In this document: positions 1 to 64,000 of the stretch, one piece after another
Numbering within the stretch: position 1 is the first letter of the stretch
How the letters are laid out: each line of letters opens with the position of its first letter
Virus record (IMG/VR): IMGVR_UViG_3300024308_000188
Location: 1-64,000 of that record
Length of the DNA: 64,000 bases
Strand: one strand, 5' to 3'
Translations under genes and position numbers: made by a program
The notes under the pieces: generated by a model
Told to the model about the DNA's origin: nothing
What the model saw: only the letters and a program-made list of their open reading frames with translations
The model's database searches: none

Positions 1-1732
<1,732 letters not shown>

Positions 1733-1738
1733 GATCGC

Positions 1739-1770
1739 AAAAGGGAACCTCTTTCGGGGTTCCCTTTTTT
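1739..1770. terminator. Intrinsic terminator after groEL, probably bidirectional
   Basis: aaaagggaacc-tctttcgg-ggttccctttttt stem-loop flanked by A and T runs. Confidence 0.85.
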
Positions 1771-1802
1771 ATTTGTCAAAAACTGTTAAATTTTAGGTAA
1801 AA

Positions 1803-1823
1803 GAAAAGGGGCCGAAGCCCCTT
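1803..1823 (-). terminator. Intrinsic terminator with cUUCGg loop ending the minus-strand block
   Basis: Minus strand reads GGGGCTTCGGCCCCTTTTC just after the stop codon at 1830. Confidence 0.85.
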
Positions 1824-1829
1824 CAATAA

Positions 1830-2348
1830 TCAACTTGAAAATGTTAAAAAGAATTGCTTTGTGTTATTTCCATCATACACAGCAGAAATTAATTTTTCCA
1901 AGTGTATATCATGTCCACAAATCCAAGTATGTTGATCGATAATTATCCAACGATACTTTTTAAACTCTGCTTTCTTAAGTGACTGACATAAACGTCCATA
2001 TTCTGCTGGCTGCCTGACTTTGTAGTAATCGACAAAACTAGGTAAAGAAAAGTCATTATCCTGAGTCGTTATCCACAAAATTCTCTCAGAACTATTTTCA
2101 AGTTCTAATTTCTTAGATTCTTCATAACAGAACCATTCCTGAAAAACTGACATTCCGGCTCTTTGTGGGGCGCGTAATCCAATAACTCGAAAAGCGGCTA
2201 CATCAGAGGCGTTGAATTCAATAGGTGAATAAGAACCATCTTCATTCGCTTTTACATGAATGGCTTCCGAAATTTTCATCGAACTTTCACGGCAGGCATT
2301 TATGTATGCAAGTGTTGCTTGCTGAACGTAGTTTAGTTGTATTTCCAT
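1830..2348 (-). CDS. Hypothetical protein with a degenerate P-loop-like pattern
   Basis: 172 aa. VIGLRAPQRAGMS is Walker A-like without the Lys, and WIIIDQ is Walker B-like. Confidence 0.45.
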   Translation of the reverse strand: MEIQLNYVQQATLAYINACRESSMKISEAIHVKANEDGSYSPIEFNASDVAAFRVIGLRAPQRAGMSVFQEWFCYEESKKLELENSSERILWITTQDNDFSLPSFVDYYKVRQPAEYGRLCQSLKKAEFKKYRWIIIDQHTWICGHDIHLEKLISAVYDGNNTKQFFLTFSS

Positions 2349-2387
2349 CTTTACTTTCTCCAGATAAAGATCTGCACTATTACAGAT

Positions 2388-2747
2388 CTAATACTTAGCT
2401 GGAAGTTCGACTGTTTGACCTGCGTAACTGTGCGTACAATCAGGCAAATATCGAATCTTTCCATTCTCAATAAAAGAATGACACACTGTTCTAAAGCGCG
2501 GATCATTCAAAACCAAATTTCTTCCATTAGGTAATATAGAAATTCTGTCGTATTCTTCTTCAAGCTCAGGACTTAAATCTGGATTACATGATTTAATATC
2601 CACTGAAGGTTTAAGAGTAGGTGTATTCAGATTAAAATTGAATACCCATTTAGGATTCTTTGTAACATCTATGTTGACAGCATGTTCAAGATTACAACCT
2701 ACACAGAAAAATATAACAGACTTATCTACAACTTTTGCTCGGAACAT
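2388..2747 (-). CDS. Small Cys/His metal-binding protein, DUF6527-like
   Basis: FFCVGCNLEH...WVFN...PTLKPS...CHSFIENGKIRYLPDCTHSYAGQTVELP. Confidence 0.6.
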   Translation of the reverse strand: MFRAKVVDKSVIFFCVGCNLEHAVNIDVTKNPKWVFNFNLNTPTLKPSVDIKSCNPDLSPELEEEYDRISILPNGRNLVLNDPRFRTVCHSFIENGKIRYLPDCTHSYAGQTVELPAKY

Positions 2748-3139
2748 TAAAATCTGTCCTCTGGTTTACGATTAGCTAAAATGATTTTATTTTCGGCTAT
2801 ACTGGCTGCCAGTGTTATCTTTGACCAATGTTTGTAAGTAGGTGAATTGTTGAATTCTGCATTTACTGCCGCAATTTGAGGTAAGCGTCTGGTTACTCCA
2901 CGAGTACGCATTAACTCAACACAAGCTAATGCTAAATTTTCGTCACGTTCATCTTTAGCATCGTAGTACCAGTCAATAAGATCTCGAATCATATTTATCA
3001 ACTGCTTTTCCTGCATGTTCCCTACAACAATAGCATCACGCAACGGCCAAAATTTCCGTAACTCTTCGCGCTGTGAGTATTCACTTAACGGTTTATTTCT
3101 CAGATTGGTGGCCTTAGCTACAAATACTTTAACTTTCAT
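2747..3139 (-). CDS. Hypothetical protein, with an MKVKVFV-AKA leader variant
   Basis: 130 aa ORF with start/stop overlaps to both neighbours. Confidence 0.6.
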   Translation of the reverse strand: MKVKVFVAKATNLRNKPLSEYSQREELRKFWPLRDAIVVGNMQEKQLINMIRDLIDWYYDAKDERDENLALACVELMRTRGVTRRLPQIAAVNAEFNNSPTYKHWSKITLAASIAENKIILANRKPEDRF

Positions 3140-3456
3140 TTCATGTCCTTAAAAACAATTCTATAAATTGGTTGAACAAAAGCGTTTTTGTTTCCATCAA
3201 AACGACATACGTAGTTTTCGTAAAAATCAAGACCATCCATGTTAATACGTTTACTAAGTTCTGCCTTAATAAGTTCACTTATTCTGTGAAGCCTGTTGGT
3301 ATTTATAGCAGGTCTTTCGTGCTGTAGACTTGGATTCTCGGCAACGCTATGTAGATAGTGCATGTATTCACGAGTTTCTTTGTTATAAGCATCAAATACT
3401 TTTTGAAACCTAGAATCAATGGCAACTGATGGGACATTTTTAAAATTTATTTTCAT
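3136..3456 (-). CDS. Hypothetical protein
   Basis: 106 aa ORF with ATGA overlaps to neighbours. Confidence 0.6.
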   Translation of the reverse strand: MKINFKNVPSVAIDSRFQKVFDAYNKETREYMHYLHSVAENPSLQHERPAINTNRLHRISELIKAELSKRINMDGLDFYENYVCRFDGNKNAFVQPIYRIVFKDMK

Positions 3457-3908
3457 ATGAATACAAACGTCATGCGTTTGCCCTCACCTTCAAGGAAGAA
3501 TCTTTTATTACGTTTAGTTATTTTACCGTTATCGATTAAATCTCGAATTCTCGCGTAACGTGGATCATCTTCCTCGCCATCAATGACATTTCGTAAATAT
3601 TCACGTAAATCAGATAAGGCTATTACGTTGTTCTGGTTTGCTGCCGTTTGATTTATATTAAGTGATTCTATTCTATTTGATATTGAAAGACGCAGCCCTT
3701 CATCACCAGGCAGTCCAAACTTATCTCTAAGTTCTCTGTTAATTCTTCCTAATTCGTCAGTTCTGAAATCCGTGTACCAGCGTTTAGCCTCGGCATCAAT
3801 AAATCTCTGCAATCTAGGCTTATCGCTTTCGGAAAGTTCAATTGCATCGTATCGCTGTGCCTTTCCATTGTTTTCGTTAACTACATCACGAGCAGTTGTT
3901 ATAGCCAT
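3453..3908 (-). CDS. Hypothetical protein, paralog of 3923-4360, possible C-terminal winged helix
   Basis: RBS GAGG. C-terminus IRDLIDNGKITKRNKRFFL aligns with the neighbour. Confidence 0.6.
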   Translation of the reverse strand: MAITTARDVVNENNGKAQRYDAIELSESDKPRLQRFIDAEAKRWYTDFRTDELGRINRELRDKFGLPGDEGLRLSISNRIESLNINQTAANQNNVIALSDLREYLRNVIDGEEDDPRYARIRDLIDNGKITKRNKRFFLEGEGKRMTFVFI

Positions 3909-3922
3909 GTTTGTTCCTCTGC

Positions 3923-4360
3923 TCAGATAAACTCGATGAATGCTGTTTTGTATCTGTATTGAAATTTGTAACCGTCACCGTTTTTAGTGAATAGACCACG
4001 ATCTACAAGATATTCAACACCTATATAATTAAAGTGATTGTATTCACCGATTTTTGCTTTAATGCTCGCTAAAGCAACTTGCATATTCGTTTTACTTACA
4101 TTCAATCCGGCTATCAATCCAGCGATAGTGTCATCGATGTCTTGAAGTAATATGCTTTCATCATCCAATCTGTATCGACGAATTACTTCTTTTTTAGCCT
4201 GTTGTTCAACCTTAAGCATTTCGTCATCATAGTAGAATTCAGCAACAGATCTTGCATAAGATTCAAACATGCCTTTTGTTGAACTTGGCATGTCCAGAAC
4301 GAAATTTCTGGCACGAAACCCGTTAAAAGAATCACTAATACCGTATTGTATTCGAGCCAT
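3923..4360 (-). CDS. Hypothetical protein, paralog of 3453-3908
   Basis: RBS GGAG. C-terminus VEYLVDRGLFTKNGDGYKF. Confidence 0.6.
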   Translation of the reverse strand: MARIQYGISDSFNGFRARNFVLDMPSSTKGMFESYARSVAEFYYDDEMLKVEQQAKKEVIRRYRLDDESILLQDIDDTIAGLIAGLNVSKTNMQVALASIKAKIGEYNHFNYIGVEYLVDRGLFTKNGDGYKFQYRYKTAFIEFI

Positions 4361-4374
4361 CTTATACTCCAGCC

Positions 4375-4638
4375 TTATTGTTTTGTCAGCATCTTAAGAT
4401 CTACAATGTTACCCAACAAAGATTCTTTGACTATCTTAAGTGCATCAATCCTTCCAACAATTTCATGAGCCATCATTTCACTGGCTTGTGTGCCTCGACT
4501 CTTAAGAGCGCGTAATTTTTTATCACTTGCCTTAATCGCATCATTTATAAGTTGCAGTGTTTCAGGAGCTGTTGTAGTTAGTGCAGCTATTTGTTTTGCA
4601 CTAGCTGATTCAGATAGCAAAAGTTGCTTCTTTTTCAT
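4375..4638 (-). CDS. Small helical protein with S-x-S leader (putative head protein)
   Basis: N-terminus MKKKQLLL-SES-ASAK. Confidence 0.6.
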   Translation of the reverse strand: MKKKQLLLSESASAKQIAALTTTAPETLQLINDAIKASDKKLRALKSRGTQASEMMAHEIVGRIDALKIVKESLLGNIVDLKMLTKQ

Positions 4639-5129
4639 AATGATTTATTTCCCTTTATAATGCTCTTTTTAAGAATACCAACAGTTCTTATGTCGTTGTA
4701 TTTTCCTTCAAGTGCATCTATATGAGTGTAGCCAGACTTCAATAACAATTCAGCAAGTTTTGGCTCAGACTGATACCACTCCCAAACTTTTTTATGGCCA
4801 CCATGATTTAATGAATTTAACTCATTGTACAGTGTCAGCGCTTTATCTTTTGATACAAGGTTAAATTTTTTATAGGAATCTATAATACCTTGTTTTATTC
4901 TGGAAATGATTTCACTAAAGGTCACTTGAGCATCAAGTGTACGAAAGCCAAAATTAAATCCTTGACCTAAGTTTATGTCATATTCCATTAAATGTCCGCC
5001 ATATTGCAAAGCATATTTGGCATCTTGTGTGACCCAAATTATATGAGTTCTATTTTGATATTCTTCAGAAAACTTTCCTTCAATACCACGATAGAATTTT
5101 TCACCAGATAAGCTGATTAAAATTTTCAT
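4635..5129 (-). CDS. ADP-ribosyltransferase-like (ART-PolyVal-type) protein with S-x-S leader
   Basis: MKILI-SLS-G leader, then FYRG...IWVTQDAKYALQYG..LMEYDINL and a C-terminal GYTHID. This resembles the Y[HR]G / [FW]xTxD..YA..Y pattern of phage ART-like domains. Confidence 0.5.
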   Translation of the reverse strand: MKILISLSGEKFYRGIEGKFSEEYQNRTHIIWVTQDAKYALQYGGHLMEYDINLGQGFNFGFRTLDAQVTFSEIISRIKQGIIDSYKKFNLVSKDKALTLYNELNSLNHGGHKKVWEWYQSEPKLAELLLKSGYTHIDALEGKYNDIRTVGILKKSIIKGNKSL

Positions 5130-5131
5130 TA

Positions 5132-5782
5132 CTAAGCTTCCAAATCCACTTCCGTAGATGGTACATAGTCAGGCCAAGTTACCCAAGGCATAGCTTCCAA
5201 TTCAGATAAGGATTTTATTTCAAGAATACGCCTCTTTAATATTCTGCGAATCCCTTCTATTGTTCCAAAATAAGATCTCAAGCTTGTGTCTGATCCGTGA
5301 AAGTTTTTGATTATGCCAAGCGCTAATTCGTATGGATTCTGACCTACCAATTGACTTTCATTTACTAAAAGCTGAGGAACTTCAACATTGCTTTTATCTT
5401 CTGCTAGATCGTAAGCAGTAACATAAGAAAAAGCATCATCGTATTTCATTCTGTAAATGTCGGTCTGAATCTGAGTTGTTGTTTTCGATACCGTGTGGTA
5501 GCCCGTGGCAGCTTCCTGTACTCGATTGGCTTGCTCAAAACTACGTTCAATATATAAATATTTCGCGTATTCAAGTCTTATGTTATCCAGAGAAGGTTTA
5601 GATACTTTTTCATAAGAATTCGGCCATACAATATCAGAGTATTCGTCACCGTAAGAGTAAACTTTTAAAGAAGGATAGTACCAAGATATTGATTCAACGT
5701 AACTTGGAAGCGGCGGTCTACCATCTAAATTTGCTCCAGCTAAATTCGGATTTATTTTTACGTTGAATGTCATTTTAACCAT
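5132..5782 (-). CDS. Putative tail-fibre assembly/chaperone-like protein
   Basis: YYPSLKVYSYGDEYSDIVW...KP N-domain. C-terminal IEGIRR...LSELEAMPW resembles tail-fibre assembly proteins. Confidence 0.4.
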   Translation of the reverse strand: MVKMTFNVKINPNLAGANLDGRPPLPSYVESISWYYPSLKVYSYGDEYSDIVWPNSYEKVSKPSLDNIRLEYAKYLYIERSFEQANRVQEAATGYHTVSKTTTQIQTDIYRMKYDDAFSYVTAYDLAEDKSNVEVPQLLVNESQLVGQNPYELALGIIKNFHGSDTSLRSYFGTIEGIRRILKRRILEIKSLSELEAMPWVTWPDYVPSTEVDLEA

Positions 5783-6275
5783 TGTTATTTACCGTAGTAA
5801 GTTCAATGGAAATAGATGCTTCATTAGGGCGCATAACTATTGTTCCATTATTTGTTAATCTGTATAGATACAATCTGATTACATCATTAGTGTTGATGTT
5901 AAGATTATCAAGTTCTGAAATAATAGAGGTCAATCCTCCACCTACCTCATATAATGAACCATAAGAAACAGATCTATCAACAGATACGTTATTAATAGCT
6001 AAAAATGCAACTACAGTATCGGCCCTATTGGAAGAAGATCCTTTAGATCCAGTTAAAGTGCAATTTAACTTGAATCCTATTTTTATACGTCCTGACATTC
6101 TTGAAACTATTTCAGATCGTCCTTTGATATGTGAAAAAAGTTTTGCGTTTGGTTGCCCTTCAACCTCTCCCCAAACAACAGGAATAGGTTGGTTAGTAGC
6201 TACTGAAATTGTTAGTGTGTTTTTCAATACAATAGAGTTTGCATTGGTAGGGGACATATTCCCTTTTAGTATCAT
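5775..6275 (-). CDS. Beta-sandwich (C1q/BclA-C-like) protein, possible fibre component
   Basis: Beta-rich. SGRIKIGFKL...LNINTNDVIRLY...EASISIE resembles the C1q/TNF fold. Confidence 0.4.
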   Translation of the reverse strand: MILKGNMSPTNANSIVLKNTLTISVATNQPIPVVWGEVEGQPNAKLFSHIKGRSEIVSRMSGRIKIGFKLNCTLTGSKGSSSNRADTVVAFLAINNVSVDRSVSYGSLYEVGGGLTSIISELDNLNINTNDVIRLYLYRLTNNGTIVMRPNEASISIELTTVNNNG

Positions 6276-6333
6276 AAAGTAAGTCCAATTAGCTTACAGT
6301 GTGTCCCTCTACCAAAGCCTGTATGTTATGTAG

Positions 6334-8001
6334 TTAATCCTTAGCTACTTTGTTGATTGCTTTTTGAATAGTGCTGTTTGGACGAGCACCAACTTTCTCA
6401 AACCATTCTTTAATTAAGTTTGGATCAATATAGTTTTGAATTGCAGTAGTAGCAGTTACTTTTTCACCGTTAACATGACCTAATTCTTCACCAACTTTTT
6501 TCATGGCCTCAATAAACCATTTATTTATTTCGGCTTCAGATTTACCACGGAAAGCCGGAGCTTTATCAAGAACAGCACCTGCAACAATGGTTCCACGGGC
6601 ATGTCGGAATTTGTGAAGTGTAATGCTTTGATCTACACCTAACGAACGCAAATATTTATTTACGTAAGTACCATTCACATGTTTAACAGCACGACCGAAT
6701 TGAGCAGTCATTATTAAATCATTTGGCTTTTTACCTTCAACCAAACTATCTAATAACCCCTTCATCATTTTGCCTTCAGGCTTATTAGTATGTATTTTAT
6801 GAATTTGTTTAACGCCACTCTTGCCCAAATAATTCAATGTGAAATATCCGGTTCCACGAGAAGTATAGTTTTTACATACCAACGTGCTAATGCCTTGACC
6901 ACTTTGACCAGCAGTACCAATACGAGCAGAGGTTTCGTAAATAAGTTCAAGAATTAAAGCAGATACAGTGTCAGCATCTTCATAATGACCTGTCTTTAAT
7001 TCATGCAACCATTTTTTACGGGCAGCCGGAAGATCTTTTATTAGTGCATCAACAGTGTTAAACTTTTTACCCGCCTTCTCTTTGCGATACTCAACTGTGT
7101 AAATACGTTGAGGCTGCCCAGTACCAAACAGTGGATAGTGAAGGAAAACATAAGTGTTATCCAATTCAGGATCGTACTTAGGATTTGCTTCTAAGCGGCC
7201 TGTTATAGCACCATCAAGTTTTACTTTGTTCGTGTTGTAATAAGCACCGTTTTCATCAACGTAACCATTGAATCCTTCAGGCACTTTGCTACGAATTTTG
7301 TTCTGCTTTAGATAGCGAACTAACTCTGTAGCCTTAACAAGCTTTTCACCACTTTGTCTGACAAAGCTTAATGTTGCTTGCTTTGTCCCTTCGTTAATGT
7401 CCCGCATTAATTTCAGGAAAACTTTATACTGTTCAGGTTTTTTGTCACGTAACGAATTTTTATCTTCGACAGTTAAGTCGGCTTCAGGCTTACCGAAGAT
7501 TTTACGGCAGAATTTATTAAGTTCTGCAACTAAATCTTGTTGGTTACTTTGCTCAGCATCTTCGTGAAGGAAAACAGCTGTTAGATCAGGATCACCAAGT
7601 TTACTAATATGACGAGTAAGATTTTTTAAACTTGCGTCACTCCCACGAAGTACAATACCCATCATATACTTCAAAAGATCAATATGGTCTTTGGTAAGAT
7701 CCAACTCTTTTGTAAGCATACCAGCTTTTTCACGTTCTTTCAGAACACGAATTAAAGCATCAAGATCCCAATCCATATCGGCATTGTCGTTTAAGCAGCC
7801 ATTTACTATAGGATTGAAAGTTGATCTTGGAATACGAAATCTTTTCAAAAATTCTTCGGCGTCTGAATTCCACTTACGGATCTTAGATTTAACTTTAGCG
7901 CCCAAAGGTTCTTCAATCAAACACACCATTATTGAACTGGCTACAAGTTTGATGAATGATTCTGTAGAGTTTTTACTCACAGCAGAAATTGAAATAATCA
8001 T
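6334..8001 (-). CDS. DNA topoisomerase IB with N-terminal extension and S-x-S leader
   Basis: Catalytic pentad in order: ARIG, YLGKSG, HKFRHARGT, LGH, IQNYIDP. N-terminus MII-SIS-A. Confidence 0.88.
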   Translation of the reverse strand: MIISISAVSKNSTESFIKLVASSIMVCLIEEPLGAKVKSKIRKWNSDAEEFLKRFRIPRSTFNPIVNGCLNDNADMDWDLDALIRVLKEREKAGMLTKELDLTKDHIDLLKYMMGIVLRGSDASLKNLTRHISKLGDPDLTAVFLHEDAEQSNQQDLVAELNKFCRKIFGKPEADLTVEDKNSLRDKKPEQYKVFLKLMRDINEGTKQATLSFVRQSGEKLVKATELVRYLKQNKIRSKVPEGFNGYVDENGAYYNTNKVKLDGAITGRLEANPKYDPELDNTYVFLHYPLFGTGQPQRIYTVEYRKEKAGKKFNTVDALIKDLPAARKKWLHELKTGHYEDADTVSALILELIYETSARIGTAGQSGQGISTLVCKNYTSRGTGYFTLNYLGKSGVKQIHKIHTNKPEGKMMKGLLDSLVEGKKPNDLIMTAQFGRAVKHVNGTYVNKYLRSLGVDQSITLHKFRHARGTIVAGAVLDKAPAFRGKSEAEINKWFIEAMKKVGEELGHVNGEKVTATTAIQNYIDPNLIKEWFEKVGARPNSTIQKAINKVAKD

Positions 8002-8009
8002 AAAATTCC

Positions 8010-8786
8010 TTAAGCAAATATAGCTTTAACTTCCGCAGCTATCTTTTCAAGTTCGGGCAATCTATCTGGAGCCACATAACGCTGACTTATATAATCTATA
8101 CTAGGTTTGCCGCCATATAGACTTGAAAATATTACATATTCAGCTATTCCGACTTCATTACCTTGAAAATAATTCGTCACGGCTGTACGCAATTCTTCTG
8201 GAAAATCCCATGTTTCAAAAATCTTAAGAGTAACTGATTTTTCAATTACCTGTAGATTAGATAAATCTAAATCTTTGAACATTGAACGATTAAAAGATTT
8301 TTCCATTTCACATAAAATGGCTAACATCCCTATTCTACTTGTAACCCCTAACAACATAAGAGGTTCAAATATTTTGGTATTCTTTCTAACCTGAGATAGC
8401 GCTATCGCGTATGCTGTAATACGCACACTGTCATCCCAAACACTTTTCAGTATTTTAGATATATAAGGATCAGCCGAAATAAAAAGTTGTTCCATAGCCA
8501 TAGCAACAACCAAAGCTTTTACTTGAGTAAATCCTATGCGAACAACTGCTTGATGTACAGTTTCCACAGGAACTCTTCTATTAAAATGAGCGCTGTTTGC
8601 TAATCGAATAAGTCGCAAAGATAATGCACTATCTCGCATCAACACACTAACAAGCAACTGCGCGTTTACTTCTTGTCTATCCGTAACTTCCATTACTTTA
8701 ATTGCAATATCTGGAAGAGTAGGTAGAGTCATGCTGTTATTATTTATTTTATCGAAGAACATTTGAAGCAGTGCAGTTTCTGGCAT
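8010..8786 (-). CDS. HDOD-domain protein (host-like)
   Basis: LPTLPDIA...DSALSLRLIRLANSAHF...VETVHQAVVRIG...WDFPEEL is the HDOD signature. Confidence 0.88.
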   Translation of the reverse strand: MPETALLQMFFDKINNNSMTLPTLPDIAIKVMEVTDRQEVNAQLLVSVLMRDSALSLRLIRLANSAHFNRRVPVETVHQAVVRIGFTQVKALVVAMAMEQLFISADPYISKILKSVWDDSVRITAYAIALSQVRKNTKIFEPLMLLGVTSRIGMLAILCEMEKSFNRSMFKDLDLSNLQVIEKSVTLKIFETWDFPEELRTAVTNYFQGNEVGIAEYVIFSSLYGGKPSIDYISQRYVAPDRLPELEKIAAEVKAIFA

Positions 8787-8800
8787 ATAAAACTCCGGTC

Positions 8801-8835
8801 GAAAATTGGGGCAAGTTTCCCTGCCCCTTCTTTTT
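8801..8835 (-). terminator. Intrinsic terminator
   Basis: Minus strand GGGGCAGGGAAACTTGCCCCAATTTTC after the stop at 8836. Confidence 0.65.
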
Positions 8836-11631
8836 CTAAGGGAAAACCTTAGAATGGCCGTTAAATGTGTAAAGTTCTTTTACTTGAGTAATAGTACGAT
8901 CTTTACCACGAACAGTACGCACACCAATCGTTCCATCTGGAATGCTATAGTCAACAGCTTCAACCGAAACAAAAGTGCCGGTTCCTGTTTTAATCGCATA
9001 GATAGGAACATTCAAAACTAATTCGCTGCTATAACGGAAATCTTTAGCAGATGTCATGGCATCGATTTTGTTTTGAATTTTAGCAACAGCTTCTTCTGTT
9101 TTGCGCTCAAGATTAGTCAGTTCAAATTCATATTCCTGATCTAAACTTTGTAAAGCTGTTTGATGACGCACTAAATCTTTTGCAGCACGAGCAGAACCTG
9201 CTGGATTTACTGTACGTTGGTTTGCAATAGTTTTAGCACGGATGATACTGTTCTTTAAGGTAGTGCGTTGTGTTTCAAACTTATCCTTCAAGATACTTGC
9301 ATCGGCAGCCGCATTCTTACGTAAAGCACTCATTTGTTCACTAAGTTTTATCAACTCAGATTCGGCCAGACTTTTCTTGGCAACACCTTGTTTATTTTCA
9401 AGAATGTTCTGCACAAGCTTATGAAGCTTACGACTACGCGCAATATCAACATCAGGACGACGAGCAAGATTCAGTTTAATAACAACAAACAATACACCAG
9501 ATCCATTTTGTGAAGTTTTAGTATGCTTTACAATAGATTTAAGTGCTGGCCCATAAACTCTGGCTAACCGACCTTGTATCTCTTCAGCTTCGTGTTGATA
9601 AAGCGGGTTGTCGTTTTGAGCAGCAAGTACCAACATGAAATCATCGTTCGATGGATCATTAGATACAATACCAAAGCTAGGGTCTTGTGCAGCTAACTTG
9701 TTGTCAATATTAATCGACGACTTACCTGTTATCTGCGTGATTCTGAAAGCTTTAGTAAAGTGTCCGGCCAGAATAGCTTGCTTAACTTCAGAAAGCACGG
9801 CAAAACTGTTGCCGTAATACAAAGGTTCTTTGCGTTTGAACTTTCCTGAATTTGGTTGCTCTGGACGTTCTTTAAAATGCTCTATGTTTATTCCGGCTTC
9901 CAACTTTTCATGCTTTTGTGTAGCAAGAATTCTTTGTGCAACTTGTGTATGCAAACGCATTTTTCCAGAAGTACCTAACAATGAGCGTACCCAAGGTAAA
10001 CTTGTTTTAACCTTCATCACATAAGAAACTGGAATACCATTTTTAGTACGGCGCATTGCATCAAGCAGTTCATCTTCTAAATCTTCTTTATCATCATCCA
10101 TGAACACATCAAAGTCATCAGCAAATGCAGAAGATTGAAAGAAACCAACATAAGTTGTATCACGGCTCAAAGCTTCTTCTTGAGACACACGACTTAAATC
10201 AATTTTGCCGTCACCAGTGATAACAGAATTCTTTAACTTAGGTTCCACTTTTTTCTTAGCTGCTTCTAACTCAGCAATTTTCTGTTTTTCTTTTGGTGTC
10301 AATGGACGATCAGTAGAAAGTTTTGGAATTGGTACTTCTTTACGTTGAATAACCTGACCTTCAACTTTACCACGGAATGGTTTACAAACTTTTAAAACCG
10401 ATTCCATTTCTTTCGCACTTAATTTGAATTTTATGTTGCGATTATCTTCAAACACAACATAAAATTCACCACCACGAATCGCACGATAACCAAACACTTC
10501 ATTCATGTCCAAAGACATTTCGTGCTGACGATGATGATTATTGAAGTGACGGCTTCGCCCATTCGGTGGACTGTAACGCATCCAAATATAATCGTGAACA
10601 GTGTCAGAACTTTGTGAACGCAAATCACTGCTCGTTACATAAAGAGTAGGTGGATTTGGGTGGCCTTGTTGAATGTGCTCACCACTAATTTTTGAACGAT
10701 TCATTTGAGGCTTCGTTGGAATAGTTGGTTTTGCGTCAGTCGGTACACCATGCTGTATATGATCACCGCTTTGACGACGATTGTTGAACACACTTTTGTT
10801 TGAATCTACGTTATGCTGTTTGTGTTCGCCACTTATCTTTCCGTGGTCAGAATGGTATGGGCCACCAACAGTACGAACTTGAACAGGTTGTGGTGCAGAT
10901 TTTTGTTCAAACAAAGAAACTAAATCGCCAAACATTTCCTTAAACACTTCATTTTGCTCAGGAGTTGGCAGGTTATCACGAATAAGGTTTTCAAATTCTT
11001 CAGGAGTTTCACCGCGACGTTCACGTAACGCCTGAAGTTTTAATTCCATTGGAGTAGATTCTTCTTGATCGCAAATTTCTTTTAGCTCAGGATCAACAGT
11101 ATGTTTTTCTGTTGCTATTGGATTCTGCAAGCGAGTGGCAACGGTTTCAAGAATACGAGTCATACTTGGGCTGGTTAAAAACCGCTGAGCAAATAACTTG
11201 TCAACATTAAACTCAGATTCGATACTAATGTTGAACTCGCCAATCATTTTGCTAAATTCGGCAGCATCTTCACGGCATCTGTGAATTGAAAGTCCGTGCA
11301 TAGACCATTGAACCCAAGACTCCAAAAAGCGAGAATAACCAACAGAGCAGACTACATCTTCAGCACAAGCTAACTCAGGTTCAATAACATCAAGCAGTTG
11401 TAATGCTGCAATCACAGGTTTTGTCCCAATGTAATTGCGATCAATAGTGTAGTAAACACCAGTTTCTTCACAGTACATATAATTGTCTCTGTGATGTAGT
11501 TTTGGAATACCCTCTATTTTGCAGGTAGATCCGCCAACCAGTGCATTTGTAGAACCGCAACCAACTGAACAAGTGGCTACCATACCTAAAGACTGCAAAC
11601 GATCTATTTTCTTTTGAATGTGTGGAAACAT
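8836..11631 (-). CDS. Large multidomain protein (931 aa), probable virion/head component
   Basis: Three SG[ED]H repeats, one copy of the shared D[YF]xW...[DE][VI]FG[YIV]R domain, C-terminal coiled coil. Confidence 0.7.
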   Translation of the reverse strand: MFPHIQKKIDRLQSLGMVATCSVGCGSTNALVGGSTCKIEGIPKLHHRDNYMYCEETGVYYTIDRNYIGTKPVIAALQLLDVIEPELACAEDVVCSVGYSRFLESWVQWSMHGLSIHRCREDAAEFSKMIGEFNISIESEFNVDKLFAQRFLTSPSMTRILETVATRLQNPIATEKHTVDPELKEICDQEESTPMELKLQALRERRGETPEEFENLIRDNLPTPEQNEVFKEMFGDLVSLFEQKSAPQPVQVRTVGGPYHSDHGKISGEHKQHNVDSNKSVFNNRRQSGDHIQHGVPTDAKPTIPTKPQMNRSKISGEHIQQGHPNPPTLYVTSSDLRSQSSDTVHDYIWMRYSPPNGRSRHFNNHHRQHEMSLDMNEVFGYRAIRGGEFYVVFEDNRNIKFKLSAKEMESVLKVCKPFRGKVEGQVIQRKEVPIPKLSTDRPLTPKEKQKIAELEAAKKKVEPKLKNSVITGDGKIDLSRVSQEEALSRDTTYVGFFQSSAFADDFDVFMDDDKEDLEDELLDAMRRTKNGIPVSYVMKVKTSLPWVRSLLGTSGKMRLHTQVAQRILATQKHEKLEAGINIEHFKERPEQPNSGKFKRKEPLYYGNSFAVLSEVKQAILAGHFTKAFRITQITGKSSINIDNKLAAQDPSFGIVSNDPSNDDFMLVLAAQNDNPLYQHEAEEIQGRLARVYGPALKSIVKHTKTSQNGSGVLFVVIKLNLARRPDVDIARSRKLHKLVQNILENKQGVAKKSLAESELIKLSEQMSALRKNAAADASILKDKFETQRTTLKNSIIRAKTIANQRTVNPAGSARAAKDLVRHQTALQSLDQEYEFELTNLERKTEEAVAKIQNKIDAMTSAKDFRYSSELVLNVPIYAIKTGTGTFVSVEAVDYSIPDGTIGVRTVRGKDRTITQVKELYTFNGHSKVFP

Positions 11632-11640
11632 GGCTATCCC

Positions 11641-12189
11641 TTAATCTATCCAAATTTGATCTTTAGGCATTTCTAAGACATTTCCTTTGGAACCATCTTC
11701 GTTCAATACCATGACTCGACATTTCTCGCTGAGCGGCAGAATATAAAGCAAAATACCCTTCTTCTTTTGACCAGCTGGCCCGTATGTAACAGGTAGGTGC
11801 AAGTTATCTTGCTCACGACCACGAACAGCAATACGAATATTCAAAGAATGTACGCCTTCGTAATCTTTAATGATTTCACCTATCCATTTACGTGCGGCCA
11901 ATACTTGTTCATCAGCAACTTTTAAAATACTGCAATTGCCAAAGAACATTAGCAGACCTTGCTTTAAATCTTTCGTATCTAATTGAGTTTCTGGAAGATT
12001 AGGGCCAGCTGAACTCACAAGATAATTCTTTTGTCCCATCTTAGCAAAGTTTGCAGTAGCATTTTTCATTTTATTTGTCCAACTTACTGCATACATATTT
12101 CTGTCAGCACGTTGTACTTTAAGATGCAGAGGCCCGAACGACTGCTCAATACGAATAGCCTTACTGGATAGACTAATTAATATTCTCAT
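11641..12189 (-). CDS. Hypothetical protein with S-x-S leader
   Basis: N-terminus MRILI-SLS-SK. Confidence 0.65.
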   Translation of the reverse strand: MRILISLSSKAIRIEQSFGPLHLKVQRADRNMYAVSWTNKMKNATANFAKMGQKNYLVSSAGPNLPETQLDTKDLKQGLLMFFGNCSILKVADEQVLAARKWIGEIIKDYEGVHSLNIRIAVRGREQDNLHLPVTYGPAGQKKKGILLYILPLSEKCRVMVLNEDGSKGNVLEMPKDQIWID

Positions 12190-12578
12190 TTCTCAACCTT
12201 TTTAATCATTAGAGTAAACACGTACTCGTAAGTTTCGGCATCCGTGGAATCGTCGAAGCCTTGAATAAAAACCATTACCTCAAATACGCTCTCTTTTGGA
12301 AATTTTTCTGAAACAGCATCGAGCGTATTAAATATCTCACCTAAAGGTTTTGGCTTACCTTGTGTAGCAAAAACTGTAGCTGACTTCTTGACAAGTTTTT
12401 CTATTTGTGCATTTTTATTTGGAAGAACAGGCACAAATCTCAGTGCTTTAGATTTTAAACCTTTGAGAACAGAATTGGGTTTAACTTCGTCAAGAAATTT
12501 CACAGCAATAATACTTAAATTTGTTTTGTTTCTTGTCCAATCGGATAGAAACTTATTAGCGTCAAGATCTATTCGCAT
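12186..12578 (-). CDS. Hypothetical protein
   Basis: 130 aa ORF overlapping both neighbours. Confidence 0.6.
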   Translation of the reverse strand: MRIDLDANKFLSDWTRNKTNLSIIAVKFLDEVKPNSVLKGLKSKALRFVPVLPNKNAQIEKLVKKSATVFATQGKPKPLGEIFNTLDAVSEKFPKESVFEVMVFIQGFDDSTDAETYEYVFTLMIKKVEK

Positions 12579-13216
12579 ATCCCACCCGTAATAAACTTAG
12601 CATCTAGCAAAGGATAGTTAATGTATTTCTTGAATCCACACCTTGGATTAGCTGCAAAATAAATCGTGCGTTCGCTTTTTGGCATGGTGAGAAATTCAAG
12701 AAGATTAACTTCTCTATGTGGAGTCTGAACAGATCGCAGATTAAAACGCATTGATCTATCAGCAGTGGCTTTGCAGAATCCGCCACGCCAAGCCATTTTG
12801 GTAATGACCCAACGCTTTAAGCTTCCATCTACTTTTCTGTGTTTTGCATTTTGCTTGATAATGACATTACCGCCATCAGTAACAACCATTAAACCTACAC
12901 CATGCGCTTTTAATCGCTGCTTGATATAAGCTCCATGTTTGCTTTCAAACAATTCAATAGATATAGCAAAATACATCTTATTTGCGAATGGTAAGTAAGA
13001 TTCCCATTTTGTATCGCTAGTAAAATCGGCCCAACAACTTTTAACCTCAACAATAACTGTTTGCCCTCTAACAGTTAAGCCAAGTATGTCGGCTCTTAAT
13101 TTGCTATATTTATTGTCAGATTTTAATCCAACTTCGTCATAGACAGAATACAGCTTATCCACAAGATAATAAGTTGCGGCCCGTTTAAGCCGCAATGTAT
13201 CATTTTTTCTTGTCAT
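12569..13216 (-). CDS. MmcB-like PD-(D/E)xK nuclease
   Basis: LRADILGL...IVEVKSCWADFTSDTKWESYLPFANKMYFA. Confidence 0.78.
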   Translation of the reverse strand: MTRKNDTLRLKRAATYYLVDKLYSVYDEVGLKSDNKYSKLRADILGLTVRGQTVIVEVKSCWADFTSDTKWESYLPFANKMYFAISIELFESKHGAYIKQRLKAHGVGLMVVTDGGNVIIKQNAKHRKVDGSLKRWVITKMAWRGGFCKATADRSMRFNLRSVQTPHREVNLLEFLTMPKSERTIYFAANPRCGFKKYINYPLLDAKFITGGICE

Positions 13217-13217
13217 A

Positions 13218-13673
13218 TTAATCGTCTACTAATTCTTCGCTGTATTCATTAGTGAGGATTAAAGTAATTTGCTTACTATTCTCCAAATATTTTTTCAGGT
13301 CAATCAGATAACCTTCAACATCGTCACCGTAAGCAAGTGAAATGTGTGGTTTAAAATCTGGATAGCTATGTTCAAGCCCTTTCGTTTTAGCATAGTTAAA
13401 CCGTCTTTCTAAGGCAGGGCAATGAAGCTTTAAAACTATAGCTCTCCAAGGAGAACCTACATCACCCATAACATCGCAACCAACTACTTCAGCCGAATAT
13501 CGAACATTCGGACTAGGTACATAATCTGTACCCTGTTTTTCTTTGCTGTACATAAGTGTACAATGCAATTTTTCTTTGGGAATCGGATTTGCAAATTTAA
13601 TTGCACGTTGAATCTTTTGAATATCTGTGACAGCAAAAGCATCAGGTTTAACAGCTAGGTAAGTTCCGACCAT
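13218..13673 (-). CDS. acb1: Anti-CBASS 2H phosphoesterase Acb1 (T4 gp57B family)
   Basis: GTYLAVK, NPIPKEKLHCTLMYSK and HSYPDFKPHISLAY give two HxT/S motifs matching T4 57B. Start moved to the ATG at 13673 after GGAGG. Confidence 0.85.
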   Translation of the reverse strand: MVGTYLAVKPDAFAVTDIQKIQRAIKFANPIPKEKLHCTLMYSKEKQGTDYVPSPNVRYSAEVVGCDVMGDVGSPWRAIVLKLHCPALERRFNYAKTKGLEHSYPDFKPHISLAYGDDVEGYLIDLKKYLENSKQITLILTNEYSEELVDD

Positions 13674-14640
13674 GATAGCCTCCAAATTCTTGTAGTAATG
13701 GTTTTAATGGATGTCGTGACGTTTCTCTGTAAATTGCATCACGATCATAGGCAGAAATGCCAAAGTTTTTGAAATTAAGATTCACGCTGTTGCACAGAGC
13801 TTTCGGATCAGAAGCCATTACATAAGGCTTTCCGTTTCTTACTACAATGCGTTGGCCATGCTCGTTAAGAATCCAAACAATGTTCCAATCATTCATGGAT
13901 CTATCTTGTCTAATAAAATTCCCGACATAATATCTGTCAGAATTTTTATCGAAGTTTGTATGTAAATACAAAGCCTCTAAGACATTTTCAATTTCTCTGG
14001 CGTTACTCAATCCCCAATATCCTGCCCACTGTGGAAAGTCTACGTGTTTACCGCAGCAGTGTGCTATTGCTCTACGCACAACATTTTGACTGTCGGTATA
14101 TTTAATTTCATTTACATACTGATCTACGTAATGATGACAAATGAATTCAGGATTGCACAAATAACTGCGAAGAGTTGTGTAGTCAATTTCTGATAAAACT
14201 CTTTGAGTGAAAACATAAGTTTCTTGAGTTTTCCTATCAACAGACTCATAACTTATTTGTTTACGCTGAGAATCATAAAGTTCATCAACTCTGGTTTTAT
14301 TACGCGCATCAAAAGCGAAAGGATATAAATGAGGGAAATTTTTATCAGCTGACCAAGTATCAACAACACATATTTCAGGGAATTTAGGTTCACCTATAAA
14401 CAATAAAATTTGTGTTGCAGATAATAAATTCCTACGTAACCATTCGACGCCTTGCTCAAACTTTTGAGCATCAGCCGGATATTCTTCATCCACCATTTCA
14501 AGAGAATCGCCTGTTATTCCTTTGCAAACTTTTTTCAGTGCTTGCAGAATCTCAGGTGAATATTGATTACGGTTTTTGGAAAGTTGCTGATCTAATTTAT
14601 CGAATTCAGCGCCGTATATGGAACGTAATGACATAATCAA
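13648..14640 (-). CDS. Hypothetical protein
   Basis: 330 aa ORF, no recognised motif. Confidence 0.6.
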   Translation of the reverse strand: MIMSLRSIYGAEFDKLDQQLSKNRNQYSPEILQALKKVCKGITGDSLEMVDEEYPADAQKFEQGVEWLRRNLLSATQILLFIGEPKFPEICVVDTWSADKNFPHLYPFAFDARNKTRVDELYDSQRKQISYESVDRKTQETYVFTQRVLSEIDYTTLRSYLCNPEFICHHYVDQYVNEIKYTDSQNVVRRAIAHCCGKHVDFPQWAGYWGLSNAREIENVLEALYLHTNFDKNSDRYYVGNFIRQDRSMNDWNIVWILNEHGQRIVVRNGKPYVMASDPKALCNSVNLNFKNFGISAYDRDAIYRETSRHPLKPLLQEFGGYHGRNLPSC

Positions 14641-15062
14641 GCCTTCTCAATTCGTGACATAATAGCTTTGTGAGTATAGGAAACGTAAGTAAAATACTCA
14701 GCCTTTATATCTGTTTTCCCTGCACGATAAATAATGCTAGAATTTTGATCGTAAATTTGAGTACGTCTGAATTTCTCAGCAGGATCATAAAGAATTTGAG
14801 TACCAAGAACAATGATTGCTCTTATGTTATCGCCAGATTCTGTTTCCAGCACAACAAGCTTTGTTTTTGCGTCATTAATATTTTGCATTTCAATGACGCA
14901 AAGTGCAAGCGCTTTAACTCGTGAGTCACGTTCACTGGCTAAGAGTCTGCGATCTTTAATTAAGAGAACAGCGCGTGTAAGTAAAGATGAAATATCAAGC
15001 GAACGAGGTTCAACACTACTAATGGAAAGAAAGCGTTTTAATGGTATTAGAATATTCATCAT
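14637..15062 (-). CDS. Hypothetical protein with extended S-x-S leader
   Basis: MMNILIPLKRFL-SIS-SV, RBS GGAG. Confidence 0.6.
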   Translation of the reverse strand: MMNILIPLKRFLSISSVEPRSLDISSLLTRAVLLIKDRRLLASERDSRVKALALCVIEMQNINDAKTKLVVLETESGDNIRAIIVLGTQILYDPAEKFRRTQIYDQNSSIIYRAGKTDIKAEYFTYVSYTHKAIMSRIEKA

Positions 15063-15115
15063 GTCTCCAAAAACGGATTTGGGGCCACAGATTAATGCAG
15101 CCCCACATTTACAAC

Positions 15116-15991
15116 TTATTCCAGTTCATCTTCTGTGTAAGCTTCAGCAGCAGCTTTTTTAGCTGTGTTGAAGTTAGTCATAGTGCTCAAGCCTACAGTC
15201 ATTACTTTGCCACTTGGCAATTTAACATACAACGTCTGGCCTGAAATAGATTTACCTAACACGATGTTAGAAGTTTTGATACCGGCTTCTGTCAGCATCT
15301 TGACAACTTCTTTCGCCAGAAGGCCATATTCTTTTGCTTTGGCTGCGCGATTTTTATCCGCAACTTTTCCAGCAGCTTCTTTAGTCGCAGGAACTTTTTT
15401 GATGTGACTGTTAAGTGCAGAAGCAGCAGCTTTCATTTTCTTTTCCAGCGCGGCAGACAAAACGCCGTTAGCATAAATAGGAAGAATTTGAGTTGCTGTC
15501 TCAGTCATTTTGCTACGCAAAGAAACTGCGATTGCCCGTTTCTTCATGTAATTTGGTTCTTTGGCTTTAGCGCGAGCCGCACTATACTGCATGGCTTTGC
15601 TACGTTTCGGAACAGTGTAATATCCCATTGGTGCAGGAACAACACTTGATTTGCCAAAAGCGGCAACAGCTTTTTCAGCAGTGGCTTTATCTTCACACAA
15701 AAAGTTTAATGTGAACTTACCAGCTTCGCCTTCGATCTTAACTTTACCGTCAGCTGTATGCGGCTTGATAACAGCACTTAAGGTTACTGCCTCTTTACGC
15801 ATTTTAACCGGAGCAACAACACTCACGGAAAAACCATCACGCGATTTTTTGATGGTAGAGATTGGCTTCATGTTACGTAAATAAGATTCAATGTCTTTAC
15901 GTACAGCCAAAATGTTTGGCAGATTAGCCAAACCATCAGCAGCTAAATAAGTGTTACCTGCATTCAGACTTACCAAACTTTCGATTTTCAT
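15116..15991 (-). CDS. Basic Lys/Ala-rich protein with leader variant (putative internal head/DNA-binding protein)
   Basis: MKIESLV-SLN-AG, RBS AGGA, candidate promoter upstream. Confidence 0.65.
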   Translation of the reverse strand: MKIESLVSLNAGNTYLAADGLANLPNILAVRKDIESYLRNMKPISTIKKSRDGFSVSVVAPVKMRKEAVTLSAVIKPHTADGKVKIEGEAGKFTLNFLCEDKATAEKAVAAFGKSSVVPAPMGYYTVPKRSKAMQYSAARAKAKEPNYMKKRAIAVSLRSKMTETATQILPIYANGVLSAALEKKMKAAASALNSHIKKVPATKEAAGKVADKNRAAKAKEYGLLAKEVVKMLTEAGIKTSNIVLGKSISGQTLYVKLPSGKVMTVGLSTMTNFNTAKKAAAEAYTEDELE

Positions 15992-16042
15992 AGCAAATTC
16001 CTTGAATAAGATGCTGTTTTGAAGTTGATTAACTTACTCTAC

Positions 16043-16073
16043 TAAATTATAAAAATACAGCCCATAAATGCAA
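16043..16073 (-). promoter_or_regulatory. Candidate promoter (TTGCAT-16 nt-TATAAT, overlapping TAATTTA)
   Basis: Minus strand TTGCATttatgggctgtattttTATAATTTAgt upstream of 15991. Confidence 0.4.
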
Positions 16074-16099
16074 AGAGCAGCAATTAAGCTGCCTTTGGG

Positions 16100-16462
16100 T
16101 TATTGTTTAGGCAGTCTGTACATTTTATACGATGCCTTTATCAGTTTAGGATCTACAGGTTGAAATCCAAATCTTGTATAAAATTGTGTAAGTCTTTTAA
16201 GATTGCTTCCGAAGGCTGTGGATGGATTCAACACAATTATAAAACTGTGCTGATCCGCATACTCAGTTATACTACGCATTATCTTACTGCCGTACCCTAA
16301 GTTTCGCATTAAGATTGGCAGTATGATACTTTCTAACTCTAATGCCTTGTAAGCACGTTCGCAAAAAAGTACATCAGGTATTTCCAACAAACACAATTTT
16401 AACTCTGGATAAACTTTCTTAAGAACCAAACCAAATGTAAGTGGCGATACTGCATAGCTCAC
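16100..16462 (-). CDS. GNAT-family acetyltransferase
   Basis: MRNLGYGSKIM (motif A) and LTQFYTRFGF (motif B). Confidence 0.72.
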   Translation of the reverse strand: MSYAVSPLTFGLVLKKVYPELKLCLLEIPDVLFCERAYKALELESIILPILMRNLGYGSKIMRSITEYADQHSFIIVLNPSTAFGSNLKRLTQFYTRFGFQPVDPKLIKASYKMYRLPKQ

Positions 16463-16463
16463 T

Positions 16464-16817
16464 TTAAATTACCGCAGATTGAACAGGACAAATTTCTTTA
16501 AATTTGGCTTTCACAAGATTAGTATCAGCTTTAGTAAGCTCAAACTTTTCTAAAAGTTCTTCAAAGCAAAATCCATTAGCTGTTAAATCATCCATTTCAT
16601 ATTCGCTAATGATATTATTAGCGTACTCACCATCACAGTCAAACTCAACAACACCAAGTTTGTTACCGTATGCGCTTAAATTGATTCCTTTAGAATATCC
16701 TGAAAATGTTTTAGCGTATTGCAGTAAAGATAATCCTCGGAATCTCACACAATCATGTAAGGACTTATCTACAAGCAACAATAAATGACATGAACCAAGT
16801 TGAGTTCTGGTTTCCAT
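16464..16817 (-). CDS. Hypothetical protein
   Basis: 117 aa ORF, RBS AGGTG. Confidence 0.55.
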   Translation of the reverse strand: METRTQLGSCHLLLLVDKSLHDCVRFRGLSLLQYAKTFSGYSKGINLSAYGNKLGVVEFDCDGEYANNIISEYEMDDLTANGFCFEELLEKFELTKADTNLVKAKFKEICPVQSAVI

Positions 16818-16851
16818 GATAAGTCACCTACTTGTATTAGATAAGCTTAAA

Positions 16852-17238
16852 TTATATTGCGATGTATTTCCTTCTACGTAAATTAAATGTTTTGGCTGCG
16901 CTCAAAGATAATTCATCAAACTTTTTACGATGTTCGCCTGTTTTCCCTACCACAAGTAAATACGTTACTTCAGGTAATATGTCTGATTGTTTATCTTTCC
17001 ATGACATACCAGCAAATTTTGTGGATCTGAATTGACGAGTAACATGCTCAATGCTAGGGTCTTTTTTACATATTACTATGTGTCCTGCTCCCCACATAAG
17101 ATGCTCTTTTCTGAGCGCAGCATCAACAAGTCTTTCCAGTTCAGGCAAATCGTACTCAACAAAAGTGATTACACCGATTTTTACGTATTCACCCATAGGA
17201 ATAATCCTTTTACGATTTTTCTTTAAATCAAGTTTCAT
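16852..17238 (-). CDS. Hypothetical protein
   Basis: 128 aa ORF directly after the upstream stop codon. Confidence 0.55.
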   Translation of the reverse strand: MKLDLKKNRKRIIPMGEYVKIGVITFVEYDLPELERLVDAALRKEHLMWGAGHIVICKKDPSIEHVTRQFRSTKFAGMSWKDKQSDILPEVTYLLVVGKTGEHRKKFDELSLSAAKTFNLRRRKYIAI

Positions 17239-18057
17239 TTAACAGCCGCCACGATAAACATAAGGATCAAAAGTTGTAACCTCACCCTTACGTTTTAGTC
17301 TGCGTAAAAAAGTACAATTGGATAATTCTTCTAATTGTTCTTCTATTTCGTCTCGGTCACAGCTGAATAGATTATAAGATTTTACGTATTCCATGAATTC
17401 AGGTTGATCCAGCAAATGTAGTGCAGACAAACTGTTTAACAAAGGTTCATACTTGATTGCACCATCTACCACAAACTGCAAACTTGATGGAAAATATAAT
17501 TCAAGCTCTAAGCACAAAATTTGTTGGTGCGGCTCAAGATCCGTTTCATAAACGAAAGCATAGCGTTTTGTATTTACATCAGATCTTTCTGACGCAACTA
17601 CATTAAATTTCCCAAAAATTCGAGAAGAGTTGTTTAAATCTATTGAATCAGATTGTGAATGTTGTTCTTGCAAAATGGAATGTCCTTCAAGTGGAGCAAC
17701 ATAAATATCACTACAGTAAACTGCTTGTGATACGTACTGGTTTACTTTAAGATTATAGAAGCGTTGGTTACTGGCTGGTTTAAAACGTACTCTTCTTTTG
17801 AATTCGTCCAGAGTTAAATATCCGTATTTAATAAGGCCAGCAAACGCTTCCTCTAGCCAAGAAGCTGCGATAGAAAGTTCTTCTTTGGTTTCAGGGTTAA
17901 TAAAATCGATTAATATTGTTTCGTGTTGTGTTAAAGCCGGAACAAGCACACTTTGCCTGAAGTATTCAGCAGTGTTTTCTTTTACATAAGGAATACCTAT
18001 GTGCTTACCTTCAGGAGTATTCGTGGTGTCATAAATTTTGATTTCAACTTCTGACAT
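17239..18057 (-). CDS. STAS-like (DUF4325-type) N-terminal domain fused to an unknown domain
   Basis: AEYFRQSVLVPAL...ILIDF...ASWLEEAFAGLI. Confidence 0.6.
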   Translation of the reverse strand: MSEVEIKIYDTTNTPEGKHIGIPYVKENTAEYFRQSVLVPALTQHETILIDFINPETKEELSIAASWLEEAFAGLIKYGYLTLDEFKRRVRFKPASNQRFYNLKVNQYVSQAVYCSDIYVAPLEGHSILQEQHSQSDSIDLNNSSRIFGKFNVVASERSDVNTKRYAFVYETDLEPHQQILCLELELYFPSSLQFVVDGAIKYEPLLNSLSALHLLDQPEFMEYVKSYNLFSCDRDEIEEQLEELSNCTFLRRLKRKGEVTTFDPYVYRGGC

Positions 18058-18068
18058 TTTAACATTCC

Positions 18069-18872
18069 TTACGCTAAATCGATTCGAGTACCATTGATTT
18101 TATAGGTAGAGCTTGTAGTGTAATCGACGCTTCCTTTAACTTGGATTACTTGCTTTCCACCTATTTTCATTTCATGATCGCCCTTTATGTCTTGTGTGAA
18201 ATCACCTTCGACGATAACGTGCATATTACCGCTGTCTTTTTTACGGAAACCAGCAAACGGAACACGACCTTTTTGTTGCTTACCAAGGCTATCAAGAATT
18301 GAACTTACGTTATCTTTTAAATACTGAGGAATCGCATTTACATCTTTTGCTACATGCAGCTGATGATTACCTATAACTGTTTGGCGAAGATCTCCAAAAA
18401 CAGTAACATGGTGATCACCAGGAAAATTTACAAAAGTTTCTCTGGTTCTTTCATCTATTACAAAATAGTGGCCGCTTGGAAGCACGTAACCTAGACGATC
18501 AGGATAATTAACTTCAAATTCTTCGGCCAATGTAGTGCTGTTAAAGGGAACTCTTGTTGAATAAGATCCTAAGTGCGGATCTCCATCATGTTTATAACTA
18601 ACGGAAACCCAAGAACCACGAACTGGAGTTCCCCAAACACAAGCTGTATGTCCCAACACACCGCCCATTAGACCGCGAGGATGAATATTATCTTCAGGTA
18701 TTAACCAAGGAAGTTCATCATCCTTTATTGCGTCCTGTAAAATTGGAATACGTGCGCGTATTCTAAAAAGTCTATCAGGATCATTATTGTCAACGACGAT
18801 TGCATTATAAGGAATTTTAGGATCAAGTCCTTTACGTTCCAACTCACGGAGCAAATTAATTGTTGGTTTCAT
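18069..18872 (-). CDS. Baseplate central spike (gp5/gpV/VgrG OB-fold plus beta-helix)
   Basis: VVDNNDPDRLFRIRARIP...LPW...PVRGSWVSV, then VxGD/GN beta-helix repeats and GTRIDL at the end. Confidence 0.85.
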   Translation of the reverse strand: MKPTINLLRELERKGLDPKIPYNAIVVDNNDPDRLFRIRARIPILQDAIKDDELPWLIPEDNIHPRGLMGGVLGHTACVWGTPVRGSWVSVSYKHDGDPHLGSYSTRVPFNSTTLAEEFEVNYPDRLGYVLPSGHYFVIDERTRETFVNFPGDHHVTVFGDLRQTVIGNHQLHVAKDVNAIPQYLKDNVSSILDSLGKQQKGRVPFAGFRKKDSGNMHVIVEGDFTQDIKGDHEMKIGGKQVIQVKGSVDYTTSSTYKINGTRIDLA

Positions 18873-20788
18873 TCTGTGGCATTCTCACCTAAAGCGCAAA
18901 GAAGATCGCGTAAAAAAGAAAGAAGTAATCTTTTCAATCTGTTCAATTTATTGAAGGGAAAGCGCAATCTATTCATGTTGAAATTGTCTATACATTGGTC
19001 AGGATATAAACCACGTAAAGCCGCATTCAAGTGGTCTTGAGCAAAAGCTCGGCAACTAACATTTAATTGAGGTGCTTTTAAATAACCACCATTTAGATCT
19101 CCAAGAGCAAGCAAGGCATTTATTTCATTAAGAAGTCTGGCACTCAATCCTTCAATTCTTCCAATACGATCAATAACCGCATTAACTAGATCATCAAGAT
19201 TAAGTTTAATAAAATCTATTACCAGAGATTCAAGTGGATTTAACTCGCCACAGTTTTCTAAAATAGATTTTGCCATGCTGAACTCACTGAGTAAATTCAA
19301 CAGTTGATCTTTTCCTGCTCCGTATTTTGCAGACAAAGCTCCGAATCCGAAACGATCACTTTCAGACGCAAAAGAATTTTCAAGAGCATCTATGCTTCCG
19401 GTAGCTTTATCAATGAAGCCGTCAAATCCAGTTTTAATATTTTGTTGTGCAGCATCAGCAGCTTGAATTGGAGTTTGCGTATCACCGCCAGCCAGTGTAG
19501 TGCTTGCTTGTTGGCTTATGGCCTGTTCTTTTATTGGATCATTATAATCAACAACGCTGTCAGCTTTTTCCATTTTTGGTTTTTTGCTGTCAGATCTTTG
19601 ATTCTTAGATCCTAGTAGTGGGGTGTTTCCGCTTTGAGTAACAAAACAGCGATAAAGAGTGTAAAACTCTCTGTAGTTATTTCCTACACATGCAGCCGTT
19701 TTACCTCCAACAATATAAATGCCTTGAACGGTTTCCTGAACATCAAGCTCTTGAAATTGATTGAAAGCTTTCACTTCAACCACAGAAAATAATGGAATGT
19801 TAGCCATTTTGGGAATGTTAACGCGAATACCGCTGTTGAACAAACTTAGATAACGCATATTCTGCGTTTTGGCCTCATAATATTTTTCGTGCGCGTTTGA
19901 GCCACTTAAATTCTTGCCAATACCACTGTCATAATATTTTGCGCTAACCGAACTACTGTAAGCAAAGCTGTTACGCACTTCTTGGTTTATAGGTAAACCA
20001 TCTTGTATTACTGGAGGATTTACAGATTCGTATGTATCAATCTTTCCATCAGCACGAGCTTGAGTTCGTACATGACCATAGTTAAACATTAAATTTGTTA
20101 AGCCAGAATGTTTAAATGGTTTGTATTCAAGCGCAAAGAAAGTATTGGCTTCTTTCTTTTCTGGCATATCACCTAATAATATTGTGTACTCAGGGTCTTG
20201 TTGAATAGTGGAAAACAACTCACGAATGATAAAAGTGTTATCTATGTCATGCAAACCAGCAATAACACTTTCAGTATCTTTAAAAGATCTGGCTAAAATA
20301 TCTTGAACAAATTGAGCACGACTTTTACCGACATTTAACCAAGTCATGGAGTCGTCAGAAGTTACATCGCTATCAACCGTAATGCCATGTGCTTGAAGAA
20401 TTTGGGTAACAGCATCGATGCTTGTGCCTTTTTGAGCTTGCTGTTGTGCGCCAAAAACATAAGAAGGTTCGCCAAGAACAGCAACTATATCATAACGAAC
20501 ACCTGCACCTGCAATTTCTTCTTCTTTGCAGCTTACTGTAGTAAAGTTAAGTTCTAGTTTTGGCTTATCTGAAAAACTATAGGTTAGTGTAATCTTAGAT
20601 CCATCAACTAAAGCAAGAGGGCCAGATAATATACGATTTCTATCTTCAAACTTAAATTCTATGGCTGGTGTATTATAACCAAAGCCACCATTAAGAATAA
20701 AAGATTGGAAAAAGTTATTAGCAGGAGGCAACTCTCTACCATTTATTTTTAATTGGATCTCGGTTCCAGCAACGCTTAAAGCAATCAT
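18869..20788 (-). CDS. Baseplate hub protein (gp27-like) with C-terminal helical extension
   Basis: Position next to the spike. Hub-like beta N-region and GIYIVGG motif. Confidence 0.55.
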   Translation of the reverse strand: MIALSVAGTEIQLKINGRELPPANNFFQSFILNGGFGYNTPAIEFKFEDRNRILSGPLALVDGSKITLTYSFSDKPKLELNFTTVSCKEEEIAGAGVRYDIVAVLGEPSYVFGAQQQAQKGTSIDAVTQILQAHGITVDSDVTSDDSMTWLNVGKSRAQFVQDILARSFKDTESVIAGLHDIDNTFIIRELFSTIQQDPEYTILLGDMPEKKEANTFFALEYKPFKHSGLTNLMFNYGHVRTQARADGKIDTYESVNPPVIQDGLPINQEVRNSFAYSSSVSAKYYDSGIGKNLSGSNAHEKYYEAKTQNMRYLSLFNSGIRVNIPKMANIPLFSVVEVKAFNQFQELDVQETVQGIYIVGGKTAACVGNNYREFYTLYRCFVTQSGNTPLLGSKNQRSDSKKPKMEKADSVVDYNDPIKEQAISQQASTTLAGGDTQTPIQAADAAQQNIKTGFDGFIDKATGSIDALENSFASESDRFGFGALSAKYGAGKDQLLNLLSEFSMAKSILENCGELNPLESLVIDFIKLNLDDLVNAVIDRIGRIEGLSARLLNEINALLALGDLNGGYLKAPQLNVSCRAFAQDHLNAALRGLYPDQCIDNFNMNRLRFPFNKLNRLKRLLLSFLRDLLCALGENATE

Positions 20789-21102
20789 ATTGACATCCTA
20801 GTGGCAGTCTGACGTTTTTCTACGCGACTTAAAATTTCTTTCACTTGATTAGGATCTGGAATATTTAAAGTCATTCCTCTCGTAACCTGAAAGCTATCAC
20901 AAAGGCCATTGTAATTAAGTATGACGAAATATAATTCAACATCACCTAAAGTATCGTAGGCTAACAGTTGCGGATTACTTAAATATGTAGCGTCAATCTC
21001 TACACTAAAGGCCAGATCAATAGCGCATATTTCATCAAGCAAGGTCAAGGCTAATGGATCTGGCCCATATTCATCGACCACAACAGTTTTGGCTTTACTC
21101 AT
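20785..21102 (-). CDS. Baseplate wedge protein, LysM/gp53-like
   Basis: PQLLAYDTLGDVELYFVILNYNGL...GMTLNIP. Confidence 0.7.
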   Translation of the reverse strand: MSKAKTVVVDEYGPDPLALTLLDEICAIDLAFSVEIDATYLSNPQLLAYDTLGDVELYFVILNYNGLCDSFQVTRGMTLNIPDPNQVKEILSRVEKRQTATRMSI

Positions 21103-21110
21103 GATGCACC

Positions 21111-21893
21111 TTAAGTTCTTTCACTGAAGTCATTACCAAAGCCGCCAGCAAACCATTTTTCTATATCTTGCTGAGTAACCGCGAAATAACTTGTTAGCTC
21201 TAAATTGAAATCAACACCTAAAGGATTACCGGATTCATCTTCCATTTGACCATCAAGTGCAGCAACTACGTTTGTTACTATACAAGGGGTCATGCGAAAA
21301 AATTTACCAACTTGACAAATGATTTCAAATTCATCGTCAATAGAAAAGTTTGTACCATCGGCAACACTATCAAGAATGGCAACACCAGCAGCCGGACCAG
21401 GAGGTTGAAGCGCACCGAATTTAACAGTGCCATCAAAATTTCCCTTTTCGTTAGGTGTAACAAATTTACTCATGCGAATAAGTTGGTTAATAACTTCTTC
21501 TTTAGTATCTTGATATGCGTGTATTTCAATAGGTAGACTTATTTGCAGATAAGCTGGTTCTGTCCAAGCTTGGGCAGTAGCTGCTTTAACTCGTGAACTC
21601 GCACCTAATAAACTGGCAGCGCCAGAAAATAAATCAGCACTGCTTTGTTTTATTAAACCAGTTTGACCTGCAAGATCCGCCATAGATCCAGAGAATAAAG
21701 GTTGCCAACCACTAGCCATAGCTATTTGAAAATCAGTAGGAACATAACCGGAAAAGTTTAGGGTTCCACTGCGATTTCTAATGACTGTTCTGTAAATTGG
21801 ATCAACTTCAATCCCTTTACGTACAGCCGGATTATTGTGTACAATTCCTTGAACTCCAGGAAGAGTACCGCCTCTCTGTAAATAGTTTGCCAT
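21111..21893 (-). CDS. Tail tube initiator/baseplate protein (gp48-like)
   Basis: Lies between tape measure and LysM genes. CQVGKFFRMTPCIVTNV...PLGVDFNLEL fits the tube-initiator pattern. Confidence 0.55.
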   Translation of the reverse strand: MANYLQRGGTLPGVQGIVHNNPAVRKGIEVDPIYRTVIRNRSGTLNFSGYVPTDFQIAMASGWQPLFSGSMADLAGQTGLIKQSSADLFSGAASLLGASSRVKAATAQAWTEPAYLQISLPIEIHAYQDTKEEVINQLIRMSKFVTPNEKGNFDGTVKFGALQPPGPAAGVAILDSVADGTNFSIDDEFEIICQVGKFFRMTPCIVTNVVAALDGQMEDESGNPLGVDFNLELTSYFAVTQQDIEKWFAGGFGNDFSERT

Positions 21894-24218
21894 TTATAAA
21901 ATTCCAAGGTTCACTAAATTGAGTGTTGCATCTTCCATATGAACAGGAGTATTTGCTAACGAAGGAACACCGCTGCCAGTACCGCTTTGAGTTTTGCCAC
22001 CAAAATCTTTTCGGCTAACTGTTTTAATGCTGGCTTTTTCTGGACGTTTCTGTTCACGCTTGCTGGAATTTCCGTAACCAGATTTTTCTACGGGACGTTC
22101 TTCAACAAAGTTGTTTATTACTGGAGCAGGATCTGGATTAACAACCATGCCAGCTTCTGTAACATTAACCGCTGTTCCATAATCCGAATCAATATTTAGA
22201 TTAGGATCTAATGGAGTTGCAGTGTAAGTTTGTTTTGGTTTAAGTCGGCCGACAGGAGCAACAGGAGCAGTGTTATTAACTACAACTGTTTTACTATCGT
22301 TACCAAAACCAAAAAAGTTGCTGAATATACCAGACTCTTGTTTTGTGTTGCTATCAAACTTTTTCTGAGCGTCTTTTAAAGCGCGTTCAGTATCACTATC
22401 ACCTTCAAAAATTCCAACGATGTTGTCCCAAAGAGCATCACCTATTTCAGAAATTTCTTCTTTCAAACTATCTATGCTGTCTGTCAGTGAAATGCCGAAA
22501 GTAGAGAATAATCCAACTAATCCTTCAGTAGAAAGATTTATAATCGGACTTAAAGAGGCCGGAAGTAATCCAATAGACTTCGCTAACATTCCTATTGAAT
22601 TTTGCTCAGTAGAATTCACATCAAATGCAGAATAAGTTTCCATAGAGAAATCGGAAGTGCTCTCCAAAACTTTCATTTTGGTGCTTAGCGTATTATCTAC
22701 AATAGCATTGGCTGTTGTTTCATTTGAAGTAAACAAACTGTTTGCAAAATTTGTTATTGCATTTCCTGCACCAGCTAAAAGTTCTTTACCTGATTTAACA
22801 GTAGCATCAACACTAGCGACCGTATCTTTATAAAGCTGATCGGCAGAGTCAGTTAAATTTGAGGAAGTTTCGTAAACATCGACTGCAAGATTTTGGCCAA
22901 ATTCAACGAGGCCAGAATTCTCAGCGAGTTCAATAGCTCCCATACTGCCTGCAATACCACCAAGCACACCAAGAAGAGGAACCATAATTGGTGCAGCTGG
23001 CCCAGTTAATAAACCAGCACTTGCTCCAAGTTTTGCACCAACAGCGCCACCTGCCCAAGCTGCACCACCAGAAGCAACAGTAGATCCTACAAGATCAGCG
23101 GTCGCTACATTTTTTTGTTCTTGAGTAAGTGTTTCGTCATTACGAATATTAACTATCTCAGAAACTGTCATTGCGGTAGTAACAGCAGCACCAGCTAAAC
23201 CAGCTTTATTGAAATTCTTCAATCCGAATTTTTTATCCGGTGATTTATCTGTATCATTTGAAACAGAATTCTTTTTATCGGAATCAGAATCAACTTCTTT
23301 CGGTTTATCTGCTTCCGCAGTATCAGCAGTTTCCACAACATCTTTTGGTGCCGTGTAAGCTTGATAAACTTTTTTACCGCCAAGATAAGTCGCACCTACT
23401 AAACCAGCAGTGGCCGCAGCATCTGCAATAGGGCTATCGCTATTACCTTCTGAATCTTCACCAGTAAATGGAACCCACTCTGGAAGTTTACCTCCAAGTT
23501 TATCGTAAGCAGTTGCTCCGACTAAAGCCGCAATAGCTGCAAGTCCAGTTGCTTTTATTCCAGTACGCGCACCACTTCTTATTTTTTCACTTGTTGTCTG
23601 GTCTTTCCATTTTTTATTCTTTGCTTTTTCGTCTTTGTTGTTACCGCCTCGTGCGGCAGCAGCGGCAGCAGCGGCAGCCGCTAGATCTCCAAGCATTCCA
23701 CCGTTTTGTCCAGCACGACCACTCAAGCTTGAATCCGATCCTATTAAAAAATCAAACGGAGTAGTTTCATTTATAATAGCATCTTTTCTTCGTTGCTTTT
23801 CATCGGCTTCAAATTGATTTCTTAACGTAGCATCTATGCTACCAAGCAAATCTTGCTGTTGTTCATTTCCTTCAACAGTAACACCGACAAGATCTTGAGT
23901 GACTTCTCCAAGATCAGAAATACCTTCACTTAACTGAGTATCATCTGACTGTGTGGTATATTCATTTGTGGTGTTACTGACTTCTGTAATAGAAGTATTG
24001 TTTATTACAGTGTTTCCTGATTCATCTTCTGATATATCTTGAACAGTATCTTCAACACTACTTGAATTTTCTGTTGTCTGCACATCAACAATTTGATCAG
24101 GAGCAAAATCTTCAGCGGTTATATTTGTGTCGTCGTTGTTATCTGGCGTAACCACAGTATCGTCTGGAACATAATTATCCAGTAGATCGATAATGGTCAA
24201 TTCGGTTTTTTCTTCCAT
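21894..24218 (-). CDS. Tape measure protein (gp29-like)
   Basis: Long Ala/Gly-rich helical protein with glycine-zipper hydrophobic segments. Start placed at ATG 24218 after GAGG. Confidence 0.65.
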   Translation of the reverse strand: MEEKTELTIIDLLDNYVPDDTVVTPDNNDDTNITAEDFAPDQIVDVQTTENSSSVEDTVQDISEDESGNTVINNTSITEVSNTTNEYTTQSDDTQLSEGISDLGEVTQDLVGVTVEGNEQQQDLLGSIDATLRNQFEADEKQRRKDAIINETTPFDFLIGSDSSLSGRAGQNGGMLGDLAAAAAAAAAARGGNNKDEKAKNKKWKDQTTSEKIRSGARTGIKATGLAAIAALVGATAYDKLGGKLPEWVPFTGEDSEGNSDSPIADAAATAGLVGATYLGGKKVYQAYTAPKDVVETADTAEADKPKEVDSDSDKKNSVSNDTDKSPDKKFGLKNFNKAGLAGAAVTTAMTVSEIVNIRNDETLTQEQKNVATADLVGSTVASGGAAWAGGAVGAKLGASAGLLTGPAAPIMVPLLGVLGGIAGSMGAIELAENSGLVEFGQNLAVDVYETSSNLTDSADQLYKDTVASVDATVKSGKELLAGAGNAITNFANSLFTSNETTANAIVDNTLSTKMKVLESTSDFSMETYSAFDVNSTEQNSIGMLAKSIGLLPASLSPIINLSTEGLVGLFSTFGISLTDSIDSLKEEISEIGDALWDNIVGIFEGDSDTERALKDAQKKFDSNTKQESGIFSNFFGFGNDSKTVVVNNTAPVAPVGRLKPKQTYTATPLDPNLNIDSDYGTAVNVTEAGMVVNPDPAPVINNFVEERPVEKSGYGNSSKREQKRPEKASIKTVSRKDFGGKTQSGTGSGVPSLANTPVHMEDATLNLVNLGIL

Positions 24219-24229
24219 TGCGAAATACC

Positions 24230-25174
24230 TCAACGACTAGAGCGCCTCTTGGCCTTGTTAGCCAATTCTTTTTGTTTACGTTCTGCCGCATTCTTTTGAT
24301 AAACACTGTGCCAATACAAGAGTTTTTTGATTGGGGTATCTTCAATTACCTGAATGTTCATGGCTTGCATGATATTAAATTGCATGTTCATTACAGATTT
24401 TTCAGTAATGTTAGGCAACACATCGTGAGGCCCAAGACGTTTAACCATTTGAGGTCTGTTTCCGCACTCAGCGCAATCAAGTTCATATCGTAATTCTACG
24501 CCATGATAAGAATCGGAATAGAATTTATTTACTTCCTTGACGAATTTTGCAGAATATTTAACAGAGAACAATTCAAGTTTTTGCTCAAATGTACTTCCAT
24601 CTAGGCAAGCAATAACATCTTTAAATTTTCTGTATTTAAGCCAATCTTGTTCGTTAGAGTCAGAATATTCTTCAATCAAATGAAGATCGTGTAGCGTCGG
24701 AACATGACAGTCTGAGGGTATGACAAGGTTATTCCATTTTGGAATTATAGGAACATACTTGTATTTATTACCATAGACTAAATTCGTGTTCTTAGTTCCA
24801 CACGTAGATCTTTTCATTTTATTTCGTAAAAGCCAGCGATCATCTTTATCGCTATACTCACGAAAAATTGTTCCTCTTGCATTTTTGACGGCAGAAGAAT
24901 GACAATCCCAAGTCATAGTTAAATGACTTTCGGTGTAACAGGTTTTTCTTAAATAAGCTAGAATATAAATTGCATCACCGCAAGTAAGATTCCAAATATC
25001 AGATTCAGACCAATCAGTAAACTCACTCAATAAACTGACTGTATCTTGCATACGAGATTGCGATTTACTTCTTTCAATAGCTGACATATCGCTCAGAAGA
25101 ATTTGACGAACATTCAAAGCTTTTATGTCGTACCAGCGGTATTCGCTAGGTAAACCACCAATGCTACTATACAT
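24230..25174 (-). CDS. Baseplate hub assembly protein (gp26-like), paralog A
   Basis: LPS...NLTCGDAIYILAYLR...CAECG. Confidence 0.6.
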   Translation of the reverse strand: MYSSIGGLPSEYRWYDIKALNVRQILLSDMSAIERSKSQSRMQDTVSLLSEFTDWSESDIWNLTCGDAIYILAYLRKTCYTESHLTMTWDCHSSAVKNARGTIFREYSDKDDRWLLRNKMKRSTCGTKNTNLVYGNKYKYVPIIPKWNNLVIPSDCHVPTLHDLHLIEEYSDSNEQDWLKYRKFKDVIACLDGSTFEQKLELFSVKYSAKFVKEVNKFYSDSYHGVELRYELDCAECGNRPQMVKRLGPHDVLPNITEKSVMNMQFNIMQAMNIQVIEDTPIKKLLYWHSVYQKNAAERKQKELANKAKRRSSR

Positions 25175-25177
25175 AAG

Positions 25178-26068
25178 TTATCCAACAAAGAACATTTTTG
25201 GAGTTATGTTAAGTGAATAAGGTTCAGTTCGAGCACCGCAACACGAACATGGAGGACAAGTTATAATTTTTGAAATTCCGGCACGATAATCAGCATCATA
25301 TTTAAGTGCTTGCTGAACAATAGGCATCACTATATTATTTGGCTTTGTCTGCATAAACTTCAAACGGTCTTGTAGTGTGGAGCCAAAACTTTCATCCATC
25401 CACATTAAGACAGGTCTTAGTTTTTTCAGCGCAGGATTTTTACCCATAGCATTGTAATCTGCTATATCAATGGCTTTTGGAGTTTGATAACCTTGTTCAA
25501 GCTGCATATCACTTGGATAGTGCTTAACGAATTCCATTAAATGATCTACAGTTAGATCTTGGGAATTCTCGGTTTTACAGGTAAACCAAGATCCTTTAGC
25601 AACCTCTGAATAATTAGCCGTTATCTCAGCATTAAAAGTTTTGTATTGAGATTCAGTTACTGAGTACAACAACCATGTGTTGCTTTCACTATCAAAATTG
25701 AAATGCTGCTCAATAAGAAATTGAACGGCAGCTTGAGAAATTTCTGAATCGCCAGTTATCTGAACTCGTAGATGATTTTCTCTGCACATCCAATTCATTT
25801 GAATTGGCATATCTGTCAGAGTTATGATGCGTAACAGTGCTACAATAAAATAAAAGTCTACTACCTCTAAATTCTGTATGCCGCAATGATCTTGCACGGC
25901 AAGAATGAAAGGTAAGTAATCATCGGTTTCTATAGCTTCACTAACTTTCATCAGGGAATTAAAGTCAAATGGAACTAACTGTGCAATTTGAGTAGAGCTT
26001 TCGTAGTTCAGTCCCAAGCTTGGAAGTTTGTTGAATGGAATTTCTAGTGGTTGCTGTTGACTATACAT
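25178..26068 (-). CDS. Baseplate hub assembly protein (gp26-like), paralog B
   Basis: LPSLG...NLEVVDFYFIVALLR...CSCCG. Confidence 0.6.
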   Translation of the reverse strand: MYSQQQPLEIPFNKLPSLGLNYESSTQIAQLVPFDFNSLMKVSEAIETDDYLPFILAVQDHCGIQNLEVVDFYFIVALLRIITLTDMPIQMNWMCRENHLRVQITGDSEISQAAVQFLIEQHFNFDSESNTWLLYSVTESQYKTFNAEITANYSEVAKGSWFTCKTENSQDLTVDHLMEFVKHYPSDMQLEQGYQTPKAIDIADYNAMGKNPALKKLRPVLMWMDESFGSTLQDRLKFMQTKPNNIVMPIVQQALKYDADYRAGISKIITCPPCSCCGARTEPYSLNITPKMFFVG

Positions 26069-26073
26069 AGTTA

Positions 26074-26607
26074 TTATCCTGAAAAGTTTATTCTTTTGGA
26101 AGGAAGGAAAATCTGAGCAGTACAGACAAATTGTACGTTCACCCTTAGCCTTCCAGTTTCCTGATTAAGTTGTGGATTCCCTAAACTTATAGGCCAGACA
26201 TTTCTTATCGTTGAAGTAGCAGCTACTTCATTTTTATTGTTATAAAGTTCTACCGCAAAATCTTTCCAATAATGTGACGGTGTTCTGTAGCCACCTGTCC
26301 TCGGATTTTGCACCAGTGACTGCCAATCTTGTATGTAGGCTATGCTACTTAAAACACTGTCCTCATACATAATCATTTCAAAACTATCAATGCTGGTATT
26401 TCCAGGAAATGTAACGGTAGTTCCAGCGATTTCTTTTTGTTTGGTAGCAAATGCTGGAAACGGTAAACCGATTTCCTCACAGTAAGAAGGAGGTAACGTA
26501 AATCCGCCAATTTCTGGAAAAGAAACTAACGACCATTTCCACGATTGAAACGGTTCTCTATCTCCACTGTGAAGATCGGCTAAATCATCGATCTTCAATA
26601 TGCCCAT
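26074..26607 (-). CDS. Tail tube-like protein (gp19/gp54 family)
   Basis: FPGNTSIDSFEMIMYED...WQSLV...NVWPISLG. Confidence 0.7.
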   Translation of the reverse strand: MGILKIDDLADLHSGDREPFQSWKWSLVSFPEIGGFTLPPSYCEEIGLPFPAFATKQKEIAGTTVTFPGNTSIDSFEMIMYEDSVLSSIAYIQDWQSLVQNPRTGGYRTPSHYWKDFAVELYNNKNEVAATSTIRNVWPISLGNPQLNQETGRLRVNVQFVCTAQIFLPSKRINFSG

Positions 26608-26609
26608 AA

Positions 26610-27008
26610 TTAATCGACCTCAAATGGAAAGAAAGTGTTTACCATTTCATGTGCATATTGTTCAAACAAATCCGACAATCTTTGATTACGAAACCTGTTT
26701 GCTTTATTGTTTGCCTTTCTTTCGAGTGTAGATGTAAAGCGCAGATCAACTACTTCTCGAATATCATCACGATTGGCAAAGAAAGTTTGCTTAACGCTAT
26801 TGTTAAAATTGCCGGATAGACAGCAAAGCATGTAAGCTGCTTCTTTTCTCCATGATTCTATATTGGAGTGCTTAGCAATTTTATAAAGTTTCTGAGCAAG
26901 ATCACGAGGCAACTTCGCTCCATCCAAATTGCTCATTACTATATTCGCGGAAAGATGAAACTTTCCATTTCGCATACCAACATGAGTTCCTGGTAGAAAT
27001 ACCAACAT
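26610..27008 (-). CDS. Hypothetical protein
   Basis: ATG at 27008 preceded by AGGAG. Confidence 0.55.
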   Translation of the reverse strand: MLVFLPGTHVGMRNGKFHLSANIVMSNLDGAKLPRDLAQKLYKIAKHSNIESWRKEAAYMLCCLSGNFNNSVKQTFFANRDDIREVVDLRFTSTLERKANNKANRFRNQRLSDLFEQYAHEMVNTFFPFEVD

Positions 27009-27012
27009 GCTA

Positions 27013-27693
27013 TTACTCCTCTGCAACAGACATTATGTGTTTTACTTCGCCAAGATAACGAACAGTATTACACTCAATATCTAAATCAGGTTCCATACTT
27101 TCAATTAAAGCTTCTATTTCGTCACCCCAGTTTTTAGGTGCTACTCTAAAGCCATTGTTTTTCAAATATTGATTGTAAACATTTCGGATTTCATAGTAAT
27201 ACACTATTTCTCCAGGAATCAATTCTTGTGCCTGAAGGAACTTAATACTCTTCATTCCGTCAATATCTAAGGACTTAAGCTTTTTAGTAAGTGCAGCATT
27301 TTCTTCGGGTGCAATAAATTTAGCCTTTACGCTTTTCGGTTCCTTTGGTGGAACAAAAGGTTTATTGTCTAGCAAAGTGTTCGCAGGTTTAGGTTCAGCA
27401 CCACCAAGACTACCAGCAAATACTTTTATCTTGGAGACAGTACCAGTCCAACCAATTGAACGCTTGAGAACAAGTAAGGCAATTTTTTCGCTGAGGCGGA
27501 AAAGGATTTCAGGATATTCTTTGAAGATCAGTTGATAGTTTTCACCAACTTTTCTAACTCCGAATATATCGTTTTCTGAAATGTCGGCTTCAGGATTTGA
27601 CTTAGGTATGTCAACGGATCTTTTACCTTTGAATTTATACCAGTCAAAATCTTTGACACTTCTTTTATTTGTAGCGGAGACTACAATAAGCAT
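27013..27693 (-). CDS. Protein carrying the shared DFxW...DIFGVR domain
   Basis: MLIVV-SAT leader variant. Domain shared with 8836-11631 and 53381-55081. Confidence 0.65.
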   Translation of the reverse strand: MLIVVSATNKRSVKDFDWYKFKGKRSVDIPKSNPEADISENDIFGVRKVGENYQLIFKEYPEILFRLSEKIALLVLKRSIGWTGTVSKIKVFAGSLGGAEPKPANTLLDNKPFVPPKEPKSVKAKFIAPEENAALTKKLKSLDIDGMKSIKFLQAQELIPGEIVYYYEIRNVYNQYLKNNGFRVAPKNWGDEIEALIESMEPDLDIECNTVRYLGEVKHIMSVAEE

Positions 27694-27699
27694 ATGACC

Positions 27700-28029
27700 T
27701 CACATAAGCCGAGGCTTTGTTTTTTGAATCTGTTCCATCTTCTCAATCTGTTGCTTCAATCTTTTGTACTGTAGATAAAGCGAAATTGTTTCAGATTTCT
27801 TTTTAGATAGTTTTTTAGGATCACCTAAGCGGAAAGTTGTTGCATTCAAGCGTTGTTTTATTTGCGCTCTGATGTTACTTAACTTGCGTTTTAGAATGTC
27901 CAAGCGTTTAAAAGGTTTCGGAAGTTTTCTACGAGGCCCAAAGCGTCTTTTAGGACGGTGAAGTCTTAAGACAGGTTTCGTGCTTCCTATGTCCTCATAA
28001 CCAACAGACAAACTCACTAAAATTTTCAT
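27700..28029 (-). CDS. Very basic small protein with S-x-S leader
   Basis: Likely start at ATG 28029 (MKILV-SLS-VG). The longer ORF overlaps the tube gene and its hairpin. Confidence 0.6.
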   Translation of the reverse strand: MKILVSLSVGYEDIGSTKPVLRLHRPKRRFGPRRKLPKPFKRLDILKRKLSNIRAQIKQRLNATTFRLGDPKKLSKKKSETISLYLQYKRLKQQIEKMEQIQKTKPRLM

Positions 28030-28050
28030 AATGTGTGGCCCAAACGTAAA

Positions 28051-28073
28051 TGGGGCTTCAATACGAAGCCCCA
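28051..28073 (-). terminator. Hairpin after the tail tube gene
   Basis: tggggcttc-aatac-gaagcccca inverted repeat. Confidence 0.65.
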
Positions 28074-28081
28074 ACGGTTTA

Positions 28082-28633
28082 TTAAGAGGCTGGAACACCT
28101 GAAGGTTCAACCGGAGCAGGAATAGTGCGATAAAAGTGATCGTAAGAAAAATCACAGTTTACCGGAACAGCGGCAGCAGTACCATCAAAGCTAATATCTT
28201 GCAGACCTTTAGGGAAGAAACCACGCAGTTCACCTGCATAAGTAATCGCACCTTTTTGGTCAAAGATATTAATTGTTGCGGTAACAGAATATTCGCGCTT
28301 GAACAGACCTAACTGGAATTCTGTAGAACGAGTTACGTTCACCCAATCTTCCAACACAGTGTACATACGCATCTGGCTGTTTTCAACAAACTCTGAGCTG
28401 ATTGAACCAGAGAAAGTTTTACGACCTGCATAGCGCAACGTATGGCCATAAGCTTCTTGCAAAACTTCTTCCAGTGTTGCACCAGGCTTTGTAAATGTTT
28501 TACATTGCAGTCGGAAAAAACGACCACCTTGACTATTCAAGCCCGTAGGCAAGTTTGGAATGATGATTTCAAAAGCGTCAGACAATAAAGGATCGCCTAC
28601 GCTAGTGAATTCATCCAAAGTTACTTTTGACAT
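28082..28633 (-). CDS. Major tail tube protein (gp19-like)
   Basis: Follows the sheath gene. YAGRKTFSG...FVE...WV...GFFPKGLQDISFD...FSYD. Confidence 0.82.
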   Translation of the reverse strand: MSKVTLDEFTSVGDPLLSDAFEIIIPNLPTGLNSQGGRFFRLQCKTFTKPGATLEEVLQEAYGHTLRYAGRKTFSGSISSEFVENSQMRMYTVLEDWVNVTRSTEFQLGLFKREYSVTATINIFDQKGAITYAGELRGFFPKGLQDISFDGTAAAVPVNCDFSYDHFYRTIPAPVEPSGVPAS

Positions 28634-28658
28634 AATTGGTTCCTTTAACTAAAAAATC

Positions 28659-30284
28659 TTAGGCAGCATCCAAGAAAGTTTCAGAGAACGAAATAGCGCC
28701 TTTCTTCGGCACGATTGCATTCAAGTGGATACGTTTAGTGTAACGTGTAGGATCTAAATACACATCACAAACTAAATCGCCGTTTGCAATTTGATCGTTC
28801 GGGTTATTAACACGACTGCAAACAACTTCGTACCAATCCAAACCACGATCACGACGAATAGGTGCAAGTAATGCAATCATATCGTCACGAATTTTACGAC
28901 GTAAGAAATCATCGTTAGGTTGGAAAACAGATTGAAGTTGAGCGCGACGAACAATACGGTGTAAGATCGCAAGTAAACGACGAACACCAATGTCTTGTAA
29001 TGGGCCGCCACTCGCATAAAGTGTATCAGCTAACCAAATTACATTTCCGTAACCTTGCTTCTCAATAATAAAGTTGATTTGGTTTTGAGTAAGCATGTTA
29101 CGATCAGCTTGCTTGAACACACTACCAAGTTCTTCAACGCCAGAAAGAATAGCGCGATTCAAACCAGCAGGAGCAAACCAACTACGTGCAATACTATCTG
29201 TTTTTGCGTAAACAGCACCAACTTTACCTGAAGGTGGAACGAAATAAGAACGTGAATTATCTGTGTCCAACATTTTCAGGTAAGGAGTATAAAGTGCGGC
29301 ACTACTGCTATTCAGATTTAAAGTGTTACGTCTGAAGTTAACTAAGTCAGAAGCGTCAGTTAATATCTCAGGCGCATCTAAAACAGCAATACAATCTAAA
29401 CGACGAGCAGCAATGTCGTTGATTGTATGCAGAATAGGAAGATCTGTGTAGCCAGCAGACATCAGAATATCTACAGCAACTTTTTCATGATCTTCATATA
29501 AATTCCAGCCGTTAATTAAATCACCGTTAGTAATTGGCAAACCGTTATCGCCACCAAATAATTGTCCGTTGTTTTGTCCAGAAACTGGATCAAATGGGCC
29601 GCCAATTATTGCGTTTACTAACAGTGGAGAATCATTGGATGCAAAAACAAAATGCTCATGGTTGAATTTTACTTTAACCAATTTACTTCTGTTATTAATA
29701 ACATCCTCGACAAACAACTGAGAACCACTGTCATTCTTTTTATAGAATGTAGTACATGAGAATCTCTCAGCCGGAACAGTAGAAGTAGTTCCTTCGTAAA
29801 TTTCAAAAATGAACTGATGTCCATCAACATCATCTACATCAGGGTACATTACTACGTAAAGATCATCGCCCCACTTTCCTTGGTTATCAGCATAAACCAA
29901 CATGATGTCAGCTTCACCCAATCCAACACTGGTTGGATCTGAAATACCAGCAGAAAGTTTAATTGTGGTAGCAAAGTTTGATACTGTGCGAATTAAAATG
30001 CCAGCATACTTTGAATCACGGGCAACACGAGTAACGTAAAGTGCGTTACTTTCTTCTAAAAAGTGTTCAGCACAATTCAAAGCTTTTGTAAGCTTTGGAT
30101 TATTTTTTCCGAACTTTGTACGCAGGTCGCCTTTATTTCCGACAAAGATTCTTTGTCCTACACGACCGCGATCAGCAGCCGTTACAATGACACCGGTACT
30201 AACGCTTGTTGAAGCGATTTGTTCTGGTATCACGTTCTCGGAAGTATAGACGCCCGCACTCGGATTGTTAGGCGCTAAAGACAT
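28659..30284 (-). CDS. Tail sheath protein
   Basis: SAGVYTSE, YVTRV, RLDCIAVLD, VPPSG, WFAPAGLNR, IGVRRLL, FQPND. Confidence 0.95.
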   Translation of the reverse strand: MSLAPNNPSAGVYTSENVIPEQIASTSVSTGVIVTAADRGRVGQRIFVGNKGDLRTKFGKNNPKLTKALNCAEHFLEESNALYVTRVARDSKYAGILIRTVSNFATTIKLSAGISDPTSVGLGEADIMLVYADNQGKWGDDLYVVMYPDVDDVDGHQFIFEIYEGTTSTVPAERFSCTTFYKKNDSGSQLFVEDVINNRSKLVKVKFNHEHFVFASNDSPLLVNAIIGGPFDPVSGQNNGQLFGGDNGLPITNGDLINGWNLYEDHEKVAVDILMSAGYTDLPILHTINDIAARRLDCIAVLDAPEILTDASDLVNFRRNTLNLNSSSAALYTPYLKMLDTDNSRSYFVPPSGKVGAVYAKTDSIARSWFAPAGLNRAILSGVEELGSVFKQADRNMLTQNQINFIIEKQGYGNVIWLADTLYASGGPLQDIGVRRLLAILHRIVRRAQLQSVFQPNDDFLRRKIRDDMIALLAPIRRDRGLDWYEVVCSRVNNPNDQIANGDLVCDVYLDPTRYTKRIHLNAIVPKKGAISFSETFLDAA

Positions 30285-30345
30285 ACGGGTGACTCCTAAG
30301 TTTTTTGGGATCTATTATAAATTATCTACTATTTGCAACTATAGC

Positions 30346-30729
30346 CTAAGCGAATACAATTTTACAGGCCGTAGGTTCAGTGTAATCACCAACCAATTTT
30401 AACTGCCCTATAAAATTTCCGTTCAGGATAAATTGTTTATCGCACACAGAAAGCAAAACATAATCGTCTACAACAGAACTTCTAAACATTAAACGGAAAC
30501 GATGTGCCGATGTGATTATCAGAACTTTATTTATAGAGTTTATTGGAAGTTCATATTCTTGAGTCTCAGAAACAGCCAACTCAACTTCTTGCAAACGATC
30601 TGCTTCTCCTAAGTGAACACTTGTGTCTCCTGAAATTTTAGTTTCACGAGTCTTAGCCGTTGTTGAAGTAACAACAACGGAAGTTGTTAGTGTACGACCA
30701 ACTTGTCTGTATCTATTAATTCCTGCCAT
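30346..30729 (-). CDS. Hypothetical structural protein
   Basis: Beta-rich 127 aa ORF between the neck and sheath genes. Confidence 0.55.
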   Translation of the reverse strand: MAGINRYRQVGRTLTTSVVVTSTTAKTRETKISGDTSVHLGEADRLQEVELAVSETQEYELPINSINKVLIITSAHRFRLMFRSSVVDDYVLLSVCDKQFILNGNFIGQLKLVGDYTEPTACKIVFA

Positions 30730-31402
30730 GTTGACGTTCCGCCCTTATATTTGTTGTTACAATACCTTCGTTATTAAGTTTAGGAACTTCAACGCTAACG
30801 CCAAATTGTGTCCAAATTGTAAGTGCGTGATTTAAAATAAACCAGTTTGGGTTAGAAGGATCATCTTTTGTCGCAGATTGAATTGGAATAGATGACGCAG
30901 ACTGATCTATAGTTACTGACCATTTGTTTCCATTGACAACCGGAAAGCAAGAAAAACCACCAGACTTAATGGCGATACTTAGTTTTTCGCAAAAAGCAAA
31001 AAACTTTTGAAATTCTCTAAAGCCCACACATAGCTCAATTTGAACATCGGCCCAAAAGTGATAGTTCTTTTCAACAAGAGAATTACTAAGATCTCCTGTT
31101 TCTTCCCCACTTATATTGTAACCAGAGCCAAATCTCGCAATACCTTTTGCGTTGTGTGCGCCTTCTCTTAACCCAAGATTAGTTATTTTTAAATAACAAT
31201 AGGGATCAGGAAGTTTTGATTCTATGTTGTTGGCAATGCCATGAACTTTTTTCAACGCACCTTTCCAATCGTCATCTAAAACTAATGGAACATGCTCGAA
31301 TTTAAAAATTTGAATTAGTTTTTGGGCGAAAGCAGATACACCAACTAATGTTCCGCTATAACCATCAAGATCTTCATCTGCAATTTGTACGTAACCAGTC
31401 AT
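30716..31402 (-). CDS. Putative neck/tail completion protein
   Basis: Assigned by position between capsid and sheath genes only. Confidence 0.45.
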   Translation of the reverse strand: MTGYVQIADEDLDGYSGTLVGVSAFAQKLIQIFKFEHVPLVLDDDWKGALKKVHGIANNIESKLPDPYCYLKITNLGLREGAHNAKGIARFGSGYNISGEETGDLSNSLVEKNYHFWADVQIELCVGFREFQKFFAFCEKLSIAIKSGGFSCFPVVNGNKWSVTIDQSASSIPIQSATKDDPSNPNWFILNHALTIWTQFGVSVEVPKLNNEGIVTTNIRAERQHGRN

Positions 31403-31423
31403 TGTGAATCCACCTTAGAAATG

Positions 31424-31457
31424 AGAAAACCCGTACCAAGTTGCCTCGATACGGGTT
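31424..31457 (-). terminator. Intrinsic terminator of the capsid operon
   Basis: Minus strand AACCCGTATCGAG-GCAA-CTTGGTACGGGTT-TTCT. Confidence 0.8.
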
Positions 31458-31628
31458 CCTGTGCGTCACGATTACTTTACTAAGCTACTTCATAGAAAAG
31501 TGAGAGGTTTTCTATGGCCTAGCAAATCAGCTAACACCTGCACCCTCAATCGAAGATTAGGCTAATTGAATGGCTGGAGAGCAATTGCCACATGGCGAAC
31601 ATTCAAAGTTAGCTTGTAACCTAATTTC
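31458..31628 (-). ncRNA. Candidate structured RNA in the 3' UTR of the major capsid gene
   Basis: Complementary pairs 31556-64/31617-25, 31566-72/31600-06, 31529-35/31608-14 and 31491-99/31508-16. Confidence 0.35.
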
Positions 31629-32723
31629 TTACAGCTTTTGCATTTTAACTACAGAGCGAGTATTTGGAATTATCAGAGACATAACCTCTGACAGTAACCA
31701 GCCCTTAGTTGTATCGCCTTGGTTTGCACCATCGGTCGGAGTAGATTCAATGCCACCGCGAGAACCTAAAGTTGCGTGATATTCATTATCAGCAACAATG
31801 TACGCTTCACCGCGAGACAGAACACGTTGGTTTTCAGGACGGAAACCGTCAGTAGTTAATTCCAGACCGAAGATAGTTGCAACACGGCCAGTCATAACTA
31901 ATTCGTACTGAGATACTGGAGTCAGTGTATTGGCCCAGGCACCTTCAGATTGAATATCTTCCCAAAAACTGTTTGCGATAACAGCGCGACTTACTGGTAA
32001 GTTCCAATCACGAATTTGTGTTGAAGCACGAGCGATAACGGCAGGAGTAAATGCACCAGCGAAAGCAGCTAAAGTATTTGCTTTACCTACAGTTGCATCA
32101 GCAGCACGTTTCCACACGCGGTCAGCAGCAGTGATCATACCTTCAACAGCATCGTTGTAAGCGTGGTCTAACAGATCGTGAGTCGCTTGACCCAAATCCA
32201 GTTTGTTCACGCGAACAGCAGCTTTCAATTCAAACTCTGGTGGCGTGAAATATTTATCACGCATCATTTGGTAAGAAATTGAAGTTGGGCCAGTAGCTAA
32301 AACGGCTTTAGCTTGATGGCGAGGCATTGGAACTTTTTGAGTTTCACCTTGCTTCAGGTTATTGATCACACACAGATTGCGTGAAAAACCTTGACGACTT
32401 GCTTGTTCACGAACGTCAGCAGCAATGTGAGCACCTAAAGCAGCCCACTTATTAGGACATGCTTTTGCGGCAACTAAAATATCACGTTTCTGCTCGGCAG
32501 ATAATGACAGGAAAGAATCAGGCGTTGCAGCTTGAACAACAGTACCGCTTGATACTGATTGTAAAAGTTGGCCAATTTGTTTTAACAGATCTGCATTGCT
32601 TGATGCGTTAATTTCACCGTTAGATGAAAGTGCAGCCATACCTTGTCCGGCAAAACGAAGATCGTGCAAAGGTGCGCCGTTCTTCAGTTGATAAGAAGCG
32701 CCGACTTGTAAATTGGTTTTCAT
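31629..32723 (-). CDS. Major capsid protein
   Basis: ATG at 32723 after GGAG. GEINASSxxDL N-terminus and the ELVMTGRVATIFG...GF, GGIESTP and GWLLSE motifs recall this jumbo-phage group. Lies downstream of the scaffold gene and is followed by a strong terminator. Confidence 0.85.
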   Translation of the reverse strand: MKTNLQVGASYQLKNGAPLHDLRFAGQGMAALSSNGEINASSNADLLKQIGQLLQSVSSGTVVQAATPDSFLSLSAEQKRDILVAAKACPNKWAALGAHIAADVREQASRQGFSRNLCVINNLKQGETQKVPMPRHQAKAVLATGPTSISYQMMRDKYFTPPEFELKAAVRVNKLDLGQATHDLLDHAYNDAVEGMITAADRVWKRAADATVGKANTLAAFAGAFTPAVIARASTQIRDWNLPVSRAVIANSFWEDIQSEGAWANTLTPVSQYELVMTGRVATIFGLELTTDGFRPENQRVLSRGEAYIVADNEYHATLGSRGGIESTPTDGANQGDTTKGWLLSEVMSLIIPNTRSVVKMQKL

Positions 32724-32770
32724 ACTGTATTTCTCCACAAAAATTTGATTCAAGTTTTAATCAGTAACTA

Positions 32771-33472
32771 TTAGTTACCAACTTCAACTGTCAGGAAAGG
32801 TGAACCAGCGTTCGGCACTTGTACAACTTTAACATTCGTTAATTCTGTACCATTACCTGAAGCACGTAACATACCGCCAGCGCCCATCTTCGGATGGATA
32901 ACACCAGTCCAGTCGTCAGAAGCAAAGAACAAGTTTGTAGAGATTGTGCCTTCGATTACAGCACCAACTACACCCATAACAGAAGCCGGACTGTTACCTA
33001 CACCACCGAAGTAATCGCCAGTTTCAGCAACTGCTTCAGAAGCTAACAGTTCATAATGATACTGAATTAATACTGATTCGCCAGCAGCATTACCGTGGAA
33101 CAGTAAAGTGTTGGCTGGAGTCAGAACAACTGAAGTATCAGCAGTTGGTGCAGCTGTGCCAGTTTCAACAGTTAATTTAACGCCAGCAACTTTAACCAGA
33201 ATCTGTGCAGATTGTGGAGTACGATCTAACTGAACAGTCAAATCATCCAGTTCAGCAATTTCAACAACTTTAGTTGAGAAAGTTGTTGGCAGGTTTGTTG
33301 AACAAGCGAAGCCACCAAAAATTTCACCAGAAACGCCAGTTGAAAGACGAGCACGTAACTCACCTTCTTCCTGAACTAAAGCTAAAGTGAAACCTTCTTC
33401 TTTGATACCAACGCCGTCGGCCAGAACGCGGTCAACGGTCTTGAAGAAACGAGTATTTGCATAGTTAAGCAT
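32771..33472 (-). CDS. Capsid accessory/decoration protein
   Basis: Between scaffold and capsid genes. Beta-rich, with the GEIFGGFA motif. Confidence 0.6.
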   Translation of the reverse strand: MLNYANTRFFKTVDRVLADGVGIKEEGFTLALVQEEGELRARLSTGVSGEIFGGFACSTNLPTTFSTKVVEIAELDDLTVQLDRTPQSAQILVKVAGVKLTVETGTAAPTADTSVVLTPANTLLFHGNAAGESVLIQYHYELLASEAVAETGDYFGGVGNSPASVMGVVGAVIEGTISTNLFFASDDWTGVIHPKMGAGGMLRASGNGTELTNVKVVQVPNAGSPFLTVEVGN

Positions 33473-33506
33473 GGTTTATCTCCAGAACTGAAAAATTTCA
33501 AAGCCG

Positions 33507-35840
33507 TTACGAATCTAAAAGACTCAGGTAACGATTTGTTTGTGGTTTGTGAGCAGATTCAGATTGAAGAGTTTGAGGCTTAACCGTGGTTAAGTTAGAC
33601 AAACGATCTTCCACTGTATTACTTTCACTTGTTAAGCCACCGCGATTCACAGAAGCAGAAACTACAAGTTGTGTAATTTCGTCTTGAGTATCTTCTGATT
33701 TTTCCAGAAGTTCACGAGCTTGACCTAAAAGGATTTCGCTGTAACGATCACCGTGTTGAGCAAAAGCATCTGAAACCAATGAGTCAGCGTTACGAACTCC
33801 AGCAGAAGATAATGCACTAATCAGAGCATCAGCAACTGGGTTTCTTACATTTGCAAAAACATGACGGTTAATGCCTAAAGCCGAAGTAGCTAATGCTGAC
33901 ATTAAACGATCCATACGATGTTCCATATCTGCATTTATTTCAGCTTGAACATTTGCAGAGTATGATTGCATTTGTGTCTCGACTTCACGAACACGGCTTT
34001 CGCTGCGTTTAATGATTTCGTTAGACACAACAGCATCAACATCAAGGTCTGGACTGATACGTTCAAAGTTAAATTCAGCTAATGCACTTTCAATGCCTTC
34101 AGCTTTCGCATGAGCCATGATAGCGGAACCGAATTTAGCGCTTTCAAAAATATCTTTCAGTGCAGCTTTATCAGCGACACTTGACTCAGACGCCATAGCT
34201 ACAGGAAGTTTTCCATAGAATGCTGTCCAAGTTGATTGACCTTCAATTTTACCGCAGTGAGCAACATGGAATTTATCAACAGATAAATCTTCCGTTGCAG
34301 AAATTGCAGATAACAAATCGACGTCGAATTCCATTACAGGAGATTCAGAACTTTCTGATTCTAAATCCAGACCTTCGATGTCACCGTAGTCACCTTCGTC
34401 ATCTAATTCAGTATCTTCGATTTCTTCTTCAGATTCTTCTTCAGATTCATCCATTTCAATGGACTCTTCTTCAGTTTCGTCATCTTCCATTTCTTCATCT
34501 TCTGATTCGGCCAGAAGTGCGGCAATGTCGGAATCCAATTCAATGTCATCAGAACTTTCTGATTCCATATCGTCTGAATCTAAAGCAGACATTTCTTGAT
34601 CAAGAGCATCTAAATCATACTCTTCATCTTCGTCAGCACTTACAGATTCAAACTCGTCGTTTTCATCATAAGATTCTGATTCAAGAATGTCATCGCTTGA
34701 TAAATCTTCTTCAGCATCTGGATCTAAATCTTCATCCAGATCGCTGTCAGAACTTTCAGATTCCAGTTCTTCTTCGAATTCTAAATCAGAGGCAAGATCT
34801 GCTTCGAGGTCGTCATAATTAACTTCCTCCATTTCTTCCTCTTCTTCGGTTTCTTCTTCGTCACCTGATTCAGCAAGTAACGCAGCGATTTCAGCATCTA
34901 ACTCTTCGTCAGCGCTTTCGCTTGAGATACCTAATTCGTTTTCCAGTTCTTCGATTTCAGCCGACAGTGCTTCCAGTTCTTCATCTTCAGAATCATCTTC
35001 TGAGTGTGAATGGAAATCAGCCGGATCTAACAAACCGCTGGCACAACGAGGACAGTTCAATACAGAACTTGAGGTACTGATTACGTGTGCGCCACAACCG
35101 TCAACATCTGAACAAATATAATGTTCAGCTTCTACGTTGTCGCTACCGTCAGAACTTTCACTCTGCATAGTAATTTCAGAGGCTTCAGCTTCTTCGATGT
35201 CTGGCGATCCGGTTAATGGATCATAATCAAATGAATCACTGGCATGAGTTACAAAAACCGAATGGCCTGAAGTAATAACACGTTGACTTTGATTTGAAGC
35301 TACGGCACGGAAGTTTTCAAGTGCTTCATCTAAGTTATCACCTGAAACTACAATCATGCCTTCAGAAGCTTCAGCTTCTAAATCTTCGTATTCAACATCA
35401 TCCATTTCTTCTTCAGTTTCTTCTTCCGGTTCTTCATCTTCCATCGATACCAGATCTTCATCATCTGATAAATCGACTCCTTCATCTTCTTCAGGCATAG
35501 CGCTTGAACATGAAGGACAGAAAGTGACAGGGCAGTCAGCAACAACATGCTCACCGCAACCATCAGAACATACGCCGTAGAAAACATCTACGGCTCCAGT
35601 ACGAGCGCTGGCTTCAGCAGAAAATTCACCATTGTCCAAAGCATCAAGATCAAAATCTCCTGTGTCTGGATTATATAAAGATGTTGCTGACGCATGAGTA
35701 TAAAACTCATTTGTACCGTCTGTGAAAGCTTGAAGGCTTTCTCCAGAAGCAACAGCTGTATATTTAGCGATAGCCTCTGCCTCACTTGCGCCATGAACTA
35801 TGATAGCCTGTTTTGAGGCTTTCATTTTTGTCTTGATCAT
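33507..35840 (-). CDS. Prohead scaffold/core protein, highly acidic, with two Zn-ribbon repeats
   Basis: D/E-rich centre, about 20 S/A-x-S motifs, helical C-terminus, upstream of the capsid gene. ATG at 35840 after AGGAG. Confidence 0.75.
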   Translation of the reverse strand: MIKTKMKASKQAIIVHGASEAEAIAKYTAVASGESLQAFTDGTNEFYTHASATSLYNPDTGDFDLDALDNGEFSAEASARTGAVDVFYGVCSDGCGEHVVADCPVTFCPSCSSAMPEEDEGVDLSDDEDLVSMEDEEPEEETEEEMDDVEYEDLEAEASEGMIVVSGDNLDEALENFRAVASNQSQRVITSGHSVFVTHASDSFDYDPLTGSPDIEEAEASEITMQSESSDGSDNVEAEHYICSDVDGCGAHVISTSSSVLNCPRCASGLLDPADFHSHSEDDSEDEELEALSAEIEELENELGISSESADEELDAEIAALLAESGDEEETEEEEEMEEVNYDDLEADLASDLEFEEELESESSDSDLDEDLDPDAEEDLSSDDILESESYDENDEFESVSADEDEEYDLDALDQEMSALDSDDMESESSDDIELDSDIAALLAESEDEEMEDDETEEESIEMDESEEESEEEIEDTELDDEGDYGDIEGLDLESESSESPVMEFDVDLLSAISATEDLSVDKFHVAHCGKIEGQSTWTAFYGKLPVAMASESSVADKAALKDIFESAKFGSAIMAHAKAEGIESALAEFNFERISPDLDVDAVVSNEIIKRSESRVREVETQMQSYSANVQAEINADMEHRMDRLMSALATSALGINRHVFANVRNPVADALISALSSAGVRNADSLVSDAFAQHGDRYSEILLGQARELLEKSEDTQDEITQLVVSASVNRGGLTSESNTVEDRLSNLTTVKPQTLQSESAHKPQTNRYLSLLDS

Positions 35841-35918
35841 CGTGTGGCTCCTGTTAAAGTTCATATACAGAGTGTCATTCCGTATACCATTAAATTAAGT
35901 TTTACAACTAAGAACAGC

Positions 35919-35964
35919 ACGAAAATCGACAAAAAATAGAAAATAAATTTAAGTCGATTTTCGT
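35919..35964. repeat. 12-bp perfect inverted repeat with 22-nt AT-rich spacer
   Basis: acgaaaatcgac (35919-30) and gtcgattttcgt (35953-64). Confidence 0.85.
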
Positions 35965-35968
35965 TGGT

Positions 35969-37012
35969 TTAAGACAATTGCTTCATAATTGCTCTAAGCT
36001 TTTTATGTCCAGGTTTGCCAATATTGACGTATCTTCTATTCATTCCTGTAGTGTAAGCTAAAATACCTAAGCTTGACATTAAAGTTTTAGCTGCTTTTGC
36101 TTTTGCTTCTTCACCAAAATTTACTTGAATGTTTCCGTGACCATCATCTTTAGCCTTCATAAATAAAGCAAGCGTTTTTTTATTTGCTTCATCTAATTTT
36201 GGTTTTTTAGCCATTTCAGATCTTATAGATTTCAGGTCTTTCAGGTAGTAGTTAAGTTCAATACTGTCACCTAAATGTTTGCTTTTGTTTTCAGGTGAAG
36301 TTAAAACATCGTACATCTTTTGCATTTTAGCTATAGCAGCATCAACAGCAGCTAAAGTTTCTTTTGTTGGAATACCTTCGGACTCAAGTTTTTTGTCCAA
36401 GGCTTTCCATACTTTGATTGCGTCATTAACAGGATCTTTTGTTGGAACATAAAGTTCACTTACTTTAGATACTTTAACCGGAGTATTGTCTCCAATATCA
36501 TGTTTGGTTTCTTTTGTATCAGGCTTACCATTATTAGATTGGCTCTCAGACTTAACAAGAGAAAGTAATTTTCTTCCGCTTAAACGTGGGCCAACATACT
36601 GACGAGTAACCTTACCGCCGTCTTTATGGAAAAGCCACCAACCTGGAGCCATCATTCCAGGAGCACGTTTTTTAACGCCCATCTTTGTAGAGGCTGCATT
36701 ATTTTTTGCACCAGGTGCTTTAGCTGCCGCTTCTGCTTGCAATTCATCTTCAGGTTCAGAGTAAGCTTCTGTACTTACATTGAAATCTTCCGATTTAGAA
36801 ACCATTTTATTGCTAAACATTTTCACATTCATAGATGGTGAAAATTTAGTTTCGTCTTTGAAACGGGCTAAAGCAAAATCGCCTTGTCTTGTTTTGAAAA
36901 CATAACGTCCTGATTCCGCAAAAACTAAACGGCCTTTAGCTTGTTCCAAAACATACTGAACACTGTTCGGCACGGCTGGCTTCTTTGCCGAAACGCTCAA
37001 CGAGATAATCAT
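35969..37012 (-). CDS. Basic putative head protein with S-x-S leader, paralog of the 37045-38745 N-domain
   Basis: MII-SLSVS-AKK, then PNSVQY...GRY...APGA...GWW...RLSGRKLLSL. Confidence 0.7.
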   Translation of the reverse strand: MIISLSVSAKKPAVPNSVQYVLEQAKGRLVFAESGRYVFKTRQGDFALARFKDETKFSPSMNVKMFSNKMVSKSEDFNVSTEAYSEPEDELQAEAAAKAPGAKNNAASTKMGVKKRAPGMMAPGWWLFHKDGGKVTRQYVGPRLSGRKLLSLVKSESQSNNGKPDTKETKHDIGDNTPVKVSKVSELYVPTKDPVNDAIKVWKALDKKLESEGIPTKETLAAVDAAIAKMQKMYDVLTSPENKSKHLGDSIELNYYLKDLKSIRSEMAKKPKLDEANKKTLALFMKAKDDGHGNIQVNFGEEAKAKAAKTLMSSLGILAYTTGMNRRYVNIGKPGHKKLRAIMKQLS

Positions 37013-37023
37013 TGTTTTTCCTT

Positions 37024-37041
37024 AATGGGCCGAAGCCCATT
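37024..37041 (-). terminator. cUUCGg hairpin between the two paralogs
   Basis: aatgggccgaagcccatt. Confidence 0.6.
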
Positions 37042-37044
37042 TTA

Positions 37045-38745
37045 TCAAGAAACGTAGTGAGTTAATTCAAATGGATTTTGAGTGCGATCATCTGCATGAT
37101 AAACAGCAACAGTTAAACCTTTAGCGCTCTTACTGATCAAGCCGCCTTTAGATTTAATTGGCAACACAAAGCGAGTTGTTTTACCAGCAGCAGGTTTTGC
37201 TGTTCCATGTGTGACGATGCGTTCAAAATCGGCAGCTTCGTAGGCTAATCCTTTTGAAGCTAAACCATCGACGGCATGTTGAACGGCAGCTGAGTAAGTA
37301 GGGAAGTAAATTTGCTCACTGCTTTTTGATTGCAGTACGCTATTCGCACCACTTTGCTTACGAGCTTTTAAATCAATACGCTTGTTAAGACCATCAATGC
37401 TGGCCTGAAGTTTTTTACGACGATTAACGTCTTTTGTTTTTTCAAGCATGTCTTTCAAACGATCTATTGTTTGAACGTCACGATCAATTTCTTGATCCAA
37501 CTTTTTAACTTCTTGTTTGGCCTGTTTTACTTCAGCATTTGGAACCGTAGCTTTTGGCTTAGCTGCCGGAGCTTTAGATGCTGGCTCAGCCTTTGGTTTT
37601 TTAGCAGGAGGAACTGCTTTACCAGCTTCAGGTGATTTTGAAGGTTTTTGTTTATGAGCAGGAACTACCTGACCTGCACTTCCATTACGAATTTTTTCAT
37701 GGAAGTCAGCTAAAGCTTTTACAACCTTATCACGAAGTTTTGTTTGCTTAGCAATCTCAGCTTCTACTTTGGCTTTAGCTGGTTTTGTTTTCAACTTAGT
37801 CAACTTTTCTCTCAGTGCTTTAATAGCCTGAACAATAGCCGTGCCTTTTTCCTTCAGATTCATATAAGCTGTTTGTTGGCGTTTAGGTAACGCACTAATA
37901 TCAGACTTAGTGATCTTTCCTGTAGCAGCAGGTTTCTTAACGGCAGGAGCCTTAGCTGAAGGATTAATTTTTGGTGCAGGTTCACCAGATTTCAAAGCTT
38001 TAATCTCAGCAGAAATTTCTTTACGACGGGCAATTATTTTCTTCAGCTTTTCTTTCAAAGCAATTTTAGATGTTGCACGTTGTAAAGTGGTTAAGCGTTC
38101 TTTGCCAGCAGTAAGTTCGCCACCAAGTTTTTTGAACTCAGTCTGCAAAGCTTTGATTTGACCAGCTGCTTTTAATTCAGCACCAGTTTTCTTGGCCGGA
38201 GCTTTTTTGGTTTCGTCAATCACTTCAGTTTTTGGCTTAGGTGCTTGAGAAGGATCGATTAAAGATAAGATACGACGACCACTGATGCGGCCACCAGCAA
38301 AAGCTTTTGCAACTTTACCGTCATTACCTTTACGGAAAACCCACCAACCTTTTGATAAGGTATTTGGTGCATGTGTTTTCTTGCCCATCTTTGAGTCAAG
38401 ACCAGAAACTTTCGCACCAGGTGCAGCACTCAAAGAATCCATTTCAATTGGCTCAAGTGCAAAGATTTGTTCTTGTGTAAGATCCATATCACTTGCAGTA
38501 ACCTTGAAAACTTTAGTGGCTACGCTTGGACTCATTTTAACGTCATCTGCAATCCGCACAATAGCGAAGGTTGCACGACGATTTTTTAAAATGTAACGGC
38601 CTGGAACAGCAAACACAACACGAGATTTCGATTTTTCCGCAGCATACTTAATGCTATTCGGAATTACAACTGGTTTCTTAGCTTTTGGCTTGGCTGCATT
38701 TTTATCATGCACAGGCGTAACCTTGGCTTTAATCGGCTTTTTCAT
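37045..38745 (-). CDS. Lys/Ala-rich coiled-coil putative internal head/DNA-condensing protein
   Basis: Histone-H1-like KKPA/KAPA linkers. C-terminal domain TYSAAVQHA...KPAAGKT...FELTHYVS follows QSKSS. ATG at 38745 after AAGGA. Confidence 0.7.
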   Translation of the reverse strand: MKKPIKAKVTPVHDKNAAKPKAKKPVVIPNSIKYAAEKSKSRVVFAVPGRYILKNRRATFAIVRIADDVKMSPSVATKVFKVTASDMDLTQEQIFALEPIEMDSLSAAPGAKVSGLDSKMGKKTHAPNTLSKGWWVFRKGNDGKVAKAFAGGRISGRRILSLIDPSQAPKPKTEVIDETKKAPAKKTGAELKAAGQIKALQTEFKKLGGELTAGKERLTTLQRATSKIALKEKLKKIIARRKEISAEIKALKSGEPAPKINPSAKAPAVKKPAATGKITKSDISALPKRQQTAYMNLKEKGTAIVQAIKALREKLTKLKTKPAKAKVEAEIAKQTKLRDKVVKALADFHEKIRNGSAGQVVPAHKQKPSKSPEAGKAVPPAKKPKAEPASKAPAAKPKATVPNAEVKQAKQEVKKLDQEIDRDVQTIDRLKDMLEKTKDVNRRKKLQASIDGLNKRIDLKARKQSGANSVLQSKSSEQIYFPTYSAAVQHAVDGLASKGLAYEAADFERIVTHGTAKPAAGKTTRFVLPIKSKGGLISKSAKGLTVAVYHADDRTQNPFELTHYVS

Positions 38746-38860
38746 ACGAGTTCCTTTGTACACGGTTAATTTGTCTTACCTAACTAAATTATAGATTTAA
38801 GTGGAAAACAATGAGGGAAATGAAAAAAGCCAGCGAACACTTGGTTCAACTGGCTTTTGA

Positions 38861-39679
38861 TTAATTAAAAACAAGACTTTCAATTTTTGGATAGGTTCCA
38901 CGCTTTGCACTGTCAGGATATTTCCAGCGAATACGATCAGCATTATTTGTATCTTGAAAAACAGACAATAAAGCTTGGCCATCCATGCTAGATTCAAATG
39001 CAGGAACTGGGGATAAACTTTCAAATCTTTCTTTTGCATTAAAATAATAAGTGGCGTATTGCTCCATACGAGAAAGAAATTCGTGAGTTGATAAGCTTGA
39101 CTCAAGTGTAGAAAGATTTGCTTTTAAGTAGTTGGCGAGAAAAGCTGTGGTTCTTGAATCTACTTTGGATAATTCTTTATGATTAAAATCCAATGGAATC
39201 CAAAGTTCTTTTATTGGACTACCATTCCCACCGAAACGATGTAGACCATAAACACTTTTTCCGTCAGCAGCGTCATCAATAATTCTGTAAGTTCCTTCAG
39301 GATAATGTTTTTGGCGCAATCTAGTAGAATCCACCATAGCAAACAAATCTGGAATACTATCAGCGGCATACAGAATTTTTGAAGAATAGACTGGGCCTTG
39401 CCACCAAATTTTAAAGCGGCCTTCATCTTTTGTTTCATCACAAGAACAACCAGAACGACTTATAAGTGCGCCAGTTGTTGTGCTTACAGACACAATAGTT
39501 TGAACCGAGGATATACCTAAGCTACGTTTAAAAATGCCCATTGTGTAACGGTAAAACTTTTCGGTATTTTCCTTAAACTTTTTACCTGCTATTTGCTTAG
39601 CCTGATCCCAAAGAGCCTCAACTTCTTTTACAGATTTGCCCGTCTTTTCCGCATAAGATTTAACCACAGCATTAGGCAT
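38861..39679 (-). CDS. Protein with ChaB-like helical N-domain
   Basis: MPNAVVKSYAEKTGKSVKEVEALWDQAK...YTMGIFKR, then IV-SVS. ATG at 39679 after AGGA. Confidence 0.6.
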   Translation of the reverse strand: MPNAVVKSYAEKTGKSVKEVEALWDQAKQIAGKKFKENTEKFYRYTMGIFKRSLGISSVQTIVSVSTTTGALISRSGCSCDETKDEGRFKIWWQGPVYSSKILYAADSIPDLFAMVDSTRLRQKHYPEGTYRIIDDAADGKSVYGLHRFGGNGSPIKELWIPLDFNHKELSKVDSRTTAFLANYLKANLSTLESSLSTHEFLSRMEQYATYYFNAKERFESLSPVPAFESSMDGQALLSVFQDTNNADRIRWKYPDSAKRGTYPKIESLVFN

Positions 39680-39689
39680 AATAAATTCC

Positions 39690-40346
39690 TTAACCAAAAT
39701 TCTTGAAAACCTGAGCAAACACTTTCATGTAATCTTTACGAATGCCGTGTTTGTATATACGAATAAGAATAGGTTCATATAACTCAAGAACTTTATGCAA
39801 TTCGGTTACAGCAGCCGAATACGTAACTTGAGATAAAGAACTTTGACCGCTGTTTGACATATCCAAATAAAACTTAGCGCAAGCGTATAACAGATTAGCT
39901 ATATTTTCGCTTTTAAAGTTTGCGATCATTCTAACACTATCAAGTAACTCTCTGCGAAGTTTTGAAGCTACTTCTATATACTGGGTTTCATTATTCGCTT
40001 GTATTAGTGAAGGATTGGCAATAAGTGAGGTAGAACATTTTGCTATAAATTCTTTAACCCACTCGCTATCTTTACTTTTCCACGGAGAAGTACCGTATAA
40101 AATTCTGCGTTTGAGATTTGAGATTTCAAGATCAAACTTTGCAACCTCTTCCTGAAGATTTCGTTTACGAGTATTAAAGCTTTTATCACTTTCTATTTCG
40201 TTTGCGTCCTGAGTTGTGGCGTTTACCACACGGTCGATTTCACCTAAAGCACGTACTACGGATTGACGCTCAAGGTACAACGCGCAAATTCTTTGAAACT
40301 CTTCATCTTCTTGACTTGATTCTGAAATGAATACACGAATTTTCAT
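39690..40346 (-). CDS. Helical protein with S-x-S leader
   Basis: N-terminus MKIRVFI-SES-SQ. Confidence 0.7.
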   Translation of the reverse strand: MKIRVFISESSQEDEEFQRICALYLERQSVVRALGEIDRVVNATTQDANEIESDKSFNTRKRNLQEEVAKFDLEISNLKRRILYGTSPWKSKDSEWVKEFIAKCSTSLIANPSLIQANNETQYIEVASKLRRELLDSVRMIANFKSENIANLLYACAKFYLDMSNSGQSSLSQVTYSAAVTELHKVLELYEPILIRIYKHGIRKDYMKVFAQVFKNFG

Positions 40347-40374
40347 ATTTGTTCCTTAGTGGAAACCTTATTAG

Positions 40375-40399
40375 AAAGAGCACCCAAAAGAATGCTCTT
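40375..40399 (-). terminator. Intrinsic terminator-like hairpin
   Basis: Minus strand AAGAGCATTC-TTTT-GGGTGCTCTT-T. Confidence 0.65.
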
Positions 40400-40550
40400 G
40401 AAATAAAGTTTAGATAAGAAGTGCCTTCATAATGATCTCCAGTTAAAGTTGATCAAATCACTGACTCTATGCAGCGGAGCGGTTGCTCTACTACCTTCTT
40501 TAACGTGGTGTAGTTACCACGAGATATGGATCACCTCCTTATCCTATGGA
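40400..40550 (-). ncRNA. Candidate structured RNA with a perfect extended Shine-Dalgarno and minigenes
   Basis: TAAGGAGGTGATCCA at 40541-40527, three hairpins, and the GGAG-preceded minigene MKALLI* at 40430-40410. Confidence 0.4.
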
Positions 40551-40554
40551 AAAA

Positions 40555-41775
40555 TTATTTAAGTAAGGGAGCGACAATTTTGCTGATAACAGCTTTACTA
40601 ATTGGTTTACTCATGTCAAAAGTTTCACCAAAACTGGCCTTATACTTAGTCATGTGCATCATCTTACCATTTTTGATTCCGAAACGTGCTTTAACGGTTC
40701 CGCGACGTGGATGATAAAAACTAATGCCACCAGGTGTAGGTATTAAGTCAATACCTTTTGCCTTAAGATCTTTGCCGAATTTATCAACAACATATTGACT
40801 TGCTTCATTGAATTTTCCTGTTGACGCAGGTTTTTCAACAGTATTGGTTTTGATCTTAAGATTCTTGGTAATAGCCTCCAAAACTTCTGCGTTAGTTCCT
40901 TTCACCAGTTTATGGTTAGTAACCTTAGTAGATTTCGGCCCATCCTCTTCGATCATTACAATGCCAGTACCGACATAAATATTTAGTTTATTGTTGCCGC
41001 CTACAGTAATCATATTGATAGGTAAGGAAACAGCAAAGTGATTGTATCTGTGTGCAGGTACATTAGGTGACGGACTAAAGTGCTCACGTACACGAGCTTT
41101 AATAGTCATGCCATCACCGAAAGCTTTTTTCAAGCTACGTGCAATAGAGGCTCCTAATTTCTTCACTGAATCTGCGTCTTTGTACAAAACCATATCCAAC
41201 TCTTTTACAGCATTACCAGTTATTTTTGCTAACTGGTAAACATCAGCATCCGTATCTTTATAAAGTTTCAATTCGATTGCACGATCTAAAACTTCTGACC
41301 AAATATCGTCGGCAGTGACAGGATTTCTCACTGCTTTTTCTGTGGTCTTAGAACGCATAAAATTCCGAACACCCATACCAAGGCCATGATGCGATCTGGC
41401 ATAGGCTTTAGCACGATCTGTTTTATTCAGTTGAGCTAAAGTAGCTATAGCTTCTGGAAATTCTTTTGCCACCAAACGTACAGTTGCATCAGAGAAAAGC
41501 TGTTTCTTTGTTTTTGAATCAGCAGCTGAAGGTTTAACCTTAACTTCACGGGAATCAGCTTTACCAAGCTTAGCAATCTGAGCAAACACACGTTTGATTT
41601 CTGCGCCATTGAATTCTTTCTTTTGCAATTTTTCTGTAATAGTATCAGGTGTTGCTTTGCCAGTAAACTTAACCAGAACTTTATCGTCAACAGACACTTC
41701 AAAACTGGTGCCAACTTGATTTACTACAATATCACGCTTACGCGCTGAGGTTGATGTGAATACACGAATTTTCAT
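40555..41775 (-). CDS. Basic multidomain protein with S-x-S leader
   Basis: MKIRVFT-STS-AR. Internal HHGLGMGVRN...ADDIW segment. Confidence 0.7.
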   Translation of the reverse strand: MKIRVFTSTSARKRDIVVNQVGTSFEVSVDDKVLVKFTGKATPDTITEKLQKKEFNGAEIKRVFAQIAKLGKADSREVKVKPSAADSKTKKQLFSDATVRLVAKEFPEAIATLAQLNKTDRAKAYARSHHGLGMGVRNFMRSKTTEKAVRNPVTADDIWSEVLDRAIELKLYKDTDADVYQLAKITGNAVKELDMVLYKDADSVKKLGASIARSLKKAFGDGMTIKARVREHFSPSPNVPAHRYNHFAVSLPINMITVGGNNKLNIYVGTGIVMIEEDGPKSTKVTNHKLVKGTNAEVLEAITKNLKIKTNTVEKPASTGKFNEASQYVVDKFGKDLKAKGIDLIPTPGGISFYHPRRGTVKARFGIKNGKMMHMTKYKASFGETFDMSKPISKAVISKIVAPLLK

Positions 41776-41802
41776 TTTTGATTTCCTTTAACTAAAATAT
41801 TT

Positions 41803-41849
41803 AATTACTTGAATTCTTTTTAGAGCGACCAATTACTTGAATTCTTTTT
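41803..41849. repeat. 19-bp direct repeat duplicating a gene 3' end
   Basis: aattacttgaattcttttt at 41803-41821 and 41831-41849. Confidence 0.9.
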
Positions 41850-42510
41850 TCACTGGACGACCCTGAGAAGGTCGAGATTTTTGATCCAGCTTTAGTTTGA
41901 CAGTTATATAAACTTCGTCTGTGCCGACAGTGCTTGTCATTTGTGGATAGTCAACAACTTCCATACTAAAACTTCTGACATCATGTGTTTTAGTATTTTT
42001 AGCAACAAGCTTATCAATGCGGTCAGCAAAAGCCAGTTTACATTTAGCTGCAACTTCAAGACCTTTATCTTGAACAATATTCTCTTTCTGACGAGTCATT
42101 TGTTGGATTGCTACATTCCAACCGAAGTCTGCGGTCTTAGATTTTTTAGCAGGTGCTCCAACTGATTTGGCTTTAGCCATTCTTTTTAATGTAGCAATTG
42201 CTTTGGTAGCAGCACCAGAGCTAAAGTGGAGACAATAGCCAGTTTTATCCACAGCAGAAGTTATATGTGCTGGATTGACTCCGAGCAAAGTAGCTAACTC
42301 TTCAACTTTATTTTGAGCAACGTGTGATTTACGTGCAAGTCGGATAGCATAAGCTAATCCATCAATGGTCTTAACAAAAGGTTTAGTTACCTTTAGTTCC
42401 CTGATCAATTTATTATCTGACTCAAACAATAAGGAACCTAATTCAGCAAGTTTTGCTTTAAATGCACGAGTTGTCGAAGCAGATTCAGAAATTAATATAT
42501 TAACCTTCAT
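41833..42510 (-). CDS. Basic protein with S-x-S leader
   Basis: Start at ATG 42510: MKVNILI-SES-AS. Confidence 0.7.
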   Translation of the reverse strand: MKVNILISESASTTRAFKAKLAELGSLLFESDNKLIRELKVTKPFVKTIDGLAYAIRLARKSHVAQNKVEELATLLGVNPAHITSAVDKTGYCLHFSSGAATKAIATLKRMAKAKSVGAPAKKSKTADFGWNVAIQQMTRQKENIVQDKGLEVAAKCKLAFADRIDKLVAKNTKTHDVRSFSMEVVDYPQMTSTVGTDEVYITVKLKLDQKSRPSQGRPVKKEFK

Positions 42511-42518
42511 AGAATTCC

Positions 42519-42851
42519 CTACCAAAGATCGTTGTATGCCCAATACGCAGCTTGCCATTTATCTTTATAAGCTGGCTTACCATTAGACTTTAAGATGCCA
42601 CGAAATCTTTTGCGAAAATTTTCTCTACGTTCAGGATCTTTGTGAGTAGTGAAATCTTCATAGTCAACATGGCCATACTTTATTAGTTTAAAATTATTTC
42701 CTTTACGTGCTAATACCGCACGTTTGTAGCGCTTATCCTTTATTTCAATGGGTTTATCAAAATCAATGAAAGTCATTCCCTTGTATACAAGTTTACCATT
42801 TTCTTTTTGAATACTGTCTACACTTGTACAAAGACTCACAAGAATTTTCAT
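42519..42851 (-). CDS. Tlr6F/DUF5754-like small basic protein with leader variant
   Basis: MKILV-SLC, then KLIKYGHVDYEDFTTHKDPERRENFRKRF...AAYWAYNDLW. Confidence 0.65.
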   Translation of the reverse strand: MKILVSLCTSVDSIQKENGKLVYKGMTFIDFDKPIEIKDKRYKRAVLARKGNNFKLIKYGHVDYEDFTTHKDPERRENFRKRFRGILKSNGKPAYKDKWQAAYWAYNDLW

Positions 42852-42865
42852 AAGCTCACCTAAAG

Positions 42866-42883
42866 AAAAGGGCCGAAGCCCTT
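42866..42883 (-). terminator. Intrinsic terminator with cUUCGg loop
   Basis: Minus strand AAGGGCTTCGGCCCTTTT. Confidence 0.8.
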
Positions 42884-43040
42884 AATTAAACTTCGATTTA
42901 CGCATAAAGGCAAAGGGGCCAGTTTTTTGTTTAAGGCGTGCATGAATCTCAGGAATTTCATCAACTAATTTTTGTTGACGTTTATTGCGCTGATCTTCAG
43001 GAATTTTCTTAGCAAGATTAGCCACCATGAGTTTTTTCAT
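42882..43040 (-). CDS. Small basic protein (52 aa), below the ORF-track cutoff
   Basis: MKKLMVANLAKKIPEDQRNKRQQKLVDEIPEIHARLKQKTGPFAFMRKSKFN*. Fills the gap between 43043 and the terminator. Confidence 0.55.
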   Translation of the reverse strand: MKKLMVANLAKKIPEDQRNKRQQKLVDEIPEIHARLKQKTGPFAFMRKSKFN

Positions 43041-43042
43041 TC

Positions 43043-43645
43043 TTACTCTTCCGCTTGAACTTTACTTAGCTTACTTAAAAGCTGTCTACCAAGCTGATTC
43101 TTAAATTTATCCAACTTACCAGGAGTCTTTAAAACATCCAAAGCTTTCTGGTGAGCAAGCTTTAACTCTTTGTAGTTATCTCGTTCACGCTCAAAAGTAG
43201 CTAAAGCTTTCTTTTTGGCGATAGGATTAGTTGCGTTTTCTGCATCTTTCTTTGCTTTCAACGCTCTATTTTTGTGACTTTCCAGTGAAGCAGTTGTTTC
43301 TTCACTATCAGCATCCAAACCAAACTCTTCCATAGCGCCAGAAAATCTTTTGGCGAAACTTTGCTGCAAATCGTCATCCAGTTTAGATACTTCTTTTAAT
43401 AGATTAGGATCTAAACCTTTAGATGCTTCTGCAAATCTAGGATCTAAGCCGGATGCGAATTGGCCAGTCCTTGATTTACGTTCCTTATGTTTTGCCATAC
43501 GCATATGATGTTTAGCGTACTGACTATTTGGATGTTCTTCAATATATTCTTTTTTAGCTTCGTCTGAAAGTTCATCAAACCAATTGGAGCCTCCAATTTT
43601 TTTAGGTTTGTTATTTGAAGAGCTAATAAATACTTTGATTTTCAT
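43043..43645 (-). CDS. Protein with S-x-S leader and WFxxLS...YIxxHPxS motif
   Basis: MKIKVFI-SSS-N, then NWFDELSDEAKKEYIEEHPNSQYAK. Confidence 0.7.
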   Translation of the reverse strand: MKIKVFISSSNNKPKKIGGSNWFDELSDEAKKEYIEEHPNSQYAKHHMRMAKHKERKSRTGQFASGLDPRFAEASKGLDPNLLKEVSKLDDDLQQSFAKRFSGAMEEFGLDADSEETTASLESHKNRALKAKKDAENATNPIAKKKALATFERERDNYKELKLAHQKALDVLKTPGKLDKFKNQLGRQLLSKLSKVQAEE

Positions 43646-43682
43646 AGGGCCGCCTTAATAGTAGGAATCGAACGCATTAAGT

Positions 43683-44510
43683 TCATACATCAAACTTTTT
43701 CTGTGCAGCAGCTGAAGTAAAGAACCAATTATATCCTTTAAGGACTCTTTTGGTTACAGGATCTTTAGCTGACCACGTAAGAATCTTTGAGCGTTTACCT
43801 GCTAATACAGCAAAAATCGAAGCGGTTTCACCGATCTTTGGTCTGACTGAACGGGCTTCACTTAAAGTTTTTTTCTTTGTTTCTTTACCTTCAATAACAA
43901 CTAAATAACTATAGCCTTGTGCTTTAAGTTCAGCACGTTTCTTAGCGGATTCCGCATCGTGTATAGCATCGTTACGCTTTTTCTGAACTCCAGCTAATTC
44001 TTCACGTTGTTTTTGAAGTTTAGCTATTTGTTCATCTAAGGCTTTTATGCGTTGTTTGTCTTTTGCCTCAGTTTTGTTAAAGAATGCTGTTGTATCTTTA
44101 GAATTTGTAGTAAGTGTTATACTCTGACTTCCAACATCTTCTTTTGTTATTTTGTTTCCGATTAAACTCAAAAGTTTAGCTTTAGTTAATGTTAAAGTTG
44201 ATAAATTGCCGGGATGCTTACGTGTAAGAGAATTGTCACGCTCTGCAACAGCAACTATGGATTTAACTGATCCAGATTTAGTGCTATTCACTTCGGTTAT
44301 ACGATAGTTAGTGGCCGCCTTTGTTATAACAGGAGGCATCTTTTTGTAGCGCTCTATAGTTTCTTTCGGAATAAAGCCAATGCTCGGTCTTGGTGGAGTC
44401 TTTTTAGTTGATACTATTGTATATAAAGTAAAAGTACCGCCAACAACAATTTTCTTTTCTTGGGCAGCAGTTAAATCTGCGCTCTCAGACAACATAACTT
44501 GAATTTTCAT
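43683..44510 (-). CDS. Basic protein with S-x-S leader
   Basis: N-terminus MKIQVML-SES-AD. Confidence 0.7.
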   Translation of the reverse strand: MKIQVMLSESADLTAAQEKKIVVGGTFTLYTIVSTKKTPPRPSIGFIPKETIERYKKMPPVITKAATNYRITEVNSTKSGSVKSIVAVAERDNSLTRKHPGNLSTLTLTKAKLLSLIGNKITKEDVGSQSITLTTNSKDTTAFFNKTEAKDKQRIKALDEQIAKLQKQREELAGVQKKRNDAIHDAESAKKRAELKAQGYSYLVVIEGKETKKKTLSEARSVRPKIGETASIFAVLAGKRSKILTWSAKDPVTKRVLKGYNWFFTSAAAQKKFDV

Positions 44511-44528
44511 AAGATTTTCCTATTGAAT

Positions 44529-44927
44529 TTATTTAAGAGAAGCACTTTTGGTGCCTTTCTTAGATTTAAGAGTAGCCTTTTCGCCGTTCAACAGTTTTGC
44601 CAAAGCAGCCGCAGATAAAGGTTTAATTTCATCTTTTGAATGTTTACCTTCTGGAGCAATCAACACTCTTTTTAATTTTCCGTTGCCAGCTATTTCAACT
44701 TCTTTGATGACAAGAGTATATTTGTTTAGTTGTGGAGTTACTTTGTTATCAGCCTTACGTGTGTAAGCACCTGTAACAACCATAAGAAGTTTCGTTCCTT
44801 TGGTCATAAGTTTTTTGATTTGTGACGAAGTAAATCTGTCGTCAGCCAACTGTCTGAATTTAGAGTCAGATGCTTTAAGTCTGGCCAAAGAGTACGAACT
44901 TTGCGAAACGAATACTTTGATTTTCAT
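44529..44927 (-). CDS. Basic protein with S-x-S leader
   Basis: N-terminus MKIKVFV-SQS-SY. Confidence 0.7.
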   Translation of the reverse strand: MKIKVFVSQSSYSLARLKASDSKFRQLADDRFTSSQIKKLMTKGTKLLMVVTGAYTRKADNKVTPQLNKYTLVIKEVEIAGNGKLKRVLIAPEGKHSKDEIKPLSAAALAKLLNGEKATLKSKKGTKSASLK

Positions 44928-44936
44928 ATGTTTTCC

Positions 44937-45857
44937 TTAAATTTTAATTAAGCGATCACCAGTTGGATTTCCGTTAATTAAAAAGTTGTTATCGAAGTAT
45001 TGTTTTGCAAGTTCCCAACCATCTGTGCAGCTTAAACCACGTTCAGATTTACCGTGAACCATATACTCACACAATGTAGCCCAAGCTTCTTCATACCAAG
45101 GATAAGTATATCCTGCATGATTAAATTGATCTGGATGCAAACGTCTTGCAACCAAAGCTTGTTTGTAACGCTCCATCTGAGATTGACGTACAATGCCATC
45201 ATACATTAAAAAGTGAGCAAGCTCGTGCGTGATAACTTGAGCAAGGAATCCTGAAGTTATTGCACCTGAACGTAAGCCTTGAAGTTGATTGAAGTTCAGA
45301 ACAAGCAACTGACGCGCTTTTATAGAGGCATCGGTTTGACGACTGAAGCAAGTAGGTACTACATCAGATTTACACAGAATAAAATGATTTAAGTTGATCT
45401 TCTTCTTAAATCCTGTGTAATCTAAAGCTTGATTTACGGCCTTACGCTCAATGTCAGCTAATGGGTAGCACCATTCATTTCTTCTGCGTTCAAGATTTTC
45501 CTCAAGAAAACCTATTGCTAATGGATGCGCTTTTTTAATTGCAGGAGGTTGAAGAACAACACGGTAGTTGTAATTCAATGTTGCACTTTCGCTAACAATA
45601 TCCTTAGAGTCAATGGCAACAGGTTTAATGTTGTTTAGTGTAATCCAAACAGAATCGAACAAAGCAGGATCGCCATTAAGCATTAAGCTTTTTTCAACAA
45701 GATCTCGCAAAGTACGTTCATCAACTACAGCAACAGCGCCTTTGTCATCACGAATTTTAATACGTGAATCTAAGTACACATGCCAGAAATGATTACGCTC
45801 TATTTTAAACCATTCACCTAATTGGAATGGAGTATCTGAATTGTATCTGAATTCCAT
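44937..45857 (-). CDS. Zincin-like metallopeptidase
   Basis: VITHELAHFL followed by YEEAWATLCE. Internal IV-SES-A precedes the catalytic region. Confidence 0.7.
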   Translation of the reverse strand: MEFRYNSDTPFQLGEWFKIERNHFWHVYLDSRIKIRDDKGAVAVVDERTLRDLVEKSLMLNGDPALFDSVWITLNNIKPVAIDSKDIVSESATLNYNYRVVLQPPAIKKAHPLAIGFLEENLERRRNEWCYPLADIERKAVNQALDYTGFKKKINLNHFILCKSDVVPTCFSRQTDASIKARQLLVLNFNQLQGLRSGAITSGFLAQVITHELAHFLMYDGIVRQSQMERYKQALVARRLHPDQFNHAGYTYPWYEEAWATLCEYMVHGKSERGLSCTDGWELAKQYFDNNFLINGNPTGDRLIKI

Positions 45858-46651
45858 TAGCGCACCATCATAATGTTTTTAGGATCGTGTTGGTTACTTA
45901 CGTAAGCCGGATTTTCAACTTGGCTGCATTCAAAACCAGTTGAATCGTGACACCAACGGTAAACAATTTGCCCATCTTTCAAGTACGGCTTGCGACCTAA
46001 ACGAGTATGTGAACAAGTTAACATAGTGTCTTGGTGGGTAGTGTGGCCGCAATAACTGCAAGTGTAACTTGTGTAATAAAATCCTACGCTATGCGTATTG
46101 CATTCGTTTGTCAGAATGCGATTACAGATTTCAGGATCACGAGTACGATCATATGCCAACAGCAGAATTAATTTTGCGTGATTGTTACGGAAACCACGAA
46201 GCGGTTTTAAATAAGCATCTAAAATAATGCCACGCGCTTTGGTGTGATCCTGATTATCATGTTCGCGGAAAGTTGGTTTACCTTTGTAAGTTTTGTATGC
46301 TTGCATACCCAACTTAGGTTTGAACTGTAACAACTCACTCAAGCTTGCACTATCGCCATTTGTATTTGGCAGATCTGTGATTAATGCCGGAGTAGGAACC
46401 ATTACATAATCACGAATATCAGGACTTGTGTTGTAAACTTTTGCAGCGGCTGGAAGCCAAGCATTAACATCAAGTACAACACCCTCACAGCCACCAACCA
46501 TTTCTGGTTTAGCTGTGATTGCCATATTGTTTTTTGAAAGTTTGTGCAGATCTATACCGCGACCTTCACCTTCACGAACTGAATAACGGCCAATATCAAA
46601 AGAAGAAGATACAAACTTACCTATATCCGTATTTAACTTAACAGGAACCAT
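45857..46651 (-). CDS. Prohead (maturation) protease with CxxC insertion
   Basis: GKPTFREHD (His), GIILDAY, HSVGF (Ser) and FECSQVENPAY fit the caudoviral/herpes-fold prohead protease pattern. ATG at 46651 after AAGGAG. Confidence 0.75.
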   Translation of the reverse strand: MVPVKLNTDIGKFVSSSFDIGRYSVREGEGRGIDLHKLSKNNMAITAKPEMVGGCEGVVLDVNAWLPAAAKVYNTSPDIRDYVMVPTPALITDLPNTNGDSASLSELLQFKPKLGMQAYKTYKGKPTFREHDNQDHTKARGIILDAYLKPLRGFRNNHAKLILLLAYDRTRDPEICNRILTNECNTHSVGFYYTSYTCSYCGHTTHQDTMLTCSHTRLGRKPYLKDGQIVYRWCHDSTGFECSQVENPAYVSNQHDPKNIMMVR

Positions 46652-46664
46652 TGTGTACTTCTCC

Positions 46665-47210
46665 TTAATCAATGTTTTCAGCAATTTGCTGCTCTAAGCG
46701 TTTTTGCTGAGCAAGCAACAGTGTGGGATTACGTTTAAATTTCTGACCATCAGTAAATATGTAATCAGAAATAAGATCGATGCCTTTATTTTGTTCGATA
46801 AAGTGTTTGCAAATAACGTCAAGATAAGCAAACATTTCTACAAGACTTGCAAGAGGAAATTCTTTACGTATTTCCAACTCAACACGGTTACGCAAACTAT
46901 TGAATAAGTTGTATAACTCGTGTTTGTTATTGTGGCCGCTTAAGCTTGCTTGATAAGCTTGCTGTAAACTTTCTAAATCGCTGGCAAGCTTTCCTTGAGT
47001 AAATTCACTGTTACCCGCAGGAACAACAGCGACTTTCATTTCTTTAAGTGCTTGCTTACCTAAGAAATCTATTTGCTCAACAGCTCTTTTAACATCAAGT
47101 TGTTGATTTGGCGGAAAGCATTGAAGTGCAGCCATATAAACAGGAGTCTGGTAGCCTTTTACAATAGCACTGACACCTGATGTACTTAAAAACAATTTAG
47201 CTTTTTTCAT
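46665..47210 (-). CDS. Helical protein with S-x-S leader
   Basis: N-terminus MKKAKLFL-STS-GV. Confidence 0.65.
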   Translation of the reverse strand: MKKAKLFLSTSGVSAIVKGYQTPVYMAALQCFPPNQQLDVKRAVEQIDFLGKQALKEMKVAVVPAGNSEFTQGKLASDLESLQQAYQASLSGHNNKHELYNLFNSLRNRVELEIRKEFPLASLVEMFAYLDVICKHFIEQNKGIDLISDYIFTDGQKFKRNPTLLLAQQKRLEQQIAENID

Positions 47211-48904
47211 AAAAATTCCTTGTCTATGTTCAATTTAGCCCAAGCATAACATTCATCAAATGTTTGTTTGATTGGCTGAACAAGATAAATTTTTCCGCGT
47301 TTGATAAGTGTGTACGGTTGATCATTTTTAATTGGACGACCTGAACGATATACGCTTTCGTCAAATCCATCCTCTAACACACATATCCATTTACGTGAAA
47401 ATTTTCCGCCGGTTGTTTTGTCAACACAACGAATATTTCCTATAATACGATTTCCAAAGCGTAAGTTATAGCGCCAGCGTTGATCAACAGGAAGTTTGGC
47501 GCATTCTTTATCGCAGCGTAGTGTAAGCTTTTTAGGCTTATCGTCAGAAACTTCAACATAAAGCTGTTCGTAATCTTCATCAGAGTCATCAGAACTATTG
47601 GACACAAGTTCTTCTATTTCTTGACGAGGACTTAAAACAGCGTCAAGTTCGTCATCGGATAAATCACTAAGCTTTGGTTGCCAACCTTCGGCCTTCATTT
47701 CTTCTATAGCAATGTATTCAGAGATCTTACGTGCAATCAAATCTAAATCTTGATCTTGTAACCACACAGCAAAATCAGCTGTTAAGAATTCAACAGGATC
47801 ATCTTCAATTTCTGCATCAGAAGATTTACTTTCCAATTCCTCTGGAGCTTTTTCAGAAGCAGGTTCTTCTTCCTCTAAACTTTTATGTGCATTTTCCAGC
47901 ATACGATCAAGTTCTGAATCGTCATCTTCAAAATCTAGATCGTCTTTTTCTTTAACTGGCTCAGTCTTAACTTCTTCCACTTTAGTTTCAGAAGGAACTG
48001 TCTCTTGTTGATTACTTGTATCAGTGCTTTCCTGCGCTTTGGTTTCAGTAGAGTTCTGTTCAACTTCAGCTGGATTTTCTTGCTCTTGTTGTGGAACAGG
48101 AATATCTTTTTTACGTGAACGTGGAATAGTTGATTTATAATCACGGAAACCAAGATAAGCGGCAGTCAATGCTCCAGCTATAACAGCAGCACCTGAAAAA
48201 ACTGCTACTAACGCACCTAAGCCTAATGCAACTTCAGCAAGACCAAAACCTACATCACGAGCAACTTGTTCACCTTTAGAATCATTCTTGGTACTCATTC
48301 CCTTAGATTTTGCTTTAAGGTAAGAACCTAATTCTTTTTTCTTTGCAGGTGATAATTGATCGCTTATGGCACTAGCAACAGATTTTACTTTATTGCTAAA
48401 TTTGGATGTCTGTTCTGCGATTGTAGATCTGACTTGTGGAAATTTATCGTTTGCTCTGCGATCAATTTCGTCACGAGTTACACGTTCTATAGCAACCGCT
48501 AATTCTTCTGGAGATCTTTTCTTACGTTTTAAAATTGGAGCAACAGCTTTACGTAATCTGCTAAAAATACTTTCCTTCTTTTTAGCAGGATCTACAGGAG
48601 TCAGTGGAGGAACCAAATCAACTTCAGGCTCTGGAACTTCAAGTTCCGCTATATCCTGATCAAGTTCTTCAGGTTCAACGTCAACTGCTTTATTCGCACG
48701 TTCCGCCTTCTTTTTAGCCAGACGTTTTTTCTGCGCTTCTTTTTCACGCAGGTATTTGGCAAGTTGACTTGTTTTGTGTTTTTCCAGATACTTCTTTTGC
48801 TGATTGGTGGATAATTTTTTCCACCAATCAGGCTCTTTAGTTATTTTTCTTGCGGATTCAGATACAAACAATGAATCCACTAGATCAAGTTGTACTTTCT
48901 TCAC
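47207..48904 (-). CDS. Multidomain protein with leader, WWxxLS...YLxxH motif and a hydrophobic (TM-like) segment
   Basis: LFV-SES-AR, DWWKKLSTNQQKKYLEKHKTSQLAK, GFGLAEVALGLGALVAVFSGAAVIAGALTAAYLGF. Confidence 0.7.
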   Translation of the reverse strand: MKKVQLDLVDSLFVSESARKITKEPDWWKKLSTNQQKKYLEKHKTSQLAKYLREKEAQKKRLAKKKAERANKAVDVEPEELDQDIAELEVPEPEVDLVPPLTPVDPAKKKESIFSRLRKAVAPILKRKKRSPEELAVAIERVTRDEIDRRANDKFPQVRSTIAEQTSKFSNKVKSVASAISDQLSPAKKKELGSYLKAKSKGMSTKNDSKGEQVARDVGFGLAEVALGLGALVAVFSGAAVIAGALTAAYLGFRDYKSTIPRSRKKDIPVPQQEQENPAEVEQNSTETKAQESTDTSNQQETVPSETKVEEVKTEPVKEKDDLDFEDDDSELDRMLENAHKSLEEEEPASEKAPEELESKSSDAEIEDDPVEFLTADFAVWLQDQDLDLIARKISEYIAIEEMKAEGWQPKLSDLSDDELDAVLSPRQEIEELVSNSSDDSDEDYEQLYVEVSDDKPKKLTLRCDKECAKLPVDQRWRYNLRFGNRIIGNIRCVDKTTGGKFSRKWICVLEDGFDESVYRSGRPIKNDQPYTLIKRGKIYLVQPIKQTFDECYAWAKLNIDKEFL

Positions 48905-50009
48905 TATTAGTCTCCTGAGCAGCTTGAATCAACTTAGCTAAATCATTCTTAAGTGCAACAGAATTAGGATCTAGCTGAATAGCTTGCTCTAAGTATTTTA
49001 TGGATTCACCAAGTAAAACCTCGGAATCAATTCTGTATAAAGCAGTGGAAAGTAAGTGATATGTCTTTGACAGAATGTTCGGATCGCGATATACAATAAA
49101 ATTATCAGCATCTTGAGGAATCTTGAGGATTTGATGACAAATGCCTATACACTGCCAGTAATCTTCATCCAAGAAAAAGTCATGAGCAAGAGAATAAAAT
49201 ACATCTCTTGAGGTAGGGCAATAGGAAAGAGCACGATATAAAAATTTACTATCATCTGTTATTTGATTTAACAGACAACAAATTTCTACACATAGATCCA
49301 GACTACTATCAAGCTCAAGGTTCAATGCTGCCTCTAGTGTAGGCAAAAAGCTTTTGATATTAGAGCTATTGGATAGCGCACGAGCAGCATAATAAGTGGC
49401 AAGTTGACTTGAACGATTCTTGTTCCAGTAATCTATGTTTTGTTGTATAAAATCATAGATACCAAAACTTGAGGTTGACATTGTAATGCTGGCATAAGCG
49501 TTATCACCAACGGCCTTTAAAACGGGAAAAACTGGGTGTTCCCATACAGCACGAGCTGTACCACTTACAATAGTGGTAACTTGTGTTGTGGAGGAAATAC
49601 CCAGTGTAGTGTTATTATCCCTTAACTGTAGAAGTGAGTGGGATATAGAAAAATTTGTCGCGCTTGGATTTTCTGAAACAGCTTTCTCCAGAGCGGAAAA
49701 CCAGCCACCTTTAGTAAATAAAGATAAGTTGCAGTCTATATTAAAATTTACACACCAATCAGCATAAGTATTTTGGCACATATGAAGAAGCATGTTTTTA
49801 GCCGCAGCCAAATCCATTCCACTAGCAGCCCCAAATTCAGAAACTTTAATTCTGGAATCTGAGTTTTCAGCGGCTTTAAGTGCTTCATAAGATCCATCTG
49901 TACTTCCAAGATCCATAATAAAGATCAAACTTGCTTGCTTTGTTTCCGCAAGAAAATTCTCAATGATACTTAAATTGTTAAAGCATGTTGTATAAACTGC
50001 AACTCTCAT
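48885..50009 (-). CDS. GT2-like glycosyltransferase fold plus TPR repeats
   Basis: RVAVYT...IMDLGSTDGSYEAL, WEHPVF, and TPR-like YLEQAIQLDPN. Confidence 0.65.
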   Translation of the reverse strand: MRVAVYTTCFNNLSIIENFLAETKQASLIFIMDLGSTDGSYEALKAAENSDSRIKVSEFGAASGMDLAAAKNMLLHMCQNTYADWCVNFNIDCNLSLFTKGGWFSALEKAVSENPSATNFSISHSLLQLRDNNTTLGISSTTQVTTIVSGTARAVWEHPVFPVLKAVGDNAYASITMSTSSFGIYDFIQQNIDYWNKNRSSQLATYYAARALSNSSNIKSFLPTLEAALNLELDSSLDLCVEICCLLNQITDDSKFLYRALSYCPTSRDVFYSLAHDFFLDEDYWQCIGICHQILKIPQDADNFIVYRDPNILSKTYHLLSTALYRIDSEVLLGESIKYLEQAIQLDPNSVALKNDLAKLIQAAQETNSEESTT

Positions 50010-50017
50010 AAATTCCC

Positions 50018-50938
50018 CTACACTGGTGGTAGTATTATTTTTCCGCTGGTGTTCCAGCTTCTTGTAAATAAAGATTCGATTGGTAAAGTATAAACTTCAG
50101 GTCTGCTCATGTCAGTGACCAAATAGAAAGCAGGGCTATCAGAAGCGTAATAAACTCTTCTTGAGTACGGAAAATTCCAGAACTCACATTCTATTTTAGG
50201 AAACTTGTTTGTTGGTACATAGCGCAGATTAGTGCGAGGATCTATACCAACAATGTCAGAGTCTGTTTTAAATGTTCTTTCGCTAAGATTTCTAGCGCGA
50301 TCAATCATGGTTGTACGTTGATCTGAATTGGTAAATGTTTCAAATCCGTACATGAATGTTCTTACATTACGAACAAAGCCATCTTGATCCACATAAATAC
50401 GTTCATAGTACCAACGGAAACCGTGAATCGTATCAAGAAAGAAACTTGGATGATTGGCCGCAACGCTAATGCTCATTCTGAAACGCGCAGGAGATATACC
50501 TGTAACATCATCACGAGTTTTAGCATATATTTTCCAATCTACTTTAAATGGCTCAATTACATTTATAGAGATTTTGCCAAAATTGGATTTTTGTGTTCCA
50601 TTGCTGAATTGATAGTTAAAGCAATCCTCCGTATTACCAATCTCACCATAAGGTCTATAAATAAATCCTTTCTTGAATTCATCTTTTCGTAAAGTGCCTT
50701 TCTTTGGCATAACTTCAGCAATATAATCCAAACGCCAACCACGTTGAACAGGAACACGTAAAGGTAGAACTAAAGGATCTGGACTTGAACTATCAAAGAA
50801 ATCACGAGCGCCCTGAATTATATAAGGCTCAAGATCAATAAATACCTCTTGCCCCAAAGTGACTGATACTTCAATGTCAGGAGCAAAAGGTATAAAGTGT
50901 CTCCAATAGTCGCTGGCTACAATCATGCTACCAAACAT
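50018..50938 (-). CDS. Virion structural protein with an Ig/cadherin-like domain
   Basis: PKKGTL...GFIYRP...EDCFNYQFSNG...GKISINV. Confidence 0.5.
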   Translation of the reverse strand: MFGSMIVASDYWRHFIPFAPDIEVSVTLGQEVFIDLEPYIIQGARDFFDSSSPDPLVLPLRVPVQRGWRLDYIAEVMPKKGTLRKDEFKKGFIYRPYGEIGNTEDCFNYQFSNGTQKSNFGKISINVIEPFKVDWKIYAKTRDDVTGISPARFRMSISVAANHPSFFLDTIHGFRWYYERIYVDQDGFVRNVRTFMYGFETFTNSDQRTTMIDRARNLSERTFKTDSDIVGIDPRTNLRYVPTNKFPKIECEFWNFPYSRRVYYASDSPAFYLVTDMSRPEVYTLPIESLFTRSWNTSGKIILPPV

Positions 50939-50948
50939 AATGTACCTA

Positions 50949-51413
50949 CTATTCGTTGTCTAAGTTTACAATCAAATGAGAAAGAAATGGGCGCAATTTT
51001 GCATTAAGTTTTTTCAAAGCATCTTTGGCTTCAAACCATTTGCGAACGCGCATATCTTTTTCTGGAAACTTTTTGTACATATTCTCTACCTTAAGGCCGT
51101 ACACAGTTACTTTTTGAGCAACACCAGTAGATCCTTTGCGGTAAGAGTATTGGCCGAGATTGAAGGTAACATCACCATCGACTCCGGCTTCTTCCCAAGC
51201 TTCAACTTCAGCACTTTCTTTTTTGCCCAAGTCTTTTTCTTTTTTACCTTTTGGTATGCCCCAGTTTCCAGCATGGCGTGAACTAATTAATAAAATATGT
51301 AACACGCCCTTTTTATCGTAAGCATAAGGTATAACACCAGTCTGTTTACGAACACGTTCACCAGCAGCCAAACTTTTTAAAGGTATGTTCAATTGGATTC
51401 TGCGTTTTTTCAT
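50949..51413 (-). CDS. Nudix hydrolase (DIPP/Ap6A-like subfamily) with leader variant
   Basis: LLISSR...WGIPKGKKE...AEVEAWEEAGVDG Nudix box. ATG at 51413 gives MKKRRIQLNIPLK-SLA-AG. Confidence 0.88.
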   Translation of the reverse strand: MKKRRIQLNIPLKSLAAGERVRKQTGVIPYAYDKKGVLHILLISSRHAGNWGIPKGKKEKDLGKKESAEVEAWEEAGVDGDVTFNLGQYSYRKGSTGVAQKVTVYGLKVENMYKKFPEKDMRVRKWFEAKDALKKLNAKLRPFLSHLIVNLDNE

Positions 51414-51414
51414 A

Positions 51415-53379
51415 TTACACCCTGTATTTTTTGCGGAATTGTTCCACAGACATAATTGGAATACCAGCATCCTGCGCTTTACCTGTGGTTCCACTTGAGA
51501 AGCCAAGATCTTTCACTAAGACTAAATTAGTGTCCTTGCGCCAGTCCTGTACCTTGCCGCCTTGCTCTGTAATGAACTTTTTCAGTTCTTCGTCACGTAC
51601 ACCAGTAAAGGTTACGTTTGTTCCCGACAATTTATTGCCTTTAATAACTTTCTTAACAACCTTAATCTTGAGTTTGAATGTATCTACAAACTTTTTGATC
51701 TTAGGTAAGGCAATAGCAAATTCATCGGCCAAATCTTTAAAACCAGTGAGCATACGTATTTTAGTTTCTATCTGACTCTGACTATATTTATCAGCCCAAG
51801 ATAAAACATCAGGATATGCTTCAGAAATAGCGTCAAGTCTACGAGTACCAAAATTCAAAAGATAACCGCTGGCATCAGCAACTTTAGTAAAGGTAAGTTC
51901 ACTCAAAGCTTTCTCTAAACTTTGTTCAAACAGTTGGGCTTTACGTGTACCTAGACCTTCGATGTTGATAAAATCTTCGGCATCCAATTTAAGAAATTGG
52001 CTGAGTTTTTTGTAACCGTTGTCCCAAAACTTTTGTACGGTACTAAGTTTGAATCCATCCACACCGATACGAACAAAGAAGTGTTCAATTTTCTTTTGCT
52101 TCTGAAGATCAGAACCTGAACTTGTTTTGTTTAAAAGTTTGGCGTGTATACCAGATATTTTATAAGGAACATCTGGCATCTGTGGTTTAGGTGCGGCCTT
52201 AACCACTTCAACAATATAAGGAATTACACCGCCAGATCTTACAGCACGAATGATCGCGCCTTTACCTAAAGGTCGAGCTTTATATGGAGGTGTATCTTTC
52301 AACTCACTTTTATATCCATGTTGAATATAAAATGCGTTGTGTCCAGTAAAGTTGCTTACTGTAACTCCACCAATTCGAGTAGGTTTAATGGTAACAACCG
52401 GAATTAAATTTCCAGTACGACTTGCTTCCCACTCAACAGATTTAACTGGAATATCCACCATACTGGCTGCGCTATTTTCTTTAAAAGACTTAGCGTGTTT
52501 TGGATCTTCATGACCTACAGGATAGTAGTTATCTTCTTCGACAACAATGCCGTCAATTTCATAATCACTAAGTTGAATGCGTTTTGCCAAGTATTCCGAA
52601 AGAATACTGAAGTTGATTGTTTTGACAACTTTATGAGGCACTACTTTGAAGCCAAGCGATTCAAGCAATTTAAACTGAGCGCTTGGTTTAAGTTTACTTC
52701 CTTGGCCGTTAAGAATTTTAAAGGCGAACAGAGTCAAATGTTTTGCGTAGTTTGCGTACTTTGCAAAATCTTTACTGGTAGGTAACTTATTAATGATGCC
52801 ACCAGCCGCATTACGTACTGCACTAAAATCTCCACCAGAATCCTTATGCAGATGTTTATCAAAAGTAGAGTTAGCCGCAATTGCTTCGACACGAATGTCA
52901 AAACGTGTTTTAATTTTAATGCGTTTTGGAATCTTTAGATAAGGAAGTAAATGAGAAATATCTTGGCCCTTTAATCCATCACCACGAGAATACAATTCGA
53001 CTGGAACACCTTTGTCATAACAAAGTTGTAAACTCATTCCATCTTCTTTGTCACTGAGAACGTAAGGGCCACTGTATTTCTTGGTGAATAATCCAATTTT
53101 TTTATCGTCTTTGATTTTATCAAGACTACTCATTGGATTAGGTAAACGCACTTCGACTCTTTTATTCCCAACCTTATGTCCCACTTTGAACTTACGAGGT
53201 GATTTAGGAAACCGAGATAAATATTTTTCCTTCAGATCATCGTAATCATTATCTGCAATCGGTTTTTTAGCCAGATTGTAGTATTGGTGATCTAAATAAT
53301 CCAATAGTGCATCAAACTCAGTGCGAGTGGCTTTACGCCACCCATCACTAAGAAAAGATTTTAATTGAGTTTTTGTCAT
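51415..53379 (-). CDS. ligA: NAD+-dependent DNA ligase
   Basis: YYN...DxxYD domain Ia, MSSLDK, KEDG, SRGDG, RNAAGG, EIDGIVV, RSGGVIP, HhH and BRCT. Confidence 0.95.
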   Translation of the reverse strand: MTKTQLKSFLSDGWRKATRTEFDALLDYLDHQYYNLAKKPIADNDYDDLKEKYLSRFPKSPRKFKVGHKVGNKRVEVRLPNPMSSLDKIKDDKKIGLFTKKYSGPYVLSDKEDGMSLQLCYDKGVPVELYSRGDGLKGQDISHLLPYLKIPKRIKIKTRFDIRVEAIAANSTFDKHLHKDSGGDFSAVRNAAGGIINKLPTSKDFAKYANYAKHLTLFAFKILNGQGSKLKPSAQFKLLESLGFKVVPHKVVKTINFSILSEYLAKRIQLSDYEIDGIVVEEDNYYPVGHEDPKHAKSFKENSAASMVDIPVKSVEWEASRTGNLIPVVTIKPTRIGGVTVSNFTGHNAFYIQHGYKSELKDTPPYKARPLGKGAIIRAVRSGGVIPYIVEVVKAAPKPQMPDVPYKISGIHAKLLNKTSSGSDLQKQKKIEHFFVRIGVDGFKLSTVQKFWDNGYKKLSQFLKLDAEDFINIEGLGTRKAQLFEQSLEKALSELTFTKVADASGYLLNFGTRRLDAISEAYPDVLSWADKYSQSQIETKIRMLTGFKDLADEFAIALPKIKKFVDTFKLKIKVVKKVIKGNKLSGTNVTFTGVRDEELKKFITEQGGKVQDWRKDTNLVLVKDLGFSSGTTGKAQDAGIPIMSVEQFRKKYRV

Positions 53380-53380
53380 G

Positions 53381-55081
53381 TCAACTCTCAATAGGTTCTT
53401 TATTTTTTGTTAGTGTGTCAGCTAAACTTTGTTTTTCAATCAACTGACGAACCGGAAGCTTGCGAACAAATTCGGCCATATCTTCGATTCTACGTTTCTG
53501 ACGTTTATCAATACGTACAGTACGATAGTCATCAGGCTCGTTGGTCAAATCATAAAGTTTGTAGATGATAATGTGATCGCTACCTTCCATAGTAGATATG
53601 TCGAAAATCAAGAATTCCCGTTGTTCACTGCGATCATTATTGAACTTTATGATCGAACCTTCTTCAAAATCTTTAACGACTTTTTTCACTTCAGGTTCTT
53701 CAAGCTCTTTAATAGCAGTATCTACTTCTGAATCATCAGTATCTAAATCAACTGGATCTTCATCTTCAACCAATTCTTCTTCCGGTTCCTCAACAACTTC
53801 ATCTTCAAACTCTTCTTCAGATTCTTCCTGATCTTCATCGGACTCGTACTCTACTTCTTCGTCTGCCTCAAGATCATCAACAGTTTCTTCTTCAGCAAAT
53901 TGAGAAAGATCCAGTTTAGGTTTTGGTATAGTCTTTTTAAGATCGGAAATTGCCTGTTCAAACATTTCAGCAACTTCTACTTTTTTCGCTTCGCGCTCAG
54001 GTTCATCCTTTTTATTGAACTCACCTTCTATCTGAAGATTGTCAAGATCTAAATTCAAATCGAAATCTTCTTCATCAGCCAAATGATCAACACGCAAGCC
54101 AAGATCTTCAGCGTTAACTAAACGTCTACGTTTAATCTGCTTGGCAATTTCCTTGTCAGACATTTTAACTGTTTGGGATTTACGAACTTTAATCATGTGT
54201 TCTTCAAGAGTTTGCAAATGAGCTTTAGCATCTTCAGCTTCTTGTTTACGTCTTTGACGTTCAGCCGCACGTTTCTCACTTAACTCCTGAATTTGCTTAC
54301 GTTTTGCAGCAGCTTCCCGTTCACGAATTAATTGACGTTCCCTTGCTCTCTTTTCTTTTTCACGCAAACGCTGTTCTTCCATACTGTTTTCCATATCAGC
54401 CTTGGTGAATCCACCTTCAGGCCATTTATTTTTTGGTAAAACAGTTGTCATTGAAAGAATTATGTCATAGGTGTCAAGGTTAATAGCGAACCGATTAAAA
54501 TTCTGATCTATTAACACTCCACCAGTGGCAGGTTTTATAAAGCGAATGCCAAACACATCACCACGTTTGTAGTGAATTTTTTTATCAGCTTTCTTTACGG
54601 TAAAGCCTGAAGGATCACCAACTCTACGCCATTGGTAATTGGCAAAATTTACACCTTCTTTTGCTTCAGCATTAACAGCACGAGCGGCTTTAAAATAAGC
54701 CGCATCCCATGCACGATTGTCGGATTGTTTATTGATAACCCGAACAATCTTGCCGTCTTGACCTGCTAAATTTTTAATAGCAGGTCTTTTGACTTTTTTA
54801 CTGTTCTCCAGAAGTTTGTTAGCTTCTTTTTGAGTTATTGCAAAATTTACATGGTATAAATCAGGAAGCACAACATAAAAGTTGCCGCTTCTGGCAGCGC
54901 GAATACCATAAATATCGTTCTGAGTTATAGTGCGAGTATGACTACGCTGGACAATTTTTATTCCACGAGATCCATGAAATCTATGCCAAGAAAAATCATC
55001 AAGTTCATCATATTTAGCACTAAGAGAAAGCAAGTTAGAAACCGATAACGGATTTAAGTTGAAACGAAGTTTTTTCATCAA
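53381..55081 (-). CDS. Multidomain protein with leader, two shared [DN][FY]xW...D[IV][FY]GIR domains, coiled coil and acidic tract
   Basis: LL-SLS-AK, DFSWHRF...DIYGIR and NYQWRR...DVFGIR. Confidence 0.7.
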   Translation of the reverse strand: MMKKLRFNLNPLSVSNLLSLSAKYDELDDFSWHRFHGSRGIKIVQRSHTRTITQNDIYGIRAARSGNFYVVLPDLYHVNFAITQKEANKLLENSKKVKRPAIKNLAGQDGKIVRVINKQSDNRAWDAAYFKAARAVNAEAKEGVNFANYQWRRVGDPSGFTVKKADKKIHYKRGDVFGIRFIKPATGGVLIDQNFNRFAINLDTYDIILSMTTVLPKNKWPEGGFTKADMENSMEEQRLREKEKRARERQLIREREAAAKRKQIQELSEKRAAERQRRKQEAEDAKAHLQTLEEHMIKVRKSQTVKMSDKEIAKQIKRRRLVNAEDLGLRVDHLADEEDFDLNLDLDNLQIEGEFNKKDEPEREAKKVEVAEMFEQAISDLKKTIPKPKLDLSQFAEEETVDDLEADEEVEYESDEDQEESEEEFEDEVVEEPEEELVEDEDPVDLDTDDSEVDTAIKELEEPEVKKVVKDFEEGSIIKFNNDRSEQREFLIFDISTMEGSDHIIIYKLYDLTNEPDDYRTVRIDKRQKRRIEDMAEFVRKLPVRQLIEKQSLADTLTKNKEPIES

Positions 55082-55090
55082 AATTTTTCC

Positions 55091-58000
55091 TTAACCGCCG
55101 TGAATGTAACCACGAGGAGGGCAATCGTCTGGATTACATAAGTTTTCGCAAGGCATTATGGCTGTCCAAGCCCATCCTTTCTCTTCAACGTAAACAGCGT
55201 AAAATTGTCCTGACGTATAACCATAGGTTAGTGCGTTATCTTCAGCAAGCTCTTGAGTTGCAAAATAACCAGGATGCAATTCATTAGCAGGTGGAGTACG
55301 AACAAACGTAGATGTAAATTCAAGTGGTTCAACAGCAGCCACAGCAAATACAAAGTTTCTATCTGTATCTGTGTAAGCAACTTCACGAATAACAACAGGC
55401 GAATTTGTCTTATGTACTACAGTATCGAATGGATCTTTGATGTAAATGCGATTCGATGGATCTCCATCAGTCATACGAGTTAATCCAAATTTTGGATCTG
55501 TTCCACTCAATCGTGCATCATATTTTGGAGCAAAACTTATTAAATCACTTACCATTGGAACCGCATATTGCGTAGTGAACGTGTAGGCAGATCCCAAATC
55601 GCTGACCGAATATTTAGTATTGGCATACACAACATTGGAGTCATTAACTGAATAATCCAAAACAAATTTAACAGGATCTGGTTGTTTAACAATCCAAAAA
55701 TTCGTAGATGTTTTTACTTCAGTGTGTGATTCAGATACTGACCAATTTCTCGATGCAGTAATAAAGTTTCTATTTTGCTCGTCATCAAACCAACCATCAC
55801 GATCAATGTAATAAGCAGTGTCGGATCTCCAAACATAGTTAGGTGTGTAAGTTGGAGAGTGTCCAAATTGCAGAACCTGACCATTCGACATATCAAATAA
55901 AGTGAAAGGCTTATTGTCATACCTAACAACGGTAAACTCAGTCAATATTACTGGATTATCATAACCACTGAACACAACGGCTTGAACATTGTTGGTGTCC
56001 AAGACATTGACTGTGTAAGTAGCGTTTGAATAAACAACGGCTATACTTGATTTTAAATTTACTAAATGAGCTGAATTGTCTACAGCAACTTTTCGGCCAA
56101 CATCAATCAAATGTTCTGTGTTATTAGGAGTAACAACTTCCAGTAACATTGGTATAGATAAAACATTGTTTGCGTAACCTACATTAATTCTCAGTCCACG
56201 CATTGAAACTAAATCTACACCAGCATCAAACACATAGTTGAAATCTGAAGGTGTGACAATATTCGGTTTGGTAACAACATAGTTTGAATCACGTAGTATC
56301 TCAGAGAAGTTTTTATTTTTCTGAGGAACTACTTCACTGTGATCAGCCAAAACCAAACTTTTATTTGATTCAGGCACTATGCTATTAGGTTGACCTAAAA
56401 CAACAGGTGCATTAGAGACTTTTATTGGTTTAAGAACAGTGGCCGCTTTAGTTCCATTACTATGATTTACTTTCATGCTATAACTTTGAGCACGAACATA
56501 ATCAACTGTCGTATCTGTTTCAACAGCAGAACCTAACTGACCAAAATAAAGTTCGGGATCTAGTGTAACACTGATATTGCTATCAAAAGTCTCAATAGTC
56601 CAAAAGCCTCGACGCCCTCCAACATATACACTTAGATTTACAGTATCACCATGTATTGGTCGGCCATAACCTTTAAGTTGAAGTGTATCACCATCATCCA
56701 TATTGATTGTACGAAATACATCATTTAATGGCATACCGCGCCAATCAAGTCGAGCAGATCCTAAATCAACACGCTGTCCATTATGATATAATTCTGTGCC
56801 GTAAGGAACAACCACCGGAACATTAACTGAATTTCCAATTCCAGTTATTGAAACTGTGTTACTGGATAAAAAATCCTTTATACTTGCACCGACAATAGTT
56901 CCAAAGTTAAATGCGTCAGGAGTAGTATCACCAATAGTATAAGCAACGAATCCACCCACCGCATAACAAGTCGAGACCGCAACATTGTGCGGTGTGTCGT
57001 AGTTATACGTTGTTTTAACTTTGATCTTGATTTTATCGCCTGTTCTGGCGGTGATTGTTTGTCCTGATTCAATTCCGTTGACGACAAACTGCGCCTCATA
57101 TTGATCAGGGATTTTGAATACAGTCGGCTCATAGTTTGTTCCACTCAAATTAATTTCATTCGAGTAAACAAAAGTACCAAGTGGATTGTCATATGTGCTA
57201 TCAAATTCAAGTACAGGTCTTGGCAATACAGCAGTATCTGACTCAGCAAGCGTACTAACACTAAATGGAGTTTCAAATCTTTCCTGTTCAATAGTTATTC
57301 TTGCGGTAACAACAGCACAACCTAAAGCATCAGCTTGAACTCGAACGGCCAGTGTGTCACCATTTTGAATTATAACCGAAGTTCCTACGAAATTTCCGTT
57401 GTGTACAAAAATACCAGTATCAGTTTCTACTTCAACAGGAGAAGTTAAATGTGAGATTGTTACGGTGTTACTGACAACAAAAGATTCTGGAGCCGCACCA
57501 AATACAGGATTGAATTTAAAATCAAATGGAACAATTCTGCTATCATCAAGATAAACTGAAGCAGTGAAAATTTGTTGGTCTACAACAACGCCAAAGAAAA
57601 GAGGATCTGGAACTCCAGGAATATAATCAAAACGAACTTGAATACTATCGTTGGAAGTAACTGAAGTAACATTTGGTTGTGGTACACCATTTACCATTAA
57701 AGTGTAATTAGATTCCGCCGGAAACAATTGGATTCTTATTGGCTTATTAGCGGTAAGGATTTCAATTGGGCCAGTTACACCTGTATCACCTAATGGAAAA
57801 TCTGTTATATCAATAAATTCCGAAGAATCCAGAGTATAAACAAGTTGATCCATATCAATCTTGTTTGGAATGTTCGCATAGGCATCAAATAAATAAATTT
57901 CATCTGCTAATGCTATACCATAAGCACCAAAGCCTACAGACCAATCTTGATTAAATTCGTCACGAACATAAACTTTTTTAGCTTCTACGTCACTGACATA

Positions 58001-59086
58001 AATGCGGCCGCTTGCTTGAACAATCACAACATCTAAAAATAATGCGTCAGGTATATTTATTTTTTGCGTAGAAAAGTCGGTGAGGTTTATTTTTGTAATG
58101 AATGAATTAAAGCCGTGAGTTATGTAAAGAGTATTATCATTTACATAACTGTTTCTTGCGTCAGCATCTAGTGCAGCTAAAGCCACATCATTAAGATCCA
58201 CAAGTTCATGCTCAGACATAACATATATGGTTGTGTCTTTTGAGGCAAGACTGTGAATTCTTCCAGCAAATGTTATATCTGGCTGTGCGACAAAATTTAA
58301 AGATGAATCTACTGCCCAAACTTTTAAAACTGTGGAGCCTTGTGCATAAGCATAAAGCTTATTGTCATTGAATAAGACTCCGGCAACATCGCTCAAGCTT
58401 AAAGATGTTATTGGAGAAAAGAAAGCATCATATATGACAATACTATTGTCTTTATTGTAAGCAACTGCTGTACAAAGACGAATTTGGTCTGAGCCATATA
58501 AATTTGAGGAACTTATTGGGCCAGCACCTGCTAAAGTTTTTGCAATAGTTTTAGAGTCTGTATCAAAGATGATTGTTTGATTACGATTAAAATCTAATAC
58601 AGCAAACGCATTTAAAGCAAACGCATTTGTAGGCTGAGCATTAAGATCGTAACTGTGAGTTTGAATGCCATTGAAATCGAAACTTTTTAAATACCGTTGG
58701 CTATTAGGAGCCCAAGTTAATTCTGGAATCACTTCAGCACTAAATAAATCGTTGTATCGTTCATCATAGCTAAATGTGGCTATGTTTTTTGTGATAAGAG
58801 CGTAATAGCCTACTACAACTCCATTTTGTCGAACCACACTAACAGCGCTTGCGCCATTTGTATTTGAAGAACTTAATAAAATTTTCAATTCAGCATCAGG
58901 AGCAACGTCTGCACCGGAACCTAAAACTGATCCTGATTGTGTTTGCAACTGACCATTGCTGATAGTTATATTAGCAAACGGATTGCCTTGAGCATCAAAA
59001 AGAAATAATGCAGGATCTGGTGTAAATGTAAGAGAGGTATAGCGCTGACCCGCTTCACGATCTGGACGAACATCTATTAAGCGCAT
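55091..59086 (-). CDS. Large tail fibre/appendage protein (beta-propeller-like plus Ig-like repeats)
   Basis: 1331 aa, beta-rich. Repeats of PxxFxF...SNTVTI...VNG...GDTL. Cys-rich C-terminus ending GYIHGG. Confidence 0.65.
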   Translation of the reverse strand: MRLIDVRPDREAGQRYTSLTFTPDPALFLFDAQGNPFANITISNGQLQTQSGSVLGSGADVAPDAELKILLSSSNTNGASAVSVVRQNGVVVGYYALITKNIATFSYDERYNDLFSAEVIPELTWAPNSQRYLKSFDFNGIQTHSYDLNAQPTNAFALNAFAVLDFNRNQTIIFDTDSKTIAKTLAGAGPISSSNLYGSDQIRLCTAVAYNKDNSIVIYDAFFSPITSLSLSDVAGVLFNDNKLYAYAQGSTVLKVWAVDSSLNFVAQPDITFAGRIHSLASKDTTIYVMSEHELVDLNDVALAALDADARNSYVNDNTLYITHGFNSFITKINLTDFSTQKINIPDALFLDVVIVQASGRIYVSDVEAKKVYVRDEFNQDWSVGFGAYGIALADEIYLFDAYANIPNKIDMDQLVYTLDSSEFIDITDFPLGDTGVTGPIEILTANKPIRIQLFPAESNYTLMVNGVPQPNVTSVTSNDSIQVRFDYIPGVPDPLFFGVVVDQQIFTASVYLDDSRIVPFDFKFNPVFGAAPESFVVSNTVTISHLTSPVEVETDTGIFVHNGNFVGTSVIIQNGDTLAVRVQADALGCAVVTARITIEQERFETPFSVSTLAESDTAVLPRPVLEFDSTYDNPLGTFVYSNEINLSGTNYEPTVFKIPDQYEAQFVVNGIESGQTITARTGDKIKIKVKTTYNYDTPHNVAVSTCYAVGGFVAYTIGDTTPDAFNFGTIVGASIKDFLSSNTVSITGIGNSVNVPVVVPYGTELYHNGQRVDLGSARLDWRGMPLNDVFRTINMDDGDTLQLKGYGRPIHGDTVNLSVYVGGRRGFWTIETFDSNISVTLDPELYFGQLGSAVETDTTVDYVRAQSYSMKVNHSNGTKAATVLKPIKVSNAPVVLGQPNSIVPESNKSLVLADHSEVVPQKNKNFSEILRDSNYVVTKPNIVTPSDFNYVFDAGVDLVSMRGLRINVGYANNVLSIPMLLEVVTPNNTEHLIDVGRKVAVDNSAHLVNLKSSIAVVYSNATYTVNVLDTNNVQAVVFSGYDNPVILTEFTVVRYDNKPFTLFDMSNGQVLQFGHSPTYTPNYVWRSDTAYYIDRDGWFDDEQNRNFITASRNWSVSESHTEVKTSTNFWIVKQPDPVKFVLDYSVNDSNVVYANTKYSVSDLGSAYTFTTQYAVPMVSDLISFAPKYDARLSGTDPKFGLTRMTDGDPSNRIYIKDPFDTVVHKTNSPVVIREVAYTDTDRNFVFAVAAVEPLEFTSTFVRTPPANELHPGYFATQELAEDNALTYGYTSGQFYAVYVEEKGWAWTAIMPCENLCNPDDCPPRGYIHGG

Positions 59087-59103
59087 GAATATTTCTCCAA
59101 ACG

Positions 59104-59128
59104 AAAAAGGCGGCGCTTGGCCGCCTTT
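59104..59128 (-). terminator. Intrinsic terminator
   Basis: Minus strand AAAGGCGGCCAAGCGCCGCCTTTTT. Confidence 0.8.
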
Positions 59129-59143
59129 GTTTAGTTTTGTAAC

Positions 59144-60445
59144 TTAAGGAGTAACAGGAGCAGGTAAATCACCACCGGCCTTTAAGAACATTAAACGCAT
59201 ACCTTTGTTGTCACGACGGTTTGCTTTCAATGCCTTATACACACGTTTATGCGGATCATTACCGTTCATTTCGTTGTACACGTTAACTTCTACTTCAGCA
59301 AACTGAGAAACAACATCAGCTGAAATATAAGTAATCATATCCAATTCGTGTGGGTATGAATAACGCTGTGTACTCAGACCTTTGATCATGTTCATGGTCA
59401 GGTCGTTGTTTTCACTGATACTTACTTGTTGCATCACGTTGATAATACGTGAGCTGTCGTTTGTATCAAAACAAGCGGTAACTGGAACTGTTGGAGTGTG
59501 AACATCACTTTCACGAACAACGAAATAGTAAACGTCATCGAAAGCATCCAACAGATCTGGCCCTTGAATATCATCACCAAGGCTTGAAGCCAGATCACCA
59601 CCACCTGCCATACTGAATACGCAGAATAATGGAGACTTACCAACAACACCAGGAGTTTCATTTCCTAAAATTGTTTGTCCAGTATCTTTATCAACCATGC
59701 GTTGAACAGTCCACCAATGGAAACGATCACCAGTGTTATCACGAGCTTCTGTCCACATCATAAATGCAACACCGTGATCGGTTGTTGATAATGCGTAAGT
59801 CAGTGGAATAGATTCTTCGTTAACTACATCAGTACCTTGGCGGTTGATATAGAAGCCGAAGTGTTCATAGCGCCAGCTTGGACGATCTTGATACGCAAGA
59901 GCAGCCCAACTTGCAGCGTCAGTACCTTGCTTACAATCTGGATGAATCCAATCTTTACCATTAGGAGTTTTAGCAATTGAATTTGTAGTTAACAAACCAG
60001 TGCGAGAAACTTGACGGTTAGTGCCAACCATAACATCTTTACTGATTGCAACTTTAAATTCGCCATCAGCATCGATAATGTTTGTTGGTGTACAAACATA
60101 CCAGTTGATCCAACCTTTAGCGCTTGCAAGTGGAATACCGCCAGCGCCTTCAGAATTCACTTCGATAACAAAACGCCACGGTTGACGATTATCATAAAGT
60201 GGATTCGGAGTAGTGCCGTCTGGCATCATTGTTGCGCCATCTTCGATAGCCAACGGATCTACTTGTTCCGTTGCAGCTAACAACACACGTTTAACAGTGC
60301 TATCAACAGTTGTTGGGTGAGCAGTTACTGCTGAATCGTTTATGTTCAACACTTTGAAACCACGAGCTTGCAAATCCATCACTAAAGAAGCGACCATGCT
60401 TTGCACGTTGATAAAATTACCACGTTCGATATAACTTGTAGCCAT
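59144..60445 (-). CDS. Virion structural protein, paralog of 60464-61555
   Basis: Shares VDPLAxE, RQPWR, CTPT, TDHGV, QRxV, KSPLFC, YFVVRExD and RYxYPxxLDMI. Confidence 0.7.
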   Translation of the reverse strand: MATSYIERGNFINVQSMVASLVMDLQARGFKVLNINDSAVTAHPTTVDSTVKRVLLAATEQVDPLAIEDGATMMPDGTTPNPLYDNRQPWRFVIEVNSEGAGGIPLASAKGWINWYVCTPTNIIDADGEFKVAISKDVMVGTNRQVSRTGLLTTNSIAKTPNGKDWIHPDCKQGTDAASWAALAYQDRPSWRYEHFGFYINRQGTDVVNEESIPLTYALSTTDHGVAFMMWTEARDNTGDRFHWWTVQRMVDKDTGQTILGNETPGVVGKSPLFCVFSMAGGGDLASSLGDDIQGPDLLDAFDDVYYFVVRESDVHTPTVPVTACFDTNDSSRIINVMQQVSISENNDLTMNMIKGLSTQRYSYPHELDMITYISADVVSQFAEVEVNVYNEMNGNDPHKRVYKALKANRRDNKGMRLMFLKAGGDLPAPVTP

Positions 60446-60463
60446 TTAGCTATCTCCTAAAAT

Positions 60464-61555
60464 TTACTGTATACCAGCACCTTGTTTCATAACGCAAATA
60501 CGAACACCTTTGTTATAAGGTGAATTGGCTTGAATAGCCTCATAAACTCTTTGTTGCCCAAACATCGTTAACGGCTGCACAGATTTTTGAGAAAGTAATT
60601 CTGCACTAGCATATCCAATCATGTCCAACTTATACGGATAGTAGTAACGATGTGTGTTCATACCTTTAGGGAAATGAATAACAAAGTTACGATTTACCAT
60701 CATACCTACTTGTTGAATAGGATTTATTAATGGGAAACTATCAGCAGACGCAACAACTGCACTTAACGGAATTGTTGGTGCAGAAATATCTTCTTCACGT
60801 ACAACAAAATAAAGAATTCCATCAGGTGAAATTGCATTGTCATCTGTTCCACCGCCACCATCTTGAGTAAACAAACAAAACAGTGGAGATTTTTCATCTA
60901 ACAGTATTGAACCATCTTCTTTCACAAGACGTTGGATAGCAAACCAGTTAAAGCATTTGCCACTACTGTCATAACTTTCTGCCCATGTGTTTAATGTTAC
61001 ACCATGATCGGTCACACTCAACATATAGGACATAGGTAAGGCTTCATAATCCAACTCTTCACCATTAAAGCTAGGCCACACAGTATTATTCGCATCTTTG
61101 AAAGCACGGAAGAAATACTTTTGATTTGGCCCAACAGAAACAATATTATTTTTTCCAAAGAAACCAGATTGACGAACATCTGTTGCATCTGCTTTATACG
61201 CAGAGACAGAAATTAATCCGTTGGCTTCAGTAATAACTTGTGTTGGGGTACAAGCCCAATAACGTATATAATGATCTGCATGTGAAACTTGAATCACAAG
61301 TCTCCAAGGTTGACGACGAGAATAGTTTGGATCTGAAGTTGCACCTTCTTCTACCGCTAATGGATCAACGGCAGTCGTTGGAGCAAGAACATAAACGTGT
61401 GTATTTTCATCGTGGTTAGGTGCAGTATTTGCACCTTGCGCGACTGCTGTATAAGCAGTTAACAAAGTAAAACCAGCTGATTTTAAATCGGTAACTATGT
61501 CACGCACCATAACCTGAAGATTTACGAAGCCAGTTCTGTTAAAATGTCCGGGCAT
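60464..61555 (-). CDS. Virion structural protein, paralog of 59144-60445
   Basis: Same shared motifs as the neighbour. Confidence 0.7.
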   Translation of the reverse strand: MPGHFNRTGFVNLQVMVRDIVTDLKSAGFTLLTAYTAVAQGANTAPNHDENTHVYVLAPTTAVDPLAVEEGATSDPNYSRRQPWRLVIQVSHADHYIRYWACTPTQVITEANGLISVSAYKADATDVRQSGFFGKNNIVSVGPNQKYFFRAFKDANNTVWPSFNGEELDYEALPMSYMLSVTDHGVTLNTWAESYDSSGKCFNWFAIQRLVKEDGSILLDEKSPLFCLFTQDGGGGTDDNAISPDGILYFVVREEDISAPTIPLSAVVASADSFPLINPIQQVGMMVNRNFVIHFPKGMNTHRYYYPYKLDMIGYASAELLSQKSVQPLTMFGQQRVYEAIQANSPYNKGVRICVMKQGAGIQ

Positions 61556-61566
61556 GTTAACTCCTG

Positions 61567-62370
61567 TTATTGCAATGTCAAAGCTGTGATTGTTACTGTA
61601 GGTCTTGAGTCAACAGCACCAACATTTTTTAAAGTAAAATATTGCATTGTGCTAGGTGCTTCAGACAAATTAAGCATAAAGCTAAAACGCCTGTGATTAA
61701 TGTAGTCACCATTTATATTGGTAATACCTTCATCAAACAGAAATTCTGGACTACTTACAAATTTGTAAGGATTTCGATCAGTACGAGCGGCTGTTGTAAA
61801 TCCTTTTAATTCAAAATCAGGTGTGTTAACTTCTACATAAGCAAGTAATACACTCAATCCTAAATTAAGTTCAAAAGGATGTTCTTCACCAGCTGCAATA
61901 CTGTTCAACGGTTGGTAAGTTCTTGTAACTCGTTGACCAGCACCAAGGCCAACATATTCCCAACCTATAGTGCCGTCAAGTCGAACAGTTAAAACTTTAC
62001 TAACTGCCTTTCCTTGTTGCGGAACCAAATAGTTCGGATTGATAGATAAACGATCTTGGTTTTCACCTAAAAATTCCAATGGAGTTTCTGTGGTAAAAAC
62101 TAAGCCGCTTTCATACTCAAGCCAAGCTTCTTTGGTTTCATCCAGATAATAAATGATCCCTGGAGTTTCCATAACACCACAGAGCATCATTTTCTTACGA
62201 GCATCAAATTGTTCAATACCAAAACTTTTAGATGCAGCGTCAACCAAAAATTGATCACGATCAGCAATTGTAGCAAAAACTCTGTAGCCACCCTTGAGGA
62301 AATTATCCTCAAGGATGAACGGAACAAAGTTTGTCGCTGGCTGATAAAAATCTGTAGCTGCCAACGGCAT
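61567..62370 (-). CDS. Virion structural protein
   Basis: LKGGYRVFATIADRD N-motif, located in the fibre gene cluster. Confidence 0.55.
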   Translation of the reverse strand: MPLAATDFYQPATNFVPFILEDNFLKGGYRVFATIADRDQFLVDAASKSFGIEQFDARKKMMLCGVMETPGIIYYLDETKEAWLEYESGLVFTTETPLEFLGENQDRLSINPNYLVPQQGKAVSKVLTVRLDGTIGWEYVGLGAGQRVTRTYQPLNSIAAGEEHPFELNLGLSVLLAYVEVNTPDFELKGFTTAARTDRNPYKFVSSPEFLFDEGITNINGDYINHRRFSFMLNLSEAPSTMQYFTLKNVGAVDSRPTVTITALTLQ

Positions 62371-62387
62371 AAAACTAACTCCTAGTC

Positions 62388-63998
62388 TTATGGAATACTT
62401 GAATCTGGAACACTGGAGCCATAACTAATGCGCCAAGTGATCGCAGGGCCATAAGGGAATGTAACACGATAAACATAATACTGCTTGCCATTAACAGTGA
62501 CTTCTTCAGCACTATTAAATGTACCATCGCTTGCAGTTGTTCCAGCGCCATCCCAAGAACCAGCAACATTATTACCAGTGTTGACAATATAAATGTAACC
62601 CCAAGATTTAGGATACATAATATAAGCCAACGATTGCATGTTAGTGCTTGCACCAGTAGTGAATGTTTCGTTGTTTACTCCAGTTAAAGTTCCTGTCAAC
62701 AAATCATAGAATGCAGATGTTGCGTAATCTGCTTTTAAGTTTTGCTGTGGAGCCATACCAAAACGTGGAGAAATGTCAGTGCTAATTGCTTTTGCGTTAA
62801 TTGTGTAACTGGCGTTAGCGGTGCCACCGTCATTCACATAACTTGCAATTAATTGCACTGTGCGGTTTTGATCTAAACTCAATGGAACTGAAACAAGAAT
62901 ATTGTTACTGTTATTTGGATCAACAACAGCAGTTATTCCATAGTTTGGTGACGCAATTGAGAACGTAACTTGTCCACTGTTTGCTGCTATAGCTGTCCAC
63001 TGTGTTGGAGTGAATGACATTTTTGCAGCAAGTTTGAAATCTTCTGTTGTTCCTGCATTCACGTTAATGCTGGTAACAGCACCATCATAGTTTGCTGGAG
63101 CAACACTGGCTTCAAATATTTTCAGTGTGTTTGGTGTATTTAAACGAGCGCGAATAGTTAAGTTTTGCTCAACCGCATAATCAACACCGTTATAAGTTAC
63201 AACAACACGAATACGAACTGTTTGGTTCGCAGTTATATTGTTTGGAACTAAAGTTGCAGATCCGTCAGTTGGATGTTCTGTGATAGAGGCATGAGCGCCA
63301 CCATTCACAATACTCCAGACTGTACGTGTACTATCTGTAACCGCAAGTGTTGTGTTATTATCAAAACGAATACGACTACGGAAAACTTGAGGCTGATCTT
63401 CAAAGAAGTCAGTTAATCCGTTATAAATTTCGGCACCTGTTGGAACAGCAACATCAGTAACAGTAATATTCATACTGTCATTTAAAGTTACTCCACCTTC
63501 AATATAGCTGGCGTTTAATCGTACCGTTGTATTTGTTGTAACACTTCCAGCAGTACCAGTTGCTACACCACCATTTTGATTTACAGCAAGTACAGCTGTA
63601 TTCTCGCTTGCGAAAATATTAGTTGTGTTATAAACAACTATACTTCCATCGCTGTATGTAACACGGAAAGTAAATACAAAACTTTCACCTTCCATTAATG
63701 TAGCCGGACTTGGGCCAATAATTGCAAGCGATTGTGGGACAACAGGAGCTTCAATAACTGTAACTTGTTTTGTTGCTGTAGCAGTAGCGCCACCAAAACT
63801 ATAGGTTGCAGTAAGAATTGTTGGAGTAGCTGCGTTAACTTCACCAACAGTTAGACTTCTGTTTGGATTTATCGACACAAGTGCCGGAGAGTTTGTAACA
63901 AAAGTAAGTGGAGTTACAATTGACTGCGAGTTATCGCTGAAAGTTGCACGTACACTATAAACACTTGACGTTGTGTTTTCAGTTACTTCATCAGCACC
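62388..63998 (-). CDS. Large Ig-like (Big_2-type) repeat fibre protein, 5' truncated by window edge
   Basis: Frame stays open from the window end (GADEVTENTTSSVYSVRATFSDNS...). About 90-100 aa repeats of LAIIGP...VTYSDG...ASY. Confidence 0.75.
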   Translation of the reverse strand, partial: GADEVTENTTSSVYSVRATFSDNSQSIVTPLTFVTNSPALVSINPNRSLTVGEVNAATPTILTATYSFGGATATATKQVTVIEAPVVPQSLAIIGPSPATLMEGESFVFTFRVTYSDGSIVVYNTTNIFASENTAVLAVNQNGGVATGTAGSVTTNTTVRLNASYIEGGVTLNDSMNITVTDVAVPTGAEIYNGLTDFFEDQPQVFRSRIRFDNNTTLAVTDSTRTVWSIVNGGAHASITEHPTDGSATLVPNNITANQTVRIRVVVTYNGVDYAVEQNLTIRARLNTPNTLKIFEASVAPANYDGAVTSINVNAGTTEDFKLAAKMSFTPTQWTAIAANSGQVTFSIASPNYGITAVVDPNNSNNILVSVPLSLDQNRTVQLIASYVNDGGTANASYTINAKAISTDISPRFGMAPQQNLKADYATSAFYDLLTGTLTGVNNETFTTGASTNMQSLAYIMYPKSWGYIYIVNTGNNVAGSWDGAGTTASDGTFNSAEEVTVNGKQYYVYRVTFPYGPAITWRISYGSSVPDSSIP

Positions 63999-64000
63999 TA

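What the first reader, a model, noticed from the sequence alone, without database searches (positions are those of the whole stretch)
40328..44927. Leader cassette is identical at DNA level between unrelated genes
Seen: ATGAAAATTCGTGTATTCA (19 nt) starts both the 40346 and 41775 genes. ATGAAAATCAAAGTATT (17 nt) starts both the 43645 and 44927 genes. The downstream coding sequences diverge immediately. Seven leader-bearing genes are arrayed between 39690 and 44927. Inference: new cargo genes are recruited or swapped by recombination at, or duplication of, the leader, making this a variable cargo array.
Basis: partly seen in the sequence, partly recalled or inferred. Interest (0 to 1): 0.62.

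Follow-up and report, generated by a model that had tools for sequence, protein, structure and literature searches.

The report
Phage head-cargo genes sharing a leader
An uncultivated giant phage has, next to its head-maturation protease, a fast-changing row of otherwise unrelated genes that all begin with the same ~11-residue tag, probably a "pack me into the capsid" signal, and gene cassettes are swapped exactly at that tag, much as in the internal-protein loci of phage T4.

Summary
On the minus strand, the genes starting at 40346 and 41775 share 19 nt from the ATG, and those at 43645 and 44927 share 17 nt. These are the two longest shared gene-start prefixes among 26,335 gene pairs in the 214.5-kb genome. 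Codon bias does not explain them (P about 5e-4).

The window is part of a jumbo myovirus distantly related to PaBG, NCTB and Dickeya JA29. Seven genes at 39690-44927 begin M-K-(I/V)-x-(V/I/L)-(F/L/M)-x-S-x-S-(A/S). They lie just downstream of a T4 gp21-like prohead protease.

The same phi-x-S-x-S-(S/A) motif occurs 11 times in the acidic scaffold-like protein and once in the capsid protein's N-terminal part. The cargo proteins are basic. In relatives, leader-tagged cargos include ART-PolyVal, DarA_C and DUF5754 domains.

Phages whose protease is 98% identical carry different cassette sets and orders. Four breakpoints map to the Shine-Dalgarno/ATG/leader sequence. Three of seven leaders do not track their cargo.

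Best reading: a T4-internal-protein-like array of capsid-targeted, probably injected proteins, shuffled at the leader. Packaging and cleavage are inferred, not shown. I rate it a new variant of a known kind.

The parts
45857..46651 (-). Head maturation (prohead) protease with a T4 gp21/herpesvirus assemblin-like fold. It lies upstream of the array, separated from it by one gene.
   Evidence: phrog_18299, E 5.9e-88. AlphaFold model pLDDT 84.6. VIA-align Z 10.0, rmsd 2.8 A over 138 residues to T4 gp21 (5jbl_A); herpesvirus proteases score Z 5-6.3.
44937..45857 (-). 306-aa protein with an HELAH (HExxH) motif, lying between the protease and the array. It is kept in all relatives, and its counterpart in L021 hits KMPT-N. 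Possibly a metallopeptidase.
   Evidence: Sequence. phrog_37079, E 4e-14. Family 5 in all loci. KMPT-N on the L021 gene at 13426-14403.
44529..44927 (-). Array gene 1, 132 aa, leader MKIKVFVSQSS, pI 10.3. Its cargo family sits at a different array position in L009-L011.
   Evidence: It is a remote paralogue of gene 2.
44896..44927 (-). The 32-nt leader of gene 1. Collinear homology with L009/L010/L011 ends at 44896, so this is the cargo-swap junction.
   Evidence: blastn blocks; nucleotide alignment.
43683..44510 (-). Array gene 2, 275 aa, leader MKIQVMLSESA, pI 10.1. Homology with relatives resumes exactly at its ATG (44510).
   Evidence: S8, S10 and A11 are invariant across 10 family members at 25-87% identity. 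Residues 1-10 are unstructured in the model, pLDDT about 40.
43043..43645 (-). Array gene 3, 200 aa, leader MKIKVFISSSN. This is a presence/absence cassette: present in the window, L011 and L022, absent in L009 and L010.
42882..43040 (-). 52-aa ORF without a leader. It is an insertion of about 146 nt specific to this phage, followed by the hairpin AAGGGCTTCGGCCCTT.
   Evidence: Gap in blastn blocks. Terminator-like hairpin at 42883-42868.
42519..42851 (-). Array gene 4, 110 aa, leader MKILVSLCTSV, carrying a DUF5754 domain. This domain is also found inside large 'minor head protein and DNA pilot' proteins.
   Evidence: PF19058, 37.2 bits against a cut-off of 27.4. phrog_220, E 3.7e-15.
41833..42510 (-). 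Array gene 5, 225 aa, leader MKVNILISESA. The true start is 42510, not the upstream ATG at 42558.
   Evidence: Relatives start at the leader.
40555..41775 (-). Array gene 6, 406 aa, leader MKIRVFTSTSA. This is the most conserved cargo. Only 9 homologues were found among 5.8 billion proteins.
40347..40556 (-). 210-nt intergenic element inside the array. It is strongly structured and nearly invariant in relatives.
   Evidence: z = -4.45. Alignment of 6 relatives. No Rfam family.
39690..40346 (-). Array gene 7, 218 aa, leader MKIRVFISESS. In DNA its leader is closest to that of gene 6 in the same genome, not to the leaders of its orthologues (MKIKVFVS...).
40339..40356 (-). SD + spacer + ATG + first leader codons (AGGAACAAATATGAAAAT). 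It is single-copy here but flanks a 151-aa cassette on both sides in L022, so it is a crossover site.
35969..37012 (-). 347-aa basic protein with a leader-like start, MIISLSVSAKK. It is a paralogue of 37045-38745.
   Evidence: 41% identity over 147 aa. Matrix score 10.1.
33507..35864 (-). 785-aa very acidic protein (pI 4.1) just upstream of the capsid genes. It has 11 copies of phi-x-S-x-S-(S/A/N) and is a putative scaffold/core protein and protease substrate.
   Evidence: 11 observed against 0.78 +/- 0.87 in composition-preserving shuffles, maximum 6 in 5000..
31629..32723 (-). Major capsid protein. The motif FLSLSA lies at residues 71-76, about 21% of its length.
   Evidence: phrog_2522, E 1.9e-82.. 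The PaBG capsid protein loses about 20% of its mass on maturation (PMC7412058).

Best explanation
The window is part of a jumbo myovirus. The seven genes at 39690-44927, and several others elsewhere in the genome, encode mostly small, basic proteins. Each begins with an ~11-residue leader, M-K-(I/V)-x-(V/I/L)-(F/L/M)-x-S-x-S-(A/S).

[quoted passage not shown] It would bring the protein into the assembling prohead core. The neighbouring gp21-like prohead protease would then remove it at or next to the S-x-S motif. The cargo would stay in the head with the DNA and be ejected into the host, where at least some cargos act on host defences or host proteins.

Every cassette starts with nearly the same Shine-Dalgarno/ATG/leader DNA. 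Recombination between these short repeats inserts, deletes, moves and swaps cassettes, and each new cargo arrives already equipped for expression and packaging.

Shown here:
- the shared leader;
- its excess DNA identity;
- the protease fold;
- the motif's enrichment in scaffold-like and capsid proteins;
- the variable gene content;
- breakpoints at the leader.

Inferred:
- packaging into the head;
- cleavage of the leader;
- ejection into the host;
- any anti-defence role.
For: Location: the array lies downstream of the prohead protease and upstream of the scaffold-like and capsid genes. In Dickeya phage JA29 the same interval holds a single gene.

Protease: it has the T4 gp21 fold, Z 10.0.

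Leader specificity: a matrix built from 35 relatives' leaders flags 15 of 230 N-termini, against 0.23 expected.

Motif distribution: [LIVFM]xSxS[SAN] occurs 56 times, against 20 +/- 4.3 in shuffles. Eleven copies are in the acidic 785-aa protein, against 0.78 expected. One is at capsid-protein residue 71.

Selection acts on the peptide: S-x-S-A is the only invariant block in the 275-aa protein's family, and Ser is encoded by both TCN and AGY codons.

The leader is not part of the folded domain in the model.

Six of seven array proteins have pI of 9.4 or more, against a genome median of 6.9 (P = 3e-4).

Cargo domains in relatives begin right after the leader: ART-PolyVal from residue 13 and DarA_C from residue 11. 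DUF5754 is present in the window. These are domain families of proteins predicted or known to be packaged and injected (PMC5512222).

Cassette turnover and leader-located breakpoints.

T4 precedent: diverse internal proteins share only a capsid targeting sequence (PMC3012670), and the internal-protein loci are highly variable (PMC2839356).
Against: - There is no proteomic or experimental evidence that any of these proteins is in the virion or is cleaved.
- The residue between the two serines varies (E, T, S, Q, H), so the motif does not fit a strictly Glu-specific gp21-type site. The exact scissile bond cannot be named.
- The capsid-protein motif is present in the window and in L016, but not in NCTB or JA29.
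- PaBG and JA29, which have a homologous protease, lack the array.
- Breakpoints at gene boundaries are partly what selection for viable recombinants would give anyway.
- Some junctions have only 5-8 nt of identity, which is closer to microhomology than to homologous recombination.
- None of the seven window cargos has a demonstrated function.
Confidence: 0.68

Rival explanations
1. The leaders are what remains of common ancestry. On this view the array is one tandemly duplicated gene family. The N-terminus is kept for a structural reason unrelated to targeting, and the DNA identity reflects recent duplication.
For: Some neighbours are true paralogues: the 132-aa and 275-aa genes (hhalign 97%), and the pair 35969-37012 / 37045-38745. 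Several families occur twice in relatives' arrays.
Against: For both identical-leader pairs, only residues 1-11 align in profile-profile comparison. Cargos carry different Pfam domains: ART-PolyVal, DarA_C, DUF5754 and topoisomerase IB. The leader lies outside the folded part in the model. Leaders do not track cargo phylogeny. The same motif recurs inside the scaffold-like protein.
Confidence: 0.12
2. The conserved start is an RNA-level feature: a translation-initiation region kept A/U-rich and unstructured for high late expression. On this view it is not a peptide signal.
For: The leaders start ATGAAAAT and follow a similar AAGGA Shine-Dalgarno sequence. 'MKI' is the commonest N-terminus in the genome, in 14 genes.
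Against: Orthologous leaders differ at synonymous sites while keeping the peptide. Arg is CGT or AGA, Phe is TTC or TTT, and Ser is TCN or AGY. The conserved S-x-S-A lies 22-33 nt into the gene. The same peptide motif occurs internally at variable distances from the N-terminus, for example at residue 16 in 53381-55081 and residue 71 in the capsid protein.
Confidence: 0.06
3. The leader is a targeting or processing tag, but not for the capsid interior or the gp21-like protease. It might be recognised by the adjacent HExxH protein, direct proteins to the tail or baseplate, or act as a stability tag.
For: An HExxH protein (44937-45857) is kept beside the protease and the array in all relatives. 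Leader-like N-termini also occur on genes within the tail-gene region, at 2747-3139, 4635-5129 and 11641-12189.
Against: The motif is concentrated in the scaffold-like protein and present in the capsid protein. These are classic substrates of prohead proteases. The array is embedded in the head module.
Confidence: 0.1
4. The leader is a secretion or lipoprotein signal peptide, and the proteins are exported.
For: The sequence starts Met-Lys, followed by hydrophobic residues and small residues (S-x-S) that loosely resemble an A-x-A site.
Against: The hydrophobic run is only 4-5 residues and is interrupted by charged or polar residues (K, R, Q, N at position 4). There is no lipobox cysteine. The proteins are highly basic and are encoded in a head-morphogenesis module. 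This rival is judged by inspection; no signal-peptide predictor was available.
Confidence: 0.02

Closest known systems
Phage T4 internal proteins (IPI, IPII, IPIII, Alt) with their capsid targeting sequence, and the variable internal-protein loci of T-even phages
   Same: Diverse, otherwise unrelated proteins share only a ~10-residue N-terminal sequence. The phage encodes a gp21-fold prohead protease. The proteins are basic. The locus is hypervariable between close relatives. A relative carries a leader-tagged ADP-ribosyltransferase, which parallels T4 Alt.
   Different: The leader has no sequence resemblance to the T4 sequence. The candidate processing motif is phi-x-S-x-S-(A/S), not (L/I)-x-E. 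The array sits directly in the head module next to the protease. Crossovers map to the SD/ATG/leader coding DNA rather than to promoter/stem-loop elements. Nothing here has been tested experimentally.
PeSL-mediated modular shuffling in T4-type phages (Arbiol et al. 2010, PMC2839356)
   Same: Short conserved repeats flanking small non-essential genes act as crossover sites for insertion, deletion and replacement of cassettes. Some crossovers in that work also fall between the SD and the ATG. A GGGC...GCCC hairpin flanks one cassette here.
   Different: PeSLs are intergenic early promoter + terminator units. Here sigma-70-like promoters are not enriched (13 found, 28 expected), and the repeat extends into the coding leader, so it also carries a protein-level function.
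Propeptide-bearing head and ejection proteins of phiKZ-like giant phages and Salmonella phage SPN3US
   Same: These are giant myoviruses in which many head proteins, including paralogous families, are processed by a gp21-like protease (papers listed: PMC5694885, PMC7411985).
   Different: From my own knowledge, those proteases cut after Glu in (A/S/G)-x-E motifs, and the propeptides are long and not a shared 11-residue cassette. I did not find a report of a cassette array with identical leaders in the papers I read.
Polyvalent proteins of phages and conjugative elements (Iyer et al. 2017, PMC5512222), and phage P1 DarA/DarB
   Same: The same domain families occur here: ART-PolyVal, DarA_C, DUF5754 and KMPT-N. 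The predicted life history is also the same: packaged with the DNA and injected early.
   Different: Here the domains are separate small proteins, each with its own leader, instead of many domains fused in one giant polypeptide.

Membership tests
T4-type internal-protein / capsid-targeting-sequence system | A prohead protease of the gp21/assemblin fold is encoded by the phage | tested here: met
   Z 10.0 to 5jbl_A over 138 residues. phrog_18299, E 5.9e-88.
T4-type internal-protein / capsid-targeting-sequence system | Otherwise unrelated proteins share a short conserved N-terminal sequence | tested here: met
   Only residues 1-11 align between cargo families. 15 of 230 N-termini score above the 99.9th percentile of internal windows.
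T4-type internal-protein / capsid-targeting-sequence system | The leader is homologous to the T4 capsid targeting sequence and ends in an (L/I)-x-E cleavage site | tested here: not met
   The leader consensus is MK(I/V)x(V/I/L)(F/L/M)xSxS(A/S). Only 3 of 7 window leaders have I/L-S-E; the others have T, S or Q at that place. The T4 sequence and site are from my own knowledge.
T4-type internal-protein / capsid-targeting-sequence system | The proteins are present inside the capsid and the leader is removed by the protease | not testable with these tools
   Only indirect support: motif enrichment in scaffold-like and capsid proteins, and an unstructured leader in the model.
T4-type internal-protein / capsid-targeting-sequence system | The locus is hypervariable among close relatives | tested here: met
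   Different cassette sets and orders among the window, L009, L010, L011, L022 and L023.
PeSL-type regulatory cassettes | A conserved intergenic sigma-70-like promoter plus stem-loop flanks each cassette | tested here: not met
   Promoter-like sites are not enriched (13 against 28.4 +/- 6.4). Only one terminator-like hairpin lies between the array's genes; a second closes the 210-nt intergenic element. The repeats are SD + ATG + leader.
Polyvalent proteins | Several disparate effector domains fused in one polypeptide | tested here: not met
   Array proteins are 110-406 aa with at most one Pfam domain each. The domain families themselves are shared.
Sec/lipoprotein signal peptides | A positively charged n-region, an uninterrupted hydrophobic core of about 7-15 residues, and an A-x-A or lipobox site | tested here: not met
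   By inspection of the leaders, the hydrophobic stretch is 4-5 residues and interrupted, and there is no lipobox. No predictor was run.

The most novel reading that the evidence does not exclude
The SD/ATG/leader segment may be a dual-purpose 'plug-and-package' site. As DNA, it would be the preferred crossover point of an integron-like cassette system that needs no dedicated integrase. As peptide, it would be a capsid-import and processing tag. Any ORF recombined behind it would then at once be expressed late, packaged and injected. On this reading the gp21-fold protease of this clade has a previously undescribed small-residue (S-x-S) specificity, closer to herpesvirus assemblin sites than to T4's Glu sites.
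Probability: 0.3. Interest if true: 0.72.

Novelty: new variant of a known kind. Interest (0 to 1): 0.58.

Why it matters
Injected internal proteins are a phage's first line against host defences, and in T4 they are a recognised arms-race locus. This finding adds a second, sequence-unrelated example in an uncultivated jumbo-phage clade.

Three features stand out:
- The leader is clearly defined.
- There is a candidate new protease recognition motif.
- The nucleotide-level junctions are unusually clean, showing that cassettes are exchanged at the leader itself.

If the leader is confirmed as a packaging tag, it has two uses. It would serve as a search key for new injected effectors and anti-defence proteins in metagenomes. 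It would also be a possible tool for loading foreign proteins into large capsids.

Tried and rejected
- Complex prediction (protease + first 45 residues of the 132-aa protein) returned 'no answer', score 0.01, after six busy refusals. It counts neither for nor against binding.
I therefore did no read-level search for cassette junction polymorphism, and read laying was not used.
- megablast of the array against 50,697 phage records found nothing.
- The metagenome-contig scan returned only the window's own contig. The viral-contig scans gave the same phage (L002), one 75% relative (L003) and one distant locus.
- Sequence search of the protease against PDB found nothing, and Foldseek alone was weak (E 0.2). 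The fold call rests on VIA-align.
- PHROGs, Pfam and PADLOC gave no function for six of the seven window cargos.
- My first regex for the leader hit only the seven array genes and overstated their exclusivity. The relatives-derived matrix corrected this.
- I considered that the 218-aa gene's MKIRVF leader arose from a leader-to-leader deletion of the cassette that separates the 406-aa and 218-aa genes in L009-L011. I rejected this because the intergenic DNA upstream of the 218-aa gene is orthologous to that of L011.
- Covariation analysis of the intergenic element failed because the sequences are too similar.

Full report
**What the window is**

All long ORFs run on the minus strand. They include a major head protein, tail sheath proteins, a GroEL chaperonin, an NAD-dependent DNA ligase and a head maturation protease. 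The window is the first 64 kb of a 214,526-bp virus contig. An identical stretch lies on a 319.5-kb IMG/VR contig, L002. By protease similarity (45-51% identity), the nearest named phages are Phage NCTB, Dickeya JA29, Erwinia Y3 and Pseudomonas PaBG. This is therefore an uncultivated jumbo myovirus of that broad group.

**The observation**

The two DNA identities are exactly as described, read on the minus strand.
- Of 26,335 pairs of gene starts in the genome, the 19-nt and 17-nt prefixes are the two longest. The next is 13 nt.
- I kept the amino acids and drew codons from the genome's usage. A 19-nt pair plus a second pair of at least 17 nt then arose in about 5 of 10,000 simulations.
- The shared codons include minor ones: GTA 0.25, TTC 0.32, ATC 0.18.
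- Codon preference therefore does not explain the identity.
- For both identical-leader pairs, profile-profile comparison aligns only residues 1-11.
- Not every cargo is unrelated, however. The adjacent 132-aa and 275-aa genes share an N-terminal domain (probability 97%).

**The leader as a peptide**

The seven genes begin M-K-(I/V)-x-(V/I/L)-(F/L/M)-x-S-x-S-(A/S).

Selection acts on the peptide rather than the RNA.
- Orthologous leaders differ at synonymous sites, for example CGT or AGA for Arg, and TCN or AGY for Ser.
- In the 275-aa protein's family, S8, S10 and A11 are invariant across members down to 25% identity.

The leader is also found outside the array. A scoring matrix built only from 35 leaders of other phages places 15 of this genome's 230 N-termini above the 99.9th percentile of internal windows, against 0.23 expected. 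These are the seven array genes, the 347-aa protein at 35969-37012, a type IB topoisomerase at 6334-8001, and several small proteins in the tail-gene region.

**Where the motif recurs**

- The core [LIVFM]-x-S-x-S-[S/A/N] occurs 56 times in the proteome, against 20 +/- 4.3 in shuffles. It has a strong N-terminal bias.
- Eleven copies lie in one protein: the 785-aa, pI 4.1 protein encoded just upstream of the capsid genes. Its own composition predicts 0.78 copies, and the maximum in 5000 shuffles was 6.
- The capsid protein has FLSLSA at residues 71-76, and L016 has FMSLSN at the same place. That is about 21% of the protein, and PaBG's capsid protein is reported to lose about 20% of its mass on maturation (PMC7412058). 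The site is not conserved in NCTB or JA29.
- In two other head-region proteins the motif lies at variable distances from the N-terminus, just before a conserved block. One example is ...LLSLSAKYDELD in 53381-55081, which is shortened to MFSFSAKFEELG in L019.

This distribution covers the scaffold-like protein, the capsid protein's N-terminal part and the N-termini of accessory head proteins. It is the pattern of a prohead protease's substrates.

**The protease**

The gene at 45857-46651 models well (pLDDT 84.6). It superposes on T4 gp21 at Z 10.0, rmsd 2.8 A over 138 of 165 residues. Herpesvirus assemblins follow at Z 5-6.3.

**The cargos**

- Six of the seven array proteins have pI 9.4-10.3, with 13-18% lysine. 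The genome median pI is 6.9 (P = 3e-4).
- The 110-aa protein carries DUF5754, and it also matches the middle of 'minor head protein and DNA pilot' profiles.
- In relatives, leader-tagged genes of the same array carry ART-PolyVal from residue 13 (L012) and DarA_C from residue 11 (L019).
- These domain families were described in proteins predicted to be packaged and injected. T4 Alt (an ADP-ribosyltransferase) and P1 DarA are packaged head proteins (PMC5512222).
- In the model of the 275-aa protein, residues 1-10 are unstructured (pLDDT about 40) and the fold starts near residue 15. That alignment is shallow, so this is weak evidence.

**Variability**

In JA29 one gene separates the protease from the acidic protein, and PaBG has no array. 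In this phage about twelve genes fill that interval.

I name each cassette by its protein length in the window, or in the contig that carries it when the window lacks it. Lengths differ by a few residues between contigs, and each cassette is written at one representative length. The contigs carry the following, in order. L022 and L023 are partial contigs.

| Contig | Relation to the window | Cassette order |
|---|---|---|
| Window | - | 132, 275, 200, 52 (no leader), 110, 225, 406, 218 |
| L011 | protease 98% identical | 135, 100, 275, 200, 110, 225, 367, 177, 94, 93, 406, 132, 218 |
| L009 | protease 98% identical | as L011, but lacks 200, 94 and 93, and has a 166-aa cassette before 406 |
| L010 | protease 98% identical | as L011, but lacks 200, 94 and 93; also lacks the 166-aa cassette |
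| L023 | 406-aa gene 71% identical | has 94, 93 and 166 |
| L022 | closest for the 406-aa gene, 86% | has an extra 151-aa cassette between 406 and 218 |

The more distant L003, L012, L016, L019, L020 and L021 have largely different cassettes, nearly all starting with the same kind of leader.

**Breakpoints**

1. Window against L009-L011: collinear homology runs through the HExxH gene, the ribosome-binding site and 32 nt of the first leader. It ends at 44896. It resumes exactly at the next ATG, 44510. Between these points the window has the 132-aa cargo, whereas the others have the 135-aa and 100-aa genes. In the others, the 132-aa cargo family lies between the 406-aa and 218-aa genes.
2. The 151-aa cassette of L022 is flanked by AGGAACAAATATGAA(A/G)AT on both sides. 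The window has one copy, at about 40339-40356. Upstream identity with the left copy, and downstream identity with the right copy, are nearly perfect.
3. Loss of the 166-aa cassette in L010 and L011 joins that cassette's upstream region to the 406-aa gene's leader at ATGAA.
4. The 200-aa cassette is flanked by a hairpin, an SD and ATGAAAAT on both sides.

In addition, three of the seven window leaders are closest in DNA to a non-orthologous leader.
- The 218-aa gene's leader matches the 406-aa gene's leader of the same genome. It carries a whole-codon AAA-to-CGT difference from its orthologues plus two flanking synonymous changes.
- The 132-aa gene's leader matches the leader that the 218-aa gene has in other genomes.

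Two cautions apply. Some junction identities are short (5-18 nt). Selection for viable recombinants also favours junctions at gene boundaries.

**Comparison with known systems**

The closest known system is the set of T-even internal proteins. These are diverse proteins sharing only a capsid targeting sequence (PMC3012670), encoded in highly plastic loci with more than 30 variants (PMC2839356).

The differences here are:
- the leader sequence;
- the candidate processing motif;
- the array's position inside the head module;
- crossovers that use the coding leader rather than promoter/stem-loop cassettes. Sigma-70-like promoters are not enriched.

I therefore treat it as working like the T4 system without being a sequence member of it.

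**Limits**

- Packaging, cleavage, ejection and function are all inferred.
- The complex prediction gave no answer.
- The exact scissile bond cannot be named. Cleavage after the residue between the serines, or after the second serine, would both fit.

Noticed in passing
window 40347-40556 (- strand): This is the 210-nt gap between the 406-aa and 218-aa genes. An ~85-nt core is almost 100% identical in six relatives whose flanking coding DNA is only 70-86% identical. It folds strongly (z = -4.45) and ends in a terminator-like hairpin. It begins with (T)AAGGAGGTGATCC, a 12-14-nt perfect complement of the 16S rRNA 3' end (from my own knowledge of that sequence). No start codon follows at normal spacing. 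There is no Rfam family..
   Followed up: partly
window 6334-8001 (- strand): A 555-aa type IB topoisomerase (Pfam Topoisom_I, E 1e-15) starts with the leader-like MIISISAVSK. In Phage NCTB a similar-sized protein with a similar start (L004 13767-15452, MLITLS...) sits inside the array next to the protease. This may be a virion-packaged topoisomerase..
   Followed up: partly
window 44937-45857 (- strand): A 306-aa protein with an HELAH motif is kept beside the protease or the array in every relative. Its L021 counterpart hits KMPT-N (metallopeptidase N-terminal fusion domain). It could be a second processing enzyme or an injected peptidase..
   Followed up: no
window 33507-35864 (- strand): This 785-aa protein is labelled 'ATPase' by PHROGs and in the JA29 annotation. 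It is extremely acidic (pI 4.1, net charge -184) and has Cys-rich C-x-x-C pairs and 11 S-x-S motif copies. It looks like a scaffold/core protein, so the 'ATPase' label is doubtful..
   Followed up: partly
window 43043-43645 and 47207-48904 (- strand); L003 17247-17630; L012 18651-19031: A second shared block, W-(F/W)-x-x-L-...-K-x-Y-(I/L)-x-x-H-P-x-S-x-Y-A-K, follows the leader in the 200-aa array protein. It also appears near the N-terminus of the 565-aa protein two genes upstream of the protease and in small array proteins of relatives. Its function is unknown..
   Followed up: no
window 35969-37012 and 37045-38745 (- strand): Two adjacent, very basic paralogues share an N-terminal domain (41% identity over 147 aa) and are duplicated likewise in NCTB and L003. 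The 566-aa copy carries a net charge of +66..
   Followed up: no
window 42882-43040 (- strand): A 52-aa ORF without a leader lies in an insertion of about 146 nt found only in this phage. It is followed by the hairpin AAGGGCTTCGGCCCTT..
   Followed up: no
window 28659-30284, 59144-60445, 60464-61555 (- strand): Three genes hit tail-sheath families. Two of them are adjacent paralogues matching phrog_12249. The contig also encodes a GroEL (125-1732) and an NAD-dependent DNA ligase (51415-53391)..
   Followed up: no
L006 13141-13674 (Pseudomonas phage PaBG gp258): PaBG lacks the array. However, the putative LigT-like RNA ligase two genes downstream of its protease begins MQIKVAMYSAEA, which resembles the leader..
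   Followed up: no

Follow-up and report, generated by a model that had tools for sequence, protein, structure and literature searches.

A conserved phage RNA that joins a maximal complement of the 16S rRNA 3' tail to a pseudoknot, a possible docking site for the small ribosomal subunit

Why should a phage message carry the longest possible match to the mRNA-docking tail of the ribosome at a place where no gene begins? This question was raised by an intergenic spacer of an uncultured jumbo phage, which was studied in a window of 64,000 nucleotides (the whole stretch of DNA analysed; positions refer to it). The window matched two IMG/VR jumbo-phage contigs of 319.5 and 214.5 kb. It encodes a tail sheath, GroEL, an NAD ligase and a topoisomerase IB, and the best cultured match for the sheath was Phage NCTB with 45.6% identity. 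No tRNA or tmRNA gene was detected with ARAGORN. An earlier note, made from the sequence alone, had proposed that the spacer holds a 30S-binding RNA inside a cargo array. The neighbouring genes have no known function, and searches of the flanking ORFs against Pfam and PHROGs gave nothing, so the cargo array is unverified.

A Shine-Dalgarno sequence without a gene

The plus strand reads TGGATCACCTCCTTA at 40527-40541, and hence the minus strand, which carries almost all genes of the window, reads TAAGGAGGTGATCCA. This sequence is a perfect 15-nt complement to an enterobacterial-type 16S rRNA 3' end. An exact 15-mer is expected about 1.2e-4 times by chance, and with up to 2 mismatches the site was the only match in the window, whereas shuffled sequences gave 0.05. 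The hexamer AGGAGG occurs only once on the coding (minus) strand in 64 kb, at this site, against seven times on the other strand. The genes of the phage itself use short TAAGGA/AAGGAA sites located 5-7 nt before ATG.

The site lies in a 208-nt spacer between a 406-aa ORF (40555-41775, minus) and a 218-aa ORF (39690-40346, minus), 13 nt after the stop codon TAA of the former (40555-40557) and 180 nt before the ATG of the latter, which has an ordinary ribosome-binding site (TAAGGAA; site and start codon at 40344-40359). No ATG follows UAAGGAGGUGAUCCA at normal spacing. A GTG is present 13 nt downstream, but lies within a hairpin and is lost in several relatives. The 214-nt spacer folded well beyond shuffled versions (-63.9 kcal/mol, z = -4.9).

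The order of elements on the minus strand is as follows. A local hairpin (40544-40522), beginning 10 nt after the stop codon, pairs GGAU(A)AGGA with UCC(A)UAUCU and leaves GGUGA in the loop. It is predicted to mask the Shine-Dalgarno (SD) core, and its 3' arm contains the conserved AUCU (40525-40522). Hairpin P1 (40521-40504) follows directly, with CGUGGU, the loop AACUAC and ACCACG. An A-rich linker, UUAAAGAAG (40503-40495), leads to GUAGU (40494-40490), which pairs with ACUAC of the P1 loop (40514-40510) and thereby forms the second stem of an H-type pseudoknot. Hairpin P3 (40488-40477) consists of GAGC-AACC-GCUC. In the nested fold it is extended by GUAGU/GCUGC (40494-40471) to the imperfect stem described in the earlier note, which cannot form at the same time as the pseudoknot. 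The sequence GCAUAGAG (40472-40465) is followed by a variable region with a weak hairpin (40464-40441), not conserved outside the closest relatives. GGAG (40440-40437) and a mini-ORF (40430-40410, MKALLI*) come next. An intrinsic terminator (40399-40373) ends the unit with AAGAGCA, a 10-nt loop, TGCTCTT and TCT. It was missed by a simple terminator scan because of the loop length, but relatives keep it with changes only in the loop and at the base of the stem.

Two elements of the earlier note were not supported. The proposed GTG minigene is simply the 5' arm and loop of P1, and its GTG is absent from Erwinia phage Y3, Dickeya phage JA29 and the pattern-search member L376, in which the pairing is kept with different letters. 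TGATC exists only inside the SD sequence (40533-40529), so that the suggested TGATC/GATCA stem would be a long-range pair; it is not used in the predicted fold, and GATCA is not kept in relatives.

Conservation and covariation in relatives

Relatives were first collected through the 406-aa protein, a search which is unbiased with respect to the RNA. The protein has relatives at 53-86% identity, and the contigs fetched for four of them, at 55-86% identity, all carry the element. AGGAGGUGAUCCAUAUCUC and the next ~60 nt are nearly invariant although the proteins have diverged, and the 13-nt core AGGAGGUGAUCCA is invariant in the close relatives. The element also sits next to different genes: after an extra 122-aa gene in contigs L006 and L007, before an extra 151-aa gene in L005, and two genes further downstream in L008. 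While blastn and tblastn of the element and of the 406-aa protein against cultured phages found nothing at default E-values, relaxing E to 10 on the 58-nt core revealed Y3, the JA phages and 9NA. Pattern searches added the members L029, L050, L040 and L376, and Dickeya phages JA29 and JA11 as well as the 265-kb contig L419 extended the set. Overall, eleven distinct relatives keep the core while the flanking genes change. Y3 and JA29 share the architecture, yet their flanking proteins are not detectably related to those of the window, which indicates that the RNA is conserved independently of its neighbours.

MAFFT placed the 3' strands of P1 out of register between loop-size classes; a covariance model was therefore not used, and pairs were tabulated by script. 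P1 keeps its pairing in five versions, namely CGUGGU/ACCACG, CGUGGU/GCCACG, CCUCGU/ACGAGG, CCGAGU/ACUCGG and CUUCUU/AAGAAG. The pseudoknot shows compensatory changes between close relatives: JA29 has UACUGCC/GGCAGUA where JA11 has UACCGCC/GGCGGUA, and Y3 has CUAC/GUAG where L419 has CUGC/GCAG. P3 is GAC/GUC in Y3 and L419. CAUAG, within GCAUAGAG, is invariant and unpaired in the predicted folds of all eight rows of the alignment and is also present in L419, but absent from JA11 and JA29.

The mini-ORF is less clear. The closest relatives keep it, with an in-frame extra codon (MRQALLI*), and other lineages have different SD-preceded mini-ORFs (MKNTVGGGGGN*, MKNNVSGDVSN*, MPGVYDSRRCRVGGGGGN*), all of which stop 7-11 nt before a terminator (10 nt in the window). 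Y3, L376, JA29 and L419 have none. In the sub-lineage of the window, CUUCUUAUC of the mini-ORF (40421-40413) is complementary to GAUAAGGAG in the SD module, its GGAGAU is also complementary to the module, and the nested fold uses these pairs. RNA pairing could thus explain the conservation of this stretch as well as coding does.

The SD core was predicted to be paired in all nine family members folded, and in L008, L029 and L050 the GGUGA loop is fully exposed. This masking argues against an always-open ribosome sponge. A perfect 8-bp version of the hairpin occurs in phages 9NA and KA2-1. A conserved upstream sequence, AAATAATTTTTCCA, is not a repeated promoter motif in the window; in the closest relatives it supplies CCAC (CCAU or CUAC in others), which can pair with GUGG of P1 and gives another alternative fold.

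Recurrence of the module in other phages and prophages

The 5' module also recurs in unrelated phages and prophages. Of 112 distinct AAGGAGGTGATCCA sites in a viral sample, 33 continue with ATCT within -1 to +4 nt (2.6 expected, p = 7e-27), which is more than continue with ATG (21). A G+C-rich hairpin follows ATCT directly in 108 of 148 sites, against 28 of 86 controls. The hairpin loop is complementary to the sequence a few nucleotides downstream over 5 nt or more in 54% of sites, compared with 22% when loops were paired with the tails of other members and 14% in controls, and combined pseudoknot scores of 9 or more occur in 22% of sites against 3.6% after shuffling. As this wider class was collected by searching for the SD itself, SD conservation is unbiased only in the protein-anchored families. 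Not every hit is a member: some are ordinary coding sequence or ordinary gene starts, such as a Brevundimonas small ORF with a GTG start and an ABC-ATPase motif.

We propose to describe the class as (A)AGGAGGUGAUCC, 0-7 nt, AUCU, and a hairpin whose loop pairs with sequence 2-10 nt further downstream; the window has every part. Dozens of members have different stem letters but the same geometry, with a stem 1 of 3-6 bp, a first loop of 0-2 nt, a stem 2 of 4-8 bp and a linker such as UUAA, UGAU or UUAG. Members come from viral contigs of many environments, from prophage-like regions in genomes of Lachnospiraceae and other Bacillota, Alphaproteobacteria and Patescibacteria, and from cultured phages. 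The latter include a Klebsiella phage as well as Salmonella phage 9NA and E. coli Nonanavirus phages, which have the SD and hairpins but no evident pseudoknot. The Klebsiella-type element was not found in E. coli genomes. Members lie on the sense strand between genes, for example before large terminase, head protease and scaffold genes, often with the next start about 45 nt after AUCU. In about 40% a terminator follows, without a ribosome-binding site.

A set of loci collected through the head protease gene, and thus unbiased for the RNA, showed which parts belong together. The pseudoknot CGGAGCUGUCCG-UUAA-ACAG is kept both with and without the SD, so the two parts can work apart, whereas UAUCU is present only when the SD is present. 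SD variants include AGGGAGGUGAUCC, AAAGGCGGUGAUCC and ...GAUCCU, and in three of the four SD-less versions a terminator lies just upstream. AUCU therefore belongs to the SD module, as the 3' arm of the predicted masking hairpin. Shuffling the 5' flank did not change the energy of the local hairpin across the class, and for most members the masking stem is therefore GGAGGU(G)/(U)AUCUCC rather than one built from the flank. The proteobacterial and jumbo-phage members use a 5' flank plus GGA, paired with UCC plus UAUCU, at -4 to -10 kcal/mol. In the AUCUCC type the two C's are shared with pseudoknot stem 1, and the hairpin and the pseudoknot exclude each other.

Possible function and relation to known systems

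The RNA is best, though only tentatively, explained as a cis-acting site that captures a 30S subunit without starting a protein. This function is inferred from sequence comparison, without experimental evidence of transcription, 30S binding or any effect on the message, and for a phage whose host is unknown. The 16S 3' tail is the only known partner common to hosts this diverse, and even the loop bases stay complementary to it. In this reading, a 30S subunit nucleates on the exposed GGUGA and pairs with the whole SD, the 13-15 bp duplex outcompeting the 6-8 bp mask. It then finds no start codon, meets a pseudoknot in the mRNA path and stays parked. Cryo-EM of S. aureus ribosomes shows that SD helices extended beyond the canonical motif fit on the 30S platform (PMC13009471). 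The subunit may be one just released at the stop codon 13 nt upstream, where a terminating ribosome would begin to open the mask; however, close spacing to a stop codon is no commoner than for ordinary ribosome-binding sites carrying the same SD. A parked subunit could shield the downstream RNA from nucleases, serve as a standby ribosome for the next ribosome-binding site, which in the window belongs to the mini-ORF, or control mini-ORF and terminator in this lineage. The members followed by a terminator without a ribosome-binding site do not fit a pure standby role, and a very stable SD duplex would also hinder hand-over to a downstream start. The predicted masking could also mean that the hairpin, and not 16S pairing, is the functional form. 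If 30S capture does occur, the module would be a general phage device for controlling ribosome traffic or RNA survival between genes, and a ready-made part for synthetic biology.

A more speculative, and rather unlikely, extension regards the module as a riboswitch-like device whose ligand is the ribosome itself. GGUGA would act as a five-base toehold; invasion by the 16S 3' tail, for example just after termination at the adjacent stop codon, would release the anti-SD arm AUCU(CC) and switch the fold between hairpin and pseudoknot. In this way phages of many lineages would sense or capture free small subunits and set the fate of the next gene or of the transcript.

Two alternatives are unlikely but survive about equally well. 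In the first, the extended SD compensates for a weak AUA/AUC start codon and drives a tiny upstream ORF, which together with the mini-ORF would form a translation-sensing attenuator for the downstream gene. AUC sits 7-12 nt after GGAGG, the distance of a start codon, and in S. aureus non-canonical AUU/AUA starts come with very strong extended SDs (PMC13009471). Three lineages have an SD-preceded mini-ORF in front of a terminator at similar spacing, and the one-codon insertion keeps the frame. However, ORFs opened from AUC vary from 3 to more than 40 codons without frame preference, P1 would have to be unwound before AUC could be placed in the P site, the mini-ORF peptides differ between lineages or are missing, and the conserved CUUCUUAUC is also the complement of the SD module. 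In the second, the structure alone acts as a protein-binding site, a barrier to RNases or a processing signal, and the SD likeness arises because the stem copies an SD:anti-SD helix. This is supported by the predicted pairing of the SD core in every relative folded, by the stems UAAGGA/UCCUUA or UGAGGA/UCCUUA of 9NA, KA2-1 and JA29 (-7 to -10 kcal/mol), and by the persistence of the pseudoknot without the SD in some protease-linked loci. However, a hairpin alone would be free to covary, yet its letters stay the exact 16S complement, including the unpaired loop GGUGA and GAUCC, across phages from many environments and across the prophages.

A trans-acting small RNA of about 170 nt that soaks up free 30S subunits or covers their anti-SD appears still less likely. 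The unit ends in an intrinsic terminator, some members are short SD-hairpin-terminator units, and some lie near phage tRNA arrays or a tmRNA gene. On the other hand, no promoter-like site was found upstream on the minus strand in the absence of transcript-end data, there is one copy in 64 kb, the SD is predicted to be masked, and many members sit inside polycistronic head operons a few tens of nucleotides before a start codon. Blocking the anti-SD would also harm the phage, whose own genes depend on SD sites. A recoding signal, although an SD with a downstream pseudoknot may resemble the dnaX and prfB frameshift signals and the T4 gene 60 bypass, is very improbable, since there is no slippery heptamer, the pseudoknot starts directly after AUCU rather than 5-9 nt after a shift site, the codon before the stop does not match AUC, and all three frames close within a few codons after the 406-aa ORF. 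A chance match or relic ribosome-binding site, despite the frequency of such sites just after stop codons in compact genomes, is contradicted by the chance expectation of about 1e-4, by a sequence that is invariant while flanking proteins diverge to 55% identity, and by the covarying structure.

Orphan SD sequences that hold ribosomes are known from a few Bacillus messages. The module seems to work most like these ribosome-dependent stabilizers, the STAB-SD of Bacillus thuringiensis cryIIIA, the polypurine 5' stabilizer of phage SP82, and the aprE and hbs leaders of B. subtilis (PMC5737220 for hbs), in which an SD probably pairs with the 16S 3' end without, or independently of, productive translation and the bound ribosome shields the downstream RNA from 5' decay. 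The window element agrees with them in its 16S complement without a conserved ORF. Those elements appear to be about 9 nt long and have no conserved masking hairpin or pseudoknot, whereas the present one is 13-15 nt long, follows a stop codon, has a fixed AUCU and pseudoknot, and also occurs in phages of Enterobacterales. The entrapment pseudoknots of the rpsO (S15) and alpha-operon (S4) mRNAs likewise seem to hold the 30S in a complex that cannot initiate, but these need a repressor protein, contain the real start codon and each regulate a single gene. A conceptual parallel is offered by the TURBS of caliciviruses, which probably tethers the subunit after termination, but pairs with 18S helix 26, lies upstream of the stop and is followed directly by a restart codon. 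The extended SDs with non-AUG starts of S. aureus infC, cvfC1 and ccpN (PMC13009471) open conserved protein genes, while no conserved ORF follows here.

Searches against Rfam 15 gave no relevant match in the window at E up to 10, and none at the motif in 13 further loci at gathering score or in 8 loci at E up to 5. The pistol self-cleaving ribozyme, which may share a hairpin whose loop forms a pseudoknot after an A-rich linker, was not matched either; the P2 helix enclosing the pseudoknot strand and P3 is absent, and no conserved G-U cleavage context was found by eye. A small-molecule riboswitch is not supported, as pseudoknot stem and loop sequences vary freely across members and only the pairing, the 0-2 nt first loop and a U-rich/A-rich linker are kept. 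The module is apparently undescribed in the papers searched, although a description in other sources cannot be excluded. Interestingly, existing annotations already misread it: Y3 gp207, the start of 9NA gp42 and a 'terminator' feature in AVIO78A all overlap the element.

Conservation of the pseudoknot in the absence of the long SD

In the protease-linked loci L290, L300, L308 and L309, the pseudoknot CGGAGCUGUCCG-UUAA-ACAG is located about 60-30 nt before the start of the head protease gene and about 10 nt upstream of its ribosome-binding site. It is kept in these phages although they lack the long SD. In L290, L309 and L311 the pseudoknot lies just after a terminator. These observations suggest that the pseudoknot may have a function of its own. 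In Brevundimonas and relatives (loci L195-L198, L205, L209, L224, L235 and L250), the same 14-nt SD precedes a conserved GTG-initiated small ORF of about 21 codons. This is an ordinary but very strong start site and not the module. On the coding strand of the window, the only other AGGTGATCC (27818-27826, minus strand) lies inside an ORF (27700-28155) and is probably the result of chance.

Sequence elements adjacent to the module

A palindrome of the type TTGCGAC-NN-GTCGCAA(CAG) recurs next to the module in Lachnospiraceae-type prophages. It is located downstream of the motif in the loci L249, L232, L204, L200, L173, L240 and L202, and upstream in L185 and L237. The palindrome resembles a regulator binding site or promoter region. 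L249 also contains an Rfam match to the Streptococcus sRNA SpF66 (RF02442, 52 bits, above the gathering score) at 2842-3057 on the minus strand, about 90 nt downstream of the module, and a weaker match is present in the locus L231.

In some large phages the module is found in the vicinity of tRNA or tmRNA genes. It lies within about 1 kb downstream of a 14-gene tRNA array in the locus L080 (5540-7727, minus strand) and about 575 nt downstream of a tmRNA gene in L063 (2268-2694, plus strand). In L051 it is situated just upstream of what reads, on visual inspection only, like the 5' end of a tRNA.

Gene annotations overlapping the element and genomic context of the window

In Erwinia phage Y3 (L388), a 45-aa hypothetical protein, gp207 (2038-2175, opposite strand), is annotated antisense across the RNA element and is probably a spurious gene call. 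In phage 9NA (L387), the annotated GTG start of gp42 at position 1562 lies directly after the element and has no nearby SD. The same frame closes after 20 codons in E. coli phage AVIO78A (L390, 695-742 and 762-821), in which the element is annotated as a terminator. The start of gp42 may be mis-set.

On the minus strand of the window, six ORFs in the run at 39690-44927 begin with ATGAAAAT(T/C), encoding M-K-I. None of those scanned against Pfam or PHROGs gave a clear match, and the shared beginning could reflect a paralogous family or a common translation-start context. The window also encodes (at 125-1732, plus strand; 6334-8001, 51415-53391 and 28659-30284, minus strand) a GroEL-type chaperonin, which is located on the opposite strand to nearly all other genes, a eukaryotic-type topoisomerase IB, an NAD-dependent ligase and a tail sheath, which are hallmarks of jumbo phages.
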